Of a stretch of 64,000 bases of DNA, positions 1 through 64,000 are shown one piece after another. A model generated the notes under the pieces. The model saw only the letters and a list, made by a program, of their open reading frames with translations, had not been told where the DNA came from and did no database searches. Both the position numbers and the translations under genes were made by a program. How positions within the stretch are numbered: the first letter of the stretch is position 1; each line of letters starts with the position of its first letter. Origin of the DNA: Bacteroidota bacterium (GTDB taxonomy: Bacteria > Bacteroidota > Bacteroidia > Bacteroidales > UBA4417); NCBI GenBank assembly GCA_037142075.1, contig JBAXBJ010000001.1, forward strand, positions 93,617 to 157,616, read 5' to 3'.

Positions 1-47
1 CCAGTTGTGTGTTCGAAATATATTTGTCAATCCATAGGAGTCTGTCT

Positions 48-725
48 TTAATAATTCCCATATCTAATTTTTGCTGTTTTAGAACCCTTTGTAATTGTAA
101 AATAAAAGTATGCATCTGTGCTATGCAAAAACTTTTCGCCAAAATCAGTTTCTCTACTGTACTTGTATTCGTTTCCATTTTTCTCCCAACAACGCCCAAT
201 ACATTCTAAGCTGTAGTAAAAGAAACTTGAACTTTTATTTGGTTCTTGTGGAACTTGAAGCCTACAAATACTATCAAGCTCACCAAATAAGTTATCGTCT
301 GGAAATGTTTCAAATTCAATTTTACTTTGAACTTCAAATTCAAAGTCAATGCCATGCATGTATATAAGCCGAGAATCAACAACTTTAAATTTTGGAATTT
401 CGACACCTATGATATTTTGTATCTCTTTTCTATTCTCATACCGTTTAGCGTATCTATGATGGATAATATTTTCATTTGGAAATATGAATTGTAAAATAAA
501 CCAAACAATTGATAAGCATAAATAAACAATCATAATAGCTCCTGTCAGACATCCTAATTTCCATCGTTTATTTATTAACTGATAAATTACAGAAGCTGTT
601 ATAAATAAAAAACCTGCAAGCAACAGCCATATTTCATCAAAGAAAAAGAACAATGCAAATAACATTGCTGAAAAAAGAGGTAGTATCCACCATTTATCAA
701 AACAGTACAAGAATATTTTTTTCAT
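48..725 (-). CDS. hypothetical membrane protein
   Basis: 225-aa ORF with N-terminal hydrophobic segments and a soluble C-terminal domain. Confidence 0.75.
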   Translation of the reverse strand: MKKIFLYCFDKWWILPLFSAMLFALFFFFDEIWLLLAGFLFITASVIYQLINKRWKLGCLTGAIMIVYLCLSIVWFILQFIFPNENIIHHRYAKRYENRKEIQNIIGVEIPKFKVVDSRLIYMHGIDFEFEVQSKIEFETFPDDNLFGELDSICRLQVPQEPNKSSSFFYYSLECIGRCWEKNGNEYKYSRETDFGEKFLHSTDAYFYFTITKGSKTAKIRYGNY

Positions 726-764
726 ATTTATCTGTTATATTGTTTTGTATTATCCTATTAAGCA

Positions 765-900
765 GACACACAACGGTTGAGTCTATTAAAAGAGTCGGCT
801 AAGATGTTAGCCAACCCAAACAATTTTGTATGCATGAGAAGGTACTCCGATTTTACACTTTTAACAGCCATTTTTTATAACCTTTACCTACGTTTCGTGC
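765..900. repeat. degenerate attC-like intergenic palindrome
   Basis: Begins ACACAACGG, ends CGTTTCGTGC, with inner ...GGCT/AGCC... pairing; lies downstream of a minus-strand gene. Confidence 0.4.
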
Positions 901-951
901 TTTATCATTATTTTTCTTATTTAATAAATTATCATTGTTCATTGTCATATT

Positions 952-1284
952 TTAGAAAGGAAGAACATCCAGATAAATTGACTGATTAGATTCTTCAACA
1001 ATTATTGTTAGTCGAGCATGGATATGTTTTGTATCATAAAATTCATAATGCGCAACCGTTCTATTATCGGGATAAAGGAATTTTATTTTTAAGAACAATT
1101 CCCCGTCTGATTTCTTTTTAGAAGCCGCAAGCATATATTTGAAAAACTTATAAAAACCTTCCTTATCAGGCTCACAGGTTACTTTTTCGGAAAAAAGATA
1201 GGGTTTGAAATAACTCGGACGTGATTTGATACATGCTTTTATCAAAGCTTCTTTTATTGCTTCAATTGAGTCTTCGAATTGCAT
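952..1284 (-). CDS. hypothetical protein
   Basis: 110-aa ORF, co-oriented with neighbours. Confidence 0.7.
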   Translation of the reverse strand: MQFEDSIEAIKEALIKACIKSRPSYFKPYLFSEKVTCEPDKEGFYKFFKYMLAASKKKSDGELFLKIKFLYPDNRTVAHYEFYDTKHIHARLTIIVEESNQSIYLDVLPF

Positions 1285-1418
1285 AACAACATTTTAATTA
1301 GTAGTATTTTATACTTCTACGCTTTTAGTCACAATTATTGGTCTCAAAGATTCGAAAAGGTCAATTGAATAGCCAGAGTGTGGAAAGTTAAGTGCTTCTT
1401 CCTGTGTATGGTCAGCAG

Positions 1419-2102
1419 CTATTTGTATTTTTGTTTCCACTGATAAAGCTGACAAACAGCATCTTCAAGGTCGTCACAATATATTCTGCCACTTTTAATA
1501 TTAGTATAAAAATACTTACCTGATTTTTTTCCCTTGTATACTGCACCAGTACTATCGTCATGAAATCGAATTAAATAAGTTATATGACTACCCCAGACAA
1601 TATCATACTCATCTTTTTCTTTGATTACTTCATAACTATAAATTTCATTATCTTCATTTATAGAACCTGTTGTATTTGAACCAAAAATAGATGCAGCTTG
1701 ATTGTTTTTCAAATATTTATTCTCCAGAAATTTTAAAACATCGCCTATATTATTTAACTCTTTGTCATATTTTGTTTCGTTAACAAAGAATGCATAACTA
1801 TCAGTACTGTCAAGTTTAAGCGCAATTACATTTTCGTCAAAAAATCCATGTTTTAGCAAATAGCTTTCCTGTTTTGTGTCTATAAGCAAAGATTGATTCC
1901 CTAAATATTCCCATGAACCTTTATCAACAATTCCATTGGAAGAAATCAACAATTGATTATTGGGTCTAAAAATGAAAACTCTTTTAATTTGAGTTAAATC
2001 ACCCAGTGAAACCCAGTGTTGATTAGTCAGTTTAGTCAAGTCATCCAGTTTCTGGCTGAATCTTTGAATTTTAGGAATTATATCTGCTATAAAAGTTTTC
2101 AT
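1419..2102 (-). CDS. hypothetical protein
   Basis: 227-aa ORF. Confidence 0.8.
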   Translation of the reverse strand: MKTFIADIIPKIQRFSQKLDDLTKLTNQHWVSLGDLTQIKRVFIFRPNNQLLISSNGIVDKGSWEYLGNQSLLIDTKQESYLLKHGFFDENVIALKLDSTDSYAFFVNETKYDKELNNIGDVLKFLENKYLKNNQAASIFGSNTTGSINEDNEIYSYEVIKEKDEYDIVWGSHITYLIRFHDDSTGAVYKGKKSGKYFYTNIKSGRIYCDDLEDAVCQLYQWKQKYK

Positions 2103-2157
2103 AGAATAACCACCAATTATATGCTCTTATCTACAATAATAAACTGAACTCAATTAT

Positions 2158-2320
2158 TGCCAACATATAACTGCACTTCAAATGTAATGCATTTATTGCC
2201 ATACCCATCAAAGGAAGATTTTAATACCTAAAGCATCGCAAGGCTTCATTGGCTTACCCGTGTGGCATTGTTTAATAGTGGTTGAAACGTAGTCGTGCCG
2301 ATTGCAGCCTATGTTAGGCA
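2158..2320. repeat. attC-like imperfect inverted repeat
   Basis: TGCCAACATATAACTGCA ... TGCAGCCTATGTTAGGCA; ends in canonical GTTRRRY (GTTAGGC), 13 bp from the stop codon of 2334..3113. Confidence 0.6.
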
Positions 2321-2333
2321 GGCTCATAGCCAG

Positions 2334-3113
2334 TTATTTTGCCTTGACACATTTTAAATTAAAACCAAAGTTATTATTATATGGCATTGAAAACTTGTAT
2401 CCACAGCCTTGACAATATTGACCAGTATAGATTGGGACAAATTTATGGTCTTTTGAGCTATCAGTTGATGAAGACCAAAAATAGGAATAGTCATCAACAC
2501 CTGTTCCACCCTGATACTTAAATCCGCTACCAGAGGTGCAAAACCCCATACGTTCTAAAAACAAGAACATTATAACCATTTCATCTCCACGGGTCTCTTT
2601 TATTTTCAAAAAGTCATCAAATTTGGCTATTGCCAAATCTAATCTAAAAGTTGGAGGCAAACCTGTTCTTCTATATTTCCCTTTGCACTCGTTACAATGA
2701 ATATTTTGGGCATTTCCCAATAGTCTTTCAATAAGTTGTGGTGAAGATTTTTTTATGATTGAGTCATAAACATGGTGAAATAATTCATGCCAATCGCTTT
2801 CTGATGGTATTCTAAATGATTGTGGACATGCATCAATAGCTGCTTCCCAATCGTAAAGGTGGTCTCGGTACATCCTACCTCTATTTGTTTTATATTCAAT
2901 AATTCCACATGTCCAAGTTTGTTTTCCAATAGTAATTAATGAATAATTTTTCTTATCACGTTTATCTACAAAAGTTTCTGTGGGGCATATCGGTATTTCA
3001 GACAATAATGGTTGTTTTATTGTATCCGCACTTCTTTTATCTTTTTTTTCTGATTTATTTTGACAAGAAATAAGATAAATGGTGAAAAATAGCAATAAAA
3101 TCGTTGTCTTCAT
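2334..3113 (-). CDS. FISUMP (Fibrobacter succinogenes major paralogous domain) lipoprotein
   Basis: Lipobox LISC; DKRDKKNY..ITIGKQTW, LYDWEAA..ACPQSFRIPSESDW, YFWSSS, GFNLKCVK motifs. Confidence 0.8.
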   Translation of the reverse strand: MKTTILLLFFTIYLISCQNKSEKKDKRSADTIKQPLLSEIPICPTETFVDKRDKKNYSLITIGKQTWTCGIIEYKTNRGRMYRDHLYDWEAAIDACPQSFRIPSESDWHELFHHVYDSIIKKSSPQLIERLLGNAQNIHCNECKGKYRRTGLPPTFRLDLAIAKFDDFLKIKETRGDEMVIMFLFLERMGFCTSGSGFKYQGGTGVDDYSYFWSSSTDSSKDHKFVPIYTGQYCQGCGYKFSMPYNNNFGFNLKCVKAK

Positions 3114-3282
3114 TTTAACTGGTTAATTATAAATGCTTTATCTATATTAGCATTCTATTTTTGGACTTACCAATTCCGACCATGGTCTTCTAATACATCT
3201 TCAAATATAGAAATTATATTAGCTTACCAATTATACATTTCGCAATTGATTAAATTTGCTATTTCAAACAAATTCCAGCAAC

Positions 3283-4560
3283 TCATTTGTTATTTGCACT
3301 GAAAACGCTATCGAATTCCTTTTCAAAATTTACTTTATAGTATGCACACCAATATGAAATTATGGTATAACACAATGAATGTGATTTATTGAAAGCGATA
3401 GGTGCTTTCTCCAAAATCATAGTATCTAATTTGTCAATTTCTTCAGAACTTAAACTGCTATTTTCCCTACACCCAGATTTAAATTTAGACCTAAATTCAG
3501 ATATCTTTTCATCGTTCTTACCTTTAGATAGGATTCGTCTATATTTATCTGCTTCAGAATAACTAAATCCTGCAATAACATTTGATAAGTACATAAAAGT
3601 CTCCTGATAAATCAACGTGCCATAAGTTTCATGTAAGATTTCATTTACTCTTCCATCGCTTTTGTATGGGTCTATATATCCGTTTCGCTTATTCTTGATT
3701 AATGAAGGGATGTTGTTAATTGAGTAAGGACGGAACACAGCATTGATTATTGTTAAATCATATATTGAGGTAGGCTGGAAATCATGTAATATTTTACGCA
3801 TTGAATCTGAATTAAATTGAAAGATATCACTTAGGTCTCCATTTTTGAAAAAATCAAATACTTTTTTGTCGGTTAAAGGTAATTTATATGGGTGATACTC
3901 ATCCCCAATTAGTTTTACTATCAACTCTATTTTATTTAGATAATCCAGTTCTAATATGTCAAATTTATAATTGTCTAAGAATTTTGTATTCCTATAATTA
4001 TCAGTATAATAGTATTCCGTATCATTATATTCACCAATTGGAAAAGGCATTTTATCAGGTGAAATAATTATTGCGCAGGGATGTTTTTTATATGAAACGT
4101 CATTGATTATTACTGTTTCATATGTCTCACCACCAGAAGTAGGCAAAAAGGCAAGATTATAAATAAAATGCTTCGGCAACTCTGCTTTCAATTCTTCAAT
4201 TATCATCTTTTGATGTCCGCACGAAATATCAATATCTATATCCGCATTTATTGATAATTCAGGATTAAGAAATCTATCAAAAATTAACCCTTCTTGCAAT
4301 GGGTTGATTTTGGTAATATCTAAGCAATAATTTACAAGTGAACCACATGCTGAGCCTCTACCATAGGAACGAAGAACATCATGAGAATTACAGATTTTTA
4401 CAATTTTCGAATAATTGAGAAAGTAGTCAATGAGGTCAAGTTTTTCGATAATTGACAGTTCATAATTTAACCTATCCAAAACAACATCGTTTATTTCGAG
4501 TTGTTTTAACGAAGCACCATCATAAACTAATGATTTCAAAGTAGTTATTTTATTCTTCAT
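3283..4560 (-). CDS. dnaE: minimal DNA polymerase III alpha-like protein (palm + fingers only)
   Basis: GRGSACGSLV, FDRFLNPE, DIDID, KFDIL, ETYGTLIYQE, FNKSHS motifs; lacks PHP, most of the thumb and all C-terminal domains. Confidence 0.85.
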   Translation of the reverse strand: MKNKITTLKSLVYDGASLKQLEINDVVLDRLNYELSIIEKLDLIDYFLNYSKIVKICNSHDVLRSYGRGSACGSLVNYCLDITKINPLQEGLIFDRFLNPELSINADIDIDISCGHQKMIIEELKAELPKHFIYNLAFLPTSGGETYETVIINDVSYKKHPCAIIISPDKMPFPIGEYNDTEYYYTDNYRNTKFLDNYKFDILELDYLNKIELIVKLIGDEYHPYKLPLTDKKVFDFFKNGDLSDIFQFNSDSMRKILHDFQPTSIYDLTIINAVFRPYSINNIPSLIKNKRNGYIDPYKSDGRVNEILHETYGTLIYQETFMYLSNVIAGFSYSEADKYRRILSKGKNDEKISEFRSKFKSGCRENSSLSSEEIDKLDTMILEKAPIAFNKSHSLCYTIISYWCAYYKVNFEKEFDSVFSANNK

Positions 4561-4938
4561 TTTTAGGTATTAATAAAATATTATCACAGTCTTTTGTTAT
4601 TTCTATTTCAAAAATGTCTTAACTACCACAAAAATGTCAATCTAAAATAAAATAGGTTAAAAATCCTCCCATTAATTAGCCCGTGGTCGGCAATCCGAAC
4701 TATATTTTCATCTGGCAGAATTGCTACTGACACAGTCATAATAGCAAGACCTACTAATATCAGAATTATTTATTCATTGAGAAATCAATTTATAGAGCTA
4801 TTGTAAATCATAAGCAAAAAGTTCACCAGTAAAGGTGACGAAGTATCGAATATAGTCTAAAGCTTGCCAATTGTTATAACCTTTTGTGTATTGTTATTAA
4901 CCGATTACATGTGCACTGTAAATGCTTCACATGTTAAT

Positions 4939-5022
4939 AAACCGCTTTATACGAGAACCATACGCACTGTGGTGTGAGACGTGCACCCCGTCAGTGCTAA
5001 ATGGCTGGACTGTCTACTCGAT
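4939..5022 (+). mobile_element. group II intron remnant (domains V-VI, class IIC-like)
   Basis: AACCGCtttatacGAGAaccatacgcactgtggtgtGAGA (DV with CGC triad), DVI ending ...CTACTCGAT; no RT ORF. Confidence 0.75.
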
Positions 5023-5138
5023 AGGGGTATGTGCTTTGTCTTCCGCTGTCTTACTGTGCTGGCAAGACAAACTCTTATGCAATTTCTGGTCTGATTGTCA
5101 GTTTGTCGAATTGCGAAGGTGTATGGCTTTTGGGTGGA

Positions 5139-7271
5139 TTAATTACAATATCTCCTTTTTAATTCTTCAATCATTATGTCTATTGTTTTTAAAGCTATTT
5201 TACCTTGTCTGGAAACATTATTTTTCAAATGGTTAATTACTTCTTCGTTTGAATGCTTATCTAATTTAACCCAACTACCATCACTTTTTTTATATCCATT
5301 TTCTCTATGAACTTTTTGAATCCACTCTATTTCGGATTTTACTTTTTTCCATTCATTTTTTGGAATTAAAGAAGAAATATTTTCAAAAGCATTATAGTCT
5401 TGAATAAACAATTGATTGTCAACGTTATCAAAAAATATTGAAGTTTGTTTTGTAGTTGAATATTTTGGTGGCTTTTCTTCTTTTGTCTGTTTAGATTTAT
5501 TTTTTAAATATGCAATTACAGTTTTCCACTTACCAATCGTGCCTTTTGGATTTTCTATTTCTTCCAAAGCTTTGATAAAGTCTTCCGAAATCTCACCGCT
5601 GTATAACCTAGACATTTCAGTTTTATAAAATTGCTTGTCCTTCTCCTTTATACTTGCAAAGTCAGATGCATTAATTTCAATTTCTTGAGTTAGAATGGAA
5701 ATATTATTACTTGAAAGTTCTACTGTCTTTATCTCAGTATTAATTTTTGATTGGACTGTAATAGTTTTTTGCTTTTCTTCTTTTGGTATATCACCAGACA
5801 ATTCGATATTGTGCAACTGTTTATATATAGTTTTGTAATTTTTTGCCAAATAGTCATAATCTGATTCAAAAAGACTAGCTGTAAATACCCTTGATAAGTT
5901 TGCAAATCCACAAATACAACCATAAAAGCCAAAGGCAAGACGACCATCTTCAATTTCAGAAGAAATGAGAAAATCATTTAACTTTTCAAAATCTTCTCCT
6001 TTTAGAAGAAATGAAGCAATTGCAGATATTAAACCAGTATTCCAATTAATATTAAATGCTTCTTGCCCTGCAATATTTCGTCTTAAATTGTTTAGGAATT
6101 TATTTGCATCGTGGTTTTTCCATTCTTCGTCACCGACATAACTCTTAATTTTCCTTGTTATCTCGTCAGCTAAATTTGACTTTTCTGAACTAAATAAAGA
6201 TTCCGTAATATCAGAAGAAACAAAAATATCATTAATTAAATTTTGATACATTTCTTTTGTTTCTAGTTTCACAATAAATGGGTCTTCGTATTGTGTCAGT
6301 CTATTCCCAGCTAATGCAATGTTGCTCCAATCCAGTTTAGGTTTCACAATATTGCTACTTTCTATCATTTTATTACTCCAGTTTTTCAACTCTTGTAATG
6401 AAGTTTCATATTTTGCCTTATCTGTTAGGGAATGACTATAATTTTCGAAATTGTATTTATTTGGAATCCTCATTCCAAACTGGTTATATATTCTATTCCA
6501 AACATCATTGTATTGGTCAGGTAGAACTGTTTTTAAAAATTCTTTTACATCGTTGTATTGATGCGCATTAATTTTTTGTAAGAGAAATTTAAGTTCATCA
6601 TTTTGCTGTTGAGTACCATTACCAGAAACACTATTAACAATAGCTGAAGACAGATTGATGATTTTATTAATGACATTTTTTAATTGAATGTTTTCTTTTG
6701 ATGTTGAATTGTTTGCTGCAATTAAATATGCATATGCAAATCCTTTTATTTTGTTTTTTTGATTGTCATTTTCTAACTCATGATAATTGAGAATTGGCAA
6801 ATCAGATATTCCCTCTAACTTGTAATCTTTTTTTTCTGATTGATAGACTTTAATACAATTCCAATATAGCTTTACCAATTTAGTTTCAGCACTAGATTCG
6901 GAACGTGAAAGAATTGTACTTTTATCCTCAGATGAAAAGAAATATATATTTGAACTAAATGGGTTCAAGTAAATCGTTCTATCGATTTGCCAAATGTCAT
7001 TATGTATCTTTTTCAATCCGTTTACTTCGGAATCAATGTCAACTTCGATTACCATTGGATAATTGACTAATTCGCTTTTAGGGATTTGCAATTCGGGGAA
7101 TACTTCATAAAGAAGTAAGGAATTATTAAAGTTGTTTAATTCAACCTTCTCAAAAGTTTTATACCCAAAGTTTCTTTGAGTATAAAATACAAAAGGAGAT
7201 ATTGTCTCACAAGACATTATGTTGTTAAAGTTCAGAGAACTTGTTGGTATAAATAATTTCATAAATCTCAA
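5139..7271 (-). CDS. hypothetical protein, last gene of four-gene operon (N-terminus loosely DarT/ART-like)
   Basis: 710-aa ORF starting 3 bp after the helicase gene; N-terminal LFIPTSSLNFNNIMSCETISP. Confidence 0.8.
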   Translation of the reverse strand: MRFMKLFIPTSSLNFNNIMSCETISPFVFYTQRNFGYKTFEKVELNNFNNSLLLYEVFPELQIPKSELVNYPMVIEVDIDSEVNGLKKIHNDIWQIDRTIYLNPFSSNIYFFSSEDKSTILSRSESSAETKLVKLYWNCIKVYQSEKKDYKLEGISDLPILNYHELENDNQKNKIKGFAYAYLIAANNSTSKENIQLKNVINKIINLSSAIVNSVSGNGTQQQNDELKFLLQKINAHQYNDVKEFLKTVLPDQYNDVWNRIYNQFGMRIPNKYNFENYSHSLTDKAKYETSLQELKNWSNKMIESSNIVKPKLDWSNIALAGNRLTQYEDPFIVKLETKEMYQNLINDIFVSSDITESLFSSEKSNLADEITRKIKSYVGDEEWKNHDANKFLNNLRRNIAGQEAFNINWNTGLISAIASFLLKGEDFEKLNDFLISSEIEDGRLAFGFYGCICGFANLSRVFTASLFESDYDYLAKNYKTIYKQLHNIELSGDIPKEEKQKTITVQSKINTEIKTVELSSNNISILTQEIEINASDFASIKEKDKQFYKTEMSRLYSGEISEDFIKALEEIENPKGTIGKWKTVIAYLKNKSKQTKEEKPPKYSTTKQTSIFFDNVDNQLFIQDYNAFENISSLIPKNEWKKVKSEIEWIQKVHRENGYKKSDGSWVKLDKHSNEEVINHLKNNVSRQGKIALKTIDIMIEELKRRYCN

Positions 7272-7274
7272 ATT

Positions 7275-8321
7275 TTAAATGTCGCTAATTTCGTCAAATT
7301 CCGTTGTTTTATAAAAACGTTCTGGAACATTACCATTAATAAATGAAGTTAAATCTCCATTATGCATTATGTATAGGTTTTTATAAGTTCTTGTCATTGC
7401 AACATATAATGATTTTTGTTTGCTGTGTCCTTTACCATCATTTTCAATTGTGCAATCTGGCAAAAATACAGTTTCAAATTGTAATCCTTTCGCAGAATGA
7501 TAAGTCATCAATTTAGGATTGGAACTATTGAAATTTAAAGTATCTATGCCTTTACCATCTTCATTGTATCGTACTTCATTGTTTATACCAGCTTTAGTTA
7601 GTAAAATACTAGCATTTTTGACTTGCGCCCCTATAGGGAAAAATATTCCCACATCAGTTAGATTATTATTTTTAATTATTCTTGCAATTGCTTCTATTTG
7701 TTTATCGTAATTTGAATACCGAATAATTCGAGGGATTGAATTCTCAGTGCTTTTATAAGTACCTTCATTATATCGAGTTCCGACACCTATGTGGCTTTCA
7801 GTAACTTTAGCTATCGGCTTTGGTAACCTATAATTGAAATATAAAGGAAATTCTGACAATCCTGCTTGATAGGCAATATCACGAATGTTTTGTGTATCTT
7901 TCAATCCATCATATATTGACTGTGCTGTGTCTCCAAAAAAGAAAAAATGTTTACGGGTTGCCTTCTTGAATTCCTCAATTTCTTCTTTTGTAAAATCCTG
8001 TATTTCGTCAACTATTACATAATCTGATTTAGGACATCCTAGTCTGTTTTTCCAATGCCAGTGATAGTAAAAATCATTTTTTAACTCTAAGGCGTTTCGT
8101 CCAGAATTCATATAACCACTTAAAGATTTTGTAAAAACAATGATTTGATAGTCATTGCCTTTTTCTTTTTGAATCTGTTTTGCTTTGTGTAAAGCAATAA
8201 CTGATTTACCGCTACCAGCACACCCCGACACAACCATTGATTGGTCTAAGGTGCGGTATAATAAATCTCTTTGATAATCATCTAAATCTGATTCTTTAAT
8301 AAAAAAATCTTTCTTTGCCAT
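7275..8321 (-). CDS. short UvrD/SF1 helicase-like ATPase
   Basis: Walker A GCAGSGKS, Walker B VDEIQD, GDTAQSIY, NYR, TYHSAKGLQF, LYVAMTR. Confidence 0.9.
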   Translation of the reverse strand: MAKKDFFIKESDLDDYQRDLLYRTLDQSMVVSGCAGSGKSVIALHKAKQIQKEKGNDYQIIVFTKSLSGYMNSGRNALELKNDFYYHWHWKNRLGCPKSDYVIVDEIQDFTKEEIEEFKKATRKHFFFFGDTAQSIYDGLKDTQNIRDIAYQAGLSEFPLYFNYRLPKPIAKVTESHIGVGTRYNEGTYKSTENSIPRIIRYSNYDKQIEAIARIIKNNNLTDVGIFFPIGAQVKNASILLTKAGINNEVRYNEDGKGIDTLNFNSSNPKLMTYHSAKGLQFETVFLPDCTIENDGKGHSKQKSLYVAMTRTYKNLYIMHNGDLTSFINGNVPERFYKTTEFDEISDI

Positions 8322-8331
8322 ATCTTGATGT

Positions 8332-9639
8332 TTAAATTTTATAATTATCTTTAACTAAATCCCCTTTACTTTTTGTGCAATATTTCCCACAATTATCATC
8401 TCTTTCAAAGATGTTTATATATAAGCAGCTGTTTTCGAATGATGTAACATGATTCACAAAATTAGCATTTGCTAAAATTCGATAAGCTACCTTACTTTTA
8501 TCATTCATTTTTAGAGAATGAGTAATATTGAAAGTGCGCTGAGTAAAGCAATTGACAGAACAATCTTTTTCAAATTCACCACAAGAGACTGGAATAAGTG
8601 TTTTATAGTCACTTAATTCATTTACTGCCCTATTTACCTGTAAATTCATTAAGATAGGATTATAGGTTATCCCAACTTTTGTTGTTACATCTAACAACAA
8701 GAACAGCCCGACCTGTGATAATCTTGGCAAACTAAATTTTGTTAAGTTATAATAAATGTCAGTATTCCCTTCTGCAATGAGTTCGCAACCCATTTTAAAC
8801 GACATTATGAAATCATAATTTGAATCTATAATCCATTCTAAATCTTTTGCCGAATGTATTGATTGACACTTTGTAATCAGTTTTATGGTAAAAGTAGCTT
8901 TGTAAGTAAATTCATCTACTAAGCCGCTTAAAACGCTGAGAGCACTTGAATGCCCATCTACAGCAATGATATTAATATTTTTAGTTGCTAAGCAGTATTT
9001 ATTTATGGCAACTAATAAACCAATCAGATTTCCACCTGTACCGCATCCAATATCAAGAATATTTATTTCTTCTTTTGTTGCTAAATCCGAATAATGTTTG
9101 TTCTCAAAAATATTGTCAAATACACAAAAGCTTTCTCCATAGCTTCTTGGAAAATATGTACCGAGATAAACTCTCAATTCGTCATCTGACAAATTTAGGT
9201 TTTTTTCATACCGTTCGTGGTCAGGAGCATAATGGCCTTTGTATTTCTCGAAAATACTTTGTTGTAACCAAGTTGGCAGAATTGAAGAGTTTTTTAAAGC
9301 CTCTATTTGAGTTTGCTCTTTGCTAATTAATCTTGATTGGTCGTCCTTATGCTTTTCAATTAGTTTTTTTCGACTAAATCCTTCAAACCAGTAAAGAATA
9401 TTGTGATGATTGTTGTTGATGATACTTACTGGCTTGTGAAGAAAACTTTCATATTGTTCTTTCGCAATTGCAGTATCATTACTGTTAACCCAAATGCAAA
9501 CTATATAATCAGATTGAAATTCGATGTTTTCAATGATTTTGGGTAAAATGTCATTTTCACCGTACACCTGAAATTCATCGACATCTATCTCAATTGAATC
9601 AACAATTTGTTTTGCTAGTTGGGTTAGACTATCTCTCAT
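8332..9639 (-). CDS. class I SAM-dependent methyltransferase, Rsm22-like
   Basis: YLGTYFPRSY, ILDIGCGTGG, C-terminal P..C..C..CF.QR cysteine cluster. Confidence 0.75.
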   Translation of the reverse strand: MRDSLTQLAKQIVDSIEIDVDEFQVYGENDILPKIIENIEFQSDYIVCIWVNSNDTAIAKEQYESFLHKPVSIINNNHHNILYWFEGFSRKKLIEKHKDDQSRLISKEQTQIEALKNSSILPTWLQQSIFEKYKGHYAPDHERYEKNLNLSDDELRVYLGTYFPRSYGESFCVFDNIFENKHYSDLATKEEINILDIGCGTGGNLIGLLVAINKYCLATKNINIIAVDGHSSALSVLSGLVDEFTYKATFTIKLITKCQSIHSAKDLEWIIDSNYDFIMSFKMGCELIAEGNTDIYYNLTKFSLPRLSQVGLFLLLDVTTKVGITYNPILMNLQVNRAVNELSDYKTLIPVSCGEFEKDCSVNCFTQRTFNITHSLKMNDKSKVAYRILANANFVNHVTSFENSCLYINIFERDDNCGKYCTKSKGDLVKDNYKI

Positions 9640-9642
9640 TTG

Positions 9643-10671
9643 TTATGTTCCTGTAATAGTTTCAGATGTTTGACTGTTGTCTTTGATGCGATTATAGTTG
9701 TCTATAACAACCTTTTTACTTGTGTTGGCATAGCAATATTCGCACAAGTGAAGACAAGTGTTGTATTCACCGACATCCTTACTAAAAATGCAACCACAAA
9801 GTTCTCTCTGACCTTTATCTTTTAAATTCCGTTTTCTAATAGGTATTAGTTCTTCTCTTGTGTCAAATAAATCTGCTTTTTTAAGTTCATAGCCTAAGAA
9901 CTCCATTAGTTTCGTGTCATTATAAAATAGACGTTTCATTAAATCATCATCAATACACCTGTTGTGAATGATTCCATATTTTTCTAAATCTATTTTTTCT
10001 GCACAAGTACCAATTTCTATTTGCCACTTTTGATTTAGTTCTTTTAGTCCTTTTGCAAATTCATTCATTGAAATATCGTCAAATTCCGAATATTTTATAT
10101 TCTCTCTATTTAGGTTTGAATGAACCTTTCTATAAATCCCAATATCAGCAAAACTAAACACAAGCTTTTCTGTGTATTGAAACAATTGATTGCCAATTGT
10201 ATCTATTTTATTCAGTATTTCGTTTACTCCAATTTTGTCTGTAAGAATCAGTGGGTCAAATCTCCAAATAACTTTTTCTTTACCAATCTTTTCAGATAGT
10301 TTAATAAAAGTTTCAATTCTTGATTCCACACTAGGTACACTTGGCTCTAATTTTTCTTTTACATAGTCATTTAATGTAAATTGAAAATAGTAATTAAATT
10401 TTTTGTCATTTAAATAATCAAGATGCTGAATTATTGGTTTTGGATTTTTTGACCAAAACACGACTAATCGAGTGTTGTTAAATGTTACAAAAAGAGGTTT
10501 CTGGTTAAATGGATTTTTCCAGACCAGATATCCTTCTTTTAATCGGTTAATAAACCATTCCGAGTAAAATGCAGGTATATCAGTTGAGCGACTTGCGGAT
10601 AAAATAATAGGAGCTTGAGCTTCAAGAACTTCACCATCTTGTCTTGTCATTTTAATTTTTTCCCAATCCAT
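9643..10671 (-). CDS. DUF1848 family protein (radical SAM/SplB-related)
   Basis: ILSASRSTDIPAFY, VFWSKNP, WRFDP, C-terminal CGC..DVGEYNTCLHLCEYCYAN. Confidence 0.9.
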   Translation of the reverse strand: MDWEKIKMTRQDGEVLEAQAPIILSASRSTDIPAFYSEWFINRLKEGYLVWKNPFNQKPLFVTFNNTRLVVFWSKNPKPIIQHLDYLNDKKFNYYFQFTLNDYVKEKLEPSVPSVESRIETFIKLSEKIGKEKVIWRFDPLILTDKIGVNEILNKIDTIGNQLFQYTEKLVFSFADIGIYRKVHSNLNRENIKYSEFDDISMNEFAKGLKELNQKWQIEIGTCAEKIDLEKYGIIHNRCIDDDLMKRLFYNDTKLMEFLGYELKKADLFDTREELIPIRKRNLKDKGQRELCGCIFSKDVGEYNTCLHLCEYCYANTSKKVVIDNYNRIKDNSQTSETITGT

Positions 10672-10675
10672 TAAA

Positions 10676-10894
10676 CTACAGTATTTTGAAATTTAGATAA
10701 AAGTACAAAGATTTTGCGGGGTACCAATATTCTTGCTCTTTGCAAAGTTTTGATTGGATGGTCGTTACAAGCACCAACGAGCCGTCATTATTGATGTCAG
10801 CATTAATGACATCATTGTTTCCAATTGTTCTGATAAGTGATCCACTGTCTTTACGAAGTTCTACTTTACCGCTGACGATTTTAAGGATGTTCAT
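10676..10894 (-). pseudogene. probably truncated small beta-repeat protein
   Basis: GKVELRKDSGSLIRTIG unit followed by an unrelated-looking tail. Confidence 0.45.
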
Positions 10895-11092
10895 CGGTTT
10901 AAGATTTTATATTTTTTGTCTGCTGTGGTCAAATGTAGTGTAATAATTCAACCTACAGCATCCAATCAATAGTTGAATGTTTTTCTTTCATTTTATCCCA
11001 AAACCCCTCGCTCCAATCCATGACCACGGTAGCTTGCCAATCATTCGGAAAGCCAGTAAACACAGAATTTACCATTTTGCTTCCACAACCCT

Positions 11093-11410
11093 TTATCGGG
11101 GAATTGATTTCATAAAGTTTATATATTTATATTTTGGCTCAAATAGAATTGTTAAACCAATGGCGGAAAGGTGATTTGTTGTAGTAATTGGATTTTTCAC
11201 TCGTGTTCCAGCGATTTCACTTGAAGCAGCAATACTGTTGTCAGTTAGTTTTAAATATTTAATAAAATCCAGTGTGGATAGTCTGATTGCCATATTTACG
11301 ATTTCATCAGGTAGTTCTTTCACCCGATGAATTGCCAATATGTCCGTACCATTTTGGATTATTGGCATGAACATACTTTCAAATTCCTTTCTTTTTACCC
11401 AATTATCCAT
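11093..11410 (-). CDS. hypothetical protein
   Basis: 105-aa ORF 11 bp downstream of the SEC-C gene. Confidence 0.65.
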   Translation of the reverse strand: MDNWVKRKEFESMFMPIIQNGTDILAIHRVKELPDEIVNMAIRLSTLDFIKYLKLTDNSIAASSEIAGTRVKNPITTTNHLSAIGLTILFEPKYKYINFMKSIPR

Positions 11411-11421
11411 AGCTTAGTATT

Positions 11422-11886
11422 TTATTTGCCACAACATTTTTTGAACTTCAATCCGCTACCGCAGGAACAGGGTTCATTTCGTAACGGTGTTTTAGCTGCA
11501 ATTATTTTAGCTGTATTTTTATCAGGTAAAAAACGAACTAAAGGCACTGGATTTTCATCAGTTCCAATTTCAAGGTGTTTCTTTTCATCTGGGATTCTGT
11601 TCAGATCAATGATTCCTTCAATTAAATACTGAAGATCAGCAGATGCCCGAATTCCAAATGCTGCTGCTTGTATCACTTGATCGTTATCAAACACAACAAC
11701 TGGACACTTAGTACAAAAATGACTACCTGAATGATTGGTCATAAATTCACCTTGATCTGATTTTGTTTTTACTGAAAGAAGAATCGTACAGTTAAATTCA
11801 AGCAATTCAGAACCGCATTCAGGGCAATGTTTTAACCCACAATCCCTACTGTAATATCTTCTTTTTGACGTAGATAAATCAATCAT
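11422..11886 (-). CDS. SEC-C motif protein with N-terminal zinc ribbon
   Basis: CPECG...CTKC; C-terminal RNEPCSCGSGLKFKKCCG. Confidence 0.85.
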   Translation of the reverse strand: MIDLSTSKRRYYSRDCGLKHCPECGSELLEFNCTILLSVKTKSDQGEFMTNHSGSHFCTKCPVVVFDNDQVIQAAAFGIRASADLQYLIEGIIDLNRIPDEKKHLEIGTDENPVPLVRFLPDKNTAKIIAAKTPLRNEPCSCGSGLKFKKCCGK

Positions 11887-11916
11887 ATTAGTGTTTTTTT
11901 AGAACGGATAATAGTG

Positions 11917-12027
11917 TTACGCCAATTTGAGGTAAGGTGGATATTAGCATTACATTTCATTGACAAACATATGAATGTATATTCGAATGAAAAATATCCA
12001 ATAATCTACTTCACCCGTTGTATGTAA
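11917..12027. repeat. degenerate attC-like palindrome
   Basis: TTACGCCAAT..GGTAAGGTGGATATTA pairs imperfectly with TAATCTACTTCACCCGTTGTATGTAA, 10 bp from the antitoxin stop. Confidence 0.4.
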
Positions 12028-12037
12028 TAGGTTATGG

Positions 12038-12352
12038 TTATTGCTCAAGACTGATTTTGAAATGAGGCAATTCAACTTGTAACATCACTTTCGCCTGTAA
12101 AGCATTAAATACTCGCATAAGAGTCTCAATTGTAACATTACTGGCATTATTTTCAATTCTCGAAATTTGTGCTTTTTGCACACCAATTAGTTTCCCAAGC
12201 TCCTCTTGAGTTAATTTTCGCTCCTGTCTTGTCTGTTTTATTGCTTGCCCAATTAAGTCCATTTGTAATTCATATTCAAATCTGTCACGGTTTGGGGTGC
12301 CAATTTTACCGATAAGTTTATCTTGAACTTCGTCTAAAGTATGTGTTTTCAT
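12038..12352 (-). CDS. XRE-family HTH antitoxin (HigA-like)
   Basis: IKQTRQERKLTQEELGKLIGVQKAQISRIEN; overlaps the upstream toxin by 4 bp. Confidence 0.9.
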   Translation of the reverse strand: MKTHTLDEVQDKLIGKIGTPNRDRFEYELQMDLIGQAIKQTRQERKLTQEELGKLIGVQKAQISRIENNASNVTIETLMRVFNALQAKVMLQVELPHFKISLEQ

Positions 12353-12708
12353 TTCTTTGTCTTATTAGTGATTTCTTTATCTTCAAAATATCGTGAACGA
12401 ACTTGCTTTGCCTTCTGAATTTCGCTGTCAGGTGTTTTGCTGGTTTTCTTGACTATTCCATGGGTTGAAATAACAAGGGTATTTTCAGAAATTGTTTTAT
12501 CCCAAAATGCAAACAACCTATAATGAATTCCTTGATATAGCGTTCTGAATTCCCAAATCTCATCTTTAAGTTTTTTGAATAGTTCAGGATCATGCCTTGT
12601 CTGAGCTTTACGAATATTAAAGATGATTTTTTCGTAGTGCTTCTTCTCAAGATTACTGAGAAATTCAAAAGTCTCGTCTAAAAATATAATGTCAAAAAGT
12701 TTGTCCAT
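12349..12708 (-). CDS. RelE/ParE-superfamily toxin (HigB/Gp49-like)
   Basis: FKKL..EIWEFRT..YRLFAFWD..THGIVKKTSKTP..EI. Confidence 0.9.
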   Translation of the reverse strand: MDKLFDIIFLDETFEFLSNLEKKHYEKIIFNIRKAQTRHDPELFKKLKDEIWEFRTLYQGIHYRLFAFWDKTISENTLVISTHGIVKKTSKTPDSEIQKAKQVRSRYFEDKEITNKTKK

Positions 12709-12728
12709 TCATTTAATGCTTGATAGTG

Positions 12729-12736
12729 CAAAGGTA
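12729..12736 (-). promoter_or_regulatory. Bacteroidota -7 promoter element of the TA operon
   Basis: TACCTTTG on the minus strand 20 bp upstream of the toxin ATG. Confidence 0.6.
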
Positions 12737-12879
12737 CTTAATATGTTTCTATATAATGAAACTATTTTTAGATTGGATTTTTTTTTCAACTATGATCTAT
12801 AATGTTTGAGTTTAACAATTTGGCGGTTATTGAGCTTCGCCAAGGATATCAAAACTAATTAGCTTAACATTTTTATGCT

Positions 12880-13000
12880 ACAAGCCATTATCGCAGAAAT
12901 AGGGTTCATTTCGTAATGGTAATTGTCTGCTATTAGAAGATCGGTATTTATATCAGGTACGAAACGGGCTAATAAGTTATCCCATTTCTACGTTTATATT
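12880..13000 (-). pseudogene. decayed copy of the 3' part of the SEC-C gene
   Basis: AGGGTTCATTTCGTAATGGT...TATCAGGTACGAAACG matches 11470-11540. Confidence 0.6.
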
Positions 13001-13008
13001 TTGATTTA

Positions 13009-13239
13009 TCAAATTGTGAATGAGTATTTCCTACCGTCATCCAAACTATGGCTACCCATATTATGCCAATGAACCCAAATATCCCCTGACTTATTCTCAT
13101 AGTTATGGAACTCAACCCAGCCGTCAGAATGAGTTCGTTTTTCATCCGTTCCACCTAACCAGCCATAGTCGATCATCACACCAATATCACCTGCTGGTTT
13201 ACCGTCTTTATAGGTTACTTTTACTGAGAAGTGGCTCAT
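13009..13239 (-). CDS. small hypothetical protein
   Basis: 76-aa ORF coupled (TAATG overlap) to the NERD gene. Confidence 0.65.
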   Translation of the reverse strand: MSHFSVKVTYKDGKPAGDIGVMIDYGWLGGTDEKRTHSDGWVEFHNYENKSGDIWVHWHNMGSHSLDDGRKYSFTI

Positions 13240-14048
13240 TATTCAAATATCCTTTCCTTGCCCAACATATTCTTAATATTTCCTATATGCTGTATTTGAG
13301 TTTCCATATTTTCTCCATTTTGCACGCCTTCTTTTAAAATCCTCACAACATCGGCTTTATTTGTATAAGGAGCTGGTTCATTATTTTTTGCAATTATTTT
13401 CATAACCTCTAATACTCTTTTCGATTTCACAAGGTAAGTTCCATTCGGAACGAAACTTACCTCCTTCAAAACACAGTCACCATAAAACACCACGATTGAA
13501 TAAAATGGGATATTTTGAAATTGTTCTAATTGCATCTTTAAATCAATTATATGCTTATTATTCTGCATTATAGGATTGTAAAAACGGTATTTATTTTTTC
13601 CGTACGCTAACACTTGTGTCCATTGGGCATAATTTCCATTTCCATAAATCCAACCGCTGAAATCCTTTACTTCGAATACTATAATCCCCACCTTCGTGAC
13701 TACTACCAAATCAATTTGAGAAAAATCACCATCCTTCTTTTTTACATATAGGTCGTGAAAAATGGTCTGTGCAGGTATTCCGTGTTTCAAAAGTTTTAAT
13801 ACCAAATCTCTTTCTGTTTTTGTGCCTCTATTTGATTTCGTGACGGTATTTAATATTTTTTTGTCTCGTATTTTACTAAAGATGAAAATGAAGCTAAAAA
13901 GGAGAACTATACTAATTATAATCCACATCAGGATACTCGGATATGGCATTATATCTTTTTTAAATGGTTCTTGCACCCAAAATAAAACGATAATCAAGAA
14001 TAATGCAATTCCGAATGTCTTTTGTTTTTTGGAACCAATTTTAATCAT
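13239..14048 (-). CDS. NERD domain nuclease with N-terminal TM helices
   Basis: SQIDLVVV..GIIVFEVKDFSGWIYG..W..FYNPIMQN..H. Confidence 0.85.
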   Translation of the reverse strand: MIKIGSKKQKTFGIALFLIIVLFWVQEPFKKDIMPYPSILMWIIISIVLLFSFIFIFSKIRDKKILNTVTKSNRGTKTERDLVLKLLKHGIPAQTIFHDLYVKKKDGDFSQIDLVVVTKVGIIVFEVKDFSGWIYGNGNYAQWTQVLAYGKNKYRFYNPIMQNNKHIIDLKMQLEQFQNIPFYSIVVFYGDCVLKEVSFVPNGTYLVKSKRVLEVMKIIAKNNEPAPYTNKADVVRILKEGVQNGENMETQIQHIGNIKNMLGKERIFE

Positions 14049-14150
14049 TAACTGAAATCTTTATTACAGGTCTCAACAAATTTTGCTGGTGACGAAGTTT
14101 CAATTATGTTACCAAATTCGCCATTTATAGCCTATATTATGTGACTTTTT

Positions 14151-14717
14151 TTATTTGTCATCTGGTAATCCTATTCTTGATAGAAAGTTAGCAAAACGAT
14201 GGGAGATTTGCTCCCTATATAATTCCGATACTTTACATACAAAATTATTTTCCTTGTGTGTGTCCATATACTTGATATTTACTGTGAAATAATGCTTAAA
14301 ATCGATAACAGATTCCACAATAGGTATAGATGAATCAAATTCAAGGAAATGATAGCGGGGATTCTGATTGGCTTTCAAGAACTTATTATCACTTTTGTCT
14401 GATTTTCGGCTAATTTCCTGCATTTTAAGTCCTAATTCACTTAAATGTTCTCCGCTATACAAATGTTCAACATTGTAAATAGGGGCGACAATTACTGAAA
14501 TCAAATGTTTATCGTGATTTTGTGGGTTAGTTTTATTTCTATTTGTAAAGTCTTGTTGTAAATCACAGTCTTGAGTCAAAACCAATACTAATGGAAATAT
14601 AATTTTTGAAATCTCTATACCACCTTCCTTTTCTATTGCATATTCAATCATTTCAACATTTTTTAAAATGTCACCCTGACATACACGAGATTCTTTATTT
14701 ATATCAATCCTGACCAT
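14151..14717 (-). CDS. hypothetical protein (QGDI...VLTQDCDL family, possibly PemK-like fold)
   Basis: CQGDIL, VLVLTQDCDL, FLSRIGLP motifs; follows the TIGR04255 gene. Confidence 0.7.
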   Translation of the reverse strand: MVRIDINKESRVCQGDILKNVEMIEYAIEKEGGIEISKIIFPLVLVLTQDCDLQQDFTNRNKTNPQNHDKHLISVIVAPIYNVEHLYSGEHLSELGLKMQEISRKSDKSDNKFLKANQNPRYHFLEFDSSIPIVESVIDFKHYFTVNIKYMDTHKENNFVCKVSELYREQISHRFANFLSRIGLPDDK

Positions 14718-14889
14718 TTGTTAGTTTCGCTTTAATAATTACTCTTCGAGGTTTTGAAATACCATAAATTTCAAAGTCATTTGTAGAACAATCCTCTATT
14801 TTCGAGACTTCCTTAACTATTGTAGTTTCTTTTATACCTGTTTGTGATTCAGGTTGATATTCTTGTGAAAAATATTCTGTATCGCTCAT
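14704..14889 (-). CDS. small protein of the TIGR04255 triad
   Basis: 61-aa ORF overlapping both neighbours. Confidence 0.55.
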   Translation of the reverse strand: MSDTEYFSQEYQPESQTGIKETTIVKEVSKIEDCSTNDFEIYGISKPRRVIIKAKLTNGQD

Positions 14890-15632
14890 TATTTATAAAT
14901 TGTTCTAAATCTTTCTGTAATCGAACTTTCAAATAATTTTTGAATAGCAATATGAAACTCGGGGAAATAGCTATCTAATTCATCTTTTCCTAAAATCCCA
15001 GATGTATATGCATCATAATCCAAAATAAAAGCCTTCTTCTTAATTGGTGCAGGATAGTCTGGATTATGCATACCATATTGAAATCTCACATTGAACTCTC
15101 CAAAATTTAATTCCAAATTATGAAAAGCACGTGCGATAATTTGCTTGTTTTCAGGTATGTTAAAAATACAGAGCAAGTTTTTGTTTAATAGTTGAGTCCA
15201 ATTAAATGGGTCACCCTTTTCAATCTCAATATTATTTACATAGCGCATTCCAAATCTTTGTAATTGTAGATTAAAAATTTTAAAAAATGGATTAACAATA
15301 GTGAAAAAATCACTGCTAAATTTCACATAACTTTCATAATCATTATGGACAAGTAGCAAAGAGTCTTTTGTTATAACAAGTTTTCTATTTCTTTCCTTAT
15401 TGTGAAAGTTCCATTCTTTGACTTTGTTCTCATTTTGAGTCACTCCTTTATTTGAGATTTGAAGTTCTCTTGCAATTACTTCTCTTGGTTCAGGTATTGG
15501 AAATAATTTTTTAATTATTGAAATTAATTCACTCGGTATCTCATCATTAAATTGAGGTATCGGAATAAGAAAATCCAATCTGATGATGGCTTCCTTAATC
15601 GGATTTTTTGTGTAACAAATATCTTCAAGCAT
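14889..15632 (-). CDS. TIGR04255 family protein
   Basis: Y.KNPIKEAIIRLDF, Y.SY..F, RFGMRYVNNI, FILDYDAY. Confidence 0.8.
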   Translation of the reverse strand: MLEDICYTKNPIKEAIIRLDFLIPIPQFNDEIPSELISIIKKLFPIPEPREVIARELQISNKGVTQNENKVKEWNFHNKERNRKLVITKDSLLLVHNDYESYVKFSSDFFTIVNPFFKIFNLQLQRFGMRYVNNIEIEKGDPFNWTQLLNKNLLCIFNIPENKQIIARAFHNLELNFGEFNVRFQYGMHNPDYPAPIKKKAFILDYDAYTSGILGKDELDSYFPEFHIAIQKLFESSITERFRTIYK

Positions 15633-16105
15633 ATTATTAATTTTTCAGCGTTCGGTCTATATTATGGCACATAACGCCCATATATATTACTAAATCATAT
15701 TATGACTCCAGAAATTGACTATACACAAATTTTATTGGAGCTATATGAATTCTCGTCAAATTTAATAAATATTTGTGTTCTAAATTTATATTTAAAATAT
15801 TCTCCTGGGGATTCTTGTCGACACTTGTGCTTATATTAAGGTATTTGGTCTTTTGAGTTCAGAATTAAAGGATATAGAATGTTATGCAAAATCATGCACA
15901 TGCATTGTGTTAATTTGTTAGTCCACATTAATTCACTTTTGAATCTCGCTAATTGGCAGCATTTAACAACCGAATTAATACTCTTTTAGTTCCCTTTTAA
16001 TCTAAATTAAAACGGCAACAAAAAAAACATCATTTAATTTGTTGGAATCAATTAAAAGGTGTATTTTTACTGTCAGATTTAAAGGACAACATAAAACCAC
16101 ATATC

Positions 16106-16723
16106 ATGAAGGTAAAATACAACAGAGTTTCGACAATCCAACAGACTGGTGAGAGATTTTCAATGGATGAAACAAAATACGATTTGACGCTTATGGACAA
16201 AATAAGTGGAAGTGTTCCATTCATGGATAGACCCAAAGGAGCGGAGGTTGTTAAATTGATTGAAGCAGGTAAAATAACCGACTTGTACGTTGAAGAATTA
16301 TCTCGACTTGGTAGAAATACTGGTGACTGTATTAAGACCATGGAATGGTTAGAAAAGAATGAAGTAAATATTCACATCTTGAATCTTGGATTGCAATCAC
16401 GTCCAAATGGTGTTAAAAATCCAATCTGGAAAATGGTCTCAGTTTTATTGAGCAGCATATATGAAAGGGAATTAGATAACATAAAGGAACGGACGATGAT
16501 GGGTAAAGCTATCTACGTGAACAAAGGGGGCAGATTGGGGAGACCAGAAGGTACATCCGAGGGCGAAAAAACATTTCTCGAAAAAGATAAAACCAAAGAG
16601 ATTATAAAATATTTGAACAAGGATAGAACTATCAGGGAAATAAGCAAGTACACGGAGAGCAGTAACAAGACGATAATTAAAACAAAACGAATTGCTAAAA
16701 AATATGGCTTACTGACAGCATAA
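16106..16723 (+). CDS. serine recombinase (resolvase/invertase)
   Basis: YNRVST..Q catalytic Ser, DRP, ELSRLGR, LGRP, C-terminal HTH. Confidence 0.9.
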   Translation: MKVKYNRVSTIQQTGERFSMDETKYDLTLMDKISGSVPFMDRPKGAEVVKLIEAGKITDLYVEELSRLGRNTGDCIKTMEWLEKNEVNIHILNLGLQSRPNGVKNPIWKMVSVLLSSIYERELDNIKERTMMGKAIYVNKGGRLGRPEGTSEGEKTFLEKDKTKEIIKYLNKDRTIREISKYTESSNKTIIKTKRIAKKYGLLTA

Positions 16724-16776
16724 TATGCTGAATTAGAAAAAACAACAAACTCTTAAAATTACCTCATTTTTTTTAC

Positions 16777-16784
16777 TACCTTTG
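16777..16784 (+). promoter_or_regulatory. Bacteroidota -7 promoter element
   Basis: TACCTTTG upstream of the structured leader. Confidence 0.5.
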
Positions 16785-16857
16785 ATTATAACAAATCCAA
16801 ATTGTATGGTATAGAGAAAAGACATAAAATATAAAAGAGACGTTAGCTATTAGCCTA

Positions 16858-16991
16858 CTTACGAAAACTGGTAATTTTTAAACAACCATGGTTTAATAAG
16901 TTTAACGTCCACGCTCTGGCGTGGACTTAGCTTATTTGTGGTTGTAGGTATACCAGTACCTCGTAAGCATTTAATGTTAATGTTCCACGCT
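16858..16991 (+). ncRNA. structured leader RNA, c4/CI-like antisense or attenuator candidate
   Basis: Nested pairings CTTACGA/TCGTAAG, ACTGGTA/TACCAGT, ACAACCAT/GTGGTTGT, GTCCACGC/GCGTGGAC, plus a downstream TTCCACGC alternative partner. Confidence 0.6.
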
Positions 16992-17085
16992 GTTTTTATG
17001 TGGAAACCTCACTATATAACAACCCATAAATTTATCAAAGTCTTTCAATCTAATCTTGACCTACATAACAATTAAAACAAAATAA

Positions 17086-17622
17086 ATGGAATCTTTCCCA
17101 AATGATCGACATGTCGATTTTGAACCTATAATCAAAAGAATTAGAGGATACCACCAATTGCAGTTGTCAAGTCATTCATGCGCCTTTATAAAAATAAAGT
17201 TAAAAAGTGATGAGTTGGAATATTTGGCAGTTGAGTTGTCTAAAGTTTTATATGCGAATTTAACAATTCCAATTTTTAGCATTGATGCTGAAGACCCGAC
17301 AGTCTCTTTTCAAAGTATTAAAAAAACGCCAGTGATGACAACAGATTCAACTGGTCGGCATGGTTTTGTCACAAAACTACTATTCCCCGAAGATAAACCA
17401 GTTATTCTAATGATTAATTCATTCAATCAACTGAAGGGAATCGACCAAGGAGGTTTTGCAAGATTAGAGGATGAAAAGCATGATAATTATAAAACTCTGT
17501 GGGAAATTTTTATGGGAAGCATAATTCTTGCTGGTATAGATGAATCCGATAACCCAATTGATCCTCGTGCTTCTGAAATGGGTATTTATTTGAAACCTAC
17601 GTTTCTTTCGGTTAATCAATAG
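17086..17622 (+). CDS. hypothetical protein (possible degenerate AAA fold)
   Basis: 178-aa ORF; KPVILMINSFNQ resembles a decayed Walker B. Confidence 0.65.
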   Translation: MESFPNDRHVDFEPIIKRIRGYHQLQLSSHSCAFIKIKLKSDELEYLAVELSKVLYANLTIPIFSIDAEDPTVSFQSIKKTPVMTTDSTGRHGFVTKLLFPEDKPVILMINSFNQLKGIDQGGFARLEDEKHDNYKTLWEIFMGSIILAGIDESDNPIDPRASEMGIYLKPTFLSVNQ

Positions 17623-17664
17623 GAGTTTCCAAGACACATTAGAAATTGAATATTTTATTTAAAC

Positions 17665-18399
17665 ATGAAAACAAACTACCAAATATTCGAAATCGCCCAA
17701 GATCGCTACTGGATCAAGACCGCATCGGGCACACCTGTTCATCTTCACAAAGACCATAAAAATTATGGGCTTTCAAAACCTGCCATTGACTTACTTCTAA
17801 AGGATATTGAATTTAATTATCCTGATGATAATGGTAAGTTGGAACAGCCAGACAACTCCTTGTGCTATCAAATCTATCAAGTATCAGAGGAATACCCCAT
17901 AATCCCTACTTTACCTGATGAGTTTTTCGAAGATATGATTCAATGGGATTTATGTTATCGTTTAGCCTCCGATCCATTATGGCGGGAGGAACAAAAACAA
18001 CATATCCAATGCGTCATAGATTTTATTAACAGCAATGGGGCTAAATGGGTTGACCTAATGATTAATGGAGCTTCTGACCGTGAAGAAATGAAGAAATGGG
18101 ATGTTGATAAAACTCCTGATGATATCGTTCAACTCCTTTTCCCACTTTACAGGCAGATGAGTAATATTCAAAATAATTTCACCTATGTTCTTTATCGATT
18201 TTCTGTAAGTGTCTCAATCACCTTACCCCTGCTTTTTGTTTCGGGTAAGATAGATATTGATCAGTTTGTGGATGCTTATTATTATCTGCACCCCGAAGGC
18301 AAAGATGATAATCCTAAAAAAAGAGAAAAATGGAAAATTTTAGATCGGCAGAGAATATTGAATGGACAGGAGTTTATCCAAATTATTGGACAACCTTAA
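17665..18399 (+). CDS. hypothetical protein, distant ATP12/ATPAF2-like
   Basis: IKTASGTP, DLCYRLASDP..EQ...VIDFI, SITLPLLFVSGKIDIDQF. Confidence 0.55.
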   Translation: MKTNYQIFEIAQDRYWIKTASGTPVHLHKDHKNYGLSKPAIDLLLKDIEFNYPDDNGKLEQPDNSLCYQIYQVSEEYPIIPTLPDEFFEDMIQWDLCYRLASDPLWREEQKQHIQCVIDFINSNGAKWVDLMINGASDREEMKKWDVDKTPDDIVQLLFPLYRQMSNIQNNFTYVLYRFSVSVSITLPLLFVSGKIDIDQFVDAYYYLHPEGKDDNPKKREKWKILDRQRILNGQEFIQIIGQP

Positions 18400-18445
18400 T
18401 AATGCCATAAAACAACCCTAATACAAACAAATAAAAAATCACATT

Positions 18446-18688
18446 ATGGAAAAATCAAAATTATCACCAGAGGAAGTCGAAAAATATGAAAAAGATAATG
18501 AATGGGAAATAGAAGTCTCAAACAGATATCGTGGGTTAAAAGATGTCATTTTTAAAGATGCAACTAAGTGGAAAGATGGTGAAATTGGGGATCGAAATTT
18601 CCAAAATAGTATCTACAAGTCTATAGATGAATTTGTAATAGAACACAAATACAGACTGCTTAAATATTTAAATTCTTTGAAAGATTAA
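18446..18688 (+). CDS. hypothetical protein
   Basis: 80-aa ORF preceded by an A-rich leader. Confidence 0.6.
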   Translation: MEKSKLSPEEVEKYEKDNEWEIEVSNRYRGLKDVIFKDATKWKDGEIGDRNFQNSIYKSIDEFVIEHKYRLLKYLNSLKD

Positions 18689-18745
18689 CTAAAAACGCTT
18701 GTTGGAAAACCACTATTTATATTGCTAATATTTAATTCCTGATAC

Positions 18746-18946
18746 ATGGAAACATTTCTCAAACTGAATAAAGGTAATGTCGAGCTTTTTAACAGTAGTT
18801 CCCAGCGAATTAAAACCTTTTACAGTAAGGGTGATGCTATTAGAGTAGATTGGTACGAAAAAGAGAAAGGTTCAATCCAAGTTCAATTATCAAATGGAAG
18901 GCTCCTGATAATAAATAGTGGTTGTCAGGTGATACGCACAATTTAG
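18746..18946 (+). CDS. small beta-repeat protein
   Basis: KGNVELFN...RIKTF / NGRLLIIN..QVIRTI. Confidence 0.6.
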   Translation: METFLKLNKGNVELFNSSSQRIKTFYSKGDAIRVDWYEKEKGSIQVQLSNGRLLIINSGCQVIRTI

Positions 18947-18957
18947 CTTCTAAGCAA

Positions 18958-20685
18958 CTACTTCACAAACCCAATCCTGCTCCGCTGTTGGGATTTGCCG
19001 ATATTTTCCTCTTTGAGGTAGTTAATAATCAGCGCAAGCTCTGGTCGGTCAGTTCCATATAATGCCCGTTGCATTACCAGTTTCCGCTGGACATTTTCGA
19101 TGATGGCTCCCGTGATCTCATACTTGGATAAGATCATGAGTTCCTGCTGGTTCAACCACGGTATTTTATCAGACCATATCTTTCTGCGGACTTCAATACT
19201 CGGCTTTTCAAATTTCTTCTTTATTATAAACCTCCTATAGAAACTATCGTCAAAATTATCCTGAAGGTTGGTCGTTGATAGCAAAATTCCATTTAGGGTC
19301 TCAAATTCATTCAACAGAATAGTGATTATGACATTATTCGTAGTCTGGATGCTTTGATTTGCAATATCACCACCATGTCGCTTACCTAAAATTCCATCTG
19401 CTTCATTTAGCAGAAATATTGGAGCCAACGTTGATTTCACAACCATCTCACGATAAAAATCGAATGCTTTTTTAATCAATTTTTCACTTTCGGAATAGTA
19501 CATCGATTTTGCCTCACTAAGCTTGAAATTAAATATATCCCTGCCCGTTTTTTTAGCAATGGTATAACAGAGCTGAGTCTTTGAAGTACCTGCTTCACCG
19601 TAAAACAACATACACAAGCCTTCGGGTAAACCATCGTCAGCCAACCGTTTCACCATGTTTTGATAGTTTTCTGGTTGAAGAATATCAATGATGAAATCGA
19701 TTTCTTTTTGATCCTCTTCAGTATAGAAAAGGTGTTTTTCAACAATATCTTCAGTTTTGATAATCTGGAATTGTTTGTTCGGTGCTGTTTTTGTTTTGTT
19801 AAACATTTCAGCATTTTCTCCAACCAAAAGCACCCATGCTTTTTCGCTCAAATGAACAGAAGAGTCTTGTCGGAAATAACCTTTTACAAGTTCAACAAGT
19901 TCAAACTTTTGGAGCGGGTGTTCATTGTTTATGAACTGCTTTCGAATCCTCATGTTTTCTTTTATGTCAGGAAAAAGAAAACAAACCAACTTAGTTAGAT
20001 CAACTTCATCATTTGGATCATCGAGGAAAGCACTACATAAACATAAAAACAAAATCTGATCTTGGTTATCTAAATTTATCACCCTGAGGTCTTTAACAAA
20101 CTGGATGTCATTATTTTGCTCCAGCGTTTCGTTCACGACTGAGTATACTTCGGCTTCATTCTGATACTCGTCTTTTGAGCTAATTACATTTGTGATAATT
20201 TTCAATAAATCAAAAACATCAGCAACTTTTCGTGATGCGGGGGAATATTTTTCATTAGTTGTAAGGGCATGATAAAAATCCTTGTTGACAAAATACTCTT
20301 GCGAATTTAGCTGAGTTTGTCTGCGCCTTTTTCTGTTGTCTTCGGCTGTCGGTCTAATAAATTGCCGATCAATCAGGATTTTTATCTGTGGAATGTGTTT
20401 TGCAAGCGTTATCGGACTGATATCAAAGAATCGTGAAAGCTCAGTAAACTCAACCGAATTTGATTGAAGATTTATAGTAATAAGTGCTGAAAGCAAAATA
20501 GTTTGAAGCTCGGTAATTCCGTAAAAATCAGCCACAATCTGAACATGTGGGCGAACCAAATCTTTGAATTCCTCAGACAGGTTAGACTCATAGGCTTGAT
20601 TGGCAATGATCTCAACATTGTCAAGTATTGAAAGCGTTTCGATATCTTCTATCATTTGAAAGGGTTGTTTCGTTTTATTGGTCAT
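18958..20685 (-). CDS. AAA+ ATPase with N-terminal winged-helix-like regions
   Basis: GEAGTSKT Walker A variant, FLLNEAD Walker B, TTN, D..FYRRF, C-terminal RIGF. Confidence 0.85.
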   Translation of the reverse strand: MTNKTKQPFQMIEDIETLSILDNVEIIANQAYESNLSEEFKDLVRPHVQIVADFYGITELQTILLSALITINLQSNSVEFTELSRFFDISPITLAKHIPQIKILIDRQFIRPTAEDNRKRRRQTQLNSQEYFVNKDFYHALTTNEKYSPASRKVADVFDLLKIITNVISSKDEYQNEAEVYSVVNETLEQNNDIQFVKDLRVINLDNQDQILFLCLCSAFLDDPNDEVDLTKLVCFLFPDIKENMRIRKQFINNEHPLQKFELVELVKGYFRQDSSVHLSEKAWVLLVGENAEMFNKTKTAPNKQFQIIKTEDIVEKHLFYTEEDQKEIDFIIDILQPENYQNMVKRLADDGLPEGLCMLFYGEAGTSKTQLCYTIAKKTGRDIFNFKLSEAKSMYYSESEKLIKKAFDFYREMVVKSTLAPIFLLNEADGILGKRHGGDIANQSIQTTNNVIITILLNEFETLNGILLSTTNLQDNFDDSFYRRFIIKKKFEKPSIEVRRKIWSDKIPWLNQQELMILSKYEITGAIIENVQRKLVMQRALYGTDRPELALIINYLKEENIGKSQQRSRIGFVK

Positions 20686-21239
20686 GCGTTATTATCTAAT
20701 AATTCATCCCAAGAGTCCAGAAGTAACTGCTCCAATGGTGTAGTAGGAGTTTCAACGGTTGAACTATAATGAGTCGCAATTTGATTGATTCCCATCAATA
20801 TCTTTAGAATTGAAATAGGTTTTCCATGGTTATCAGTTTTAAATTCTTCAAAATACAAGGTGGTTTCGTTTTCCTCATCTAATACCGAATGGTAAGTAAG
20901 TCGAATAGATTCATAGATTAGTTCAGTATCATCCGATTTGCCGAAACACTTTATTTTTGCTAATGATCTGTCGGTTTTTATGTTGATTTTTTGGCTAAGG
21001 TGTAAAATGAGTCGTTGTTTGTAAATTTGATTGTCAAAATAAATTTCGCCATACAAGTTTAAATACATTGGTTTAGGCACATACGGATATATTTTTTTTA
21101 CTTTATCAGGGGTCATGGATTCCATGATTTCTACCATCTCCTCATAAGTACAAGGCTCATTATCATCCCATCTAATTATCCGTGAATTGGATTTATCAGT
21201 GTAAGTTTCCCATTCAACTCTTGTTATCATAGATTTCAA
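20682..21239 (-). CDS. hypothetical protein
   Basis: 185-aa ORF with 4-bp overlaps to both neighbours. Confidence 0.7.
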   Translation of the reverse strand: MKSMITRVEWETYTDKSNSRIIRWDDNEPCTYEEMVEIMESMTPDKVKKIYPYVPKPMYLNLYGEIYFDNQIYKQRLILHLSQKINIKTDRSLAKIKCFGKSDDTELIYESIRLTYHSVLDEENETTLYFEEFKTDNHGKPISILKILMGINQIATHYSSTVETPTTPLEQLLLDSWDELLDNNA

Positions 21240-22774
21240 TTTGAAGGTTTATGTGATAAAGAAACTACCCAATTCTGAACAAATTGATTAGCCTCAGTTT
21301 TGTAACCATTTTTCGCCAAATGGGGTGACATTATGAGCTGGGTCTCGATTTTGTTTTTGCTGACATAAATGGCTTCTGTAAGTTTAAGAGCTTTTTTATA
21401 CCGCTTACGTTTCAACGCTAATAACGGCATGTAGGAGTAAATATAATTTTTACAATTCCATTCTAAGGTCATCTTTGTGGCTAATCCGAAAAGCCCGTTT
21501 TCAGCAAATGATAGTGTAATTTTATTACACAATTCATCAGCCACTTTAGTGTCGTCCAAAAAATAAACCGTGTCAGATGCAACTTTGCATAAACGCTTAA
21601 TCTCTGAATTGTTGGTGGACGAATTTGTGATTTCGTTTTCCCTAACCAGTTTCTTAATTTGCTTAAGGATAGTGAAAATCGCACAACTCACATCCGTTGT
21701 GTGATTTTGATCCATCATCCAACCACCATTGCAGCCAACACCACCCCATTTTTCGCATAAAAGATCATAAGCCTGTGCGGTATATTCATAAAAAATTGTT
21801 GAGGAGAACAGATAGTTAAATACTAAACAGCCCTGCTCAAAATCAAGCACTTTATCGATTCGGTATAACACATCTTCAACACGCATTTTGAGCTCATCAG
21901 GACGACCAAAGATCATTTCAATTTCGGCAAGCTCAGTAGCACACATACTTTGAATAAACAAATCATCCATATCTCCAACAAGTTCTACGGCTTCATCTAT
22001 CATGACATCTACGACCAAGGTGTTTTTAGTCCGAATATGGTATAATATAATCTGAACTAAAACCTCAAACCTGATTAAAGGCTGATCCTGATGCCCAAGC
22101 ATTTCAAAAGCTTTATCATAAAGGTCATTTTTGAGATACGCTTCAGCCAGCTCTGAATAAAGAAAAGCACTTTTTGGGTAACTTTTATATTGAAATGTAA
22201 TATTCTCCGCTTCGTCAAATTCTTTCTTTAACAGATGAGCCGCAAATATTGCTTCTATTACAAAGAATCTATCATCCCGTAAATAGATTTCATGTAACAT
22301 TTTTTTAGCCTTTTTATGGTTGTTTGCTTCAACGCAATTTTCAGCAATTTTCAGAAGTGCATTCTGGCACCTTTGAGTTTCGAGCTTTGAATAGAAGAAA
22401 ATTAATGAGTTAACGTATTTGTCATCAGCAAAATCACCTAAGGTTAATAGGACAGACAAACCCTGTTCGTGTCTGTTTAAATCTATGCCATTGAGCATTG
22501 GTTCTATATCAACACCCAAAACGTGTAGGTCTATTAATAGCTGGAACAGATATTTATCAGGCACCAGATCAAACAATTTCGCTGGGGAATTACCCGTTGA
22601 AATCAAAAGTTCATTCATCAAAATACCGACTACTTTTAATTTTTCGGTTTCATCCAGAGATACCTCATATAGTTTGCCGTGTAAACTGGCAATTATAGCT
22701 AAGGTAGCCTCGTTAGAACTTATATTTTGTCCTTGAAAAAGATCGGATGTTTTGATGCCTGAAGGCTCTGTCAT
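21236..22774 (-). CDS. TPR-like helical repeat protein
   Basis: Repeated LAEAYL...YDKAFE-type helices. Confidence 0.7.
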   Translation of the reverse strand: MTEPSGIKTSDLFQGQNISSNEATLAIIASLHGKLYEVSLDETEKLKVVGILMNELLISTGNSPAKLFDLVPDKYLFQLLIDLHVLGVDIEPMLNGIDLNRHEQGLSVLLTLGDFADDKYVNSLIFFYSKLETQRCQNALLKIAENCVEANNHKKAKKMLHEIYLRDDRFFVIEAIFAAHLLKKEFDEAENITFQYKSYPKSAFLYSELAEAYLKNDLYDKAFEMLGHQDQPLIRFEVLVQIILYHIRTKNTLVVDVMIDEAVELVGDMDDLFIQSMCATELAEIEMIFGRPDELKMRVEDVLYRIDKVLDFEQGCLVFNYLFSSTIFYEYTAQAYDLLCEKWGGVGCNGGWMMDQNHTTDVSCAIFTILKQIKKLVRENEITNSSTNNSEIKRLCKVASDTVYFLDDTKVADELCNKITLSFAENGLFGLATKMTLEWNCKNYIYSYMPLLALKRKRYKKALKLTEAIYVSKNKIETQLIMSPHLAKNGYKTEANQFVQNWVVSLSHKPSN

Positions 22775-22792
22775 ATTTATCGTTTTTTAGGT

Positions 22793-23164
22793 TTATTTTC
22801 TGTCTCTTGTTCGTGACCAGATCAAATATAGGAATACATATACGAAAATGGAGGCATAGAACTTTTGGTGAGTAGTTACTGAGTTTATCAGTCCTTGTTT
22901 TTTAATATCACCCACCATTGCACCAGCTAAATCTTTTACACTTGCAGTAAGGGAATCAAAACTCGCAACTATATCTTTAATCTCAGTCGGTTTGCCTTTT
23001 GGCGGATAGGTTATCTCTCCACCCTTCGTGTCCATAGCGAAAGCTGAAGCCCCGCATCCACATACAAGAGCTATCAACAATCCACAAAGAAGCAACCGTG
23101 CTCGCATAGAACATCCTCCGTATTTCGTAAAAAGTGTGTGGTGTTGGAACCCGTTCAGCCCCAA
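22793..23164 (-). CDS. small membrane protein (true start probably the internal MRARLL)
   Basis: Signal-like segment and C-terminal TM helix. Confidence 0.5.
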   Translation of the reverse strand: MGLNGFQHHTLFTKYGGCSMRARLLLCGLLIALVCGCGASAFAMDTKGGEITYPPKGKPTEIKDIVASFDSLTASVKDLAGAMVGDIKKQGLINSVTTHQKFYASIFVYVFLYLIWSRTRDRK

Positions 23165-23271
23165 TTTTTTTTATCCAGAATTTAATCGTACTTTTATTGT
23201 ACGCCAAATTGCTATACAAAGCTAACACTTTTTTTCGAATAAAAAAAATGACTAATACAGCTATCTGACAT

Positions 23272-23571
23272 ATGTTTAGAAACATCAATGATATCAAGGC
23301 TTTTAGGCTTTATCAGAAGACAAAGGTGATCCTATTCATCTTGATTTTGATCGTACCTTTTTCATTCTTTCTTCTATATTTTGATGCTTTGTTTACTTTT
23401 CTTCTACTTAATAGTCAGGATTTATCTATTCTGAATCATCTATTTGAATTTTCTTGGTGGCGTATAATGATATTTATTTTCATCCAATATTCAGTCCTTT
23501 TGGTACTTGGATCAATTTTGTATTACACAACTAAAATTATTATCAAAGAAAAGGACTGGTTCCTTAGTTAG
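23272..23571 (+). CDS. small membrane protein
   Basis: 99 aa with two hydrophobic helices. Confidence 0.5.
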   Translation: MFRNINDIKAFRLYQKTKVILFILILIVPFSFFLLYFDALFTFLLLNSQDLSILNHLFEFSWWRIMIFIFIQYSVLLVLGSILYYTTKIIIKEKDWFLS

Positions 23572-23589
23572 TCGTTAACCCAATATCCT

Positions 23590-25566
23590 ATGAAGCCCAG
23601 ATATTTAACAAAAAGTCGCTTCAAACTCGCCCTTGAATGCGAGACCAAACTTTTTTACACTAACAAAAAAGAGTACCCCGATACAAAGGTTGATGATCCA
23701 TTTTTAGTGGCTTTAGCAGAGGGCGGATTTCAGGTGGAAGAACTTGCACGGCTTTATCACTCTGGTGGAGTTTTAGTCGATGGTTGGGATTATGACAAAG
23801 TAATTGAGACAACCAATTCGCTACTACTTCAGGATAAAGTTATTATTTATCAAGCTGCTTTTAAATTTCATAACCTTTTTATTCGGGCGGATATTCTTGT
23901 TAAAGAAGGTAATAGAATTAAACTTATCGAGGTAAAAGCAAAATCGTTTGAGGGCAAGGATTCCATGGATTTTCTGAATAAGAGTAACTGTCTGGATTCA
24001 AAATGGACACCTTATATATATGACGTTGCTTTCCAAAAATATGTAATCACAAAAGCTCATCCTGCACTTGAAGTTTGGTCATATTTAATGTTGGCGAATA
24101 AAAATGCAAGAACTTCAGTTGATGGGCTGAACCAACAGTTTTTAATAACCCGAAATAAAGACGGGTACCCTGAAATAAAGAATAAAGCAGGGTTATCAAC
24201 CTTAACCTTGGGTAACGAAATCCTTCTCAAGGTCAAAATCGATGATATTATTGAGCGGATTTATTCAGGCAACGATGCTGCTGATTTCCCCGAGATACTT
24301 TTTAAAGATCGGATAAAGTTACTATCAGATTATTACAAAAAGGATAAAAAAATTGAAAGTTCATTGGGCAGTAAATGTAAAAACTGTGAATTTTATTGCG
24401 AACCAGATCAACTTAAAGCTGGGATGAAATCTGGGTATCACGAGTGTTGGCATTCCATGGCGGAATTCACAGATCATGATTTCAGCAAACCTTCCGTTTT
24501 AGACCTATGGGATTTCCGAAAGAAAGATCAATCAATTCAGGATGGAAAATACTTCTTGGAAGACTTAGATGGTGATGATATTGGTGACGCTAAGTCGAAA
24601 AAAAGCGGAATGACCCGAACTGAACGTCAGCGAATCCAGATTCAAAAAGCTGTTGAGAATGATAACTCCATGGATTTGCGAATAGACGAACTTAAGACTG
24701 AAATGGATTCATGGAAATACCCTCTGCATTTCATAGACTTTGAGACCACGGCTGTGGCGATACCATTCCATCGAAACATGCGCCCATACGAAGGCATAGC
24801 TTTCCAATTTTCGCATCATACTATTGATGAAAATGGTTGTATTAAGCATGCTGGACAATACCTAAATGTCGAACTGGGGAAGTTCCCGAATTTTGATTTT
24901 GTCCGAACCTTGAAGAAGGAATTGGATCAGGATGAAGGCACCGTCTTTCGTTATGCAGCTCACGAAAATAGCTACTTGAACATGATTTATGTTCAGCTAA
25001 AAGAGGTTCCTATTAGTGAAGTTCCTGATAAGGATGAGCTTTGTACATGGATTCGAACCATTACCCACAGCACCGAAAAACAAACTAAAAAATGGGTAGG
25101 TGACAGGAATATGGTCGATCTTTTGGATATGGTAAAAAGATTCTACTATGATCCGTATACCAAGGGCTCCAACTCTATCAAAGCCATTTTACCAGCAGTT
25201 CTAAACCGCAGTAAGTTTCTTCAGGAAAAATACTCCAAACCTATATACGGAACTGATGTAATACCAAGCCATAATTATAATGATAAAGTTTGGATAGAAA
25301 TTAAAGACGGAATCGTAACGAACCCATACAAATTGCTTCCGCCAATTTTTGAGGGCAGAACTGACGAAGTACTCGAAGAATACATTACTGATCCGACCTT
25401 GGCTGAAGGTGGTGCTGCTATGATGGCATACTCAAAGATGCAATTCGCAGAGATGTCGGATACTGAGAAAGAATTGGTTAGCATGGGGTTACTAAAATAC
25501 TGTGAATTAGACACTTTTGCAATGGTATTGATATGGGAGTTTTTCAGGAACGAGATTTATGGTTGA
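23590..25566 (+). CDS. DUF2779 protein (PD-(D/E)XK nuclease-like plus DEDD/RNase H-like domain)
   Basis: YLTKSRFK..EC.TKL, RADIL..LIEVKAK, IDFET, FQFSHH, GSNSIKAILP, LLKYCELDT. Confidence 0.85.
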   Translation: MKPRYLTKSRFKLALECETKLFYTNKKEYPDTKVDDPFLVALAEGGFQVEELARLYHSGGVLVDGWDYDKVIETTNSLLLQDKVIIYQAAFKFHNLFIRADILVKEGNRIKLIEVKAKSFEGKDSMDFLNKSNCLDSKWTPYIYDVAFQKYVITKAHPALEVWSYLMLANKNARTSVDGLNQQFLITRNKDGYPEIKNKAGLSTLTLGNEILLKVKIDDIIERIYSGNDAADFPEILFKDRIKLLSDYYKKDKKIESSLGSKCKNCEFYCEPDQLKAGMKSGYHECWHSMAEFTDHDFSKPSVLDLWDFRKKDQSIQDGKYFLEDLDGDDIGDAKSKKSGMTRTERQRIQIQKAVENDNSMDLRIDELKTEMDSWKYPLHFIDFETTAVAIPFHRNMRPYEGIAFQFSHHTIDENGCIKHAGQYLNVELGKFPNFDFVRTLKKELDQDEGTVFRYAAHENSYLNMIYVQLKEVPISEVPDKDELCTWIRTITHSTEKQTKKWVGDRNMVDLLDMVKRFYYDPYTKGSNSIKAILPAVLNRSKFLQEKYSKPIYGTDVIPSHNYNDKVWIEIKDGIVTNPYKLLPPIFEGRTDEVLEEYITDPTLAEGGAAMMAYSKMQFAEMSDTEKELVSMGLLKYCELDTFAMVLIWEFFRNEIYG

Positions 25567-25590
25567 AAAAAATAAAATCATAATAATTCG

Positions 25591-26145
25591 CTACTCCCAT
25601 ACACTCCATCCCTCAGGTAATATTTCCAATTTTGAACCTGAGTAAGTTGCTGAAATTAGTTCAACAATTTTTGTAGGTATAGCTATTTTTTCAAAAGTGT
25701 TAACATTTTGAATCAATTTGGGATGACTTCCTTTAATGCCAATAATCAATATGTCAGCATTGGCGGTTATATCTTCCATGTAATCGTTATTTCTTACCAT
25801 GCAATGGTGATAATGGAAACCCCAAGAATTCATAATCGTTAAACCTTGAGCCAGACCTTGATTTGCTACCCATAAGAATACCACGGAATCCTGTTCCCCC
25901 AGATTGTCAATAGGTAACTGGGTAAGATCGGTATAGAATGGGATAGTCAAATTTGCAATAAAAACTTGGTATTTCCCTTCAGGAATATTAGTCATAATTT
26001 TTTTTTCCTCAAGCTCAAGTTCATGAAACATACTGTTTTTAGCTTCGAAAAATAATTTGACTTCATCTTCTTGCATATGATTGACAAGCATGTCGAATTC
26101 ATCTTCAACTTCCAACATATAGATTGGTTTTATTTCAATTTTCAT
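25591..26145 (-). CDS. degenerate MT-A70-family methyltransferase-like protein
   Basis: GKYQVFIA, LPIDNLGEQDSVVFLWV, IMNSWGFHY; DPPW motif absent. Confidence 0.65.
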   Translation of the reverse strand: MKIEIKPIYMLEVEDEFDMLVNHMQEDEVKLFFEAKNSMFHELELEEKKIMTNIPEGKYQVFIANLTIPFYTDLTQLPIDNLGEQDSVVFLWVANQGLAQGLTIMNSWGFHYHHCMVRNNDYMEDITANADILIIGIKGSHPKLIQNVNTFEKIAIPTKIVELISATYSGSKLEILPEGWSVWE

Positions 26146-26359
26146 TTTCTATAGTCATGATTTTTTGACCGTTTAGGTAATTTTGAAATATCTGATCTTT
26201 CAAAGTTTCGGTTTCAAACAGTGTTCGTAATGCCCTGCGAAAGGTTCCTGTCACATTTGAATCAAATTGTTTCATGAATTCTGTAAACTGCTGATTTTGT
26301 TCATTGTCAAGTATGACACGGTACTCATGGTACTCTTTTGTCTTGGTTACTTTTTTCAT
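26135..26359 (-). CDS. small putative RHH-type DNA-binding protein
   Basis: 74 aa, YRVILD strand followed by two helices. Confidence 0.55.
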   Translation of the reverse strand: MKKVTKTKEYHEYRVILDNEQNQQFTEFMKQFDSNVTGTFRRALRTLFETETLKDQIFQNYLNGQKIMTIENEN

Positions 26360-26477
26360 TTTGTATATTTATTTTAACACTATATATAAAAGGAATCGGG
26401 TCAAAAATGTCCATTTCAGCTAAAAAGTGTATAAATGAGAAAAAAAATAAAGAATTGTGGGTGGATTAAACACTAAA

Positions 26478-26503
26478 GGCAATCAATTGTGAAATTGATT
26501 GCC
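26478..26503 (-). terminator. hairpin, possible terminator
   Basis: GGCAATCAATT-gtga-AATTGATTGCC downstream of 26531..26887. Confidence 0.5.
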
Positions 26504-26530
26504 CATATTAGTCGGATGATAATTGGAATG

Positions 26531-26887
26531 TTACTGATAACGAGAACTGATAAATTTCAGTTTCTCATCCCTCACTTCAACTTTTTTATTTTTGTAGTAA
26601 ATAATGATATTTGTTCCTGAAGTGGCGACTTTACTTAAACCAGAATAATAACCTGATGAAATGTATTTCAACCCCTGCGATCTCACTTCAACCTTATTAT
26701 TCTTATACCAAATCACGACAATTTTATCTCCCGCAACTGCATCCATCATGTTTGAATAATAGCCGCTTGCTATAAATTTACCATTAATGTTCCGAACTTC
26801 AACCTTGTCTCCTTTAGCTATGATAACCTGTCCGAAAGAATGGGAAATGGAAAATATAAGGATGACCAGAAAAATAATGCGTTTCAT
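26531..26887 (-). CDS. secreted protein with three KVEVR...SGYY repeats
   Basis: Signal peptide; internal repeats of about 37 aa. Confidence 0.75.
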   Translation of the reverse strand: MKRIIFLVILIFSISHSFGQVIIAKGDKVEVRNINGKFIASGYYSNMMDAVAGDKIVVIWYKNNKVEVRSQGLKYISSGYYSGLSKVATSGTNIIIYYKNKKVEVRDEKLKFISSRYQ

Positions 26888-27029
26888 GGTATTTGGGTTT
26901 TAACGTAACTTGATCCAAATACTGTGCCGCATTTATAAAATTTGCGGACAACGATTAGCACAGACCATTTGTTTGAAGATAAACCATCATCAAACAATTA
27001 TGACGCAATCAAGCTTTTAAAGTGCAATT

Positions 27030-27344
27030 TTAACGTCTTTTATTCCTTTTGGAAGCCCTGTTTCCACCAAAGAATCCCCATCCACCACTACCGATTATAA
27101 ACCCGAAAGCATACCATGCACCATTATTGTTCGTTGCATAAACCGTAATATCACTTCGGAATAGCATGAGTATCAAATCTATTGGTGCGATGATACCATG
27201 CAATAAACCATACCAGAATCCGTAGGTCTGACCTTTCAAACATTCTGTAACAACTTCTTTATTGGAACAGCCTGACAAGAAAAACACTATAGCCAACAGG
27301 AATAGTGTGATTGCGTAACCACTAATTTTTTGTGACTTTTTCAT
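27030..27344 (-). CDS. small membrane lipoprotein
   Basis: LSGC lipobox; GFWYGLLHG..P, NNNGAWYAFGF. Confidence 0.75.
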   Translation of the reverse strand: MKKSQKISGYAITLFLLAIVFFLSGCSNKEVVTECLKGQTYGFWYGLLHGIIAPIDLILMLFRSDITVYATNNNGAWYAFGFIIGSGGWGFFGGNRASKRNKRR

Positions 27345-27351
27345 CGTGTTG

Positions 27352-27642
27352 CTATTTTACTTTAACATTGCTTCTGACTTGGCTCTCAAACTCATCGGCT
27401 GGTTTGAAAGCTGGTATTACATGTGCTGGAATCTGGACAGTTGTGCCCTTTATAATATTTCTTCCTTTCTTTTCAGCCCGTTTTTTAAGTAAAAACGTTC
27501 CGAATCCTCTGAGATAAATGTTGTTTCCGTCAATCATAGATTGTTTCATGGTTGCCATAAAGGCTTCAACTATAACTGTAACTGTAGATTTTTCTACCCC
27601 TGATTTATTTACGATGTTTTGAATAATTTCTGCTTTTGTCAT
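27352..27642 (-). CDS. hup: HU/IHF family DNA-binding protein
   Basis: MTKAEI, IYLRGFGTF..KKRA.KKGRNI, IPAFKP. Confidence 0.9.
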   Translation of the reverse strand: MTKAEIIQNIVNKSGVEKSTVTVIVEAFMATMKQSMIDGNNIYLRGFGTFLLKKRAEKKGRNIIKGTTVQIPAHVIPAFKPADEFESQVRSNVKVK

Positions 27643-27786
27643 TTTAGTTTTAGGTTAGTGGTGAGTATTTTATTTTGACCTTAAAATTATAAATTATCTA
27701 AAGATCATAGAGATATCAACATGAATTTCTTTATCAATTCACCTCAAATATTAAATGTAAATTTGAATCTGTAAATTATATGTCTG

Positions 27787-29244
27787 ATGTCATCAAATTG
27801 GTATACGGTTAGCTGCGATGATTGCGGCTGTGAAATTGCAGTACATGAAGATTGGAGTAATGCACCAACATTATGCAAATCTTGTTTGCAACAAAGGAAA
27901 GACAAATGGTATGATGCTTCATGTTCGAGTTGTGGCTCGACAATACGTATTAATAGAGAATGGGATAAACCGCCCTCTCTTTGCAAAAGTTGTATCGAAA
28001 GAAAAAAGAATGATTGGTATGAAATAAGTTGTAAGCATTGTGGAACTTCTATTAGTGTTCGACATGACTGGGATAGTAAACCCACACTCTGTAAATCTTG
28101 TATTGCCAAAGAAAGAGCTCTGTGGTATGACAAATCCTGCAAACATTGCGGATCAACTATTAGCGTAAATAGAGAATGGTCGAACATCCCCGAACTTTGT
28201 AAGTCATGTATAGAAAAGGAGAAGGCTAAATGGTATCACAAATCGTGCAAGCATTGCGGGACAAGTATGAAGGTTTGTAGTGATTGGGAAAACATTCCCG
28301 ATTTATGCAAACCATGTATTGAAAGAGAAAAGGCTAAATGGTATAATAAACCGTGTAAACATTGTGGCTTAAGCATGAAAGTATGCAAGGATTGGGATAA
28401 TATTCCTGACTTGTGTAAATCTTGCATCGAGAAAGAAAGGGCTAAATGGTATGATAAATCATGCAAGAAATGTGGAAGCGTGATTAAAGTGAATAAAGAA
28501 TGGGGAAAAATTCCCGATTTATGCAAATCGTGTGTGGAAATTGAAAAGAAAAAATGGGTTGAAATTTCATGCAGTTGTTGTAGTAATAAAATCAGTATTA
28601 ATAAAGATTGGGAGAACCCGCCTACAATATGCAAGAGTTGCCTTTCAAAATATGAAGCGAAAGATAAAAGCTGTGTACAATGTGGGAAAAGTTTTAAACT
28701 AACGACTAAACTTCAAATTCGTTGCCATGAAAACGGCTGGAATTTACCCGAAATTTGCCCAGAATGTAAAACTGACGCACTTCTTATCAGAGGTGCGATT
28801 GGCTCCCTACGAGATCAATTTCCTTTTGCTTTAGAAACAACAATAGAAAAGAGAGGTTTTCTTTTCACTGATAAAGTTGCTGTAGTAAGAAGTAAAAAGA
28901 CAAGAGAAGTTGTAGCTGAAGTAAAAATGGATACACAAGGTTTTATCTTTGTCGAAAGGGTTGCTGTTGCTACAAATATTAAAACAAAGGAGAAAATTTC
29001 GAAAACATTTGAAAGTGTTGACGGTTTTTTATTTCCAGAAAGAACAGCCACTACCAAAGACTATAAAACTAATACAGCAACTCACATTACTAAAATTGTT
29101 GAAGAAGGGTTTTTATTCCCAGAACGCTTTAGTGAAACCAGAAGTGTTGACCACAACGATTCTACAGTAACTCGATCTAAAGAAAATACACGAGGAATTA
29201 TATTTAAAGAAAATTATGTGGATACCAATAAGAAGAAGCCCTAA
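27787..29244 (+). CDS. poly zinc-ribbon protein (8 x CxxC-x16-CxxC plus a zf-trcl-like finger) with C-terminal GFLF repeats
   Basis: Eight 36-aa repeats W(Y/V)xxxCxxC...W...P..CKxC visible in the translation. Confidence 0.85.
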   Translation: MSSNWYTVSCDDCGCEIAVHEDWSNAPTLCKSCLQQRKDKWYDASCSSCGSTIRINREWDKPPSLCKSCIERKKNDWYEISCKHCGTSISVRHDWDSKPTLCKSCIAKERALWYDKSCKHCGSTISVNREWSNIPELCKSCIEKEKAKWYHKSCKHCGTSMKVCSDWENIPDLCKPCIEREKAKWYNKPCKHCGLSMKVCKDWDNIPDLCKSCIEKERAKWYDKSCKKCGSVIKVNKEWGKIPDLCKSCVEIEKKKWVEISCSCCSNKISINKDWENPPTICKSCLSKYEAKDKSCVQCGKSFKLTTKLQIRCHENGWNLPEICPECKTDALLIRGAIGSLRDQFPFALETTIEKRGFLFTDKVAVVRSKKTREVVAEVKMDTQGFIFVERVAVATNIKTKEKISKTFESVDGFLFPERTATTKDYKTNTATHITKIVEEGFLFPERFSETRSVDHNDSTVTRSKENTRGIIFKENYVDTNKKKP

Positions 29245-29439
29245 TTATTTGAATGTAAATTAATTATACTCTTTCGTACTGGCTCAAATTTAAAAACAGG
29301 CAATAATTTAGCGTTTAGATTACCATCATCGAAGATGATAAAGAGTAGGTCTGATATTTGAATTATGGAAAGATAATGGTCTGGTCATATCCTTTTCCGT
29401 TAGACAAGGTGTCAGCGCAAAAATTTGGTTTTTTTATTT

Positions 29440-30090
29440 TTATAAGACTAACGAACTCAATTTCTTTATATCGCATAGCTTGTTATCAATGCTAAAAACG
29501 ACTTTTCTATCAGTAATCTCCTGAATAAAACTCTTACCATAATGTAGTTGCCGATGATGGTTAGCGCAGACCGTTATCAGGTTTGCCGATGATGTGCTGA
29601 CCTCAATCTGTTCAGGTACAGGTATTATGTGGTGAACTTCAATATAATATTCGCCATTTGGTTTGCTAAACGAAAAAGGGCTATGCCCCATCCGCTCGCA
29701 AATCATACATTTATACCCAGCGATTTGTTTGAATCTATTTGAAAATGAACCTCTTTCTATTCTTTTGCTGAGTATTTCTTTAATTTCTGGAGTAGCATTC
29801 CTGTATTTTTCATCGAGGTTTATAATATCTAACAGGCTCTCAACGTATTCGTTATTAGCATCTTCTATAGTAAATTCAGGGGTAACTGGTTCAGGTTCTA
29901 TTGGTTCATCTTCAACTACTAAATTAATTTCTTGATCAGGTTCTTTGACTGGCTTTAAAGATATCCTTGTCCTTGGCTTTTTTACAGGAACTTCAGTTAT
30001 TCTGATCTTTTGCATTGGGTTTAAAATTTTCCAGTTTCTATGTAGAATTATTTTCAAATGTAACAAAACCACTGGATCAATCACAACCAT
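29440..30090 (-). CDS. HNH endonuclease (true start probably the internal MQKIRI)
   Basis: CMIC...YIEVHHIIP...NLITVCANHHRQLH. Confidence 0.85.
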   Translation of the reverse strand: MVVIDPVVLLHLKIILHRNWKILNPMQKIRITEVPVKKPRTRISLKPVKEPDQEINLVVEDEPIEPEPVTPEFTIEDANNEYVESLLDIINLDEKYRNATPEIKEILSKRIERGSFSNRFKQIAGYKCMICERMGHSPFSFSKPNGEYYIEVHHIIPVPEQIEVSTSSANLITVCANHHRQLHYGKSFIQEITDRKVVFSIDNKLCDIKKLSSLVL

Positions 30091-30153
30091 CGAGTAAAAA
30101 TAAGCATGCCTCGCTTTTTGTCACTCCAATTCGCTCAATCTCTCTAAAAACCA

Positions 30154-30161
30154 TACCTTTG
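30154..30161 (+). promoter_or_regulatory. Bacteroidota -7 promoter element
   Basis: TACCTTTG 23 bp upstream of the 30185 ATG. Confidence 0.55.
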
Positions 30162-30184
30162 AGCCACAATAGAATTATAATAAA

Positions 30185-32164
30185 ATGATTATCATTCATA
30201 AAGTTGACAATTTCCTTGGCGAACTATTTCCACGATATAAATCGTCAGGATATGATCAGGATATCCTGAAAGAAGAGCTTACACAGTACTACACATACAA
30301 GGTATTCCGACCCATTGTTGACATTACGGATGGTTATGTAACGATCAATATCGATACGCAACGAATTGAAAATGAAGTTGAAGAATATAAAGCTGTTGTA
30401 CGGTTATGCGAACAAGGTCAATACAGTAAAGCTAAACCAAGGCTTCAGTCATTAATAAAACAAAACCCATCTAATTCCGAGTATCATAGAATTCTGGGTC
30501 AAATATTCTCTGATGAAGGTGATCAGGAGCAATCTATCGATAATTTAATCGATGCATTACGCTGGAACCCCAAGAATACAAATGCATTAACTATGATGGG
30601 CAATATCATGAAGAGGCATAAAAATGATATTAGTACTGCCATCATGTATTTTAACCAAGTTATTCTGTTGAATCCAGATGATTATATCGGCTATAATAAT
30701 TTGGGTGCTAATCAGTTAGAGAGTGGTAAAATTGAAGAAGCGAAACAACTGTTCGAAAAAGCATATTCTATAAAACCAGACTATCCCAATACTCTTATCG
30801 CCTTGGCAATGATATCGGAAATGAAGGGTGAACAACTGCCAGCGTTTCAAAATGCACTGAATGCGCTTAAGAATTGTGCAGCAAAAGATGGGGTTTATAA
30901 ACAAGCCTACAATCTCACTTTGAGGTGCGCTAAATCAATAATTGAATCTGGTGTTGGTTTAACCATCTTTAATACAATGCTTCATCAGGTTGAATACGAG
31001 GCGGATAAAAAGATCGAGATTGTTGTTGATGATACGATAAAAACAATAGCCAAGATGGAGTTGGCTGAAAACTATAACAGGGAGAACCATGTTATCCGTT
31101 ATAAGCCCAGCTACCCAGCTAAAGAGCACCTAATGATGCATGAGTTGATGCATATAAAGTTTGTAATTGATGCCCGAAAAGAAGAATCAAATAAGGTGTT
31201 CGCTTCAACTGAATTACAAAAAGCTGATTTTATCGCAGCTCGTGATTCATGGGCAAAAAAGATGATCAGGAGCGGGATGACTGAAGAATCTGTAAATCGA
31301 GTATTAGGCGACATCTTTGCTGGTCTGAATCTCCAAGTTTATAATGCTCCTATTGATCTTTTTATCGAGGATTTTCTCTTCAACACATTTCCTGATCTAC
31401 GTCCCTTTCAATTTCTTTCAATTTTTAACATTGTAAAGGAGGGTATAGAAGCTACAACAATGAAGAACATTGTTGATATTATGCCTAAGGACATTCTTCA
31501 AAACTCGAAAATTTACAATTTAGTCGGTGCATTACAATTCAAGGATTTGTATGGGATAGATTTCATAAAGGAGTTCAACCCTGACCCGTTTGAGCTAAAG
31601 ACTGCTCAACGAATGTATAACGAATACCTTGATTATAAAGATGATCGGTCGCCAGCAGAAGAATACGAACTAATAGAAAATTGGGCTAAAGACCTGAAAC
31701 TGGATAATAACTTTATCCTGATAGATGAAATTGATCATTTTAATAAAAAATCAAGTGTTGAAAATATTCTGAAAACCATTGAAGATGATCCATACGATTT
31801 GAAAGGAAACCAAAAATCAAAACTACGGGATCAGAAGAATTTTATTGAATCGCAAAAGGACATTGGATTTAACAGTGCTGTTATGTTTTTCATGGTGGAT
31901 GCACTGCAATTTTTTAAGGAGATGCCTCTGTCTGGGATCAAAAAAATCGCTATTGAAATAGCTATGCTTGGTACCCAAGGTATCAGACCTGATGCGGAAT
32001 CCTATAAATTGACCAATATTCCGAACAAAGTTTTCAGCGGTTATCACCTTTTAGCGTACTATTATGTAAGCTGGGCATTGACCGATACCGTTATGCTGAA
32101 AGAACTAAACTTGCCGTTTAGTGCGGAGTACGAAATGGCGAAGGGGATGGCTAAAGGAGAGTAA
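30185..32164 (+). CDS. TPR protein with HExxH metallopeptidase-like domain
   Basis: N-terminal TPRs (YNNLGA..GKIEEAK..FEKA); HLMMHELMH. Confidence 0.85.
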   Translation: MIIIHKVDNFLGELFPRYKSSGYDQDILKEELTQYYTYKVFRPIVDITDGYVTINIDTQRIENEVEEYKAVVRLCEQGQYSKAKPRLQSLIKQNPSNSEYHRILGQIFSDEGDQEQSIDNLIDALRWNPKNTNALTMMGNIMKRHKNDISTAIMYFNQVILLNPDDYIGYNNLGANQLESGKIEEAKQLFEKAYSIKPDYPNTLIALAMISEMKGEQLPAFQNALNALKNCAAKDGVYKQAYNLTLRCAKSIIESGVGLTIFNTMLHQVEYEADKKIEIVVDDTIKTIAKMELAENYNRENHVIRYKPSYPAKEHLMMHELMHIKFVIDARKEESNKVFASTELQKADFIAARDSWAKKMIRSGMTEESVNRVLGDIFAGLNLQVYNAPIDLFIEDFLFNTFPDLRPFQFLSIFNIVKEGIEATTMKNIVDIMPKDILQNSKIYNLVGALQFKDLYGIDFIKEFNPDPFELKTAQRMYNEYLDYKDDRSPAEEYELIENWAKDLKLDNNFILIDEIDHFNKKSSVENILKTIEDDPYDLKGNQKSKLRDQKNFIESQKDIGFNSAVMFFMVDALQFFKEMPLSGIKKIAIEIAMLGTQGIRPDAESYKLTNIPNKVFSGYHLLAYYYVSWALTDTVMLKELNLPFSAEYEMAKGMAKGE

Positions 32165-32191
32165 ATCTAATTCTGAATGTTGGCTTTTTGA

Positions 32192-32674
32192 TTATTTTAA
32201 AGCGATTTCCCACTCCCTCAGCTTCTGCTGAACGGTTTTACCAGTATTTGCCGAACTTGACGATGTTAGTGTAATAAGTTCCATCTGTGGCATACTATGT
32301 TTCATTTTAATGAAAGTGCTGAATGACTTTTCCCCGTTGAATGCGAGCTTCTTTATTTTTGGATACTGCTTAAATAAGCCAATAAAATCATTTAACTCTT
32401 CATTTTTGATGTTGGAATCTAAACTGCCGATACGCTCAGCTTTGGTCATTACATCCCATAACCCGATTTTATTCTTTAGTAATAATTCGGTTTTTTCATT
32501 GTAATGATACAGGTGAATATTGTTGTTAAAAATCGCAAATATAATCTTCCAGAATTGGTTTTTAGGATTGGCGTAATACTCGTTAGCCGCAATAGATTGA
32601 TCGCTGGGTAAGGAGCCTAAAATCAAAATTTCGGTATTTTGATCGATTACTGGTGGGAAGCCTGATTTTTTCAT
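32192..32674 (-). CDS. DNA-deoxyinosine glycosylase (UDG family 6-like)
   Basis: ILILGSLPS..S..YYANPKNQFW, IGLWDV, GSLDSNI, FNG, SSSAN. Confidence 0.85.
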   Translation of the reverse strand: MKKSGFPPVIDQNTEILILGSLPSDQSIAANEYYANPKNQFWKIIFAIFNNNIHLYHYNEKTELLLKNKIGLWDVMTKAERIGSLDSNIKNEELNDFIGLFKQYPKIKKLAFNGEKSFSTFIKMKHSMPQMELITLTSSSSANTGKTVQQKLREWEIALK

Positions 32675-32701
32675 CCTTTTTTCTATACAATCTATCGTTT
32701 T

Positions 32702-33196
32702 CTACTTTTTTTCAATAGGGATTTTAATTTCACTTCCGTTTTTATAATCCTTGATACAAAAAACGTTTTCATCTTCATCATAAGAAATGTTGTCGTAATC
32801 AGGTGGGATAAAAAAATCTCCATACCTGTCAATTACCGCCATATTCCACTCATCATTTTTAAGATTATATTCGGTTGCATCAAAATCTAACTGTAATCCC
32901 GTTATGGTGATTATAAATAGCTCGTAATTATCAATATAATTCTCGATTGAACGAATATCTCTTTTGATAATTTGACCATCATTTTTTATAATTGCGCATA
33001 CTTCATTGCCAGTCCAATCACAATATTCAGCTATTAGATATTTTTCTTCATCATCTTGCCACCTGCAATCTGAAACGCCTTCGTCCAAGAGATAATTAAT
33101 GTTGATTAGGATTGTTCCATTATTTTTATCAATGCGCCAGATATTAACTTCTTCTTCATCAATAATTTCTGCTGTAGATGTAATAGTGGTTTTCAT
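32702..33196 (-). CDS. acidic hypothetical protein (WG-repeat-like)
   Basis: AVIDRYGDFFIPPDYDNI. Confidence 0.6.
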   Translation of the reverse strand: MKTTITSTAEIIDEEEVNIWRIDKNNGTILININYLLDEGVSDCRWQDDEEKYLIAEYCDWTGNEVCAIIKNDGQIIKRDIRSIENYIDNYELFIITITGLQLDFDATEYNLKNDEWNMAVIDRYGDFFIPPDYDNISYDEDENVFCIKDYKNGSEIKIPIEKK

Positions 33197-33369
33197 GTTT
33201 TTTATGTTTATTGTTTACTAATCATAGGTCTAATGTTTACATTTCAAGCACATTTTCTCATTTGTAAGCCATAAACTATGATCTGTTGGATGTAGATAGA
33301 AGTGCGGCAAGGATTAATTGATTATTAATTTTATTCTCTATTTTGATTTTAAAGTAAAGGTGCAATTGC

Positions 33370-36324
33370 CTACAAATTCATCCCCTGTTGCGGTTGATTG
33401 TTGTATGTGTTGGTAAACACGAATTCCTGTAACCATTTTTTAAATGATGGGTTATCCTGAAATTGCTTGAAAAGTTCAACACCTGATGTCATGGATTTTA
33501 ATATGGCTTTTGTCAATGCAGCATCACTCTCAATTTTGGCAGTGGCTTTATCCGAATTTTTCATTGCGTTTTGATACGCTTCACTTTGGGCAACTTCTTC
33601 AGGTAATGATGCGATTTGACGTTTAACTTTGTCAGTGTCGCTCCATTTTACATCTCCAAAATGAGTATTAAATTCGTTAAGGATAACGCTTAACAAATCT
33701 AATACTGGCTCGCTGACCTTAGTAGTTGTACTTACTGGTATCGGCTCAATTTCACTGTCCTTGTTTTCCAAAACAATAGCTCTTTCTTCCAGAATATTAT
33801 TTTTATAACTATCGAAATCGACAGTTTCTAATATACCAGCAGCTAAATCTTCGTCTTTTGGTGCAGGTAATTTAGGTATGAGTAGTGTTAAAAATATGCA
33901 TAGTTTTTCCCATTCCTGACTACCATACGGCATTATTGCGGCAAGGAACGTATATGTATAAACAAATGTCTTGGCACTGCTTTTAAACTCAACCTGTCCA
34001 TCTTCATCAAGCTCTTTATAAAGCGTAACACACTGGTCAATCAAAGGGTCAATCTTATCCCGTTGAGCATCATTCAGCATAAGTGCAACCACATTATCAA
34101 CGTGGTATTGCGTATATACTTGATGCTTTTCCATTGCAGCAATCAAATCATTCAGTTTATTCGGGTCGGTTTCTGATGACAGGATTGTTGTTTTATAATA
34201 TTTCTGGAATGCTTCCTGAATTACTTCTACATCATTGGCGAAATCCAGCACGAAAGTGTCTTTCTTTAATGGCAGTGCCCGATTTAAACGAGACAGGGTC
34301 TGAACCGCTTTAATATCAGCCAGTACTTTGTCTACATACATGGTATGCAGCAATGGTTCGTCATAGCCTGTTTGGAATTTGTTGGCAACAATCAGGAAAC
34401 GGTAGGGGTCTTTCCTAAACTTCTTCTCTATTAAATTGCTTGGAAATCCGTTAATGGACGACTCCGTCACTTTACCATGAACCTTATGCTCTTTTTCACC
34501 AGAGAAAGCTAAAATGGCTTTATACTGGCTATTCCGTTCTTCCAGAAGTTTAGTAATTGAATAATAGTAATCAATAGCTCTCACAATACTTGCAGTTACA
34601 ACCATTGCACGTGCCTGACCGCCAATTTTTCCTTTGCTGATAACTTGGTTGTGGAAATGTTCCACCATTATTCCTGCTTTCTGGTCGATGGTATATTTAT
34701 TCCCTTCCACAAATGCCCGTAATCGCTTCTTCGCTTTTTTCTTATCAAATTTTGGGTCATCTTCTATCGCTCTTGCCAATAAATAGTTACTGATGATTGG
34801 AGTATAAAACTTCAATACATCCATAATGAAACCTTCTTCAATGGCTTGCTTCATGGTATATTCGTGGAATGGCTCATGACCAATTGTACCATCAGCATGA
34901 ACTACAGGCAAACCAAACATTTCCAGCGTCTTGTTCTTCGGGGTAGCAGTAAAAGCGTAATAGCTGGCGTTTTTAAGCATTTTACGCCCCTCAATCAACT
35001 TGTTAATCTTATCTTCCAGTTCATCGTCATCCTCGCTTATATTGCCTGATAATGCGATATTCATTTTTGCCGACAAACTTCCGTTCTGGCTTGAATGTGC
35101 TTCGTCAATAATAATCGCAAAGTTCTTGTCTTTATTTTCGGTACTAATGTCCTTCAGTATTTCGGGAAACTTAAAAATGGTGGTGATGATAATTTTCTTT
35201 CCTGAAGCCAGCAAATCTTTCAATACGCTTGATTTTTCTGCCCATCCAACAGTACTGCTTTCCTGCATGAATTGGCGTATTGTATTCCGAATCTGTTTAT
35301 CCAGATTTATGCGGTCAGTGACTACAATTATGGAATCGAAAATATTCTTCTCATCCTTTTCCAACACAACCAGTTGGTGAGCCAACCATGCAATTGAATT
35401 TGATTTGCCACTACCAGCACTATGCTGGATAAGATACTTTTGTCCTACACCTTTTTCCTTTGTATTTTTCAACAGTGCCTTAACAACCGATAATTGATGA
35501 TACCTCGGAAAAATTTGAGTCTCAGTCACCTTGTTGGTTTCTTCATCTTTTTCACTTACAACTTGTGCGAAATTTTCGATAATGTAGGAAAGTTCACTCT
35601 TGGTTAAAATTTGTTTCCATAGATAGTCTGTTTTGAGACCAACAGGATTATCAGGATTGCCAGCACCGTTGTTACGCCCAATGTTAAATGGCAAGAACCA
35701 TGATGATTTGCCAGCTAATTTGGTACACATCTTTACTTCATTATCGTCCAAAGCAAAATGTACGGCACATCGTTTAAAGTTAAAAATGGTTTCCTTAGGG
35801 TCACGGTCGATTTTATATTGGTGTACTGCATCGTGAACATCTTGCTTGGTGAATTGATTCTTTAGTTCAAATGTAGCAATGGGCAATCCATTTATGAAGG
35901 TAACAAAATCGAGAGCCAGAGTAGGAAATTCCCGTGAATACCGAACCTGACGGGTTATGCTGAATATGTTTTGACTGTATAGCTCCGTTGCTTTAACATT
36001 ATCTGGAGAAGGTGTAACATAATACAGGTCAAGAGTCCCATGTAAATATCGCATACCCTTGCGAAGCACATCAATAATGCCTCTGGTAGCCAGCTCCTGC
36101 TTGAACTTGTTGAGAAACTTGCTTTTTTGAAGTTCGGAGTCCAAAATATGTAAGGATTCCAGCTTATCAGCCTGAGTGGATTGCAGGAAACGGAATAGTC
36201 GGGCTTCGTCAATGCCAAACTCTTTGTTGTAATCCGAAATTGTTCCTTGTTCGTAATGGTTTTGTGTAACCAGATAATCAACGATTAACGATTCAAGACC
36301 ATTTTCTTTTATGTTGGTTGTCAT
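33370..36324 (-). CDS. hsdR: type I restriction endonuclease subunit R
   Basis: D..FINGLP...ELKN, HSAGSGKS, DEAH, FTATP, FQTGYDEP. Confidence 0.95.
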   Translation of the reverse strand: MTTNIKENGLESLIVDYLVTQNHYEQGTISDYNKEFGIDEARLFRFLQSTQADKLESLHILDSELQKSKFLNKFKQELATRGIIDVLRKGMRYLHGTLDLYYVTPSPDNVKATELYSQNIFSITRQVRYSREFPTLALDFVTFINGLPIATFELKNQFTKQDVHDAVHQYKIDRDPKETIFNFKRCAVHFALDDNEVKMCTKLAGKSSWFLPFNIGRNNGAGNPDNPVGLKTDYLWKQILTKSELSYIIENFAQVVSEKDEETNKVTETQIFPRYHQLSVVKALLKNTKEKGVGQKYLIQHSAGSGKSNSIAWLAHQLVVLEKDEKNIFDSIIVVTDRINLDKQIRNTIRQFMQESSTVGWAEKSSVLKDLLASGKKIIITTIFKFPEILKDISTENKDKNFAIIIDEAHSSQNGSLSAKMNIALSGNISEDDDELEDKINKLIEGRKMLKNASYYAFTATPKNKTLEMFGLPVVHADGTIGHEPFHEYTMKQAIEEGFIMDVLKFYTPIISNYLLARAIEDDPKFDKKKAKKRLRAFVEGNKYTIDQKAGIMVEHFHNQVISKGKIGGQARAMVVTASIVRAIDYYYSITKLLEERNSQYKAILAFSGEKEHKVHGKVTESSINGFPSNLIEKKFRKDPYRFLIVANKFQTGYDEPLLHTMYVDKVLADIKAVQTLSRLNRALPLKKDTFVLDFANDVEVIQEAFQKYYKTTILSSETDPNKLNDLIAAMEKHQVYTQYHVDNVVALMLNDAQRDKIDPLIDQCVTLYKELDEDGQVEFKSSAKTFVYTYTFLAAIMPYGSQEWEKLCIFLTLLIPKLPAPKDEDLAAGILETVDFDSYKNNILEERAIVLENKDSEIEPIPVSTTTKVSEPVLDLLSVILNEFNTHFGDVKWSDTDKVKRQIASLPEEVAQSEAYQNAMKNSDKATAKIESDAALTKAILKSMTSGVELFKQFQDNPSFKKWLQEFVFTNTYNNQPQQGMNL

Positions 36325-36328
36325 ACTG

Positions 36329-36667
36329 AGATATTTTAAAAGTATTCAAAAAGTAACCAGCAAGTATTCCGAAAGTAACCAGAAAACATTCTTTCAATTA
36401 TATGCTAACTAATTAACTAACTGATGTTTGGGCTTTTTACTGATTGGTTGATAGTTTGCTGCTGGTATTAAACAGTAACCAGCAACGTAACCAGCAGCGT
36501 AACCAGCAGCGTAACCAGCAGCGTAACCAGCAGTGTAACCAGCAGTGTAACCAGCAGTGTAACCAGCAGTGTAACCAGCAAAGTAACCAGCAAAGTAACC
36601 AGCAAATTCCTTATTATTCTTCATGCACTTTAAGCCATTCTTTACCAAAAGTTGTAATAATATACTG
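36329..36667. repeat. direct repeat copy A (partner at 45271-45501)
   Basis: TTAAAAGTATTCAAAAAGTAACCAGCAA...TTATTATTCTTCATGCACT..AAGCCATTCTTTACCAAAAGTTGTAA shared. Confidence 0.85.
36475..36606. repeat. 12-bp tandem repeat, 11 units GTAACCAGCA(AC/GC/GT/AA)
   Basis: Counted directly: 1+3+4+3 units. Confidence 0.95.
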
Positions 36668-38059
36668 TTGACCTTTAACATCAGTTTTCCCAGTTTTGGT
36701 ATATGTAAGAAAATCGGTATCTATCAAAGGTTGTATGTGATTCCTGAAGTTTTTTGTTTGTTTGGTAATTCCGATGAAAGTAAAGATTTCGCCACTACTT
36801 TTAGCCGTACTGCAAAATTTTAAAACAGATAATTGCTTTACAGTCAACTCAACCAATTTGGTGTTCACTCTTCCCGAAATAGGTTCTACTACCTTAAATG
36901 CTGTAATTAACGTTAAATCGAAAAATGCTTTGCCGTTCCCGTTTTCTGCCAGTTCTTTTTGTACCCTGACAATTCCCCTGTTGTAACGGTTTACATATCC
37001 CAATACTTTCATTGTTTCAGCAATAACAGGATTTCGATAATCGTTTACATCAGGAAAATTTTCGGGTCGTGCTTTGCCGTATAACCCTCCAGCATTTTGT
37101 ATTTCGATATAGCTATCAAATTCATAAAATCGTGTAGGCGCATTCGATTCATAGTCACGGTGCATTACCGCATTCATTAACAACTCACGGGTTGCATAAT
37201 ACGGATAGCTGATTACTTTCATTTCACGCAATGCCGATACTGGTACTGGCTTTTCTTTGGCAATGCTTAGTTCAACGAACGTGTCCATTTTATGAAGTGC
37301 CCGAACCAGATTCCCATCAAATTTGTGCTCGTTCATAATTTCACCAGCACGGTCTTCGCCAGCGAAACGAACATATTGCACATAGCAACCCGCCAGAAAT
37401 TTCTCAGGATTTATCCCAAACAAAACTATTCCCGCATAAGTTGGGCAATCGAAACGTAAATCGTAAAAACCAAGTGATTGCAGTTTCAGCTTAATATCCC
37501 GTTTATCTTCCGATAAAATATCTTCAGGAAATGCTTTCGGTAAATAGTCAGTTTTAAACAGCTTAATGTCTAAATCATCAAGATTTGCGCCAGTGCAGGG
37601 CATAGCATCAAAGGTTTTGATGTTGGCTGCCCGCTTTTCGTACAGTATTTTTTCTTCGGCTTCGTTGGCAACCCCTTTACGAGCACCAACCCGAATCCAG
37701 ATTTTGCTTTTGTAACGAACTGGCGGGAAATTAGATGGCTGAACCTCTGCTACCAATAATTCACCATCGGGGAACGAAAATTTTTCGATAGTCATAGCTG
37801 GTTGTGGTTGAATATTACCATCCGAACGAATTGCTGCAATGTTTAGCTGTAACTGGTCTGTTACCCGCAGCCCACAGCGAGCTCCATTATCAAATGCGCC
37901 AATAATCAGGTAGCCTGATTGCTGCGAATCTGGAAAATCGTTGCAAAACGCACAGATAGCCTGACCAAACTTATCGGTATCGGTTATTGATATAGTGCGT
38001 TCGACACGTGAATTTTCAATATCGAGCAACAGTTTTTCAAGTTCTTCTTTCGTAATCAT
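36614..38059 (-). CDS. Schlafen/AlbA_2 + HATPase_c_4 (RecG C-terminal-like) + wHTH protein
   Basis: ENSRVE, ICAFCND..GYLIIG, RELLMNAVMHRDY, YRNP.IA. Confidence 0.85.
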   Translation of the reverse strand: MITKEELEKLLLDIENSRVERTISITDTDKFGQAICAFCNDFPDSQQSGYLIIGAFDNGARCGLRVTDQLQLNIAAIRSDGNIQPQPAMTIEKFSFPDGELLVAEVQPSNFPPVRYKSKIWIRVGARKGVANEAEEKILYEKRAANIKTFDAMPCTGANLDDLDIKLFKTDYLPKAFPEDILSEDKRDIKLKLQSLGFYDLRFDCPTYAGIVLFGINPEKFLAGCYVQYVRFAGEDRAGEIMNEHKFDGNLVRALHKMDTFVELSIAKEKPVPVSALREMKVISYPYYATRELLMNAVMHRDYESNAPTRFYEFDSYIEIQNAGGLYGKARPENFPDVNDYRNPVIAETMKVLGYVNRYNRGIVRVQKELAENGNGKAFFDLTLITAFKVVEPISGRVNTKLVELTVKQLSVLKFCSTAKSSGEIFTFIGITKQTKNFRNHIQPLIDTDFLTYTKTGKTDVKGQQYIITTFGKEWLKVHEE

Positions 38060-38071
38060 ATCGGTAGTTCA

Positions 38072-39433
38072 TTATTCTTCCATAACTTCCTCTGTTTCAG
38101 CTTCAACTTCTTCCAATGTAACAGATTCAAAGACTTCATCAATTTTTACTTCACGAATATCTATTTTGCCTGTAACCACTTCACTGATTAGGCTGGTTTT
38201 ATATTCATTTATAAGATTAATTTCATTGCCTATTTTTAATATTGCTTTATCTATCCGTGATATCTCTGCTTCAATAAAATTTCTGATTTGTATCTGCTCA
38301 TTCAAAGGTGGTAAAAGTATGTTTATTTTCTTCGTTCCTAACTGATTAAGAATAGGTAGGGTTGTGTACATTGCAATTGAAAAAATATGTGCTTTGATGC
38401 TTCTTAGGAAGTATGCTAAAAAATATTTATCGACTCTATTTCCGCATAGTATTGCATTAATCTGTTGATTACACGAACAAATAGAATGCGAAATAGAAAC
38501 TTTACCCATTGTCCCCCCGATTCCAATCATCATTATTGTTCCTGCTGGAAATATTGGAACTTCAGATTTTCCAGTAATTGATAATTTTCTTACGGAATTA
38601 GACAGCAAAATATCTTCTGTGAAATCAGTCGGAGTAAACCAATTAAAACCATTATCATCAAATGAATCTTCTTTTGCTCCTTTTGGGGTTATGCCTGTTT
38701 TTACAAATTCTACTGCTCTCCGTAACTGCACTACTTCCCAATGTTTCGGAATTTCACCCAGCCAATCAACTCTACTATCTTTCAATGATACATGAGGGTC
38801 TAACCCTTTAGTAACAGCTTGGTTTATTTTAACCTGTTTAAGCTCTTTAAGTAACTCAATTTCAGACTTCTTATCTTTGACGAACTTATTGATTGCAGAT
38901 ATTTTGCTATCAAGAAACCTAACAATTTGGTCTTGTTCAGGGCGTGAAGGAATGTACAAATTAATATTCTTAAAATCATTGTACCTCATGTCCCACTGAC
39001 CAACCCTAATACCGTACGAGATTCTGTTATATTGAGTTTTAAAGGTCGGTGAGCGTAGCAAATACTGGAAATATCTATAGTTTGCATCAAGTGAAAATAA
39101 GCAGACGATATAGGCAGGACTTACAATACCTTCAAAACTTGAAACACCAAGAGAACCTTGCCACATTTTCATTTTATTCATTACAAGATAATCCTTGCCA
39201 ACATACTTGTAATTTGATAAGTCCAGACTTTCAACATTGTGATTGTCATTTCTTGATGCTTTTCTAACTACACCATATTCTCGATAAACCGAGAGTAATT
39301 CCAAATCATCACGATTACCATTCCTTTCGTCAGAAAGTTTTGTTAATGTGCGAATGGAACGTTTTTCCCAATGTCTTGGAACTTCTGGAAGCCAATCGTA
39401 TTCTGTCGTTTGATATTCTTCGTATGGCTTCAT
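38072..39433 (-). CDS. hsdS: type I R-M specificity subunit
   Basis: WL.E(V/I)P.HWE twice, P..EQ..I twice, SLISEVVTGKID. Confidence 0.95.
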   Translation of the reverse strand: MKPYEEYQTTEYDWLPEVPRHWEKRSIRTLTKLSDERNGNRDDLELLSVYREYGVVRKASRNDNHNVESLDLSNYKYVGKDYLVMNKMKMWQGSLGVSSFEGIVSPAYIVCLFSLDANYRYFQYLLRSPTFKTQYNRISYGIRVGQWDMRYNDFKNINLYIPSRPEQDQIVRFLDSKISAINKFVKDKKSEIELLKELKQVKINQAVTKGLDPHVSLKDSRVDWLGEIPKHWEVVQLRRAVEFVKTGITPKGAKEDSFDDNGFNWFTPTDFTEDILLSNSVRKLSITGKSEVPIFPAGTIMMIGIGGTMGKVSISHSICSCNQQINAILCGNRVDKYFLAYFLRSIKAHIFSIAMYTTLPILNQLGTKKINILLPPLNEQIQIRNFIEAEISRIDKAILKIGNEINLINEYKTSLISEVVTGKIDIREVKIDEVFESVTLEEVEAETEEVMEE

Positions 39434-39438
39434 TATAC

Positions 39439-41271
39439 TTATCTGTTGAATTTACTTTTAATAATATTAAGAAAGGTTGAATTGCGAGCATCTGCATCGT
39501 TAACAACAGCATCAAAATCCATAATATACATGCCAACAGGTACTGCAACACGTGGATTTATTTTTAAAACGACTTCTTTAGGCTTGTAATAAACTTTTCC
39601 TTTGGAATAAAGCTGGTGGTACTCTGATTCTAAATGAAGTTCAAATTCATCATTAAATTCAACAATACCATAAAACCATATTTGTTGGATGTTTTGGTGA
39701 TAATATTGCATTAATTTTCTGGCTCTATTTTCCAATTGAATTTCAACAATTGAATTATTCTCATTGGTAAGTCCTTTTCTTTTGAGCTCAACAATTACTA
39801 CATCAACCTTTCTACCAGCATTCGGATTTCCTGAAAAAATCAAGGCAATATCTGGTCTATCACTATCATTTTCAGTAACTTCACCTTCAGTAATAACATC
39901 TATCACCGTTGTCATCTCTTCATCACTCAATACGGTATCATAAGTCATATATTTATCATCAAGCACCCACACGTTACTCAGATATAAATCATCCATTAGA
40001 TTACTACCTTTGAATTGTTCCTGCATAGGAATTATCAACTTATGAATGTCTGCCTCTAAATCATGTCTATCAATATCCTTCAGTTTTTTGATTATGATTT
40101 GTCTGAACAAAATATACTCTGTTAATGCTCTTGATGATAATTCTAATGTTTCTTTGTACTGTTCGTCAGTCAAATGAGTTGCTCCAAGAATGTCACGCTG
40201 AGCTTTAAAAAATCGTTCTTGAGCTTTTTTCAACACATCGCTCTGTGAAGCATATCCAATATTGTCTACATCAAAATATCCATTTAGATGTGGGAACTGA
40301 TTAATTAACCGTTGTTTACGCTCCTGATTTTGTTGTGAAATGCGGGGTAATTTATCATCAATAATATGAGCAATATTGTCACGAAATGATTTTTTTATTG
40401 TTTGCAGCTCTGCATCTGAAAGGGTTAGATTTTGACGTGCTGCATCCACTTTGCCATTAAATGAATTAGAATATAAAAGGAATACCATTTTGTGCCCAAC
40501 TGGCAAATTTTCAGGAGCAATAATGTCAATTTTATATGTTCTGTTATCAACAGATATTGCCGTAATAACAGAGCTTATCTCCATAGGTGCATCTTCAATA
40601 AGGTAATAAAGTTCCATTGTTTCAAATAATTCCAAAGCATTTACTATAGGAATCATCTGCATTTCTGGCATTTCATCTGTCGTTAACGTTTCAGTAGCTG
40701 AAGCACCATTTATTGTTGAAGAAATATTTATTTTGATATGTTGACCTTCCTTTTTAAGTTTATATAAACGAGCATAGAACTCAGTTAATACTTTGTTTTT
40801 CAAATAATTAGGAATAACATATGAGTATTGGGCTAATTTGGTTAAGGTATAGCCACTCATTGAGAATTTGCTGCCAGAATTTCGCTCAGTTTGATGTTTT
40901 GTAACAATTGAATCGCCATCGAAATCTTCGGAAAACTTTATATTTCTTTGATTAAATCCATTATAATAGCTTGATACTGAAACATTATCAAAATAGCACA
41001 GATAAACTAATCGTCCAAGTCCTTTATGAGATGATTCATCTACATCAAATAGGTTACTGAATTTAGCAAATCTATCATCTGTAAAACCTGCCCCATCATC
41101 TTCAATATTAATTGCAAGTGTCTCAGCCTGACTATAATCACGTGCAGATATATTTATACTAATATTCTTTGCTCCCGCATCTAATGCATTGGCTATAGCC
41201 TCGATATAAACCATTTCTAATGAAGAATTGGCGAAAAACATTTTGACTGCTTTGTTTAGCTTTACTCTCAT
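39439..41271 (-). CDS. GHKL (MORC/HATPase_c_3-like) ATPase fused to a PD-(D/E)XK nuclease-like domain
   Basis: EAIANALDA, IEDDGAGF, KGLGR; C-terminal RPDIALIF...VIVELKR. Confidence 0.8.
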   Translation of the reverse strand: MRVKLNKAVKMFFANSSLEMVYIEAIANALDAGAKNISINISARDYSQAETLAINIEDDGAGFTDDRFAKFSNLFDVDESSHKGLGRLVYLCYFDNVSVSSYYNGFNQRNIKFSEDFDGDSIVTKHQTERNSGSKFSMSGYTLTKLAQYSYVIPNYLKNKVLTEFYARLYKLKKEGQHIKINISSTINGASATETLTTDEMPEMQMIPIVNALELFETMELYYLIEDAPMEISSVITAISVDNRTYKIDIIAPENLPVGHKMVFLLYSNSFNGKVDAARQNLTLSDAELQTIKKSFRDNIAHIIDDKLPRISQQNQERKQRLINQFPHLNGYFDVDNIGYASQSDVLKKAQERFFKAQRDILGATHLTDEQYKETLELSSRALTEYILFRQIIIKKLKDIDRHDLEADIHKLIIPMQEQFKGSNLMDDLYLSNVWVLDDKYMTYDTVLSDEEMTTVIDVITEGEVTENDSDRPDIALIFSGNPNAGRKVDVVIVELKRKGLTNENNSIVEIQLENRARKLMQYYHQNIQQIWFYGIVEFNDEFELHLESEYHQLYSKGKVYYKPKEVVLKINPRVAVPVGMYIMDFDAVVNDADARNSTFLNIIKSKFNR

Positions 41272-41282
41272 AATGCACCGTT

Positions 41283-43112
41283 TTAATCTGCAATAATTAC
41301 TTTTAGCAAACCATCAGTTTCATTCTCAATATACTGAATATCATTTTTGATATCAACCAATGGGCGAAGTGTAATTGGCTTGTAGAAGTATTTGGTGAAG
41401 CTCAATTCGTACCCAACAATAGCTTTATCTGCATCAACGTGTGCATCTGGTGTATATGGGTACACCTCTTTTTGCAAAAAGGCATCAATACCACCTTCGT
41501 AAAGTAATGGAATCTGTTCAGTGTCGCTTAGCTTGGTATCCATTTTAGGCTTACCTTTTTTATCCGTAACAATTTCGTTATTCTCGTCACGTAACGGTTG
41601 CTCAACCTTTACTTCCCAATAACCAAATTCTTCGTTTGGGAATATCTTACAATACACGTTTTCTTCAAATGCCAAGTAGCTATCCATGATTAGTTTACGG
41701 TCGGCTTTTGATAACTTGCAACTCTTTTCGCCCAAATTCTTTCGAAGTGGAGTCTTAATAGAAGTAGCATCAATCAATTGTACTTTGCCTTTACGCTTTC
41801 CATCCTTTCGGTTGGTTACAATCCATAAAAATGTGGCTATGCCTGTATTGTAAAACATTTTTTCGGGTAATGCAATAATGGCTTCCAACATGTCCTTTTC
41901 AATAATGTATCGTCTTAGGTTGCTTTCGCCAGCACCTGCATTTCCAGTAAAAAGTGATGAACCATTATGCACTTCAACAATTCGGCTGCCAAATTCAGTA
42001 TTATGCTTCATCTTGCTCACGTTATTAGCCAGAAACAGCATTTGCGGGTCGCCAATATTGGGTATAAATGAGTATTCTTCTTGTCCACAATATTGCTTGA
42101 TAAAACGTCTGTCGGTTATCTCCTTTTTGTCTTTATAACCCCAGTTTTCCAAATCCTTCTTCCATGGTGTACCGAATGGTGGATTGGATATTTGAAAGTC
42201 AAAGGTTTTACCTGAGTGTCCGTCCTGTGATATGGTTGAACCAAAAGCAATATTTTTTGCTTCTTCACCTTCACCTTTAATCAGCAAGTCGGCTTTACAC
42301 GTAGCATATGTCTCAGGTTGAATTTCCTGACCATATATGTGTGTGTTTATTTTCTTGCCGTGTTTTAACGCAAGGTGTTTGATTCGTTCTTCGGATGCGG
42401 ATAAAATACCACCCGTTCCAGTTGCACCATCATAAAGTAAGTATGTGCTATCTAATATTTTATCAACTACTGGAATAAATGCCAAATCCGCCATCAAATC
42501 TACTATGTCACGAGGGGTGAAGTGCTCCCCAGCCTCAGTAACATTATTTTCTTCGTTGAATCTACGCAAGAGTTCTTCAAAAATAGTACCCATCGAATGA
42601 TTGTCCAGAGCTGGTAATTTAATGTTACCGTCTTCGTCTATTACTGGCAGGTTGCTCAGATTCACACGGGGGTCAACAAACTTTTCGATCAACATGCCCA
42701 GAATACCACCTTCGGATAGTTTGTTAATCTGGTTTCTAAGTTCAAACTTGGTGATAATATCCTGTACATTGTCACTAAAACCGTCCAAATAAGCGATAAA
42801 GTCAGCTTTCAAGGTCTGACGGTTAGTTCTGGCTTTTAACTGCTTTAAAACGAATGGAGATGCATTACAGAACGCCTGTCCAGCCACACTGCACAGTGCC
42901 TCTTCCTGATTGAGCACTGCCGATTCATCCAAACTTTTTTTCATTGCCAATACAGCATCTTTCGTTGGTTCAAGTACGGCATCCAACCGCCTAATTACCA
43001 TCATTGGTAATACAATTTTTCTGTAATCTCCTTTATTATAGGTGTTTACTAATACGTCATTCGCAATATTCCATATAAATGAAACCAATTGGCTGTGCAT
43101 TTCTTCACTCAT
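41283..43112 (-). CDS. hsdM: type I R-M methyltransferase subunit
   Basis: FIWNIAND, GEHFTPRD, YDGATGTGG, NPPF, MFYNTGI. Confidence 0.95.
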   Translation of the reverse strand: MSEEMHSQLVSFIWNIANDVLVNTYNKGDYRKIVLPMMVIRRLDAVLEPTKDAVLAMKKSLDESAVLNQEEALCSVAGQAFCNASPFVLKQLKARTNRQTLKADFIAYLDGFSDNVQDIITKFELRNQINKLSEGGILGMLIEKFVDPRVNLSNLPVIDEDGNIKLPALDNHSMGTIFEELLRRFNEENNVTEAGEHFTPRDIVDLMADLAFIPVVDKILDSTYLLYDGATGTGGILSASEERIKHLALKHGKKINTHIYGQEIQPETYATCKADLLIKGEGEEAKNIAFGSTISQDGHSGKTFDFQISNPPFGTPWKKDLENWGYKDKKEITDRRFIKQYCGQEEYSFIPNIGDPQMLFLANNVSKMKHNTEFGSRIVEVHNGSSLFTGNAGAGESNLRRYIIEKDMLEAIIALPEKMFYNTGIATFLWIVTNRKDGKRKGKVQLIDATSIKTPLRKNLGEKSCKLSKADRKLIMDSYLAFEENVYCKIFPNEEFGYWEVKVEQPLRDENNEIVTDKKGKPKMDTKLSDTEQIPLLYEGGIDAFLQKEVYPYTPDAHVDADKAIVGYELSFTKYFYKPITLRPLVDIKNDIQYIENETDGLLKVIIAD

Positions 43113-43459
43113 TCGCCTGATGTTATTTTATTATAAACTATTTGTAAATCATCGAAATTATTGATCCGATAGGTTTTGTTACCAACTTCAATATATCCTT
43201 TCACACTTTTATCTGCATCAAAATTATCGAACAGATCATATACTTCAACACCAAGAGCTTTGGCAATATTTTCTAATGAAGAAAGCGTAGGATTACCATT
43301 TGTAGATATCATTCTGGTAACTACTTCGGGGGATACATCCATTCGAACAGCAAGTTGCTTTAGCGTAATTCCCTGCTGCTTGCAAATATGCTTAACCCGT
43401 AACATTTCGATATCATTTAAAACCTTGACAAACTTATAGAAAACTAATATATAAATCAA
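43109..43459 (-). CDS. XRE-family HTH regulator (true start probably MLRVK)
   Basis: GITLKQLA.RM....GNPTLSSLENIAKALGV; overlaps the hsdM start. Confidence 0.85.
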   Translation of the reverse strand: MIYILVFYKFVKVLNDIEMLRVKHICKQQGITLKQLAVRMDVSPEVVTRMISTNGNPTLSSLENIAKALGVEVYDLFDNFDADKSVKGYIEVGNKTYRINNFDDLQIVYNKITSGE

Positions 43460-43537
43460 TAATTTTTAAATAATTGGTTTAAATATCAATTTTAATTTGG
43501 AAATAATTGATATATGAATTATTTTTGTTTACTATAA

Positions 43538-43882
43538 ATGACACATAAATCAACTATTATGGAAACGGCAAAATATATTTTTTTAATTCTGAGGAGCAAC
43601 CAAATGGTAATGTGGAGTTGGGGATTTTCAAATCCTATACCACTCACGAACAATGAAGGTTTAATCTTTGGTGTGGATGGCTATAAGCATAAAGGATTTG
43701 TAAAAGTAATTTACGATGAAGGAAAAGACTTATTTGTTGTCGTTTTATTAGATATCCAGAACAATGAATTACAACGAATTGACAATGTGTATTTCGATAG
43801 TCTTGTTGATGTAATTGACGAAGCCGTTGAACGTACTTCAGATTATGAAGTACGAGTTATATGTGATTATTGTCCAAATTAA
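43538..43882 (+). CDS. hypothetical protein
   Basis: AKYI..IL...MWSWG...GL.F.VDG.KHKG.VKV.YDEGKDLF. Confidence 0.7.
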   Translation: MTHKSTIMETAKYIFLILRSNQMVMWSWGFSNPIPLTNNEGLIFGVDGYKHKGFVKVIYDEGKDLFVVVLLDIQNNELQRIDNVYFDSLVDVIDEAVERTSDYEVRVICDYCPN

Positions 43883-44050
43883 TATTGAAACGATGAAATT
43901 TGATGTTGTATTATTTTTTAACTTTTGAGTGATCAGATTGGTGACTCTATCCTACATTTGTAACTTCATCCTGCAATCCTGATTTTATGTTCATATCCAA
44001 GTATTAATCACAAAATCGTAAACACCGCCAATCATGTTAGCTAAGAAGAT

Positions 44051-44097
44051 TTGAAGGGGGCAATATAAATCGGTGCAGATTTGTTAATTTAGTCGGC
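44051..44097. repeat. ~48-bp direct repeat (partner 45222-45270)
   Basis: TTGAAGGGGGCAATATAAA.CGGT.CAGATTT.TTAATTTAGTCGGC. Confidence 0.8.
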
Positions 44098-44117
44098 TAC
44101 CAAATGATATATATACC

Positions 44118-44582
44118 ATGAAAATCAAAATTGAGAAAAGCTCCTACTGGTTTCTTATTACTGCCCTGTGCAATTTAATTTATTCACCCATTGTTCATTT
44201 CTTCCTCAAAAACCCCAATATTGGCGAACGATTCAAAAGTATGAGTTTGACCTTCTATGTATCTTACCTATATGTTGCAATAGGACTAATTTGGCTTGTA
44301 TTTGGAGTGTTATACGTAATATCTGATAATGCACAATACTTCAAGTTTACACAAAAATCAAAACAACTACATTTCTTCCTGACAATAACATTTATCTTTT
44401 GCCTGATGCTCGTGCCGATTTTGGATACTTATTATCCAACTTCAGATGCCAACAGGAACAGCTGGTTTTCAGAGGTATTCGGATATATTTTACCTGTCGC
44501 AGTACTGGCATTTTTTGGAGGAATCGGTCTGTACATTACTAATCTATTGAAAGCCTTGTTCAGTTTAATTGCTAAAAAATAA
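44118..44582 (+). CDS. membrane protein (about 4 TM)
   Basis: 154-aa hydrophobic ORF. Confidence 0.65.
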   Translation: MKIKIEKSSYWFLITALCNLIYSPIVHFFLKNPNIGERFKSMSLTFYVSYLYVAIGLIWLVFGVLYVISDNAQYFKFTQKSKQLHFFLTITFIFCLMLVPILDTYYPTSDANRNSWFSEVFGYILPVAVLAFFGGIGLYITNLLKALFSLIAKK

Positions 44583-44660
44583 GTTACAGGTTTTAGAGTA
44601 TCGACCGCCAGTCGCACTTTCAAACAGATATTGCCACCAAACACCTGATAGCCTAAAAAT

Positions 44661-44954
44661 ATGTTCATATCCAACCTCACTCATTTTCTCGATGCTGATG
44701 GTAATATTGCACAAGAAATGTCAAAAATCGGGCGAGAAAGAGCCAGTTTCATAGCTATGATAGTCGATGAAGCCACCAAGCCCCCAACTGAAGAATATAT
44801 CGAGCTTAGGTGTATGAAGAAAAAGTGCGAAGGAACCATTGAAATAATGATTCTGGACGAAACCGAGGAAATAGAATATTGGTGCACCCATTGTGTTAAT
44901 AATAATGGCAGGGTTAGTGGCTGGCAGGGGACGAAATGGGATAATCGGAAGTAA
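44661..44954 (+). CDS. small Cys-containing hypothetical protein
   Basis: C.KKKCEG...WCTHC...G.VSGWQGTKWD. Confidence 0.7.
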   Translation: MFISNLTHFLDADGNIAQEMSKIGRERASFIAMIVDEATKPPTEEYIELRCMKKKCEGTIEIMILDETEEIEYWCTHCVNNNGRVSGWQGTKWDNRK

Positions 44955-45270
44955 CTTATGCTGATTTTTGATACTTGTATTATTGACAGTAATTCGCCAT
45001 TACCCAAATACAATATTTTCCAATTTCATAAAATTGAAATAGTTCAGGTTTGTAAGTTATCGCTCAGGCAACTTGCGTTGCAATTTCAATCGAATTAAGG
45101 ATATTTCTTACCGTCTATCCCCAAATGCTTTATTAAGTTCTTCAATATATAATTTAGGATTCCTCTATTAATTCTCGCTTTCATCTCAAATTTAAATACC
45201 TGATCTATTGGCAAAGAATAATTGAAGGGGGGCAATATAAAAACGGTACAGATTTATTAATTTAGTCGGC

Positions 45271-45501
45271 AGACATCTTAAAAGTATTCAAAAAGTAACC
45301 AGCAAATATTCCGAAAGTAACCAGAATACATTCTTTCAATAATATACCAACTAATTAATTAACTGATGTATGGATGTTTTAATGATTGATTGATGGTTTG
45401 CTGCTGGTTTTAAAAAGTAACCAGTAAAGTAACCAGCAAATTCATTATTATTCTTCATGCACTCTAAGCCATTCTTTACCAAAAGTTGTAAAAACAGACT
45501 G
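45271..45501. repeat. direct repeat copy B (partner 36329-36667), with only 2 units in place of the 11-unit array
   Basis: Includes the last codons of the AlbA_2 gene (FGKEWL.VHEE*). Confidence 0.85.
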
Positions 45502-45641
45502 TGGATTTTGCTGTACATAGATACAGGTTCTTCCCGTTCTTATCTCTAAATTCCCTGAAGAATAAAGTAACGAATTTCATTGCCGACATAGAAATTGTTT
45601 ACACTCTCTAAAAATCAATACTTCTATCTTTTAATAAAAAA

Positions 45642-46061
45642 TTATCGTATAATTTCTTTTTCTGCCCTTGCTTTACTAATGCAATCCAATGCTATTTTAT
45701 CAAAATTTCGATTATTAATAATATCCATAATTTTATCTTTAACCCCATATAATACTATGTCCTGAATGTGTAAAAATATGTTTGATTTATCATATTTATC
45801 ACCATGTACAAATTCATCTAAATCAACATTATCAAGCTCTGAAGTGCCATCTTTAATATCCACGTTTACTACCATAATATGGTTATATTTAAGTTCAACA
45901 TAAACATTTTTGTGATCTGATATATTTACACCATCAGATATTTGACCCGTGTCAGGATCAAGCATAAATAATATAAATTTATCCTCATTCGCTACAATTG
46001 TTCGAGCTACTACACCATAAAAATTGCTTTTTCTAATTTTCTTAGAACATTTGTTCTGCAT
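45642..46061 (-). CDS. hypothetical phage-like protein
   Basis: 139-aa ORF behind two AAACTT-N15/16-TATA(A/T) motifs. Confidence 0.6.
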   Translation of the reverse strand: MQNKCSKKIRKSNFYGVVARTIVANEDKFILFMLDPDTGQISDGVNISDHKNVYVELKYNHIMVVNVDIKDGTSELDNVDLDEFVHGDKYDKSNIFLHIQDIVLYGVKDKIMDIINNRNFDKIALDCISKARAEKEIIR

Positions 46062-46257
46062 AAGTATTAAGTTATTTTTTGAACTTAATATATTCCATAA
46101 ATAAATTTAAGTTTTAATTATTTCAAAAAGACGCTTATTATTAATAGAACTAAAATATTTTTTGCGCACATTATATTCAGAAAAAATAAAAAGTTTAATT
46201 TATTTTCAAATAATTAATATGAATCTAATTTAATACAATCCTTGATATTATTACCCG

Positions 46258-46314
46258 CAAAACCCTTATTAATATTGGGGTTTATGTAGGTTAAGTTATT
46301 TTCAAACAAAGCCA
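46258..46314. repeat. 57-bp direct repeat with internal palindrome (partner 48467-48523)
   Basis: CAAAACCCTTAT.AATATTGGGGTTTA...TTATTTTCAAACAAAGCCA. Confidence 0.85.
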
Positions 46315-46409
46315 TATATAAGTGTAACACAGAATTTTTAAATATTTTCATAAAAATCAGTTTTTGACTTTTTTTTAAATATATATAGATTAAAAATAAA
46401 TAATTTATT

Positions 46410-46610
46410 ATGAACAGCGACTATGAAAGGCAATCAAAGGAAATTAGAACCATTTACATAAACGGTGAACTTTTCCACAACTTTAGAATTGCAGCAGCAA
46501 TTGAAAGCAAAAAAGCATCCGTGAAAATTGAAGAACTGATTCAGTCATACATGAACAGTAGACCATCAATTCAGAAAATATTACTGAATCAGAAAAATAG
46601 TGAAAAATGA
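46410..46610 (+). CDS. small putative RHH-type DNA-binding protein
   Basis: RTIYINGELFHNFRIAAA...KIEELIQSY. Confidence 0.65.
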   Translation: MNSDYERQSKEIRTIYINGELFHNFRIAAAIESKKASVKIEELIQSYMNSRPSIQKILLNQKNSEK

Positions 46611-46659
46611 AGTGAAAGAATCGGGCAACTGATTAAAAAAATAAAAGAATGGAGGAATA

Positions 46660-46863
46660 ATGGCTTGGTTAGAAGATAACTGCGATTGGGATTTGTATGA
46701 GCAAGAAATTGCTGAAGGGATCAGAGAAATTGAAATTGATGACAGGATACCAGAAGACTTACATGATATCCCATATGATAATGGGTTTTCTTCCGAAGAG
46801 GATAAAGATTCGTTTTTAGAAAGCTTAAAATCGAACGATCTGGAAATGCTTGATCTGTTTTAG
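46660..46863 (+). CDS. small very acidic protein
   Basis: GGAGG ribosome-binding site; 23 D/E versus 4 K/R in 67 aa. Confidence 0.6.
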   Translation: MAWLEDNCDWDLYEQEIAEGIREIEIDDRIPEDLHDIPYDNGFSSEEDKDSFLESLKSNDLEMLDLF

Positions 46864-46888
46864 AAAATCAGGATTTGATATAACCTAA

Positions 46889-46916
46889 AAAAACCTCCAA
46901 TTTCTTGGAGGTTTTT
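46889..46916 (+). terminator. intrinsic terminator
   Basis: AAAAACCTCCAA-tttc-TTGGAGGTTTTT. Confidence 0.8.
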
Positions 46917-47314
46917 GCTTTTAGTAGCCATCTTTAGAATATTGTCATTTATAGTCAAATAATATAACAATATCGGTTTTTGCCTTCCACCAGATGCGGA
47001 TTTGGATTAGATACACAATTCACTGTTAGTCTCACCTTTTCATTATTGATTCCATTTGCTACTAAAAAAATGAAAGGGTAGTTATTCAAAGTTAAGATTA
47101 TTTTTTTAGAAAACCAATATTATTCAGAATTAAATATTGGTTTGGGTTTCTAATTATTATAGTTTAGAATAATAATAAAGTTTATTATTTCTTTTAAAAG
47201 ATTTAATATTTTTATGAAACACAGCAATGACAGGCTCTGTAGGCATTAATATTATTAAATTAATTCGGAAATAATAATCAAATATTAAAATCAATTAATT
47301 TATTAATTGTAAAA

Positions 47315-47797
47315 ATGGAAAAACAAGATAAACTTAACCTTAAAGTAGATATCGACTTGTCCGTCTCGAAAAAAATCGTTAACTTTAGTCTAAATAATAC
47401 GATGAATAATAATTATATTCACATTAAGGATGAAATCAATAAAATCCTCACCAGCAATAACTCACTTAAAGTTCGAATTGAAAAGTTAGCGCAAATGGGC
47501 TACGTGATAATAGCCAAGTCTGATGGGTATTGCTGGAACTATTCAACTGGTGATAGAAAATGGACACTTGTCGAAAGTTCCTATGAAGGTGCCGCTTTTT
47601 ACGCAATGTCACCGTATAGACTTTTAGACGATCTGGTGGAAGAGAATATGGAGTATTCATACTATTTTCAAATCAGTTCCACTATGGGTCGATTTCGCCA
47701 TGTAAAGTATACAAATTGCACATATTATGCTGTGGTTTCAGAAAAGGAGTTAAACCAACGACTGCGAAAAATGAAAATCAAGAAGATATTTAAATAA
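47315..47797 (+). CDS. hypothetical phage-like protein
   Basis: Ends RLRKMKIKKIFK. Confidence 0.65.
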   Translation: MEKQDKLNLKVDIDLSVSKKIVNFSLNNTMNNNYIHIKDEINKILTSNNSLKVRIEKLAQMGYVIIAKSDGYCWNYSTGDRKWTLVESSYEGAAFYAMSPYRLLDDLVEENMEYSYYFQISSTMGRFRHVKYTNCTYYAVVSEKELNQRLRKMKIKKIFK

Positions 47798-47853
47798 ATG
47801 TGGACGGCTTAATTCTAACTTTTACCTGTCATATTAATATGATAATTTTAAGT

Positions 47854-48294
47854 CTAAATAGAATTTAACCGCTCCAATTTCTTTCTTCTTTCCAAAGGAA
47901 GAATATAATCTTGATACTTATCATCAATTTCTTTAATATTGATTCGGTTAAAGGGATCGTACTTAACTGGATAGCCTATCCATTCAAATTGTTTTTCGTT
48001 TTCTTGAAAATAAAGAATATTATAATGTCGATCATCTTTTCTCTTACATTGAAATTCTTCAAACCTATAACCCTCTTTCACTCTCTGTATTATTTTTATA
48101 CCATCAATGTACTCATTCGTAGGGATATAATATCCATAAGAAGCATCACCAATAATAAACTCTGCGTCTAACTTTTGCATATAGAATTGAGCTTTAGACT
48201 TTTGCCCAACAATTTTATAAAATTCTATTCTCGACCATATATTTGATCCCCAAGTCCTTACAATAATTTCATCTTCATTAGCTTGCTTTTTCAT
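47854..48294 (-). CDS. hypothetical phage-like protein
   Basis: Ends LERRKKLERLNSI; AAACTT-N16-TATAA motif upstream. Confidence 0.7.
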   Translation of the reverse strand: MKKQANEDEIIVRTWGSNIWSRIEFYKIVGQKSKAQFYMQKLDAEFIIGDASYGYYIPTNEYIDGIKIIQRVKEGYRFEEFQCKRKDDRHYNILYFQENEKQFEWIGYPVKYDPFNRINIKEIDDKYQDYILPLERRKKLERLNSI

Positions 48295-48668
48295 GATTTG
48301 TGTTTTTAATAATTATAGAATGATAAATTATAAAAGTTTATTATTCGTATGAAATAAATCATGATGCCCGATAATAACTGGAATAGTACTCATTTATTAA
48401 ATTAAATCAGAAAGAATAAATAATAAATATTCCCATTTTTCATTTTTTTAATAATATTATTCCCATCAAAACCCTTATCAATATTGGGGTTTAGAAAGTT
48501 TAAATTATTTTCAAACAAAGCCACTATTTTTTTAATATATAGTTTGTAAGGATTTGTTTTTGGAGTTGGTGAAGTTGGTATGAGGGGATGGGTAAAAAGG
48601 GGTACTATTTTAAGAAATGGTGCCCCTTACTCTGGGCAAATACTTCTATAAAAAATCATCCAATATGT

Positions 48669-49808
48669 ATGCACGTTATCCTCCCCATCGAATTCTCATT
48701 CTTAACCAAGAACCCCAAAATCGTTTTCAAAAAGAAAACTTTGAAATCTGATTACATCATCCACCTGATAAATTACTGTCTTAATTATAAGGATGATGAT
48801 GAATTTTCCCTCAATTCTACGATGATGAGACATCTATATTCTAAAGATTATCCATTATTAGTCAAATACTTAGTTTTTAAAAATTTCATTCGTAAAATTA
48901 GAAATCATAAAGCTGGTGCAAATTCAAGAATCTATACCGTTTGTTTTCCATTTACTAATTTCACTGATGCATTTCAACTCTGTAACCACTTCCTTCAAGA
49001 TAAATGGAAGAAGCATCAAGAAAAATTAATCCTATCCCTTCCTGAGCTCAAAACATCAATTCTGCCTGAGTTAAGGAAGCCTTTGATAGATAACCTTTAT
49101 AAAGTTGATATTGATGATGTGAAAGCAACTAAATGGATTAAATCAGGGATAACACAATCTCAAACCCGAGAATTTCATTTCCTTAAAATTGAAGCTATTA
49201 ATTCGAAAGAAATACATTATTGTTTTGATGATTATGGTCGATTTCATACTTCATTTACAAATTTGAAGAAACAGCTAAGACAATTTCTTCAAGTAGATGG
49301 AAAGAGATTATTGGATTTAGATATTAAAACCAGTCAACCCTTATTTCTGGCTCAAATCTTGAAAAATTATAATGGTTTAGGTACTTATGATAGATTTATT
49401 GACATAACAGAAAACCAAGATATCTATCTCTTTTTATTAAACAAGAATCCTCAATATTTAAAATCCACTATAGAAGAATCAAGAAAAGCTATAAAGAAAG
49501 AAATATTAACTTCTTTGTTTGACCCCCAAAAGACTACAGCAATTCCCTATAACAAATTACTTAATGATGAATTCCCTGAAGTTTATACTTTCATTAAACA
49601 CTATAAAAAGTATGAAGGTGAATTCCTTTGGAAGATTCTTCAACGCCTTGAAAGTAATTTCCTTTATAATAATATCTTTAAGAAAATTAATGATTTGAAT
49701 CTTTTCTGTATCACCATTCATGATTCAATATTATTCCAAGAAAAGGATAAAAAAGTAATAGAAGAAATATGGTATCAAGAATTAGAAAAATTAAAAAATT
49801 CGCTTTAA
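48669..49808 (+). CDS. family A polymerase-like (TV-Pol/T7-RNAP-related palm) replication protein with N-terminal wHTH-like region
   Basis: GRFHT, DLDIKTSQP (motif A), DIY, RKAIK (motif B), LQRLES, TIHDSIL (motif C); the track start 48588 would translate an upstream hairpin. Confidence 0.7.
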   Translation: MHVILPIEFSFLTKNPKIVFKKKTLKSDYIIHLINYCLNYKDDDEFSLNSTMMRHLYSKDYPLLVKYLVFKNFIRKIRNHKAGANSRIYTVCFPFTNFTDAFQLCNHFLQDKWKKHQEKLILSLPELKTSILPELRKPLIDNLYKVDIDDVKATKWIKSGITQSQTREFHFLKIEAINSKEIHYCFDDYGRFHTSFTNLKKQLRQFLQVDGKRLLDLDIKTSQPLFLAQILKNYNGLGTYDRFIDITENQDIYLFLLNKNPQYLKSTIEESRKAIKKEILTSLFDPQKTTAIPYNKLLNDEFPEVYTFIKHYKKYEGEFLWKILQRLESNFLYNNIFKKINDLNLFCITIHDSILFQEKDKKVIEEIWYQELEKLKNSL

Positions 49809-49890
49809 AACCATTAAATTCTTTAAATAAATGAAATAATTAAAAAAAATGAAAATTTCCTCCTTCTTTCCCCCAATCCTGTTCTCATTA

Positions 49891-49933
49891 ATGTTGTCAC
49901 TTTTAGTCACTCTTTATATATGTTGTCACTTTT
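49891..49933. repeat. 14-bp direct repeats, possible origin iterons
   Basis: ATGTTGTCACTTTT at 49891 and 49920 with a partial GTCACT between, just after the polymerase-like gene. Confidence 0.5.
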
Positions 49934-50155
49934 TGGATTTGGATGGAAAAAGGATTTGGAAGATACGGTTTTTGCAATATTCAGAAAGTCATTTAAGGAC
50001 ATCGGGTACAATATTATATTTAGACAGCTTTTGCTAACCATGAAGAATCGCAAATGGATTATCAGCAAATGGGCACTCACGAATTATAACCAATGATTAT
50101 TGATGTGAGAATTAATTATTGGAAATAATTATTAATTTAGTGCCTAATAAATTGT

Positions 50156-50527
50156 GTGATTATGCCTTTTTGCAGAACAAAGGATACTGGAAAGAACTAC
50201 TATTATGTAGAAATCATTTACAGAGATGTTAAAAAATTTGCTGTATTTGAATTAGATGAAATTTTTTCACAAGATCACTTTCAGGCTGAATTCTATGATC
50301 TTGGAGAAAAAAATCGATTTCAATCAACATATTATGTTACGGATGGGAAAGACTATTTTAAGTTAAAATTAAACAACAATGAGCAATATATCATTATTGA
50401 TGGAAGCGATGCAGCTTCTATTAATAATGAATATTTTGACGAATTGGATGGTCTGGAAATTATTAACAGAAAGGATTATCTTAAAGGGATGAAACAAAAA
50501 ATGCGGGAACAAAGATTTGACCTTTAG
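50156..50527 (+). CDS. hypothetical phage-like protein
   Basis: Ends KQKMREQRFDL. Confidence 0.65.
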   Translation: MIMPFCRTKDTGKNYYYVEIIYRDVKKFAVFELDEIFSQDHFQAEFYDLGEKNRFQSTYYVTDGKDYFKLKLNNNEQYIIIDGSDAASINNEYFDELDGLEIINRKDYLKGMKQKMREQRFDL

Positions 50528-50767
50528 TATTCACCATTTATCTAACAGGAGCTGAGCTATTTCAATTGTCAGAATAAAAATGACTTCGTTTGCGAAACAT
50601 TCTAAGCGTCTACAAAAGAAGATGTTCAATAAATAAGCCGTTTCCCTACCGAGTTTGAGAACTGTTGGCTCCGATGAGATATATTCATTTTGTGGCATAT
50701 ATTCCGTATTGGTGAATATGTGAATTTTCAGATAGTTTTCTCATCACATATCAATAGTCTTTTTATT

Positions 50768-51277
50768 TCACCCGCCCAATTTCTTCACATATAATTTTAA
50801 TGTTGCCGCATCAGTATTTTTAAGGAGCTTTACATGATCTACCTTGAATCCATCAGCTTTCATTTCTTTCTCACATTTCTTCAAGATTTGTCGTTTTGCC
50901 CGTTCATTTATTTTTCTTTTTAGGTCATCATAGTCACCATTGTACCAACCACTTGTATAGTATTGACCATGATAGCCCCACATTTTATTCCAAGAAGTAA
51001 TATGCGCATGTCGATAATGAGTCACCATATTTGCCAACCATCGAGCATGCTCATCAGTAAACAATTTGTTTAGGTATGGTCTGGTTTCAAAGTATTCATT
51101 ACAAATAGGACATAATTGTTCTATGATTTCAATAGTACCTTTTTTGAAATCGAAGGTTTTTTGACCATGGCAATTCGAACATTTATTTGGTATATAATTA
51201 TCCTCCTTCTCGAATTTATTGCCACATTTGCGACAAGTGAACGTATATCCTTTTTTTAAAAATTTATTGTATTTCAT
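50768..51277 (-). CDS. zinc-finger hypothetical protein
   Basis: CRKC..CSNC, CPIC...HYRHAH. Confidence 0.7.
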   Translation of the reverse strand: MKYNKFLKKGYTFTCRKCGNKFEKEDNYIPNKCSNCHGQKTFDFKKGTIEIIEQLCPICNEYFETRPYLNKLFTDEHARWLANMVTHYRHAHITSWNKMWGYHGQYYTSGWYNGDYDDLKRKINERAKRQILKKCEKEMKADGFKVDHVKLLKNTDAATLKLYVKKLGG

Positions 51278-51452
51278 ATTGATCTTTTTTTAGTTATAGG
51301 GTCTTTACGTGTGTGAGCAAGTAGAAAAAATAATATTAAATGAGACACTTAGTAAATCTTCAAAAACAACTTCCACAAAAAGAAATTGAATTTCTGCATT
51401 AAAAATCACTAACAATTATAAAAAACTCAACTCATAAATGATCCTTTTATCA

Positions 51453-51600
51453 AATATATCGTCCCTACGGGACTCTATTCTGACACGTAATTTGCCCTTA
51501 CTACCAATATTTTGTCCCTACGGGACAGTCCCAGCGGAACTGTATATTGGTAGAATTGTAAATTAGCCCTATTGGCCAAAGTCCCGTAGGGACGATATTG
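51453..51600. repeat. REP/BIME-like cluster of GTCCCTACGGGAC palindromes
   Basis: Units at 51461, 51514, 51528 (degenerate) and 51581 (inverted); whole cluster is an imperfect inverted repeat. Confidence 0.8.
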
Positions 51601-51781
51601 TAATTAGTCTGACATAAGGCAAATAGATTCCTATGTGTTATTTGTATTGGGGAAGTTATTTCGAAAGTTTCACTTAAGCAAAAACTAAATAAAATATATA
51701 AAAAAATTAAAGTTTTTTTAGCCTATTTACTAAATGATAATAGCTGTTTTATAAATTTTTTCATGATGTTAGAAAGCCCCT

Positions 51782-52357
51782 TTATTGGTGCTTTTCAATT
51801 TTTTTTATTTTTAATTGTCTGATTATTTTAGTCCATTTTCCACCTAATGGATTTCTTGGTTTAATTATATCAAAAAACTGACGAACTGGTAGGATATATT
51901 CTTTATCTCTATGAATAATTAAAACACTTGGTATATCTGCATGAGCACTGAACTCAATATATGTATTTTTTCTCAGTTTAATATTTTCTGATTTTATAGA
52001 TTGTGTTACATACCCACTATCCATAGTCAGAAACTCTTCAAGCGTATCTGGTTCCATAATTCGCCAAAATAGTTTTATAGGTATTTTCACACAATAATAC
52101 TTGGTGGTCATAGAAATCGGAGTTCTTATATCATCTATGATATAGAAACTATTTTTGTCATTACTGATGAACACAAACACTAATGATCTTTTCCTAATAA
52201 TAACTTTTTCTTCAGGGTCAAATATAACCTCAGTAAAAGTGCTGGGTAATTCATGGTGAGTATCCCTTTTGTAATTATCAACTTCCTCTATTGTAATAGT
52301 AGATGTGGTTTCAATTCCCCGTACACCTTGTTTGCAATGCAATATCATTTTTTCCAT
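51782..52357 (-). CDS. hypothetical phage-like protein
   Basis: Ends IIRQLKIKKIEKHQ. Confidence 0.7.
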   Translation of the reverse strand: MEKMILHCKQGVRGIETTSTITIEEVDNYKRDTHHELPSTFTEVIFDPEEKVIIRKRSLVFVFISNDKNSFYIIDDIRTPISMTTKYYCVKIPIKLFWRIMEPDTLEEFLTMDSGYVTQSIKSENIKLRKNTYIEFSAHADIPSVLIIHRDKEYILPVRQFFDIIKPRNPLGGKWTKIIRQLKIKKIEKHQ

Positions 52358-52506
52358 CTTTCTATCTTATTTATTTTTAAAAAATGCTCTAAAACTGGCA
52401 AGTGCCATACCGTTAAATGTCTCAATGTTTGCTTTACGCTTTTTGCTGGAGTGCCGTACTCCATTATTATCTTTAAACATAGATGTGACATTGCCACAAA
52501 AAGAGC

Positions 52507-54234
52507 CTATTTTTGCTCCATCAGCATCATTTTCTTCGCTTTAGGATCAAGGTTATAGCAATCCCAACCATTACGTTGCTCGGTAAAGATGCCGACCCGT
52601 GAAAGCCTGATATCAAATATCTCATCAATTGCATTAACAACTTGATCATCCTCCATTACATTTGTTCTTTTTGTAGTCGCTGCTCCTACAGGGATACCTT
52701 TATTTCTGTTGCAAACAAGAACCATATCATCAACCTGCTCAAAATATTTAGATGTATATAAGGATTGTTTACGGACTGCGGTAATGTGCTCCACGTATTT
52801 GAAACCCCATTCCGTGACCAATTTCTCTGCTTGTTGCTCATATTCATGTGGTATGTGCAAAAACAGTACAGCATCGTCTTCAGCAAATTCAATAACATTA
52901 AGACTGCGTAAGTCCCTGATGGTTTTCATATTCTCATCACTTGTGATAGATGATGGGGTTAAGTTGGGGTGGATGTACAGAAGCTGATATTTTTTAGTTG
53001 CATCAATATGGTACGGTGGCTGAGACTTATTTTTGGATGGAGTTCCTGTTTTGGCTGTTGTTAGTTTTCTAAGTTTCTCTTCCTGCTTTATGACAGTATA
53101 GACCTCATTGATTGATTTCTGCCCTTTGTATATTAATTCCCGATCTTCAACCGAGCCGCATTTAAGAATCTTTTTAACTCTTGAAGCTGTATCATTAGAA
53201 ACATCAGCTAATTCGGCTGCAATTTTTGTGAGGTTTATAGGCTCGATACGTTTTTCAGAATTCTGAAAAGCGGTGGAATTTTGTTTCAGTCCAGCTAACT
53301 GATTTGCTTTCGCTGTCGGTTCAAGGATTTTAGCCCTCATAATGCTCAATACAATGGTTTGGAACGGGCTAAGTTGCCTTTGCTCTTTCTGGTTGTCTAT
53401 CATCCAAACCTTGACAGCATCAATGTTAGGGAATTCTTTCTCAATGATATTGAATTCAATGTTCCGTGCCTTACATATCTTATAGCGATTGTGACCATCT
53501 ATAATAATATGGTTCCAAACCACTATGGCATTCCGACAACCTTCGTCTCGAAGCCTCTTCTCAAGAGCTGAAAATTGTTTTGGTGAAAGTGGCGGGAGAA
53601 AATTTTCAAGTTCTGGCAGGATAGTCAGAACACCATCATCCATAATATTCTTCTCTGGGGCACTATTTTCATCCGATAATGAAACTTCACTATTCACAGC
53701 AGGTGTAATAGGAGCTGTTGGCGGGGAGATCACATCAGCATCTTCAGTGGTTTCTTCGTCTGGTTCATTATACATTGTCAGAGCAGGTGCTACTATCAAT
53801 TCATCAGGGACGGCTATCACTCCACCAAGAGCGGTTGTTACTTTATCAGGAGTCGGTGACTTCGTTGTCCTATCACATTCTGATAATTCATCTTCAGGAT
53901 TTAATCGGGAGTTTTCAATTATATCCAATGTACGATCCTGCTTGGGAGCCACCACTTTTACTGCATCCACCACTACTTTCAATTCTTTGCCCGTTAACCA
54001 ATTTGGGTCGAGTTCAGTTAGTTCTCTCTCAATTTCTGTTCGTTTCGCAATTAATGCTGTAACACCAAAATTATTCTTTCTTTGTATCTCCTTTGCAGTA
54101 AGAAACCGTTCATGCTTCAATTTTTTGATTCTCTCGCTAATACGGTTTTCATCTGTAAGATGTTTTGTGTTAACCACGGGATTATTGGCGGCTTGACCAC
54201 TTGTCGGATTTGCCATAATTTGAATTCTGTTCAT
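52507..54234 (-). CDS. ParB-like N domain + HTH + degenerate MT-A70-like domain
   Basis: LPPLS..QF..LE..LRDEGCR.AIVVW..IIDGHNRY.IC; KKYQLLY, DDAVLFLH, EWGFKY. Confidence 0.8.
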   Translation of the reverse strand: MNRIQIMANPTSGQAANNPVVNTKHLTDENRISERIKKLKHERFLTAKEIQRKNNFGVTALIAKRTEIERELTELDPNWLTGKELKVVVDAVKVVAPKQDRTLDIIENSRLNPEDELSECDRTTKSPTPDKVTTALGGVIAVPDELIVAPALTMYNEPDEETTEDADVISPPTAPITPAVNSEVSLSDENSAPEKNIMDDGVLTILPELENFLPPLSPKQFSALEKRLRDEGCRNAIVVWNHIIIDGHNRYKICKARNIEFNIIEKEFPNIDAVKVWMIDNQKEQRQLSPFQTIVLSIMRAKILEPTAKANQLAGLKQNSTAFQNSEKRIEPINLTKIAAELADVSNDTASRVKKILKCGSVEDRELIYKGQKSINEVYTVIKQEEKLRKLTTAKTGTPSKNKSQPPYHIDATKKYQLLYIHPNLTPSSITSDENMKTIRDLRSLNVIEFAEDDAVLFLHIPHEYEQQAEKLVTEWGFKYVEHITAVRKQSLYTSKYFEQVDDMVLVCNRNKGIPVGAATTKRTNVMEDDQVVNAIDEIFDIRLSRVGIFTEQRNGWDCYNLDPKAKKMMLMEQK

Positions 54235-55006
54235 ACTTAATATTTTTTTTGGTTTTTTAAAAATTGTTGATACACTTCAAAGTTACAATTTATTTTTGAA
54301 TAAAACAAGTTCAATATATTGATATACAATATTATACGAGATAAAAAAATTTGAACGAAAATATTCAATATTATATTTTTATAGTCTTTACCCAAAATGC
54401 TCATTGCAACACCGTCTTATAACGGGATATATTTACATCCCTTTAATTTGTGATCTCCCTCTATTAGACACACAGTCCACCGAGGTGAAGAGCTATTGCT
54501 ACTGACGAGTTGTGGCTTTTTTATGGAATGATGTTCATATTGTCGAATATGGGTCAGGGGACATATCCCGATATATGACCATACCTGATTGAAGGCATAC
54601 CCCCCTTACCCCTAATAGGGCATGCATTATGAAAGATGAGAAAGCCTTCACGAATAGTATAGGTTTGCAGCTCTGAATCCAAATTTTTAAATTAATCTCA
54701 TTCTAACAATATGAAATTTTTTTTATAAATTTTTTTTTGATTTTTTCCAAATGCGATTATCATTATTAATGCACATGGTCGAAAATGGCAGTTTTTGCTT
54801 TTTTGAGGTTTTACAGAGACATCCTGTTTTTAGAGTGTCTGAAAGCAAAAACAACCAATTTGAGCCAATTTAGTATAAGTTAATAATAGCCTTCCAAGTT
54901 GTTGGAGCTATTTGCAACCTTAGTGGTGATCAGTGCTGTTTTTTTTTAATAATTAAGACATATAAAAATCTCTTTTGGGAGTATCTGTTTGCATGCGGAT
55001 TTCAGT

Positions 55007-55288
55007 TTAAATAACAAATCTCTCCAAGATTTTGTTTTTTTCGTATTCTTTTTTAGAAATCGGAATAAATAATTTTATAAAATTTCTCATACTTTCTGAT
55101 TCAGAATTTGCATAGAATGAAAAGCTATAGCCATTATCATCAAAAATCACATAGATAAAATTTGATGTCTCATTACCAAGTTTGATTAAAGCTCCTTTAT
55201 AACTGAATCCCTCCTTAAAACTCGGAGTGAAAACACCTTCAACATCCTTTTTACAGACGGCATATATTTCCTGATTGTGCTTTTCCAT
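55007..55288 (-). CDS. hypothetical phage-like protein
   Basis: 93 aa, ends KKEYEKNKILERFVI. Confidence 0.6.
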   Translation of the reverse strand: MEKHNQEIYAVCKKDVEGVFTPSFKEGFSYKGALIKLGNETSNFIYVIFDDNGYSFSFYANSESESMRNFIKLFIPISKKEYEKNKILERFVI

Positions 55289-55351
55289 TAGTTGTTTCGA
55301 TAAAGTAATATTGTGTCTGCAAAAATATTTTTATTCAGTATTATGATTTTT

Positions 55352-56710
55352 TTAAGAGTGCTGCTCTCTTTTGTTCCATTCCTCTACCTCGTTAATTCCC
55401 TTTTCAAGATATCTGCTAAAGGATTGCATAGAGGTATGTGACGACCATTTCATGACATTTTTAAAAAGATGACCTTCTGCTAATTTTGAGGTGCAGAAGT
55501 ATTTGCGTGAACTGTGAAAATTTAACAGTTCATATTTCTTATAGGGTTGCCCCTTTTCTAATCCTCTATGTTTAAGTTTAATTTCATTAGAACCTTTGTG
55601 TCTGACGAATTCGGTTGGCTCCCAATAACTCTGAATATTTAATTTTTCCATTTCTGGAAGCACTAATTCAAATAACAATTTTAAGTTGTCTCTTATTTTC
55701 TGTTCTGACAACTTAAATCCTGATCTTTCCGTCATTTTGTTTTGCTCCATCCAAAGTATAATATTCTTTGCAGAATCAGATACTGGCACACATGAAATTA
55801 CTCTGGTCTTGATTTGCTTGATCATAACTCTGTCAATGTTATCGACAAATTTTATGTGAGATGAGTCGATCCGTTTAACATCCGAAAATCTCAAAGCTGT
55901 CTCACATGACAGGACATACAAGTTGCGCACATATTCGATATTTGGATGTTTTTTGAGAAATGGATTTAAATCAAAAGTATTAATTACATTATATTCCTCT
56001 TTTTTAAGTAGAACAATATTTTCATCTTCTTTGGGTCGCTTTAGGTTAAGTTTATAGGATTTGTATGCTTGGTTAACAGCTATTTTAGAATCAATATATT
56101 CCAGAAATCTTTTTAGGCATTGCCACCTTTTAACAATTGTAGTATTATTCAATTTCACCCCTTTTTCAGGTTTCTTTGAACGCCCACCAACTTTTCTCTC
56201 CATCTGTATCCAATTGTTTTTTATCTCATCCAAAATATGGTCATCTAATTCTGATAATCTGAGACCTTTAGGATACATTGTCTCAATATCATTTATAATA
56301 GTATAGAAAATTTTAGTATAAGTAAGATGAGTAAGCGTTTTAACAAAGTCTTTAAATAAAGGAATCAGTTGATCCTTATCTTCTTGTTCTACATCTTTTT
56401 TAATGTACAATTCTTTTAAGCCTTTACCAGATGGATATTGATCATCTAATGGAAGTGTTCGCCTTGGGTGTTGATAATCTTCTATAATATTTTCAATTGC
56501 GATCCACATGATTTTAAGCCTCTTATTCGATTCAGAATCTCCTTTGACGTATTCAAATGTTTTAGAATTTCCGTCAAAACTGTCTATGTCAGCTTCAACA
56601 CCTGTTCCAAGTCTGATATATGGTGAGTTATGAGTATAAAAGAATAGAACTGGAGAAAGCCCCGATGATTTGTTCACAGTGCCAGTTCTCAACTTAAAGT
56701 ACATTTTCAT
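55352..56710 (-). CDS. tyrosine integrase (Bacteroidota type with arm-binding N-terminus)
   Basis: TALRFSD (R), QIKT (K), FHSSRKYF (HxxR), SSHT (H), SRYL (Y); a TATCTTTG box at 56726-56733 favours ATG 56710 as start. Confidence 0.9.
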   Translation of the reverse strand: MKMYFKLRTGTVNKSSGLSPVLFFYTHNSPYIRLGTGVEADIDSFDGNSKTFEYVKGDSESNKRLKIMWIAIENIIEDYQHPRRTLPLDDQYPSGKGLKELYIKKDVEQEDKDQLIPLFKDFVKTLTHLTYTKIFYTIINDIETMYPKGLRLSELDDHILDEIKNNWIQMERKVGGRSKKPEKGVKLNNTTIVKRWQCLKRFLEYIDSKIAVNQAYKSYKLNLKRPKEDENIVLLKKEEYNVINTFDLNPFLKKHPNIEYVRNLYVLSCETALRFSDVKRIDSSHIKFVDNIDRVMIKQIKTRVISCVPVSDSAKNIILWMEQNKMTERSGFKLSEQKIRDNLKLLFELVLPEMEKLNIQSYWEPTEFVRHKGSNEIKLKHRGLEKGQPYKKYELLNFHSSRKYFCTSKLAEGHLFKNVMKWSSHTSMQSFSRYLEKGINEVEEWNKREQHS

Positions 56711-56741
56711 ATTTCGAAATTTCACCAAAGATAGCAATTTA

Positions 56742-56960
56742 TTGAGTAGCTTTTGAGTAGGTTAATATCGAGAAGATGACAGAAGTGAATTTTAGTATAT
56801 AAACAAATACCATTATATAATATTAATAATCAATCATATAAATAATATTTAATTTTGTGGTCAGGAAGATGAAAGAATATGAAAGAACTATTGGTAGTTC
56901 TGTTGAGGCTACCAAACCCCTGGTAATACAGGGGTTCATGATTAACAGTGTCCCTTTCAG
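56742..56960. mobile_element. att site region: core inverted repeat with arm-type direct repeats
   Basis: TTGAGTAG x2 (56742-56760); core TTGGTAGTT-CTGTTGA-GGCTACCAA (56891-56915); hairpin AACCCCTG/CAGGGGTT; CAGTGTCC x2 just beyond. Confidence 0.65.
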
Positions 56961-57195
56961 TGTCCTGAAGGGCGAAAACACATCTTTTTTTAATTAAAAT
57001 CTTTTTTAGAGCATAGTTTAGTCGTGAAGAAACAATATTTTAAGAGAGATTTTTGTGTATTCTATTTATAAAAGTGGTGCAAAAAAATGGAATCTAGAAT
57101 AGAAATTCATTTATAATATTACCATACTGCTGATAATTAACGCATTACTGTTTATAGTTTCTATTGTTTTTGTGGTTAATTTGAAAAGGAATAAT

Positions 57196-57222
57196 AGAAT
57201 AGGCCGCTCCGCGGCCTATTCT
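57196..57222. terminator. intrinsic terminator-like hairpin
   Basis: AGAATAGGCCGC-tcc-GCGGCCTATTCT. Confidence 0.7.
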
Positions 57223-57496
57223 GTTTAAGAAAGTATTACCGTATTCTTGTGTCATACTTGGATAACCCTTGTTATCATATGTATAGAATGATAACGACAG
57301 TGTGAAAATCAAATTATTAAGGTTTTAATTTTGATAATTTTAAACCAGTCTTTCTTCCAAAATATCCTTCCATTTTATAAAACCTTTCTTTTCGTCCGTA
57401 TAATCGTGTAAAATCCGGCTGAAATATGTGGGTGCTGAATCCAGAAAAGCTTGTCTGCCGCCGTTTTTACAAATGACACTTAAATTGAATCAGTTT

Positions 57497-58786
57497 TCAG
57501 ATCGATACCTGATGTGTTGCGCCAATAGCTTTGATCTGAGATCCGGCAATTCCTGAATCGGATGCATATTCTTTCCATTTGCTAATTACATCCCTGGCAT
57601 TTTCGATGATCTCTTTTGCTTTTTTTACATTCATTCGGGTAGCAAGTGACAATAAATCATTTCGGGTAATATCGCGGCGTTTGTTGTTGATGGAAAGCTG
57701 ATGCTGTGAAAGCCACAGATTTGAAGGGTTATAGGCAAATGTAACATCATATGCAGGTGACAGGCTCCATTGACCAGTTTCATCCATTAGGAAAGAAATA
57801 TTCTTAGTGTGATCATCATTGTTGGAACCAATTACATTAAATACCATACGGCGGAATAGTTGGTCGGCAGCTGAATAGGGCAAACGAAGGCTTCTCATTG
57901 CCTGGAAGGCTTGTTCGTATGAATATGCATTGGGATTGTTATAGTCGAAATGGCAAAGGCCACACAATGTCTGTATGTGAAGCTTTTTATTGTGCTCAAG
58001 CCTGTCGAAGCGTCGGATCATGAAGTGAGCCCTTCCATTTTCTTCAAGCAGACGACTTTCACTCATTATTATTCCACAATCCAATGCCATTTTGTAATAG
58101 GCAAATTCAATCCGCCCGTATCCTTTAGGTTCACCAAGTTGTTCGTCGGAAACTCCATCCAATTTAATGAGCCAATGTGAATATCCTTCAGGAACATCCA
58201 TCTGACCGGACCTGATAGTGTTGTGCTTATTGATAGCGATAACTGCTTTTGCCCTGGCACCGCCGGCCGAAGTGCCTACACGGATAATATCAAGTAAAGC
58301 ATGTGCTTCATCATTGGATAGATTTGTTGTTAAGTCTGATTTCCGATTGACTGCTGACTGAGCCAGATTAACAAGTTCTGAAACTTCGAGAATATTAGAA
58401 TCTCCTTTTTCAATCCGGGTTGCAGGGCGAAATTCGAGTGCTCCCATACCGCGTTTACCCATATAACACAAGCGTTCAACCGGATTCATACTTCCTGGCT
58501 CACGACCTTGAGTTGCCAGCCACAAGTCGATCAATTGATTACCGAATCTATCAGGCAACGAGTCAGCCAATAATCCGGGAAGGCCATAATAGGTTTTTGC
58601 CGGCAAATCAGAGAAACGAAATATTTTTCCATTACTTGCTTCGGATAAAGGCATTGAAAGCGGTGCAATATCCCATTTGTTGCGAAGGAAAGCCGGATTG
58701 TATTCGAAGCTGGCAATTCCGGATTGTTGGTCCCATAAAACTGCGCCTACAAATTTGCCCCAAATATCTACATTAGCAACTACCAT
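57497..58786 (-). CDS. hipA: HipA-family serine/threonine kinase toxin
   Basis: LADSLPDRFG, GTSAGGARAKA, WLIKLDG, RRFDR, NNDDHTKN, LSPAYD. Confidence 0.93.
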   Translation of the reverse strand: MVVANVDIWGKFVGAVLWDQQSGIASFEYNPAFLRNKWDIAPLSMPLSEASNGKIFRFSDLPAKTYYGLPGLLADSLPDRFGNQLIDLWLATQGREPGSMNPVERLCYMGKRGMGALEFRPATRIEKGDSNILEVSELVNLAQSAVNRKSDLTTNLSNDEAHALLDIIRVGTSAGGARAKAVIAINKHNTIRSGQMDVPEGYSHWLIKLDGVSDEQLGEPKGYGRIEFAYYKMALDCGIIMSESRLLEENGRAHFMIRRFDRLEHNKKLHIQTLCGLCHFDYNNPNAYSYEQAFQAMRSLRLPYSAADQLFRRMVFNVIGSNNDDHTKNISFLMDETGQWSLSPAYDVTFAYNPSNLWLSQHQLSINNKRRDITRNDLLSLATRMNVKKAKEIIENARDVISKWKEYASDSGIAGSQIKAIGATHQVSI

Positions 58787-59130
58787 TCGCTATCCTCCTT
58801 CTTTGTTGTTGTTCCTGATGCACGCAAACGCTCCTTACCGCTTAGTTTGGCCATCTGTAAAGGGCTTACCTGGCTGGTCACCTGCCAATTGTCGAGTAGT
58901 TGCAATTGCTGTAAAGCTCTTAAAACCTGCACAGTTGTAAGCAGTGAAGCTACTGTCTTTCCGTTTTCAATGTCGCTGATTGCAGAGCGGGAAAGACCGG
59001 CGTTTTCAGCGACCTGTTCCTGGGTAAGGTTTTGCTGTAACCGTATCTGCCTTAGAAAAATCCCGAGTTGGCTTACAATGGCAGGATCGCTCATGCTGTA
59101 CCAATTTGTTGTATTACCTGGAGTTGTCAT
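58780..59130 (-). CDS. XRE HTH antitoxin (HipB-like)
   Basis: RLQQNLTQEQVAENAGLSRSAISDIENG; overlaps the hipA start. Confidence 0.85.
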   Translation of the reverse strand: MTTPGNTTNWYSMSDPAIVSQLGIFLRQIRLQQNLTQEQVAENAGLSRSAISDIENGKTVASLLTTVQVLRALQQLQLLDNWQVTSQVSPLQMAKLSGKERLRASGTTTKKEDSEW

Positions 59131-59653
59131 TAGTGGCTTATTTTAAGAACTGAAAGAGTTAATGCGTTGTATTTTAGGATAAAGACCCCTCTAAAATTCC
59201 CCTTTGGGGAAACTTATTATCCGTGCTTTAATAAGATGAATTGAGACACAATTATTTTTTATTGTTTAATGATTCTTACCAGCTTCATAGATAATTTTAA
59301 AGTCATACTATGTAGCTTATATACTACAAAGATATAACAAATTGTTCATTTTCGCATTATGCATATAATTCACTTTATCCACCCTGTCCAAAAATTTCAC
59401 AAAGTGATTTCCGCTTTTTCTTTTGAAATGGATGACACAGCTTTTGAAATTGAGAAGGCTGTCCCTTTCAATATATCAGTTTGTGGCTGGTATCCGTTAA
59501 CTTTCTGAGCGACGAACTTCTTTTGTTTGAATAAAAATGACCCACATTTGAATACATATATTTTGATATAAGCTTTGTTGAGGTCCAAATCAGAGACTTC
59601 AATGAATCCTAAATATCGTAAATTTGGAAAGTTTATTTAAAGCCACAATAAGC

Positions 59654-60571
59654 ATGCAATCCAAATCACTGAAAAAATTTATTTACCTGGCTATTGTAGC
59701 AGCTGTTGCAACAATCGCACTTAAACTTTTTGCTTATTTTCTTACCGGTTCAGTTGGCTTGTTTTCTGATGCCCTTGAGTCGGGTGTAAATCTGATAGCA
59801 GCCATAGTTGCACTCTTTATGATTACCCTGGCTGAAAAACCTGCTGATGAAGAACACGCTTACGGCCATCACAAAGCCGAATACTTTTCGAGTGCCATCG
59901 AAGGAGGGTTAATCGTGTTGGCGGCTTTCAGCATTATCTGGTCGGCTATTCCGCGCATAATTCACCCTCAGCCTCTCGAAAATGTTGGAATCGGACTCCT
60001 GGTTTCCTTAGGTGCTTCAGCTATTAACCTCACTGTTGGAATGATTCTCATCAAAAACGGAAGAAAAAACCATTCCATTACCCTCGAAGCCGATGGAAAA
60101 CATTTAATGACTGACGTTTACACATCGGTAGGAGTTTTAATTGGCATTGGAATTGTAAAAATATCCGGATGGCTTGTTCTTGATGGTGTTGTAGCCATCG
60201 GAGTTGCTCTGAATATCGTCTGGACAGGTTACCAACTGATGCGTCGATCCGCTTTGGGTTTGCTCGATTCCTCTATTCCTGAAGATGAGCGATTAAAAAT
60301 ATCCACAGCCCTTGACGCATATAAAGATCAACATCTCGAATATCATTCTCTTATGACCAGGCAAGCCGGTCAGCGGAAGTTCGTCTCGCTTCATATACTT
60401 TTACCCGGTAAGCTGACCATCCAGGAAGGCCATGACATGGTCGAAAAGATTGAAAGAAATATTCGCGGCCTTTTTGATGCCCCGGTTACGGTTTTTACTC
60501 ATCTGGAACCTGTTGAAGATCCTGTTTCAATGCAGGACATCGAAATTGACAGGCATGATTCTCCTTTTTAA
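59654..60571 (+). CDS. cation diffusion facilitator (FieF-like) transporter
   Basis: [34 protein letters not shown]; TAAATTTG box at 59619 favours the MQSKS start. Confidence 0.93.
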
Positions 60572-60692
60572 AAGAAAAGAAAGAATTGCCAACTGAAATT
60601 TTTAGTTGAATAATTATTGGATAATTATGGTGTCAGTAATATTACTGTTAAAATACCTGTTTAATGGCTAACTTCTTAAAAACTCTCACCAC

Positions 60693-63188
60693 TTACTGAA
60701 AACCGTCCTGTTCGCCATTCTCACCGTTTCCGGAATCTTTCGAGAGTTTTTTATTGTAGTTGTTGATCTGCATTTGCAGTCCCACATAAAATACCCGCGA
60801 CTCACGATAGCGCTGGCTTTCGGTAGTAAAACCGTTTCCACTGGTTGTTTCGTAAAAAGTGCGTGTGTTGAAAATGTCAGTTAGACGCAGGCTTAACGAT
60901 AGTTTATTCTTTAAAAAATCCTGCCTGAAAGAGGCATCTGCATAATACTGCTCCTTATGATATTCCTGGATGTTTCGGGTTGGTGCATTATAATTGCCGA
61001 TTAACTGGAACGAACCGTTTTCCCATGGGAAAAACGAGAAATTCAGGCGTGAATTCCATGAGAAAAGTCTGGATCCTTCAATATTCTGCTCAGGCAGAGG
61101 GCTCATTATATCCTGGAAAAAGGAAACATTTGCATTTATCTTTACCCATTTTTGAGGGCTGATTGTTCCTATAAGTTCCATACCGTATTTGGTGGAAGTA
61201 TTGATATTCATCGGCATGGTAAGAGAGACCCCGTCAGATTGCATCTGCGTGATATCTTCAACAACATCTTTTGTATGGTTATAGAAAATACTTGTAGTAA
61301 GAGAACTGGATTTCCAGTATTTCTGAACTCCTAACTCCAGGGATGTTGCAAATTCAGGTTTCAATGCAGGGTTACCTGTTTCGATATTCAACGAATCAGA
61401 ATAATCGACATAAGGATTTAATTCCCTTGGAGAAGGCCTTTGTACCCTACGACTGTAGCTGAATTGCAATTCTCTTTCTTTACCCAGGTCATATTGGGTA
61501 TGTAAGGATGGATATAACTGGAAATAGTTACTGTTGTAGTCGGTATTGGTTTGAAAAACCTTTGATTTGGTAAACACTTGTTCAAAACGCAGCCCGGCCT
61601 GGTACTTTAATTTACCTATTGAATTACCATAAATTCCGTATATAGCATACAATTGGTCGGTATAATCATATTTATTTTTCAGGTCTTCCTGGTCCACCCA
61701 GCCTGTTGAATCATTGTGATAGCTGTATATATAATCCATTGACATGTCGCGCAGAGCAGCCTTGTAACCGGCTTCGATGCGGCCGTTTTCATTCATAGGA
61801 TAAACATAATTTCCCTGGATGGTTAATGCCTTATTAGTGTTAAATGCAGTGTTTTTTTGCAGAAAAGGATCTCCGACAGGTTTAGATCCCTGTATTGAAT
61901 AATCCTGTTGACTGATATCAGTTCCGGCTTCCATCTGGTTGGAACTGTATATAATATCATTGGTATATTCCCTGCCTTTCTGGGGGAAAAGGTGTTTATA
62001 GGAGAGAGTGTAATCATAGGAATTTACACTGCGTATTGCTTCGTTCTGTCTTTCAAAATACCGGATCAGGGAGTCGGACCCGTTATAGTTACTGTTCAAT
62101 GTATTGCCGGTCGAGTTAAAGGACATATTACGGTTAATCACGCTAAAAGTCAGATTGTTACGTGTATCCAGAAAATAGTCAATGCCTCCGCTCAGGCTGT
62201 ACATATTGCGGTCCATAGAACCTGATTGAGATTGTTTCAGGACTTCGGTATCCGCATCACTGAGTGTAGTTGTGCGGGTGCTTTCCATAGAAGTTTTCAT
62301 GTGGTTTAGCCTGCCATCAGCACCCACGAATACGTTGAATTTATCTTTACGGTAATTCAGATTAAAAGTACCGTTGTATTTGTCGCCGGTGCCTGCATTT
62401 CCTGATACAACCCCGTTAAATCCCTGAAGGGCTTTCTTTTTTAACACAATATTGATGATTCCTGTAGTTCCGTCAGGATCGTAACGAACAGATGGATTGG
62501 TGATTACCTCAACGCTTTCGATTGCATTGGCAGGTATCTGGTTCAGCACATCGCTTGTTGAGATTCCTGTCTGACTGGAAGGCTTACCATCAATTAAAAG
62601 AGTGATGTTGGGATTTCCGCGTAAGCTGACATTGCCTTCCGCATCCACAGAAACGGAAGGTACATTTTCCATAACATCAGTTGCAGTTCCTCCGCCTATA
62701 GCCATATTTTTATCGACTGTGATCACTTTTTTATCGAGGTTGTTTGTTATCATAGCTTTCTGTGAAGTGATCACAACGCCTGATAAGGTCGAGGAGTTTG
62801 GTTGAATTGAGATATCACCTAACTTAACGTCTGCATTTTGATTGGAAATATTTATGTTAGGAATTATTTTGTTTTCATAGCCAATAAACTGCACGCGAAT
62901 GTAATATTTGCCGGCTTTAATTTTTTCGATAAGAAATTTCCCTTTGGTATCGGTCAGCGATCCTGTAACCATAGTACTGTCGGAACTACGAAACAGCACA
63001 ACACTGCCGTATTCAACGTGCTCATTGGTTGCGGCATCGTGCAATGCTCCTGTAATAATGCCAAAACCTTCCTTAGTGCTGTTTCCTCCGGCGTTGGTTT
63101 TACCTCCAGCCGGCTGGGCATGAACTAATGCTAGGGAAACAAAATACGTTAGAATAAAAAGCAGGATTGTTCGATTATAAGCCTTCAT
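60693..63188 (-). CDS. TonB-dependent outer-membrane receptor (CarboxypepD_reg-like + plug + beta-barrel)
   Basis: Signal peptide; IESVEVITNPSVRYDPDGTTGIINIVLKK; GNPALKPE. Confidence 0.9.
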   Translation of the reverse strand: MKAYNRTILLFILTYFVSLALVHAQPAGGKTNAGGNSTKEGFGIITGALHDAATNEHVEYGSVVLFRSSDSTMVTGSLTDTKGKFLIEKIKAGKYYIRVQFIGYENKIIPNINISNQNADVKLGDISIQPNSSTLSGVVITSQKAMITNNLDKKVITVDKNMAIGGGTATDVMENVPSVSVDAEGNVSLRGNPNITLLIDGKPSSQTGISTSDVLNQIPANAIESVEVITNPSVRYDPDGTTGIINIVLKKKALQGFNGVVSGNAGTGDKYNGTFNLNYRKDKFNVFVGADGRLNHMKTSMESTRTTTLSDADTEVLKQSQSGSMDRNMYSLSGGIDYFLDTRNNLTFSVINRNMSFNSTGNTLNSNYNGSDSLIRYFERQNEAIRSVNSYDYTLSYKHLFPQKGREYTNDIIYSSNQMEAGTDISQQDYSIQGSKPVGDPFLQKNTAFNTNKALTIQGNYVYPMNENGRIEAGYKAALRDMSMDYIYSYHNDSTGWVDQEDLKNKYDYTDQLYAIYGIYGNSIGKLKYQAGLRFEQVFTKSKVFQTNTDYNSNYFQLYPSLHTQYDLGKERELQFSYSRRVQRPSPRELNPYVDYSDSLNIETGNPALKPEFATSLELGVQKYWKSSSLTTSIFYNHTKDVVEDITQMQSDGVSLTMPMNINTSTKYGMELIGTISPQKWVKINANVSFFQDIMSPLPEQNIEGSRLFSWNSRLNFSFFPWENGSFQLIGNYNAPTRNIQEYHKEQYYADASFRQDFLKNKLSLSLRLTDIFNTRTFYETTSGNGFTTESQRYRESRVFYVGLQMQINNYNKKLSKDSGNGENGEQDGFQ

Positions 63189-63764
63189 AAATAAAATCAG
63201 ATGGGTATATGACGATTGAAATACAGAAAGGTTAAATCGTAATTATTTTTTATCAAATTTTATTTTTTTATAATGGAGTGCGAAAGTAATTCTTTTGATA
63301 TTCATTGCGGATTTTTAACATTTTTTTAACAGAATTTATAAATCAGGACATACGTAAATACAGGTATATCGATCTATAAACACGATTGGGATGAGGAAAT
63401 CCGGTCGTATGAGTATTTTGTAGAAAATAAAATTCTGCTGAAAGAAGCATGTTTCAAACTGGAAATATTCCTGCTTAACTATTTATCAATTAATTCCTTA
63501 TAAGCGCTGCATATTACAACATCATACATCATGAGCTTTCTGCCGGAAAAGTGTTGTATATCCTCAATTCCCCCATAGCTTAATTTTTTACTACCATTAT
63601 CAAACGAAAGCAGCATTATCTGGAATTAGAAGTTCTGATTCCCGAACTTCAAAGGAACTGCTATCAGGTGAGAAATTTTCTGTATTATTGCCTTAAATCA
63701 AGGTTAATCTGCTAGACTTGCAAATGTTTGATTAATAAACATATCCGTTTTTAAAATTTAATTA

Positions 63765-64000
63765 ATGACCCTTCAGGGATTCTTCCGAAAAAGAATAAGC
63801 ATCAACAGGAATGAGCTTTCCGGTGCTTTTGGCGATATTGGGACTGATCTTCCTTTAATTATCGGGATGATCCTGGCAAGTGGGCTCGACACTGCCAGTG
63901 TACTGATAACGTATGGGGTAATGCAATTGCTCACTGCATTTATTTATGGAATACCTATGCCTGTTCAACCACTGAAGGCGGTGGCTATGATTGTGATTGC
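63765..64000 (+). CDS. MOT1-family molybdate/sulfate transporter, 5' part (runs off window)
   Basis: Manual translation: MTLQGFF..NELSGAFGDIGTDLPL...PMPVQPLKAVA. Confidence 0.85.
   Translation, partial: MTLQGFFRKRISINRNELSGAFGDIGTDLPLIIGMILASGLDTASVLITYGVMQLLTAFIYGIPMPVQPLKAVAMIVI

Follow-up and report, generated by a model that had tools for sequence, protein, structure and literature searches.

Template-independent polymerases of bacterial immunity are known among the reverse transcriptases (RTs), i.e., AbiK, Abi-P2 and the DRT type, and terminal transferase and the CD-NTases are transferases with a Pol β fold. UG25 and UG35, in turn, are methylase–RT fusions that were described in association with DUF1848 or a UvrD-like helicase (Mestre 2022, PMC9226505, in the sections available). 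In surveys of the C-family DNA polymerases, the arrangement PHP–Pol3–(HhH)2 is treated as an invariant core (PMC3919608, available sections), and excerpts of PMC3666897 describe the PHP domain as strictly conserved in the replicative polymerases and as structurally important. For the E. coli enzyme DnaE, the identity of the catalytic aspartates and the role of H760 as the steric gate are given in the excerpted text of PMC8485763. A group resembling the protein described below does not appear in the available parts of the 2013 survey (PMC3919608) or of a C-family survey from 2026, both of which discarded truncated or fragmentary sequences.

The window, i.e., the whole stretch of 64,000 nucleotides from a Bacteroidota bacterium that was analysed, has the setting of a defence island, with a type I restriction–modification system, an IetA-like ATPase, a GajB-like helicase, NERD, toxin–antitoxin pairs and an integrase. 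It carries a gene for a short DnaE-like protein, here called mini-DnaE, with the following features in and around it:

3283..4560, minus strand: mini-DnaE gene, from the ORF list and translation, the Pfam matches PF07733 and PF17657 and the family of same-length proteins
4183..4539, minus strand: palm, part 1 (residues 8–126; PF07733 profile 3–122 of 260), which holds GRGS and D107 and D109 of DIDID
4087..4182, minus strand: short linker (residues 127–158) at the thumb site of full-length DnaE
3934..4086, minus strand: palm, part 2 (residues 159–209), with KHPCAII and the third catalytic aspartate, D201 of KFD
3460..3933, minus strand: fingers (residues 210–367; PF17657 profile 4–165 of 166, 129 bits), with YQE and ADKYRR
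3286..3459, minus strand: C-terminal helices (residues 368–425), with K392 and H394 of FNKSH, from the alignment to E. coli
4561..5138, no strand: non-coding spacer of 578 nt upstream of the mini-DnaE gene
5139..10671, minus strand: four-gene module (DUF1848, a SAM-methyltransferase-like protein of 435 aa, an SF1 helicase and a 707-aa protein), from Pfam and PADLOC

The intact 425-aa ORF claimed in a preliminary description of this DNA was recovered on the minus strand, which that description had left out; it begins with an ATG and ends with a stop codon at 3283–3285. An in-frame TAA lies 12 nt 5′ of the ATG and therefore no N-terminal extension of the ORF is possible. The promoter is presumably located inside the 578-nt spacer, where a terminator scan placed a terminator-like hairpin at 4823–4838 on the minus strand. 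The Bacteroidetes promoter motif TAnnTTTG was not found in 4530–5160, and a sigma-70 scan remained at background with 22 sites vs 18.1 expected. A structured RNA in the spacer found no support, the folding z-scores being −0.5 and −1.0 (−0.1 on the plus strand) and Rfam giving no match.

All of the motifs named at the outset (DIDID, KFD, GRGS, ADKYRR and FNKSH) could be located in the protein, with GRGS at residues 67–70, DIDID at 107–111, KHPCAII at 159–165, KFD at 199–201, YQE at 318–320, ADKYRR at 337–342 and FNKSH at 390–394; the reported change of NPER to NPEL was found at 99–102. HMMER aligned residues 29–125 with 323–419 of the E. coli DnaE chain, ungapped, and residues 159–418 with 510–784, whereas in the Thermus chain residues 24–138 corresponded to 380–494 and 157–418 to 573–843. 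Mini-DnaE begins at about E. coli residue 295 and ends at about residue 790, and the mapping makes D107, D109 and D201 the equivalents of E. coli D401, D403 and D555, R341 and R342 those of R709 and R710, and K392 and H394 those of K758 and H760. E. coli residues 420–509 and Thermus residues 495–572 have no counterpart, and full-length relatives are about 55–60 residues longer at the linker. The interval between DIDID and KHPCAII is 47 residues, compared with 107 in Thermus DnaE and 104 in the E. coli enzyme, which bears out both the spacing and the extensive deletion of the thumb that had been reported.

Pfam matched DNA_pol3_alpha in its first half alone (profile 3–122 of 260, 111 bits) and DNA_pol3_finger with 129 bits, and the scan gave no PHP (PF02811), HHH_6 or OB match, so that, together with the alignment gaps, the absence of PHP, thumb and clamp/OB domains was confirmed. 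The statement that the protein stops right after the fingers holds for the Pfam finger model and fails for the fingers as understood from structural papers, which comprise further subdomains that are absent here. The NCBIfam DnaE model was covered up to position 775 of 1146, and none of the curated cut-offs of the DnaE and PolC models was reached, the best scores being 263 bits against 434 and 257 bits against 1002. Judged by these alignments, the DnaE-type traits present in mini-DnaE are a palm with the Asp triad and GS loop and the dNTP-binding residues of the fingers; the traits absent are PHP, thumb, the (HhH)2 clamp-binding domain, the OB fold and the clamp-binding motif. The ESM Atlas model of the fold is confident (pTM 0.88, pLDDT 0.86), and its structural neighbours are DnaE clusters, with a TM of 0.90 over 411–413 residues. 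When 10 longer relatives were compared with the window by tblastn, they found the mini-DnaE locus alone, the other matches at E<1 having E 0.23 (at 52.4 kb) and 0.9 (at 23.7 kb), and the flanks of the gene yielded no remnants of the lost domains, PHP included. Pfam scans of the 54 other ORFs of the window detected no PHP, ImuA or ImuB-type domain, in agreement with the earlier observation that neither imuA/imuB nor a second half of DnaE lies nearby.

The preliminary description had proposed a search for homologues of the same length and architecture, and these were found, contrary to the outcome that would have refuted its proposal. Database searches returned 306 relatives at E<=1e-3, and among the best 120 of the 306, which are 39–100% identical to mini-DnaE, 117 have a length of 404–463 aa. 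Full-length members numbered 132 out of 260 fetched proteins that were tested (410–463 aa, median 426), with N- and C-terminal overhangs of about zero, and group into about 30 clusters at 50% identity. The family is so far found mainly in Bacteroidota. A phage origin was not borne out, as 50,697 phage and 72,556 plasmid records contained no member of the family. The dnaE-like loci listed from the genome contigs, at least 80 in number, were all housekeeping dnaE genes with ORFs of 644–1404 codons. One relative, P0092, is a fusion with a 210-aa C-terminal extension that matches no Pfam or PADLOC family and has no similarity to the window proteins or to the 707-aa family.

Within the 132 members the catalytic aspartates are retained in 116 (D107), 121 (D109) and 124 (D201), i.e., 8–16 members are substituted at one or other of them, and retention is also high for D111 and R68 (129 each), K392 (126), H394 (129) and E320 (130). 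Less fixed are R342, which is Arg in 82 members, and S70, which is Ser in 99. In a set of 92 full-length DnaE proteins used for comparison, 95 columns reach a conservation of at least 85%. The mini family retains 56 of them and has lost 39, among which are the last residue of the four in YQEQ and the positions equivalent to E. coli R396 and R411, whereas 30 columns were conserved in the mini family only. Compared with the corresponding columns of full-length DnaE, the core of the family has a more acidic composition (median pI 5.8 vs 6.6, net charge −7.5 vs −2), which argues against strong DNA binding by the core alone. No conserved clamp-binding motif was detected, the 132 sequences having 33 loose matches in all, at positions that vary. 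In phylogenetic analysis the mini clade (34 tips) was monophyletic with a support of 1.0 and a stem of 0.92, and it was again monophyletic in a second tree.

At the level of sequence, these comparisons demonstrate a family with fixed boundaries and conserved positions of its own, and an active site held under purifying selection; the earlier proposal that domains had been lost cleanly at their boundaries with the catalytic residues retained, as opposed to random decay, is strongly supported by the 132 members with their fixed ends. The reading that we prefer, and to which we would give an even chance, is that mini-DnaE is functional, belongs to a conserved DnaE-derived family, acts as a non-processive dNTP transferase and is encoded by an accessory gene of the defence island. 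The family would derive from a DnaE-type (C-family) polymerase of which the Pol β-like palm and that portion of the fingers which binds the nucleotide were retained, and PHP, thumb, distal fingers, OB fold, tau-binding end and the (HhH)2 domain for clamp binding were lost. The enzyme is predicted still to bind two metal ions and a dNTP and to transfer the nucleotide to a 3′-OH, the use of dNTPs being suggested by the steric-gate His that almost all members keep. With all the elements for holding duplex DNA or a sliding clamp gone, the action is predicted to be distributive, i.e., nucleotides would be added to the end of a nucleic acid in short patches or without a template, by mini-DnaE alone or with some partner. 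That so reduced a core is active is, however, not to be taken for granted. The context suggests that the gene is an accessory member of a defence or mobile island, that it has its own transcription and that it would not be a fixed component of the adjacent module. A non-processive or template-independent, perhaps anti-phage, nucleotidyltransferase, as first proposed, is plausible in view of the lost domains and of the defence-island setting in one window.

The gene next to mini-DnaE belongs to the four-gene module, and an optional polymerase of this module, supplying DNA synthesis in place of an RT, is an explanation that seems unlikely to us and that has specific points in its favor. The accessory set of the UG25/UG35 methylase–RT systems is present and the RT is absent: PADLOC matched RTasDUF1848 at 1e-46, and the 435-aa protein, which has weak SAM-methyltransferase matches, aligned with the methylase end of RT_UG35 (profile 50–155 of 938). 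The identification of this neighbour as an RT was rejected, since it was that end alone that matched, and the RT domain needed for such systems was found in neither the 435-aa nor the 707-aa protein; the latter has no family, an empty PDB profile search and a poor Atlas model (pTM 0.30). PADLOC-DB 2.0.0 itself contained no family for mini-DnaE (P0001) or for the fused relative P0092. Mini-DnaE is the next gene downstream on the same strand, and co-location was judged elsewhere by equal size (in nt) of the longest contig per cluster, among the best 120 relatives listed. A contig of 14724 nt (with a mini-DnaE 46% identical, a 707-aa protein 69% and a methyltransferase 69%), one of 13885/13886 nt and the window's own contig were common to the mini-DnaE and module lists, i.e., at least three vs 0.30 expected by chance (P(>=3) = 0.0025), and the two mini-DnaE copies concerned sit in different subclades. 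The positive control, however, was far stronger, since the lists of the 707-aa protein and the methyltransferase share 27 of 120 contig sizes among the relatives listed, and in 3 genomes the locus tags of the two genes differ by two. By comparison, only 3 of the 67 listed 707-aa rows with contigs of at least 8 kb, and only 3 of the 12 close relatives (at least 60% identity), had a match in the mini-DnaE list, and in the other direction only 3 of 45 listed mini-DnaE rows with contigs of at least 8 kb were matched; module contigs of 235,875, 584,671, 1,963,566 and 2,604,525 nt did not occur among the mini-DnaE relatives listed. In addition, the 578-nt spacer with its terminator-like hairpin separates the gene from the module. 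The module is a facultative neighbour, of which mini-DnaE is no core part, the two being co-located for 3 of the 12 close relatives.

Template-dependent synthesis by a polymerase subunit that serves a mobile element or repair pathway, and for which partners provide DNA binding, proofreading or processivity in trans, would be in line with the retained active site and steric gate, and DnaE genes that are split by nature do exist, as in the Cbastvirus phages, where two ORFs of 525 and 673 aa lie next to each other. The NCBIfam split-DnaE models, which we take to be the cyanobacterial intein-split DnaE halves, point the same way, the N-half model being matched up to position 760 of 876, as do other thumb-less forms with the same end and with PHP present (P0281, P0350) or absent (P0315, P0374, P0351). 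The partners themselves were not seen, there being no PHP, (HhH)2, OB, primase, clamp or SSB gene near mini-DnaE in the window, and the scattered clamp-motif matches and the want of any family member in the phage and plasmid collections likewise make this reading improbable. That the palm of the C family has the nucleotidyltransferase fold (PMC11646218, available text) raises the thought of a small nucleotide product, a signal or a modified nucleotide, made by a Pol β-type palm as in cGAS/DncV-like enzymes; a palm and a helical domain are what remains after the losses, the surface is acidic and the location is a defence island. This is very unlikely considering that 129 of the 132 members have the steric-gate His, that nothing points to an effector or sensor partner and that there is no similarity to the PADLOC CD-NTase models. 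Finally, the loss of 39 of the 95 near-universal DnaE positions and the substitution of a catalytic Asp in a minority of members might indicate a protein that is catalytically irrelevant, i.e., a decoy, a structural protein or a decaying gene fragment. The fixed length and ends, the intact frame and the family's own conserved residues in 132 members of 39–100% identity, the place of the catalytic residues among the best conserved and the clean flanks leave this very improbable. Mini-DnaE is best regarded as a real enzyme and not as the product of a broken gene, with the distributive transfer of dNTPs as its predicted function.

If the family is functional without PHP, thumb and clamp-binding parts, it would be the smallest natural catalytic unit of the C family and could provide a compact model for the chemistry of bacterial replicases. 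It would also raise the question of what role a non-processive DnaE core has in defence islands. A bolder proposal, to which we give only a small chance, is that the mini-DnaE family is the first case in which bacterial immunity or inter-element conflict has drawn on a C-family polymerase, as a self-sufficient or loosely coupled effector. It would synthesize DNA that is short or untemplated on the nucleic-acid ends of invader or host and, where it lies beside the module, would stand in for the RT of UG25/UG35-like systems.

Of the described polymerases, the DnaE1-type Pol III alpha subunits of E. coli, Thermus aquaticus and M. tuberculosis (PDB 2hnh, 2hpi/3e0d, 5lew) align with mini-DnaE over the palm and proximal fingers (E 1e-40 to 1e-69), with the Asp triad, GS loop, Arg pair, Lys and steric-gate His all present, and the DnaE1 equivalog NF004226 is the best NCBIfam model. 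Mini-DnaE differs in having no PHP, thumb, distal fingers, (HhH)2, OB or C-terminal domain, in its score of 257 against a cut-off of 1002 bits and in the 39 changed positions, and the family forms a long separate branch. The error-prone DnaE2 of the ImuA–ImuB–DnaE2 mutasome is, as we read mini-DnaE to be, an accessory, non-replicative C-family polymerase, and the DnaE2 of Bacteroidetes, whose PHP and thumb are reduced according to the available parts of Timinskas et al. 2013 (PMC3919608), provides a precedent from the same phylum for such reductions. DnaE2 nevertheless keeps the PHP–Pol3–(HhH)2 core according to the same text, and mini-DnaE does not. An identity as the DnaE2/ImuC mutasome polymerase was rejected, as the DnaE2 model NF004225 gave 164 bits (cut-off 939), below the DnaE1 models, and no imuA or imuB gene is found near mini-DnaE.

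The thumb-less truncated DnaE-like proteins mentioned above have the gap at the thumb site and the same C-terminal end, and those without PHP also start at the N-terminus as mini-DnaE does. Unlike the mini family they keep GPGRGS and YQEQ, and P0315 and P0374 score 417–422 bits on the DnaE1 models, far above mini-DnaE. They were joined to the mini family by FastTree (151 sequences, support 0.92) but not by IQ-TREE -fast (37 sequences), and their best relative in the phage collection, MT836180.1, is a full-length ORF of 1236 aa. In the Cbastvirus phages phi13:1 and Larrie, DnaE is split near the thumb, so that the polypeptide evidently tolerates separation at domain junctions; the two halves of a split DnaE are neighbours or are linked by an intein, whereas mini-DnaE has no second half in the window. 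AbiK, Abi-P2 and the DRT-type enzymes belong to another fold family, that of the RTs, and terminal transferase and the CD-NTases have no detectable sequence relation to mini-DnaE. What mini-DnaE would share with AbiK, Abi-P2 and the DRT enzymes is the use of a polymerase core beyond genome replication in a defence island, and it is the AbiK- and DRT-type RTs, in which DNA is synthesized for defence, that mini-DnaE would resemble under the bolder proposal.

The mini-DnaE gene is intact, and every motif that the preliminary description had named was located in its translation:

3283-4560, minus strand: mini-DnaE reading frame, ATG start, intact, 425 codons
residues 67-70: GRGS
residues 99-102: NPEL
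residues 107-111: DIDID
residues 159-165: KHPCAII
residues 199-201: KFD
residues 337-342: ADKYRR
residues 390-394: FNKSH

The short N-terminus is real, because an in-frame TAA lies 12 nt upstream of the ATG. In Pfam, the protein matched only the first half of DNA_pol3_alpha (profile positions 3-122 of 260) together with the entire finger model, and the NCBIfam DnaE models were matched as far as position ~775 of 1146, with a score far under the curated cut-off (257 vs 1002 bits). HMMER aligned residues 29-125 without gaps to E. coli DnaE 323-419 and residues 159-418 to 510-784; with a profile of the mini family, i.e., the same-length relatives, residues 24-138 fell on Thermus 380-494 and residues 157-418 on Thermus 573-843. 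The exact domain limits of DnaE are reportedly those set by Lamers and Bailey. The interval from DIDID to KHPCAII, earlier put at about 47 residues and far shorter than in full DnaE, is 47 residues long, compared with 104 in E. coli DnaE and 107 in Thermus DnaE, and the absent segment includes Thermus 513-552, which was assigned to the thumb by Timinskas et al. 2013 (PMC3919608). In the alignment, D107, D109 and D201 correspond to E. coli D401, D403 and D555, described as active-site residues (PMC8485763), R341 and R342 to R709 and R710, and K392 and H394 to K758 and H760, the last of which is the steric gate according to the same source. Mini-DnaE keeps the residues that carry the chemistry of C-family polymerases, including the one that excludes ribonucleotides.

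A protein search with mini-DnaE gave 306 matches at E<=1e-3, and among the best 120 of these, 117 were 404-463 aa in length, with coverage near full and identities of 39-100%. The mini family HMM (A1), made from 56 of the listed relatives and run on 260 fetched proteins, recognized 132 full-length members (410-463 aa, median 426) with essentially no N- or C-terminal overhang. When 1.84 billion cluster representatives were searched with a profile, ~30 representative clusters of the family were listed, each matching in a single stretch with more than 330 bits and having a length of 414-433 aa. No member was found among 50,697 phage and 72,556 plasmid records, where all matches to mini-DnaE had less than 60% identity and the best-listed ones 28-37%, in two pieces. 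Key residues are kept in the 132 members as follows:

R68: 129/132
S70: 99/132, with Thr in 21 more
D107: 116/132
D109: 121/132
D111: 129/132
D201: 124/132
E320: 130/132
R342: 82/132, with Lys in 23 more
K392: 126/132
H394: 129/132

When the family was compared with 92 full-length DnaE proteins over the same 423 columns, it was found that, of 95 columns with conservation of 85% or more in the latter, it retains 56, all catalytic columns among them, and loses 39; a further 30 columns are conserved in the mini family alone (e.g., C57, N58, R64, N77, D81, E204, H223-P224-Y225, W404 and Y408). Judged from this pattern of columns, the family appears to be under purifying selection of its own. The refuting condition set earlier, that no other genome carries the same truncated architecture, did not hold, given the 132 members with fixed ends, and the proposal that the gene is not a product of random decay is upheld by the same-length family with its kept catalytic columns and its own conserved positions; a non-catalytic or decaying gene is extremely improbable.

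Other reduced forms of DnaE were also encountered. Five database proteins (P0281, P0284, P0312, P0350 and P0354; 670-762 aa) have a PHP domain, lack the thumb and share the same end residue, and three Met-started proteins (P0315, P0374 and P0351; 401-452 aa) lack both PHP and thumb. The latter three keep canonical DnaE residues and form a set distinct from the mini family, one member of which, P0092, is extended at its C-terminus by 210 aa that belong to no known family. In an NCBIfam scan of the five PHP-containing forms and of P0315 and P0374, the best models were DnaE1-type or generic polymerase III alpha, never DnaE2. In a FastTree phylogeny of 151 sequences, the mini family formed one clade (34 tips, support 1.0, stem 0.92) that grouped with six thumb-less forms (support 0.92); IQ-TREE -fast with 37 sequences kept the clade but attached it at a different point, so that the place of its origin within DnaE differs between the two trees. 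The thumb may, on these sequences, have been lost more than once among DnaE-like proteins. In the phage records, the thumb-less candidates have as their best relative an ORF of full length, 1236 aa. Two Cbastvirus phages of Bacteroidota have a DnaE divided between neighbouring ORFs (~525 and 673-676 aa), with the break close to the thumb region:

phage locus L081, 2810-6410: split DnaE of Cellulophaga phage phi13:1
phage locus L082, 2891-6471: split DnaE of Tenacibaculum phage Larrie

The region from ~3.3 to 57 kb of the window resembles a defence or mobile island, with a type I restriction-modification system, a type IV-like HNH enzyme, an IetA-like ATPase, a NERD protein, Gp49/HTH and HipA/HTH pairs, a resolvase and an integrase. 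Its features include:

11422-11886: SEC-C-motif protein
11438-11488 and 12870-12920: 51-nt repeat, 78% identity
12038-12708: Gp49/HTH pair
13239-14048: NERD protein
18958-22774, minus strand: IetA-like AAA ATPase (575 aa) and two preceding overlapping genes
28086-28527: 108-nt tandem repeats (~3.5 copies, 72% matches) in ORF 27787-29244, plus strand
33370-43112, minus strand: type I restriction-modification locus (HsdR, HsdS, HsdM)
36329-36671 and 45271-45505: duplicated segment of ~340 nt, 89-92% identical
36475-36604: 12-nt tandem array GTAACCAGCAGC x 10.8, in copy A of the duplicated segment
36614-38059: Schlafen/AlbA_2 + HATPase_c_4 protein within the type I locus, matching pAgo-associated PADLOC models
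39439-41271: GHKL-ATPase protein (610 aa) within the type I locus
57497-59130: HipA/HTH pair

Small defence or toxin-antitoxin genes cluster at 11422-14048 and 57497-59130, and two extra genes are inserted in the type I locus. The genes ahead of the IetA-like ATPase (185 and 512 aa, no family) may form with it a variant three-gene defence system. The duplicated segment lies inside and beside the type I locus; copy B holds two units of the 12-nt array, and, read by eye, the minus strand seems to open a small ORF that encodes a run of xAGY repeats. Translated, the 108-nt repeats give a 36-residue module with Cys that recurs in a 485-aa product with weak DUF7560 and DUF7571 matches.

Directly upstream of mini-DnaE, on the same strand, lies a module:

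5139-10671, minus strand: four genes, for a DUF1848 protein (PADLOC RTasDUF1848 at 1e-46), a 435-aa SAM-methyltransferase-like protein, an SF1/GajB-like helicase and a 707-aa protein without family

This accessory set is that of the UG25/UG35 methylase-RT systems, whose reverse transcriptases are described as being fused to a methylase and occurring together with DUF1848 or a UvrD-like helicase (Mestre et al. 2022, PMC9226505); no reverse-transcriptase domain was found in the module, whereas those systems have one. That mini-DnaE might serve as an optional polymerase of this module was addressed by comparing longest-contig values and locus tags across the mini-DnaE, 707-aa and methyltransferase lists, each of 120 matches with one contig per cluster. 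In the positive control, the 707-aa and methyltransferase lists had 27/120 longest-contig values in common among the matches listed, and in three genomes their locus tags were two apart, which marks the module as conserved. Mini-DnaE and the 707-aa protein had in common, among the matches listed, the contig studied here and values of 14724 and 13885/13886 nt. These correspond to 3/67 of the listed 707-aa rows with contigs of at least 8 kb, 3/12 of the listed close 707-aa relatives and 3/45 of the listed mini rows with contigs of at least 8 kb. Three such matches exceed chance among the matches listed (0.30 expected, P ~0.0025), and the association is clearly facultative in the same sample. Mini-DnaE and the module are 578 nt apart, with a terminator-like hairpin and no sign of structured RNA in the spacer, and the reading as an optional polymerase is unlikely.

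A subunit of a split polymerase is likewise a doubtful reading. The earlier claim that neither imuA/imuB nor another DnaE half lies nearby held: tblastn with ten longer relatives as queries found no second DnaE fragment in the window, the sole match being the mini-DnaE ORF (the remaining ones, at E 0.23 and 0.9, were far away), and no PHP, HHH_6 or Imu-type domain was present in the 54 other window ORFs. The ESM Atlas model of mini-DnaE itself is confident (pTM 0.88, pLDDT 0.86), and its predicted structural neighbours are DnaE clusters (TM 0.90 over 411-413 residues); its feature neighbours, clusters of 369-490 aa, have few classified members, and most of these come from Bacteroidota. A small-nucleotide synthase appears very unlikely. 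Mini-DnaE would bind dNTP and metals and attach nucleotides to a 3'-OH. The mini family has no clamp motif, thumb, (HhH)2 domain or OB fold, and, compared with full-length DnaE, has a more acidic core (median pI 5.8 vs 6.6), for which reasons the enzyme would be distributive and bind DNA weakly. It would act on ends or gaps, possibly template-free, or with a partner. From its location, it may take part in conflicts with phages or mobile elements.

No description of the mini family was found in the papers searched for truncated, PHP-less or defence-linked DnaE. The PHP domain has been reported as strictly conserved in replicative polymerases and as a major structural element (Barros et al. 2013, PMC3666897). 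Two surveys of the C-family recognise DnaE1-3 and PolC (PMC3919608, PMC12926913), with supplements that could list mini-like proteins, and that of 2013 also has a few 'DnaEX' (PMC3919608). On its sequence, mini-DnaE is a strongly reduced, new form of this known kind of enzyme, worth testing at the bench.

Follow-up and report, generated by a model that had tools for sequence, protein, structure and literature searches.

A mobile four-gene cassette combining a minimal UvrD-like ATPase with a candidate ADP-ribosyltransferase-fold protein in bacterial defence islands

Introduction

Four closely spaced genes within a 64,000-nt stretch of DNA (the window, meaning the whole stretch that was analysed) encode a DUF1848 protein, a methyltransferase-fold protein, a UvrD-like ATPase and a large protein, designated X710. 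An earlier note, made from the letters alone, proposed that they constitute an unnamed operon for nucleic-acid modification or anti-phage defence. This raises the question of whether the four genes belong together, and what they might do. The features discussed below are as follows.

5138..10672, minus strand: the cassette as a single transferable unit (blastn span against loci L001, L065, L002 and L003)
9643..10671, minus strand: gene 1, a radical-SAM-like protein of 342 aa that matches DUF1848 over the full model (Pfam PF08902, E 2.5e-95)
8332..9639, minus strand: gene 2, 435 aa, SAM-binding protein with a class I methyltransferase fold, modelled as Rsm22/METTL17-like
7275..8321, minus strand: gene 3, minimal UvrD-like SF1 ATPase of 348 aa that lacks 1B/2B inserts (Pfam and motifs)
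5139..7271, minus strand: gene 4, X710, the large partner protein, with an ORF of 710 aa (125 relatives at E<=0.001)
6819..7271, minus strand: X710 N-terminal domain, residues 1-151, modelled (AF2) with an ADP-ribosyltransferase (ART) fold closest to DarT
5769..6254, minus strand: X710 central conserved block, residues ~340-501 (conserved columns in 120 sequences)

Results

The four genes form one mobile cassette

Numbered 1 to 4 in reading order on the minus strand, the genes appear in the ORF list as four co-oriented ORFs (9643-10671, 8332-9639, 7275-8321 and 5139-7271; 342, 435, 348 and 710 aa, the last with a TTG start) separated by gaps of 3, 10 and 3 bp, exactly as the earlier note had described. 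Because the relatives of X710 and an identical database record (P0005, 707 aa) begin at an ATG three codons in (window 7262), X710 is probably a 707-aa protein starting at that codon, with a last gap of 12 bp.

Using the X710 protein alone, we collected 80 related loci. All four genes were present in 62 of them by tblastn, so that the combination suspected from one sequence recurs in other genomes; several of the 18 tblastn misses were contigs cut at the cassette, and ORF labelling recovered the full set in 58 loci. Three gene orders were observed, MUXD in 51 loci, DMUX in three and MDUX in two (M, methyltransferase; U, helicase; X, X710; D, DUF1848). At the DNA level, the four closest loci (blastn identity 83% for L001, 79.5% for L065, 77% for L002 and 80% for L003) aligned with window positions 5138/5145-10672, and outside this span no blastn similarity to these loci was found within window positions 1-16000. 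These sharp boundaries, together with the recurrence of the gene set, show that the four genes form one mobile cassette. Its occurrence was patchy, with 4 positive genomes among 201 from the order and 2 among 301 from the phylum, and the genomic contexts that hold it were unrelated to one another. When pairwise distance matrices from 51 loci were compared, the methyltransferase, ATPase and X710 correlated with one another at 0.72-0.84, whereas DUF1848 was out of evolutionary step with the other three (0.21-0.36).

The cassette lies in defence islands

The setting of the cassette is a defence island. In L074, L075 and L079 the helicase-X710 pair was located inside a BREX operon, in the interval from pglX to pglZ, and BREX genes stood beside the cassette or the pair in L055, L077 and L080. 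Among 132 immediate neighbours scanned, 78 had a Pfam match, of which 27 were of defence type and 10 of mobile-element type, classes that we assigned ourselves and counts that carry no background control. The BREX-embedded loci and these 27 of 78 neighbours bear out the defence context suggested earlier. The neighbourhood in the window contains a HigBA-like pair, NERD, resolvase and HNH genes and a type I restriction-modification system, and in L007 a SIR2-like gene was inserted inside the cassette. ADP-ribosylglycohydrolase genes were found near the cassette in three of the 80 loci (L017, L031 and L059), and the one in L059 immediately precedes an X710 gene that stands alone. The cassette itself has neither a macrodomain nor a glycohydrolase antitoxin.

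The minimal ATPase is predicted to bind X710

The ATPase matched UvrD_C (1.2e-9), UvrD-helicase (1.3e-8) and Viral_helicase1 (6.7e-13) in Pfam, and its best PADLOC matches were 'NERD+UvrD' (2.9e-16) and GajB (3.6e-16). It keeps a Walker A motif (GCAGSGKS) and the motifs DEIQD, GDTAQ, YHSAKGLQFE and VAMTRT, all invariant in 69 relatives; these, with the Pfam UvrD matches, uphold its earlier description as a short SF1 ATPase with intact motifs. It is comparable to GajB and to DarH. The DarH of the one DarHTG locus inspected (L110) shared 27% identity with it (E 7e-12) and contains a segment of some 165 additional residues, which the window ATPase lacks.

The helicase and X710 genes were adjacent in 73 of the 80 loci (ORF labelling), and the two proteins are predicted to bind each other. 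The modelled complex gave ipSAE values of 0.83, 0.82 and 0.83, compared with 0.00 for the best of three controls, with a partner pLDDT of at least 81 and runs that agreed in at least 58% of contacts. For comparison, 58 of 80 solved complexes and 2 of 110 mismatched pairs reach the tool's cut-off, counts that hold only roughly here because our own alignments were used. The predicted ATPase interface takes in X710 residues 358-376, 390-406, 423-437 and 457-462, as well as many invariant residues of the N-domain (13, 16-17, 20, 35-39 and 125-130), which may be kept for ATPase binding rather than for catalysis.

The N-domain of X710 resembles DarT in its modelled fold

Searches of X710 against the families of Pfam, PADLOC and NCBIfam gave, at E<=0.1, nothing but one chance-level row. 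The N-domain is its best-conserved part, with P9, L13, N14, N16, N17, I18, S20, E22, S25, P26, R33, G36, E129 and K131 invariant in 71 sequences, as is G177; the central block features W384, L396, F406 and AFGxxGxxxGFAN. Some relatives carry DNA-binding modules (Zn_ribbon_Top1 in 7 and HHH_RecD2 in 8 of 67).

The DarT/ART-like N-terminus proposed earlier for this gene was recovered in the fold and not in sequence or profile tests. In VIA-align, the AF2 model of the N-domain (residues 1-222; pLDDT 89.2, pTM 0.79) matched DarT at Z 8.7 (8baq_A, rmsd 3.5, 131 aligned), 8.1 (7omu_BBB), 8.0 (7omv_AAA) and 7.4 (7yk3_C), followed by Tpt1 at 6.5; models that lack true relatives also typically reach a best Z of 7-8. 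DarT modifies thymidine in single-stranded DNA by ADP-ribosylation, and Tpt1 is an RNA-repair enzyme within the ART fold. Most of the best 50 rows were ADP-ribosyltransferases, PARPs or ART toxins by title. The best Foldseek rows were also DarT (E 0.021-0.048), with no match at E<=0.001, and the Atlas model of a homologue (P0083) independently listed a DarT cluster below the tool's bar (TM 0.46, 147 aligned). By sequence, DarT was undetected in X710, as there was no Pfam match (PF14487) and hhalign comparison with 17 canonical and 120 DarHTG-type DarT sequences gave a Prob below 1%.

Two SAM-dependent proteins accompany the pair

The DUF1848 protein matched RTasDUF1848 in PADLOC (1.4e-46). The C-terminal CxxxCxxC noticed earlier was found (C306-x3-C310-x2-C313), along with C292 and C294 (CGC at 292-294), and aligning 67 DUF1848 sequences from cassettes showed all of these cysteines to be conserved. 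Comparison with 25 PA0069-type radical SAM proteins, presumably annotated as DNA-repair photolyase-like, gave a Prob of 95.3% (hhalign, E 2.2e-8) over only 24 columns, which correspond to the cluster loop.

In the methyltransferase, the core spans residues ~120-390, and about one third of relatives share the N-terminal ~120 residues. Pfam matches were weak (CheR, 0.002; Methyltransf_31, 0.0075); the protein also matched the N-terminal region of PADLOC RT_UG35 (2.3e-7), and the N-termini of an MkoA-like and a DpdF-like helicase matched the family with a Prob of 94.8%. The glycine motif claimed in the earlier note was confirmed (DIGCGTGG, with G200, G203 and G207 invariant in 63 relatives), and the family invariants comprise YLGTYFPRSYxE, GCGTGG, D228-G, K282, E286, Y296, D317 and H374. 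The AF2 model (pLDDT 87.9) gave VIA-align Z scores of 22.3 (8csp_7, 292 aligned), 20.9 (6sg9_F1) and 20.2 (8d8j_0), with the next row at 15.1. By entry titles, these three are mitoribosome small-subunit assembly chains, which we take to be METTL17/Rsm22, and the match spans residues 101-435, including the C-terminal domain. The proposed likeness to Rsm22/METTL17 thus stands by fold and failed by sequence: none of 63 members matched the Rsm22 family (PF09243) at E<=0.01, and hhalign against three bacterial Rsm22-family proteins aligned motif I only. These nearest folds, being those of ribosome-assembly factors, point to RNA rather than DNA. The window protein does have the reported cysteine cluster (C352, C359, C363, C405, C417 and C421), but these residues are not conserved across the family, so that the suggestion of two Fe-S enzymes would apply at most to some members. 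Among the 63 proteins, NERD was fused to 8, PIN_4 to 5 and HEPN_Swt1 to 2; the remaining 48, the window protein included, had no match to these domains.

Discussion

We favour the interpretation that the four genes are a mobile anti-phage defence cassette, composed of a helicase-coupled ART core and a SAM-dependent arm, and we give it an even chance of being correct. In the core, the minimal UvrD-like ATPase, bound to X710 with its DarT-fold N-domain, would bring the pair onto nucleic acid that is invading or replicating, or move it there, and would gate NAD-dependent ADP-ribosylation of nucleic acid by X710, most likely of ssDNA, and phage replication would thereby be blocked. The validated DarH-DarT-DarG3 system (DarHTG) is believed to act in this way. 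The Rsm22/METTL17-like and DUF1848 proteins, travelling with the core, would replace the missing DarG-type antitoxin or self-protection, or add a second effector; relatives of the former carry NERD, PIN or HEPN nuclease domains. The gene linkage and unit boundaries, the ATPase-X710 pairing with its predicted interface, the folds and the defence-island context were computed here; the ADP-ribosyltransferase activity of X710 and the substrate of that activity, what the SAM arm does, nucleic-acid modification and the anti-phage function itself are inferred.

Several results weigh against this interpretation: DarT was undetected by sequence, the Z scores lie where models without true relatives also score, Foldseek gave nothing at E<=0.001, the 2CompART profile tests described below were negative, N-domain invariants fall in the predicted ATPase interface, no antitoxin of the macrodomain or glycohydrolase kind is present in the cassette, and DUF1848 is mostly a lone gene in one family and evolves out of step. 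The ribosome-assembly type of the methyltransferase fold also weighs against it, pointing to RNA rather than DNA.

The two SAM-dependent proteins might instead mark host nucleic acid, with the ATPase-X710 pair acting on unmarked nucleic acid in the manner of restriction-modification, which we consider unlikely. Four of the five uncut loci that have helicase-X710 without the methyltransferase (L074, L075, L077 and L079; not L060) have, just ahead of the helicase, a BREX segment that encodes a PglX-type N6-adenine methylase, adjacent in L075 and L077 and separated by small zinc-ribbon or WYL genes in L074 and L079; however, the pglX-pglZ interval is an insertion hotspot in other BREX loci and may be merely that here. 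A marking role would agree with the resemblance of the DUF1848 cluster loop to PA0069-type proteins and with the recurrence of a methyltransferase-like domain and DUF1848 alongside an MkoA-like and a DpdF-like helicase and, in PMC9226505, UG25 reverse transcriptases. Nevertheless, the methyltransferase shows neither a family nor a motif of DNA methylases (N6_Mtase in 2 of 63 members, at 0.006), rRNA-binding factors are its nearest neighbours in fold, and the PIN/HEPN fusions suggest RNA cleavage rather than epigenetic marking, with three loci of methyltransferase-PIN fusions lacking DUF1848 (L012, L043 and L063).

It is rather improbable that, as in Gabija or Hachiman, the ATPase-X710 pair is a mere sensor or scaffold with a dead ART fold, and that killing is left to methyltransferase-fused nucleases or to the SAM enzymes. 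The coincidence of N-domain invariants with the predicted interface, the nuclease fusions, the SIR2-like gene in L007 and the top PADLOC matches of the ATPase are consistent with such an arrangement, but 48 of the 63 methyltransferase proteins carry none of the three nuclease domains, the invariant polar residues E22, R33, E129 and K131 in the best-conserved domain exceed usual scaffold needs, and proteins with recognisable 2CompART and 2CompARG domains occupy the position of X710.

A mobile nucleic-acid repair or RNA/ribosome-modification operon, in which rRNA or tRNA would be the target of an Rsm22-like factor and a radical SAM enzyme, accompanied by a helicase and a protein that handles ADP-ribose, is very improbable, because the mitoribosomal fold neighbours, the inclusion of Tpt1 (Z 6.5) in the ART fold and a near-universal lone DUF1848 in one family (50 of 63 genomes, with variable neighbours, no cassette partner adjoining in sampled loci and X710 matches in none of these 63 genomes) are opposed by the very patchy distribution in unrelated contexts, the BREX embedding, the nuclease fusions and a neighbourhood rich in defence and mobile genes.

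Comparison with known systems

No known system matched the four-gene set in a PADLOC search, in line with the earlier view that it is not a named one; a helicase, a DarT-like protein and two SAM-using enzymes are a combination without a name so far. METTL17/Rsm22 provide the best fold match to the methyltransferase (residues 101-435), which differs in its lack of a PF09243 match, its non-conserved cysteines and its defence-type location. Gabija (GajA and GajB) similarly combines a UvrD-like ATPase with a larger effector, and GajB models matched at up to 3.6e-16; however, no GajA model was matched by any of the four proteins (PADLOC, E<=0.1), and the ATPase has 348 aa compared with about 500-690 profile positions in GajB models. 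UG25 and UG35 are methylase-RT fusions with DUF1848 and with a UvrD-like helicase, respectively, and their defence role is called inconclusive in the available text (Mestre et al. 2022, PMC9226505). The cassette shares with them the RTasDUF1848-like and RT_UG35-like proteins (1.4e-46 and 2.3e-7), but lacks a reverse transcriptase and has X710 in place of the RT-repeat protein. DarTG offers, in DarT, the closest solved fold to the N-domain (Z 8.7, 8.1, 8.0 and 7.4), whereas X710 has no sequence similarity to DarT and no macrodomain DarG partner, is much larger and has a predicted bound ATPase.

The nearest known to the cassette are the Pfam 2CompART proteins and DarHTG. 2CompART (PF22546) and 2CompARG (PF22545) are '2-Component system' ART and ADP-ribose glycohydrolase domains, for which a literature search found no paper. 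Among five published 2CompART loci, a homologous minimal UvrD-like gene lies directly before the PF22546 protein in G119, G027, G636 and G599, and L155, the remaining locus, begins too near its contig end for such an assessment. After the PF22546 gene, G027 and G119 carry a methyltransferase-like gene, and G119 also has a DUF1848 gene ahead of these genes. The motif blocks are colinear with X710, whose central block aligned weakly with the post-ART region (hhalign, E 0.036, Prob 1.4%, 151 columns), and 4 of 67 X710 relatives gave sub-threshold 2CompART matches (best E 0.0041). In contrast, the window X710 is below the Pfam threshold and profile comparisons were statistically insignificant (Prob 1-14%; 1.15% with hhalign against five 2CompART sequences), and 2CompART proteins were not in the top 15 of 1207 background ORFs with the N-domain HMM.

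DarHTG (Liu-DS3) is described in the available text (PMC13069673, NAR 2026) as frequent in Bacteroidota and as consisting of DarH, a helicase without a 2B domain, DarT and DarG3, which is an antitoxin resembling ADP-ribosylglycohydrolases; mutating the ATP site or DarT abolished defence against T4 and T7. The cassette differs in the size of X710 (about 700 aa, no Pfam DarT), in a shorter ATPase without the ~165-residue insert of DarH, and in having two SAM-dependent proteins instead of a DarG3 gene. It resembles DarHTG in that a UvrD-family ATPase without 2B is encoded directly before a DarT-fold protein, and in the ADP-ribosylglycohydrolase genes near 3 of 80 loci. The core pair therefore has precedents of a related kind, both in DarHTG and in the 2CompART proteins encoded behind a similar helicase.

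Organization and conservation of the cassette

The earlier note described four co-oriented ORFs separated by gaps of 3, 10 and 3 bp, which agrees with the ORF listing of the window:

9643-10671, minus strand: DUF1848 gene, 342-aa ORF
8332-9639, minus strand: methyltransferase gene, 435-aa ORF
7275-8321, minus strand: UvrD-like ATPase gene, 348-aa ORF
5139-7271, minus strand: gene for X710, the large fourth protein, 710-aa ORF with a TTG start

Because the relatives of X710 and an identical database record (P0005, 707 aa) begin at an ATG three codons in, the X710 gene probably encodes 707 aa, leaving a last gap of 12 bp. The G+C content is even over the cassette region, at about 0.28-0.32. No Rfam match was obtained for window positions 1-20000 (E ≤ 0.1), no tRNA was detected in positions 1-40000, and a promoter/terminator scan, based on a sigma-70 consensus that may not suit this host, performed no better than on shuffled sequences. 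No listed RNA run contained the operon. Within the 578 bp that separate the cassette from the next gene, a segment of approximately 100 nt (window 4914-5022) is richer in G+C than its surroundings. Copies with 82-83% identity occur in the same genome on contigs C166 and C127, with partial copies on C52 and, a second time, on C166. Rfam gave no match to the segment, which could be a small repeat, the end of a mobile element or an RNA of no known class.

The four genes co-occur in other genomes, as expected of a unit. Among 80 related loci, which were gathered with a motif of gene 4 (X710) alone, tblastn detected the ATPase in 78, DUF1848 in 70, the methyltransferase in 67 and all four genes in 62; several of the 18 loci without the full set are contigs cut at the cassette. 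By ORF labelling of these 80 loci, the order methyltransferase-ATPase-X710-DUF1848 was found in 51, the order of the window (DUF1848-methyltransferase-ATPase-X710) in three, and methyltransferase-DUF1848-ATPase-X710 in two. The helicase and X710 genes were adjacent in 73 of the 80, and in four loci they occurred without the other cassette genes. Distance matrices from 51 loci correlated at 0.72-0.84 among the methyltransferase, ATPase and X710, and at only 0.21-0.36 between DUF1848 and the other three, all of these values being inflated by kinship of the loci. When window positions 1-16000 were compared with the four closest loci by blastn, the match was confined to 5138/5145-10672 (77-83% identity), and the flanks of these loci differed, carrying phosphofructokinase, integrase fragments, a recombinase and a type I restriction subunit. 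Within the order, 4 of 201 genomes had X710. The same-genus genome (G442), in which an empty site was sought, yielded none; only its DUF1848 gene was matched, and X710 was not found there.

Three related loci carry inserted genes. In L003, where the cassette is otherwise 80% identical, a 464-aa ORF (6363-7757) that matches neither a Pfam nor a PADLOC family lies between the methyltransferase and ATPase genes. A second, divergent UvrD-like paralogue (L008, 11486-12520) and a gene for a SIR2-like protein (L007, 8810-9928) are each located between X710 and DUF1848.

X710 and its N-terminal domain

The earlier note did not recognize the cassette as a named system, and no PADLOC system matched the set. 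X710 belongs to no family covered by Pfam, NCBIfam or PADLOC 2.0.0. A search of solved-structure sequences with the X710 profile returned nothing below E 0.05. X710 has 125 relatives at E ≤ 0.001, and its best-conserved part is the first ~215 residues. The profile of the N-domain retrieved 754 clusters at 50% identity from 1.84 billion representatives, and among the best 150 of these the domain was always N-terminal; a search for longer fused forms (1244-3550 aa) found none, which is weak evidence.

Sequence comparison did not connect X710 with DarT. No match to the DarT family of Pfam (PF14487) was obtained at E ≤ 0.1, and the hhalign Prob values of the N-domain were 0.14% with 17 canonical DarT sequences, 0.17% with 120 DarHTG-type DarT sequences and 0.40% with the combined set. 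The N-terminal DarT/ART likeness suspected in the earlier note emerged from the fold model. An AlphaFold model of residues 1-222 (pLDDT 89.2, pTM 0.79) was compared with 48,161 chains by VIA-align, and four DarT structures headed the list: 8baq_A (Z 8.7, rmsd 3.5, 131 aligned), 7omu_BBB (Z 8.1), 7omv_AAA (Z 8.0) and 7yk3_C (Z 7.4). These four covered model residues 1-151 with 123-132 aligned positions and rmsd 3.2-3.7, and were followed by Tpt1 (Z 6.5 and 5.3) and then mostly by ART toxins and PARPs. Foldseek likewise ranked DarT best (E 0.021-0.048, prob 0.80-0.89), with no match reaching E 0.001. In the Atlas, a model of the homologue P0083 listed a DarT cluster below the tool's bar, and a second query (P0011, residues 1-215) returned its own family only, with no DarT row. 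The caution given for VIA-align is that models lacking true relatives often score Z 7-8 and that values near 8 are borderline. The result is therefore taken as good evidence that the N-domain adopts an ART fold nearest to DarT, and not as proof of activity. Judging from conservation, R33, E76 and E129 are candidate catalytic or NAD-binding residues. A PD-(D/E)xK reading of E76...E129xK131 was dropped; hhalign of the N-domain with NERD and YhcG nuclease alignments gave Prob <1%.

The ATPase and its predicted complex with X710

The protein encoded next to X710 is a UvrD-like SF1 ATPase, as the earlier note proposed: the Pfam families UvrD-helicase, UvrD_C and AAA_19 all exceeded their cut-offs. 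Of the helicase motifs, I, II, III, V and VI are present, with motif residues invariant in 69 sequences. The Walker A, DEIQD, GDTAQ, YHSAKGLQFE and VAMTRT motifs were conserved in 69-74 relatives, and the best PADLOC matches were 'NERD+UvrD' and GajB. The ATPase is predicted to bind X710. With X710 residues 1-640, ipSAE was 0.83, 0.82 and 0.83, whereas the highest-scoring of three controls gave 0.00. The pLDDT of the partners did not fall below 81, and 58% or more of the contacts were shared between runs. Of 80 solved complexes, 58 reach the mark for such predictions, as do 2 of 110 mismatched pairs; these counts are rough here because our own alignments were used. We know of no solved complex like that of the ATPase and X710, and the pair may have passed by likeness.

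DUF1848 and the methyltransferase

The DUF1848 protein is a full-length member of PF08902 (E 2.5e-95; 319.7 bits versus a cut-off of 30.5; model positions 1-262). Its C-terminal CxxxCxxC is present as C306/C310/C313 and, like C292-G-C294, is kept in 67 cassette homologues. In hhalign with 25 PA0069-type radical SAM proteins, the Cys loop aligned to their cluster loop (Prob 95.3%, E 2.2e-8) over 24 columns, which comprise this loop only. A search of solved-structure sequences gave nothing below E 0.05, and literature queries for DUF1848 and PF08902 returned no characterization of the protein.

The methyltransferase of the window has only weak Pfam matches (CheR, 0.002); the families most often matched by its 63 relatives were Methyltransf_31 (40), CheR (34) and Methyltransf_23 (25). 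The family core spans residues ~120-390, with YLGTYFPRSYxE, GCGTGG, D228-G, K282, E286, Y296, D317 and H374 invariant. The likeness to Rsm22/METTL17 proposed in the earlier note stood at the level of fold and failed at that of sequence. The Rsm22 family of Pfam (PF09243) was not matched by the window protein at E ≤ 0.1, was absent from the 18 families matched by the 63 members (E ≤ 0.01), and gave no match at this gene in a genome-wide search. hhalign of the family with three bacterial Rsm22-family proteins gave Prob 58%, with motif I alone aligned, and solved-structure sequences yielded nothing below E 0.05. The folds closest to the AlphaFold model (pLDDT 87.9) were chains of mt-SSU assembly intermediates from human, trypanosome and yeast (Z 22.3, 20.9 and 20.2), the top match aligning 292 residues at rmsd 3.9 and the top three 258-292 residues over model positions 101-435; the next match dropped to Z 15.1. 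The entry titles name only assembly intermediates; the three chains are taken to be METTL17/Rsm22. The model contains both the Rossmann methyltransferase core and the C-terminal domain of that family. In Rsm22/METTL17 proteins, conserved Cys residues serve as ligands of an Fe-S cluster; the window protein has six C-terminal Cys, which are not conserved across the 63 members. The long methyltransferase variants of L051, L053 and L054 carry a NERD-bearing N-terminal region (residues ~5-241) that matches PADLOC PDC-M16A (E 2.9e-34) and thereby links the cassette to a PADLOC candidate system.

DUF1848, an uncharacterized enzyme, recurs beside several unrelated defence motors. At L109 of G442 (contig C38, 7897-12489), it follows a 1165-aa MkoA-like SF1 helicase with a methyltransferase-like N-terminus, a pair that may be a two-gene relative of the SAM arm (methyltransferase plus DUF1848) coupled to a Mokosh-type motor. 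At L050 the neighbours of DUF1848 are a DpdF-like helicase and a relative of X710. The MkoA-like and the DpdF-like helicase each have an N-terminus that matches the methyltransferase family (Prob 94.8%, E 5e-8).

Genomic neighbourhood

The defence-island setting of the cassette is evident both in other genomes and in the window. The helicase-X710 pair is located between pglX and pglZ in three loci (L074, L075 and L079), and in three others (L055, L077 and L080) the cassette or the pair has BREX genes alongside it; the cassette inside BREX operons is thus a candidate second defence layer there. Of 132 immediate neighbours, 78 had a Pfam match, and 27 of these were defence-type and 10 mobile-element genes, in classes of our own sorting and as raw counts without a background control. 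Among the 63 methyltransferase relatives, some carry nuclease-type domains (NERD in 8, PIN_4 in 5, HEPN_Swt1 in 2). The surroundings of the cassette in the window are as follows:

3283-4560, minus strand: 425-aa ORF with DNA polymerase III alpha pieces only (NTPase domain, model positions 3-122 of 260, and finger domain)
11422-16723: SEC-C motif protein, Gp49/HTH (HigB/HigA-like) pair, 269-aa NERD protein and resolvase, a second defence/mobility set directly upstream of the cassette
18958-23164, minus strand: four co-oriented ORFs, with a known domain (AAA) in one only
within 18958-41271: further island genes encoding a DUF2779 protein, an MT-A70 fragment, HNH, a TPR protein, a UDG-family protein and a HATPase_c_3 protein
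within 18958-41271: type I restriction system (HsdR, HsdS) split by an SLFN_AlbA_2/HATPase_c_4 gene

The 425-aa ORF beside the island resembles a dnaE-type gene that has been truncated or split.

Possible functions of the cassette

In the best-supported account, to which we give about even chances, the cassette is a mobile defence unit, in which a helicase-coupled DarT-like ART core of the DarHTG/2CompART kind is combined with a SAM-dependent pair. A restriction-modification-like logic is an unlikely alternative. Somewhat less likely still is that X710 is only a scaffold, with the effectors elsewhere. The predicted ATPase interface on X710 comprises residues 13-20, 35-39, 67-70, 119-130 and 202-223 and the central block, with 202-223 facing ATPase residues 235-268. 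Many of the invariant N-domain residues fall within it, which makes it less likely that they are conserved for catalysis alone. A non-defence repair or RNA-modification operon seems very improbable. DUF1848 also occurs outside defence settings: it was present in 55 of 301 genomes sampled from the phylum, 50 of them among the 63 genomes of one family (f22), where it is a lone gene with variable neighbours, X710 was not found, and a housekeeping role is suggested for this branch. The same DUF1848 search matched the Bacteroides thetaiotaomicron control, and X710 occurred in 2 of the 301 genomes.

If ADP-ribosylated nucleic acid is the substrate of the SAM arm in the proposed defence unit, or if this arm marks self, DUF1848 and the bacterial Rsm22-like proteins would acquire a testable function, and the UG25/UG35 reverse-transcriptase systems would likewise gain a mechanistic handle.

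Comparison with known systems

Literature queries on DUF1848, PF08902, UG25/UG35 and defence terms identified a single relevant paper, Mestre et al. 2022. In that paper, UG25 is reported as a methylase-RT fusion with DUF1848, UG35 is a methylase-RT fusion with a UvrD-like helicase, and the defence role of both is called inconclusive (PMC9226505). The DUF1848 protein and methyltransferase of the window match PADLOC models of UG25/UG35 accessory parts. The cassette differs from these systems in having no UG/Abi reverse transcriptase: there is no RVT match in Pfam, and the sole match to a PADLOC RT model falls in its methylase region (positions 50-155 of 938). It differs from Gabija in that none of the four proteins matches a model of GajA, the OLD-family ATPase/TOPRIM nuclease.

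According to PMC13069673, DarHTG combines a helicase of the UvrD family that lacks 2B with DarT and an antitoxin resembling ADP-ribosylglycohydrolase, and its protection against T4 and T7 required the ATP site as well as the active site of DarT. The validation of helicase-coupled DarT systems dates only from 2026 (PMC13069673). The DarHTG locus L110 encodes a 495-aa helicase, a 226-aa DarT and a 524-aa ADP_ribosyl_GH protein. The cassette resembles it in that a 348-aa, 2B-less ATPase, homologous to DarH of L110, is encoded directly upstream of X710 and is predicted to bind it. Unlike DarTG and DarHTG, the cassette encodes no ADP-ribose-removing antitoxin (macrodomain DarG, NADAR or ARH-like DarG3), as judged by family searches of the four proteins, and ARH or ADP-ribosylglycohydrolase genes were near the cassette in only three of the 80 loci (L017, L031 and L059).

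A parallel in gene content is found at published 2CompART loci. In G119, a genome of the same order, the operon of L146 (contig C6, 984-6158) encodes in sequence DUF1848, a UvrD-like protein (26% identical), a 534-aa protein with PF22546 2CompART (E 2e-22) and PF22545 2CompARG (6.4e-9), and a 501-aa protein with a methyltransferase-like motif I; a HipA_2 kinase gene adjoins. This operon is a divergent sister of the window cassette. In G027, a UvrD-like gene, a gene for a 709-aa 2CompART protein and one for a methyltransferase-like protein (hhalign to the methyltransferase family, Prob 65.6%) form a row, and in G636 and G599 the 2CompART gene again lies behind a UvrD-like gene; the fifth published locus begins too near a contig end to judge, and the unpublished G576 was left out. 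X710 does not reach the PF22546 gathering score (27 bits) and gave no match at E ≤ 1, and sub-threshold matches occurred in 4 of 67 X710 relatives (best E 0.0041). Two hhalign alignments of the N-domain with 2CompART were colinear without being significant (E 0.0021, Prob 13.6%, 99 columns; and, as the best of eight targets, E 0.046, Prob 1.15%, 106 columns); an HMM search for a link between the two families was negative. The top phmmer matches between them, among 342 sequences, were all N-terminus to N-terminus (best E 0.0011), and the central block of X710 is also colinear with 2CompART proteins, without statistical significance. A metagenome scan with the L146 2CompART protein found no relative, a literature search on 2CompART found nothing relevant, and the available part of the NAD-ADPr paper of the Aravind group does not describe the system (PMC9503650).

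It is conceivable, though doubtful, that the cassette represents a new class of helicase-coupled ADP-ribosylation immunity, in which SAM chemistry new to defence replaces the glycohydrolase antitoxin. The replacement would then be a permuted, spore-photoproduct-lyase-like radical SAM enzyme together with an Rsm22/METTL17-like SAM protein, and this pair would undo or further process an ADP-ribosyl-nucleic-acid adduct, or make a SAM-derived mark distinguishing self from phage. Since the SAM pair is also found with reverse transcriptases and Mokosh- and Dpd-like helicases, it would in that case be a general immune module. The literature and databases searched gave no precedent for the X710 family, for its fusion of roles or for an arm made up of Rsm22-like and DUF1848 proteins. 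The helicase-ART core has precedents, and the cassette extends the helicase-coupled DarT idea to the large X710 family.

Follow-up and report, generated by a model that had tools for sequence, protein, structure and literature searches.

The question raised by this locus was whether an AT-rich module of ~11 kb is a satellite of a large phage, as an earlier note on the DNA had proposed, or an arm of something larger. The module lies at 45600–56915 of the window, that is, of the whole 64,000-nt stretch of Bacteroidota DNA that was analyzed. Its GC content was 31.2%, compared with 41.4% for the genome, and 0.36% of 1678 genome-wide segments of 11.3 kb were as low, so the AT-richness first remarked on is real. 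The low-GC block was found to run on contig C1 from ~85 kb to ~151 kb, with an uneven GC content (29–38%) that was lowest in the module (29–31%).

An attachment core had been predicted near 56915, and attR was placed at a 13-nt sequence, CTGTTGAGGCTAC (56900–56912, + strand), that is identical at 13 of 13 positions to the last 13 nt (C1:85262–85274) of a tRNA-Arg(CCT) gene. A match of this length was reached in 2 of 2000 shuffles of 56738–57340. The tRNA gene (C1:85202–85274) is located 8.3 kb left of the window, and a hairpin follows its 3′ end, as one also follows the attR core. When up to two mismatches were allowed, no second copy of the core was detected in the window, 56900–56912 being the sole match. 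In the nearest relative genome (G454) an empty site was present on contig C224, where 145 nt lie between the tRNA and the homologue of window positions 57291–57476, with hipA next (92.5–94.6% identity). Because the core copies the end of the tRNA-Arg gene, matches once in the window, and the tRNA is near the right flank in G454, the integrase-bounded element was taken to be ~65.3 kb long. The ~11-kb extent first given was thus not upheld: the left attachment site is at the tRNA-Arg gene, 65.3 kb away and outside the window. The island spans 65,254 bp of genome G000, from C1:85275 (−8341 in window numbering) to C1:150528 (56912), and occupies 1–56912 of the window, as judged from the 13-nt direct repeats, the low-GC block, and the empty site.

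The segment at 37400–57300 gave no match in G454, and that genome also lacks a counterpart of the 379 nt separating the att core from the conserved right flank. Homology with the empty site restarts in the chromosomal flank at 57291–57476 (− strand), where ~45 codons remain from the 3′ end of a gene that in genome G014 is complete (993 aa) and adjoins hipA. The island ends in exact 13-nt direct repeats and is absent from the nearest relative, in which the tRNA and the right flank adjoin. A 4302-nt contig from run X1 spans 53126–57427, and a contig from a separate study covers 56746–56956 with zero differences.

The integrase claimed for the module was confirmed as a 461-aa tyrosine integrase (55352–56737, − strand; PF00589, E 3.5e-8, bit score 33.8 with a threshold of 27.1) starting 163 nt from the att core, with the R, HxxR, H, and Y residues present in the catalytic motifs ALRFSD, HSSRK, SSHTS, and FSRY. 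Two TTGAGTAG 8-mers 11 nt apart (56742–56762, + strand) are, from their sequence, candidate arm-type integrase sites, and an equally spaced pair of the same type lies 54–72 nt inside attL (C1:85328–85346). Counting both strands, the 65,254-bp island has 17 copies of the 8-mer, the two pairs accounting for 4 of them. The first island gene at the tRNA end, 150 nt from attL, is excisionase-like (HTH_17/phrog_66) and is the island's one HTH_17 gene. The same tRNA/HTH_17 order was observed at locus L015, where the polymerase is 90% identical, but at a tRNA-Pro gene.

The interpretation considered probable is that this ~65.3-kb island, inserted at the 3′ end of tRNA-Arg(CCT) in a freshwater bacterium, is mobile and carries a polymerase and defence cargo, the flagged 11 kb being the arm nearest its integrase. 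The idea of an integrative element that brings both a family-A-type polymerase of its own and defence cargo thus survived, while that of a separate 11-kb unit did not. The cargo, located mid-island, comprises a type I restriction–modification (R-M) system, DRT-like genes, HipBA, and toxin–antitoxin pairs, among others. A second recombinase, a resolvase, is encoded at 16106–16723, a truncated DnaE-like ORF is found at 3283–4560, and two fragments of a DUF6577 region (44997–45162) are 94–96% identical to the region flanking the L015 polymerase module, so the shared module extends left of 45600. Given the mosaic GC content, a MITE-like insertion described below, these gene remnants, and the second recombinase, the island may be an accretion of several elements of which the outer att sites alone survive.

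The polymerase gene (48669–49808, + strand) encodes a 379-aa protein that, by alignment, structural model, and fold search, is a minimal, TV-Pol-like family-A polymerase core behind a probable winged-helix domain. The reading frame is open from 48588 (48588–49808), with 48669 as the probable true start. Numbered from 48588, the key residues are R218 and R231 in the hairpin, D245 in motif A, R299 and K303 in motif B, Q352 and E355, and H378-D379-S380 in motif C. R218, R231, D245, Q250, K303, H378, D379, and S380 are invariant in the alignment, and RxxxK is kept across the wider family. Pfam DNA_pol_A gave no match to the protein. Its AlphaFold2 model (pLDDT 87.0, pTM 0.84) was compared with 48,161 chains, and all 12 matches at Z ≥ 8 were family-A DNA polymerases or T7-like RNA polymerases (Z 8.3–11.8), a search that does not separate DNA from RNA synthesis. 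Klenow was the top match (Z 11.8, 240 residues aligned, rmsd 4.0). The best local hhalign matches were to the GRxHT hairpin, motif B, and motif C of Pol I, T7 DNAP, and T7 RNAP, with scores reached by none of 25 column shuffles. The model is therefore that of a family-A core with all catalytic motifs intact, as the earlier note had surmised, and the N-terminal domain is probably a DNA-binding winged helix. Among the module's genes, none was recognised as encoding a helicase or SSB partner for the polymerase.

A 70-nt repeat lies upstream of the polymerase gene (48454–48523, + strand), where it contains the palindrome AAACCC-N11-GGGTTT and is a candidate operator, origin, or promoter element. 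Its other copy (46245–46314, + strand; 87% identical) lies upstream of the 46410/46660 gene pair. No others were found in the genome, and the repeat is kept upstream of the L015 polymerase gene. The first gene of the pair (46410–46610, + strand, 66 aa) is the small ORF put forward earlier as an RHH-like regulator; the ORF is present and, with no match beyond a sub-threshold one in NCBIfam, is a possible RHH-type regulator. The second (46660–46863, + strand, 67 aa) is very acidic in translation and has no family match. Iteron-like repeats, also claimed, were not borne out: the short repeats directly 3′ of the polymerase stop reached TRF scores of 31–39 only, and 51346–51736 was excluded as an iteron array since it is a MITE-like repeat dispersed genome- and genus-wide, with 27-nt terminal inverted repeats, three GTCCCTACGGGAC palindromes, and 19 HSPs spread over 11 contigs of this genome; contig depth is raised in the bin of this repeat.

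The reported ParB fusion was recovered as a 575-aa protein (52507–54234, − strand) joining a ParB-N-like domain to an MT-A70-like DNA methyltransferase (phrog_12047, ParB-like nuclease; phrog_359, DNA methyltransferase; Pfam MT-A70 sub-threshold only). Its N terminus is ~200 aa of low complexity, residues 202–419 match phage ParB-like genes by tblastn (E 7e-33), and homologues occur near a polymerase-like gene in L015 (E 4.8e-26) and L016. Seven ORFans make up much of the remainder: 45642–46061 (− strand, 139 aa), 47315–47797 (+, 160 aa), and 50156–50527 (+, 123 aa, downstream of the polymerase gene), all with no matches; 47854–48294 (−, 146 aa, divergent from the polymerase gene); 50768–51277 (−, 169 aa), with CxxC zinc-ribbon-like motifs and sub-threshold zinc-ribbon matches; 51782–52357 (−, 191 aa), with no family match and a non-significant best Atlas score of 0.82; and 55007–55288 (−, 93 aa), with no family match. 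None of the seven gave a tblastn match among 50,697 phage records. The 146-aa ORFan found itself only in a search of 5.8 billion proteins, and also adjoins the polymerase in L015 (phmmer E 3.1e-44 to L015:1556–2035).

Relatives of the polymerase were found in 30 of 401 genomes of the class, often in several copies each, and a tyrosine or serine recombinase was present within 4.5 kb in 14 of 17 annotated cellular loci. No recombinase stood beside the gene in 10 metagenomic phage-like loci or in three huge-phage loci. By sequence, the family appears common to recombinase-bearing elements and huge Bacteroidota-type phages, and it stands beside tyrosine or serine recombinases far more typically in cellular genomes than in phages, which speaks against the phage-specific origin once supposed for the gene. 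In a subset of huge phages the gene is grouped with two others, of ~440 and ~180 aa, in a conserved trio, and these partners are missing from the island. A TV-Pol is reported in Microcystis phage LMM01 in the part of Iyer et al. dealing with these enzymes (PMC2579912), and the family profile found nothing in that phage.

Could the module nevertheless be an ~11-kb satellite that uses its own polymerase, is switched on by helper transcription, and is packaged in helper capsids? A link to large phages did hold for the polymerase gene, with relatives (26–31% identity) in six uncultured phage records of 595–735 kb, a size that ranks with the largest phage genomes known, and in 177–346-kb metagenomic contigs carrying gp32 or a T4-type portal; the phage loci have 27–31% GC, similar to the module, whose tetranucleotide signature correlates with them more closely (r 0.54–0.61) than does that of the host (r 0.15–0.32). 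That signature is nearer still, however, to the rest of the island (r 0.71–0.77) and to L015 (r 0.84), and the link did not extend to the ORFans, with their lack of any phage match, or to other module proteins, the polymerase alone finding a match in 45 kb from three huge phages. The motif TAnnTTTG is a host-type promoter consensus, and it precedes 2 of 12 module genes and 9 of 31 others, a difference that is not clear. The absence of capsid, terminase, relaxase, and T4SS genes noted for the module was confirmed by Pfam and PHROGs and extends to the whole island, beyond the window included, for packaging, virion (portal and head–tail families among them), and conjugation genes. A lack of own transfer machinery would suit a satellite, but scaffold-redirecting or capsid-redirecting families were likewise missing, and there is no left att near 45.6 kb, the repeat-bounded unit being 65.3 kb. 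Satellite status is therefore considered highly improbable. It could instead be that the 11–12 kb is a separate small Int/HTH_17/polymerase element beside an older island at the same tRNA, its internal att eroded or deleted. Units of the order Int, ~300-aa gene, HTH_17, and polymerase do exist in relatives (e.g. L106, L107, L111, and L118), the module is the lowest-GC part of the island, nucleotide-level relatives in L015 are confined to 44997–50734, in pieces, and the sequence from hsdM to 43850 is common to G008 (87% identity) but the module is not. However, not even a degenerate att core was found in the window, the sole HTH_17 gene and the counterpart of the integrase-side arm-site pair are at the far tRNA end and not near 45 kb, and the module shares the signature of the rest of the island; this reading is thus thought unlikely.

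Two further readings concern function. By analogy with phage N4 RNAP II, the enzyme might be, rather than a replicase or primase, a minimal promoter-specific single-subunit RNA polymerase that transcribes the module ORFans from the 70-nt element, its huge-phage relatives doing likewise for phage genes. Motif C is HDS as in T7 RNAP (hhalign to T7 RNAP 803–834), the yeast mitochondrial RNAP, T7 RNAP, and N4 RNAP II were matched at Z 9.9, 9.6, and 8.6, one family member is named ‘DNA-directed RNA polymerase’ in UniRef, the probable winged helix could recognise a promoter, and of the two transcription units that have the 70-nt repeat upstream, one is the gene for the enzyme itself. The six top structural matches, on the other hand, are DNA polymerases (Z 10.3–11.8), motif B is spaced as in Pol I (RxxxKxxxFxxLF) and carries F in the position of T7 RNAP Y639, the rNTP-selecting residue, and the cellular context is one of integration and replication modules, with gp32 near the gene in two phage contigs. 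This reading is considered rather unlikely. That the island is instead a decaying, immobile remnant, its ORFans and polymerase gene functionless relics, would fit the MITE insertion, the DUF6577 fragments, the truncated DnaE-like ORF, and the neighboring 993-aa gene cut to ~45 codons. It is quite improbable, however, since neither the integrase nor the polymerase ORF is disrupted and both keep all catalytic residues, the direct repeats are identical at 13 of 13 positions, chance ORFs of 139–191 codons are very unlikely in 29% GC DNA by a base-composition estimate, and identical island pieces occur in contigs of the second study.

For the mobile island favored here, the integrase and the Xis-like protein would excise the DNA as a circle in which the int and HTH_17 genes meet around attP. 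The 379-aa enzyme is predicted to prime and/or copy that circle, with the palindrome-bearing 70-nt repeats as candidate recognition sites, and the ParB–methyltransferase fusion may modify element DNA, while the defence cargo in the rest of the island would benefit the host. As transfer machinery is not encoded, spread must depend on something else, and an outside agent such as a conjugative element, transformation, or a phage might provide it.

Among known systems, tRNA-integrated defence islands share the insertion at a tRNA 3′ end, the short direct repeat, the integrase at one att, deviant GC, strain-specific presence, and R-M, toxin–antitoxin, or other defence cargo; this island differs in having its own family-A-type polymerase and ParB–methyltransferase, an integrase at the tRNA-distal end, and an Xis-like gene at the tRNA end. 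Phage satellites (P4, PICI, and PLE) are roughly 7–20 kb in size. They resemble the island in their integrase, small regulator, own replication enzyme, many ORFans, and absence of virion genes, whereas the island unit is 65 kb, has no recognised packaging or capsid-remodelling gene, carries ORFans without phage homologues (seven tested), and has no known helper. Bebel et al. reportedly described in 2020 the CcPol-MP and PolA-SSB primases of SCCmec and other Bacillota elements. In the account of Rice 2023 that covers them (PMC10061031), these truncated family-A polymerases are proposed primases, an activity shown for CcPol, and like the island enzyme they are mobile-element proteins adjoining site-specific recombinases. 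As given there, however, an OB-fold partner and a helicase are constant members of their operons, the latter not recognised in the island module, and their recombinases are large serine enzymes rather than a tyrosine integrase; the host phyla also differ.

The ‘Mahaphage’ huge phages, with predicted Bacteroidetes hosts in the relevant part of Al-Shayeb et al. 2020 (PMC7162821), appear to include the GenBank phage records above, judging from matching lengths of 634, 636, 642, and 735 kb. They share the polymerase homologue and a similar GC content, but differ in the lack of a nearby recombinase and, in a subset, in the gene trio. The closest parallel in kind bears on the earlier view that no described family was involved: elements combining a TV-Pol with a lambda-type integrase, in R-M-rich hot spots of Bacteroidetes, were described by Iyer, Abhiman & Aravind in 2008 (PMC2579912). 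Compared with the TV-Pols of that description, the island enzyme is just below the range of 400–600 residues, the model gives its N-terminal domain a winged-helix fold rather than an all-helical one, it is likened by description with no sequence bridge to the published proteins, and it lies 5.5 kb from the integrase in a 65-kb island. The passages concerned (PMC2579912) nevertheless report, from Bacteroidetes and Planctomycetes, standalone minimal family-A polymerases with a beta-hairpin arginine, two catalytic aspartates, RxxxK in the fingers, an extra N-terminal domain, and no exonuclease domain, linked to lambda-type integrases or resolvases within R-M-rich hot spots. The locus is thus a tRNA-integrated island with a TV-Pol-like enzyme, and its kind is one already known.

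The source assembly comprises 5.39 Mb in 272 contigs, and the stretch at 45.6-56.9 kb proved as AT-rich as the earlier note had described it, with a GC content of 31.2% against 41.4% for the genome and only 0.36% of 1678 same-size windows as low. The GC profile of the contig (C1) was low throughout from ~ C1:85 kb to 151 kb, and a tRNA-Arg(CCT) gene (C1:85202-85274) was located exactly at the left edge of this low-GC block. The final 13 nt at the 3' end of the tRNA gene, CTGTTGAGGCTAC, were found again at 56900-56912, with 163 nt separating them from the start of the integrase, and no further match was present in the window with up to two mismatches allowed. As a control, 2 of 2000 shuffles of 56738-57340 gave a match that long. 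Both 13-nt copies are followed by a hairpin, and beside each, on the island side, is a pair of TTGAGTAG-like 8-mers with 11 nt spacing that look like arm-type integrase sites and are best regarded as candidates. The first gene past the tRNA-Arg encodes a 131-aa HTH_17 protein matching phrog_66 (excisionase and regulator). The att core that had been placed at the right end of the module is real, being a copy of the tRNA-Arg(CCT) 3' end. Its partner lies 65,254 bp away, beyond the window, so that the left att that had been sought does exist, at the tRNA gene, but not near 45.6 kb. Exact repeats of at least 12 nt between 56700-57520 and positions 1-48000 were considered as a left att inside the window and rejected, the matches being at chance level only. 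A tRNA search of the window returned none, and Rfam at gathering score detected no family there. The discrete 11-kb element originally envisaged could not be maintained, as 65.3 kb separate the two att repeats, with no internal copy of the core.

In the likely source run, one contig of 4.3 kb spans the right junction (53126-57427), and a contig from another study is identical to the window over 56746-56956; an assembly artefact was therefore excluded. A genus-wide search using the tRNA flank then provided an empty site on the 5.6-kb contig C224 of a relative genome, G454, where 145 nt separate the tRNA from the homologue of 57291-57476 and hipA comes next, the identity being 92.5-94.6%. A search by synteny with 40 relatives gave no empty site. 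No match to window positions 37400-57300 was found in G454; note that this genome is only 93% complete, and absence is not proven. The island thus combines a direct repeat of a tRNA 3' end at its distal border and an integrase beside the att with absence from a close relative that has an empty site, as is seen for tRNA-integrated islands. Taken as a whole, it is a standard tRNA-integrated defence island, more ordinary than first proposed. Instead of 11 kb, the unit of mobility is now a tRNA-Arg island of 65 kb whose ends are defined, and its excision becomes directly testable. The feature at 57291-57476 corresponds to the last ~ 45 codons of a 993-aa gene with a primase-like region at its N-terminus and a helicase-like region, which is intact directly after hipA in another relative (G014:C10, locus L072 10022-13003); ~ 2.9 kb have been deleted in the window's genome.

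A scan of the island ORFs bore out the presence of defence cargo, namely a type I R-M system into which two genes have been inserted, a DRT-like cluster (DUF1848, UvrD-like helicase and a weak RT match) and toxin-antitoxin pairs, two of HipBA type and one Gp49/HTH. Also encoded are NERD, HNH and IetA-like AAA proteins, a BrxL-C-like protein and a resolvase, together with a DnaE-like ORF that is truncated. Families of capsid, portal, terminase, tail, relaxase and T4SS proteins were not found among the island ORFs scanned with Pfam and PHROGs, so that the claim that capsid, terminase, relaxase and T4SS genes are missing holds over these ORFs, those outside the window included. The relaxase, coupling protein and T4SS of an integrative conjugative or mobilizable element were likewise not detected by the same searches; an oriT may nevertheless be present.

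The R-M operon (hsdR, hsdS, hsdM; 33370-43112) carries its extra genes between the subunit genes, an AlbA_2/Schlafen-like gene at 36614-38059 and one for a GHKL-type HATPase protein at 39439-41271. The defence-like cluster at 7275-10671 encodes the UvrD-like helicase and a DUF1848 protein (PADLOC RTasDUF1848, E 1.4e-46); a further ORF in it, of 435 aa, matches RT_UG35 weakly. At 3283-4560, a 425-aa ORF contains the NTPase and finger domains only of DnaE (Pol III alpha; phrog_405, E 1.3e-97) and represents a truncated or split polymerase gene. One HipB/HipA-type module, in which HipA is split, is barely within the left end of the island (L125:10203-11705, equivalent to C1:86202-87704), and a second lies immediately beyond the right end (57497-59130). 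A small minus-strand ORF occurs twice (36329-36671 and 45272-45518), with flanks 89-92% identical, around a 12-nt tandem repeat, GTAACCAGCAxx; the copies differ by about 9 units, and another is present in the relative G008.

The module itself contains twelve plausible genes within 45.6-56.9 kb, and family searches put a name to only three. The integrase and ParB fusion previously read from the sequence were both confirmed: a tyrosine integrase at 55352-56737(-), with a PF00589 match above cut-off (E 3.5e-8) and the catalytic R, HxxR, H and Y present, and a 575-aa fusion of a ParB-N-like and an MT-A70-like methyltransferase region at 52507-54234(-), identified by family and phage-gene matches. 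The third is the 406-aa polymerase ORF at 48588-49808(+), for which the sole family match was phrog_4756, of unknown function. For the other nine ORFs, searches of Pfam, PHROGs, NCBIfam and PADLOC returned no match that passed the threshold, and none of them has a paralogue anywhere in the genome. As blastp also detected no paralogy among the ORFans, the 'shared basic tails' attributed to them are not shown to reflect homology. The ESM Atlas returned non-significant scores for ORF 51782, and counts of host-type promoter motifs did not separate the module from other genes. The 67-aa ORF at 46660-46863, adjoining a putative regulator, is very rich in Asp/Glu and by composition is a candidate DNA mimic or anti-restriction protein.

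The repeats earlier taken for iterons, at 51346-51736, have terminal inverted repeats of 27 nt and contain three GTCCCTACGGGAC palindromes. The unit is present on 11 contigs of the same genome and genus-wide, and it is a MITE-like dispersed repeat. By contrast, a 70-nt repeat with an AAACCC-N11-GGGTTT palindrome has one copy upstream of the 46410/46660 gene pair and one upstream of the polymerase gene, with no further copy elsewhere in the genome. It is kept upstream of the polymerase gene in the locus L015.

Close homologues of the polymerase begin at M28 (numbered from 48588) and residues 1-23 were modelled with pLDDT < 50, which makes 48669 the probable start of the gene. The AlphaFold2 model (pLDDT 87.0, pTM 0.84) was compared with 48,161 solved chains in a VIA-align wide search, in which all 12 chains at Z ≥ 8 were family-A DNA or T7-like RNA polymerases. 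The best match was the Klenow fragment (Z 11.8, 240 residues aligned), and Pol theta (Z 11.1), T7 DNAP (10.3), yeast mitochondrial RNAP (9.9), T7 RNAP (9.6) and N4 RNAP II (8.6) were also recovered, while the next unrelated chains had Z ≤ 6.9. Residues ~ 30-130 matched many winged-helix domains at Z 6-7, and since the tool calls this level common, an N-terminal winged-helix domain is only probable. Invariant residues agree with family-A motifs: a GRxHT hairpin with a second arginine after it, a Q-x2-E motif, motif A (D245-x3-SQP), motif B (R299-x3-K303-x3-F-x2-LF) and motif C (H378-D379-S380); D245, R299/K303 and H378-D379 vary little or not at all across 42 and 26 sequences. Sequence methods were weak in this case. 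Neither the polymerase nor any of 42 family members matched Pfam PF00476 or PF00940 at E ≤ 1, PDB sequence-profile searches were empty, and the ESM Atlas gave unnamed clusters only. With hhalign, local matches only were obtained, at probabilities of 0.6-2.3%, each on the corresponding motif of Pol I, T7 DNAP or T7 RNAP; motifs B and C fall on all three, and none of 25 column shuffles attained the real scores. A curated Pfam match is thus lacking, but the palm-fingers-thumb fold, the catalytic Asp and the RxxxK are all present, and it was the modelled structure that settled the question: the protein has a family-A-type core, in line with the original polymerase call.

The family is large, with 96 matches in a word-indexed search and 9,290 cluster representatives at 50% identity in a full scan (E ≤ 1e-3), none of the Pfam and NCBIfam models matching it. 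Of 401 genomes sampled from the class, 30 carry it, frequently more than once. Nineteen cellular loci were fetched and 17 annotated, two being left out for size; a tyrosine or serine recombinase was found within 4.5 kb in 14 of the 17, and in 4 the genes are compactly arranged as integrase, ~ 300-aa gene, HTH_17, polymerase. In L015, the polymerase is 90% identical, a divergent 146-aa ORF and the ParB-methyltransferase are in common, and an HTH_17 gene lies directly beside a tRNA-Pro. Among 50,697 phage records, tblastn detected the polymerase in seven, six of them uncultured phages of 595-735 kb. Al-Shayeb et al. 2020 (PMC7162821) describe genomes of 634, 636, 642 and 735 kb, with predicted Bacteroidetes hosts, and the record lengths agree with these; the identification is by length alone. 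Metagenomic relatives were located on 177-346 kb contigs with gp32 or a T4-type portal, and no recombinase was near the polymerase gene in 10 metagenomic phage-like or 3 huge-phage loci. Pattern searches of viral contigs with the polymerase alignment and the integrase returned nothing, the patterns being very specific, and no longer fused forms were found, which the tool itself rates as weak evidence.

In a large-phage subset (L147:5341-8793; L023, L033, L037, L042) the polymerase-like gene is the middle member of a conserved trio. The gene before it (~ 440 aa) is very strongly conserved, with phmmer E ~ 1e-185 between contigs, and the one after it has ~ 180 aa; both lack a Pfam family and are missing from the island. 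A 19.6-kb 'Pinkberry virus' record (OP947160.1, 2175-2717) matches the C-terminal half of the polymerase at E 1e-5, at a feature annotated there as a DNA methyltransferase.

The proposal that the ~ 11-kb module is a satellite of a large phage now appears very improbable. Although one of its genes, the polymerase, is linked to phages, fetched phage DNA matched no other module protein, and all seven ORFans searched by tblastn were without a match in the 50,697 phage records, where phage homologues had been anticipated. The phage polymerase loci resemble the module in GC content (27-31%), but its tetranucleotide signature correlates with theirs at r 0.41-0.61, compared with 0.71-0.77 for the rest of the island and 0.84 for L015. 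The lack of any transfer genes in the island would suit a satellite, yet there are no packaging genes either: Pfam and PHROGs gave none of the helper-hijack families of P4/PICI/PLE-like satellites (terS, cpm/sid-like, head-tail adaptors, cos/pac), though an ORFan could hide one. Finally, a unit of 65.3 kb with no internal att core is not a discrete att-bounded element of roughly 7-20 kb.

A 'mega-satellite' reading instead takes in all 65 kb of the island, which would depend on huge Bacteroidota phages of Mahaphage type as helpers; the polymerase would read the 70-nt repeats as promoters or origins. The polymerase is ~ 30% identical to a gene in the four largest curated phage genomes, matched to those genomes by length, and the capsid of a 600-kb-class helper could easily hold 65 kb. 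Island ORFan genes and replication would then fire in step with the helper. We regard this reading, too, as highly unlikely.

For the tRNA-integrated defence island, the polymerase is the component of wider interest. Members of its family are found in Bacteroidota islands that carry recombinases as well as in the largest phage genomes known, and the structural evidence points to a family-A core behind a probable DNA-binding domain in a very large protein family. These proteins offer a cheap biochemical target for asking how DNA or RNA synthesis may start without a classical primase in small mobile elements and huge phages.

Among described systems, PolA-SSB (CcPol-MP-type) primase operons are reported to include an OB-fold SSB partner and a helicase (PMC10061031), whereas the island polymerase has no recognized partner of either kind, and family searches found no helicase family in 45-57 kb. 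Closest of all is the element described by Iyer et al. 2008 (PMC2579912), which pairs a TV-Pol with an integrase. The family profile (A6) gave no match to Microcystis phage LMM01, an empty answer that according to the tool shows nothing; as no sequence tie to a published member was obtained, the enzyme is called TV-Pol-like. TV-Pol is outlined in that paper as a minimal standalone polymerase domain without exonuclease, with a hairpin Arg, two Asp and RxxxK, and the island enzyme is likewise a standalone minimal domain with these residues. The paper places such genes in mobile-element hot spots, near a transposase, resolvase or lambda-type integrase; here 5.5 kb separate the polymerase gene from the integrase, a type I R-M system adjoins, and 14 of 17 cellular loci are recombinase-linked. 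In structure and in context alike, the polymerase fits the features set out for TV-Pol.
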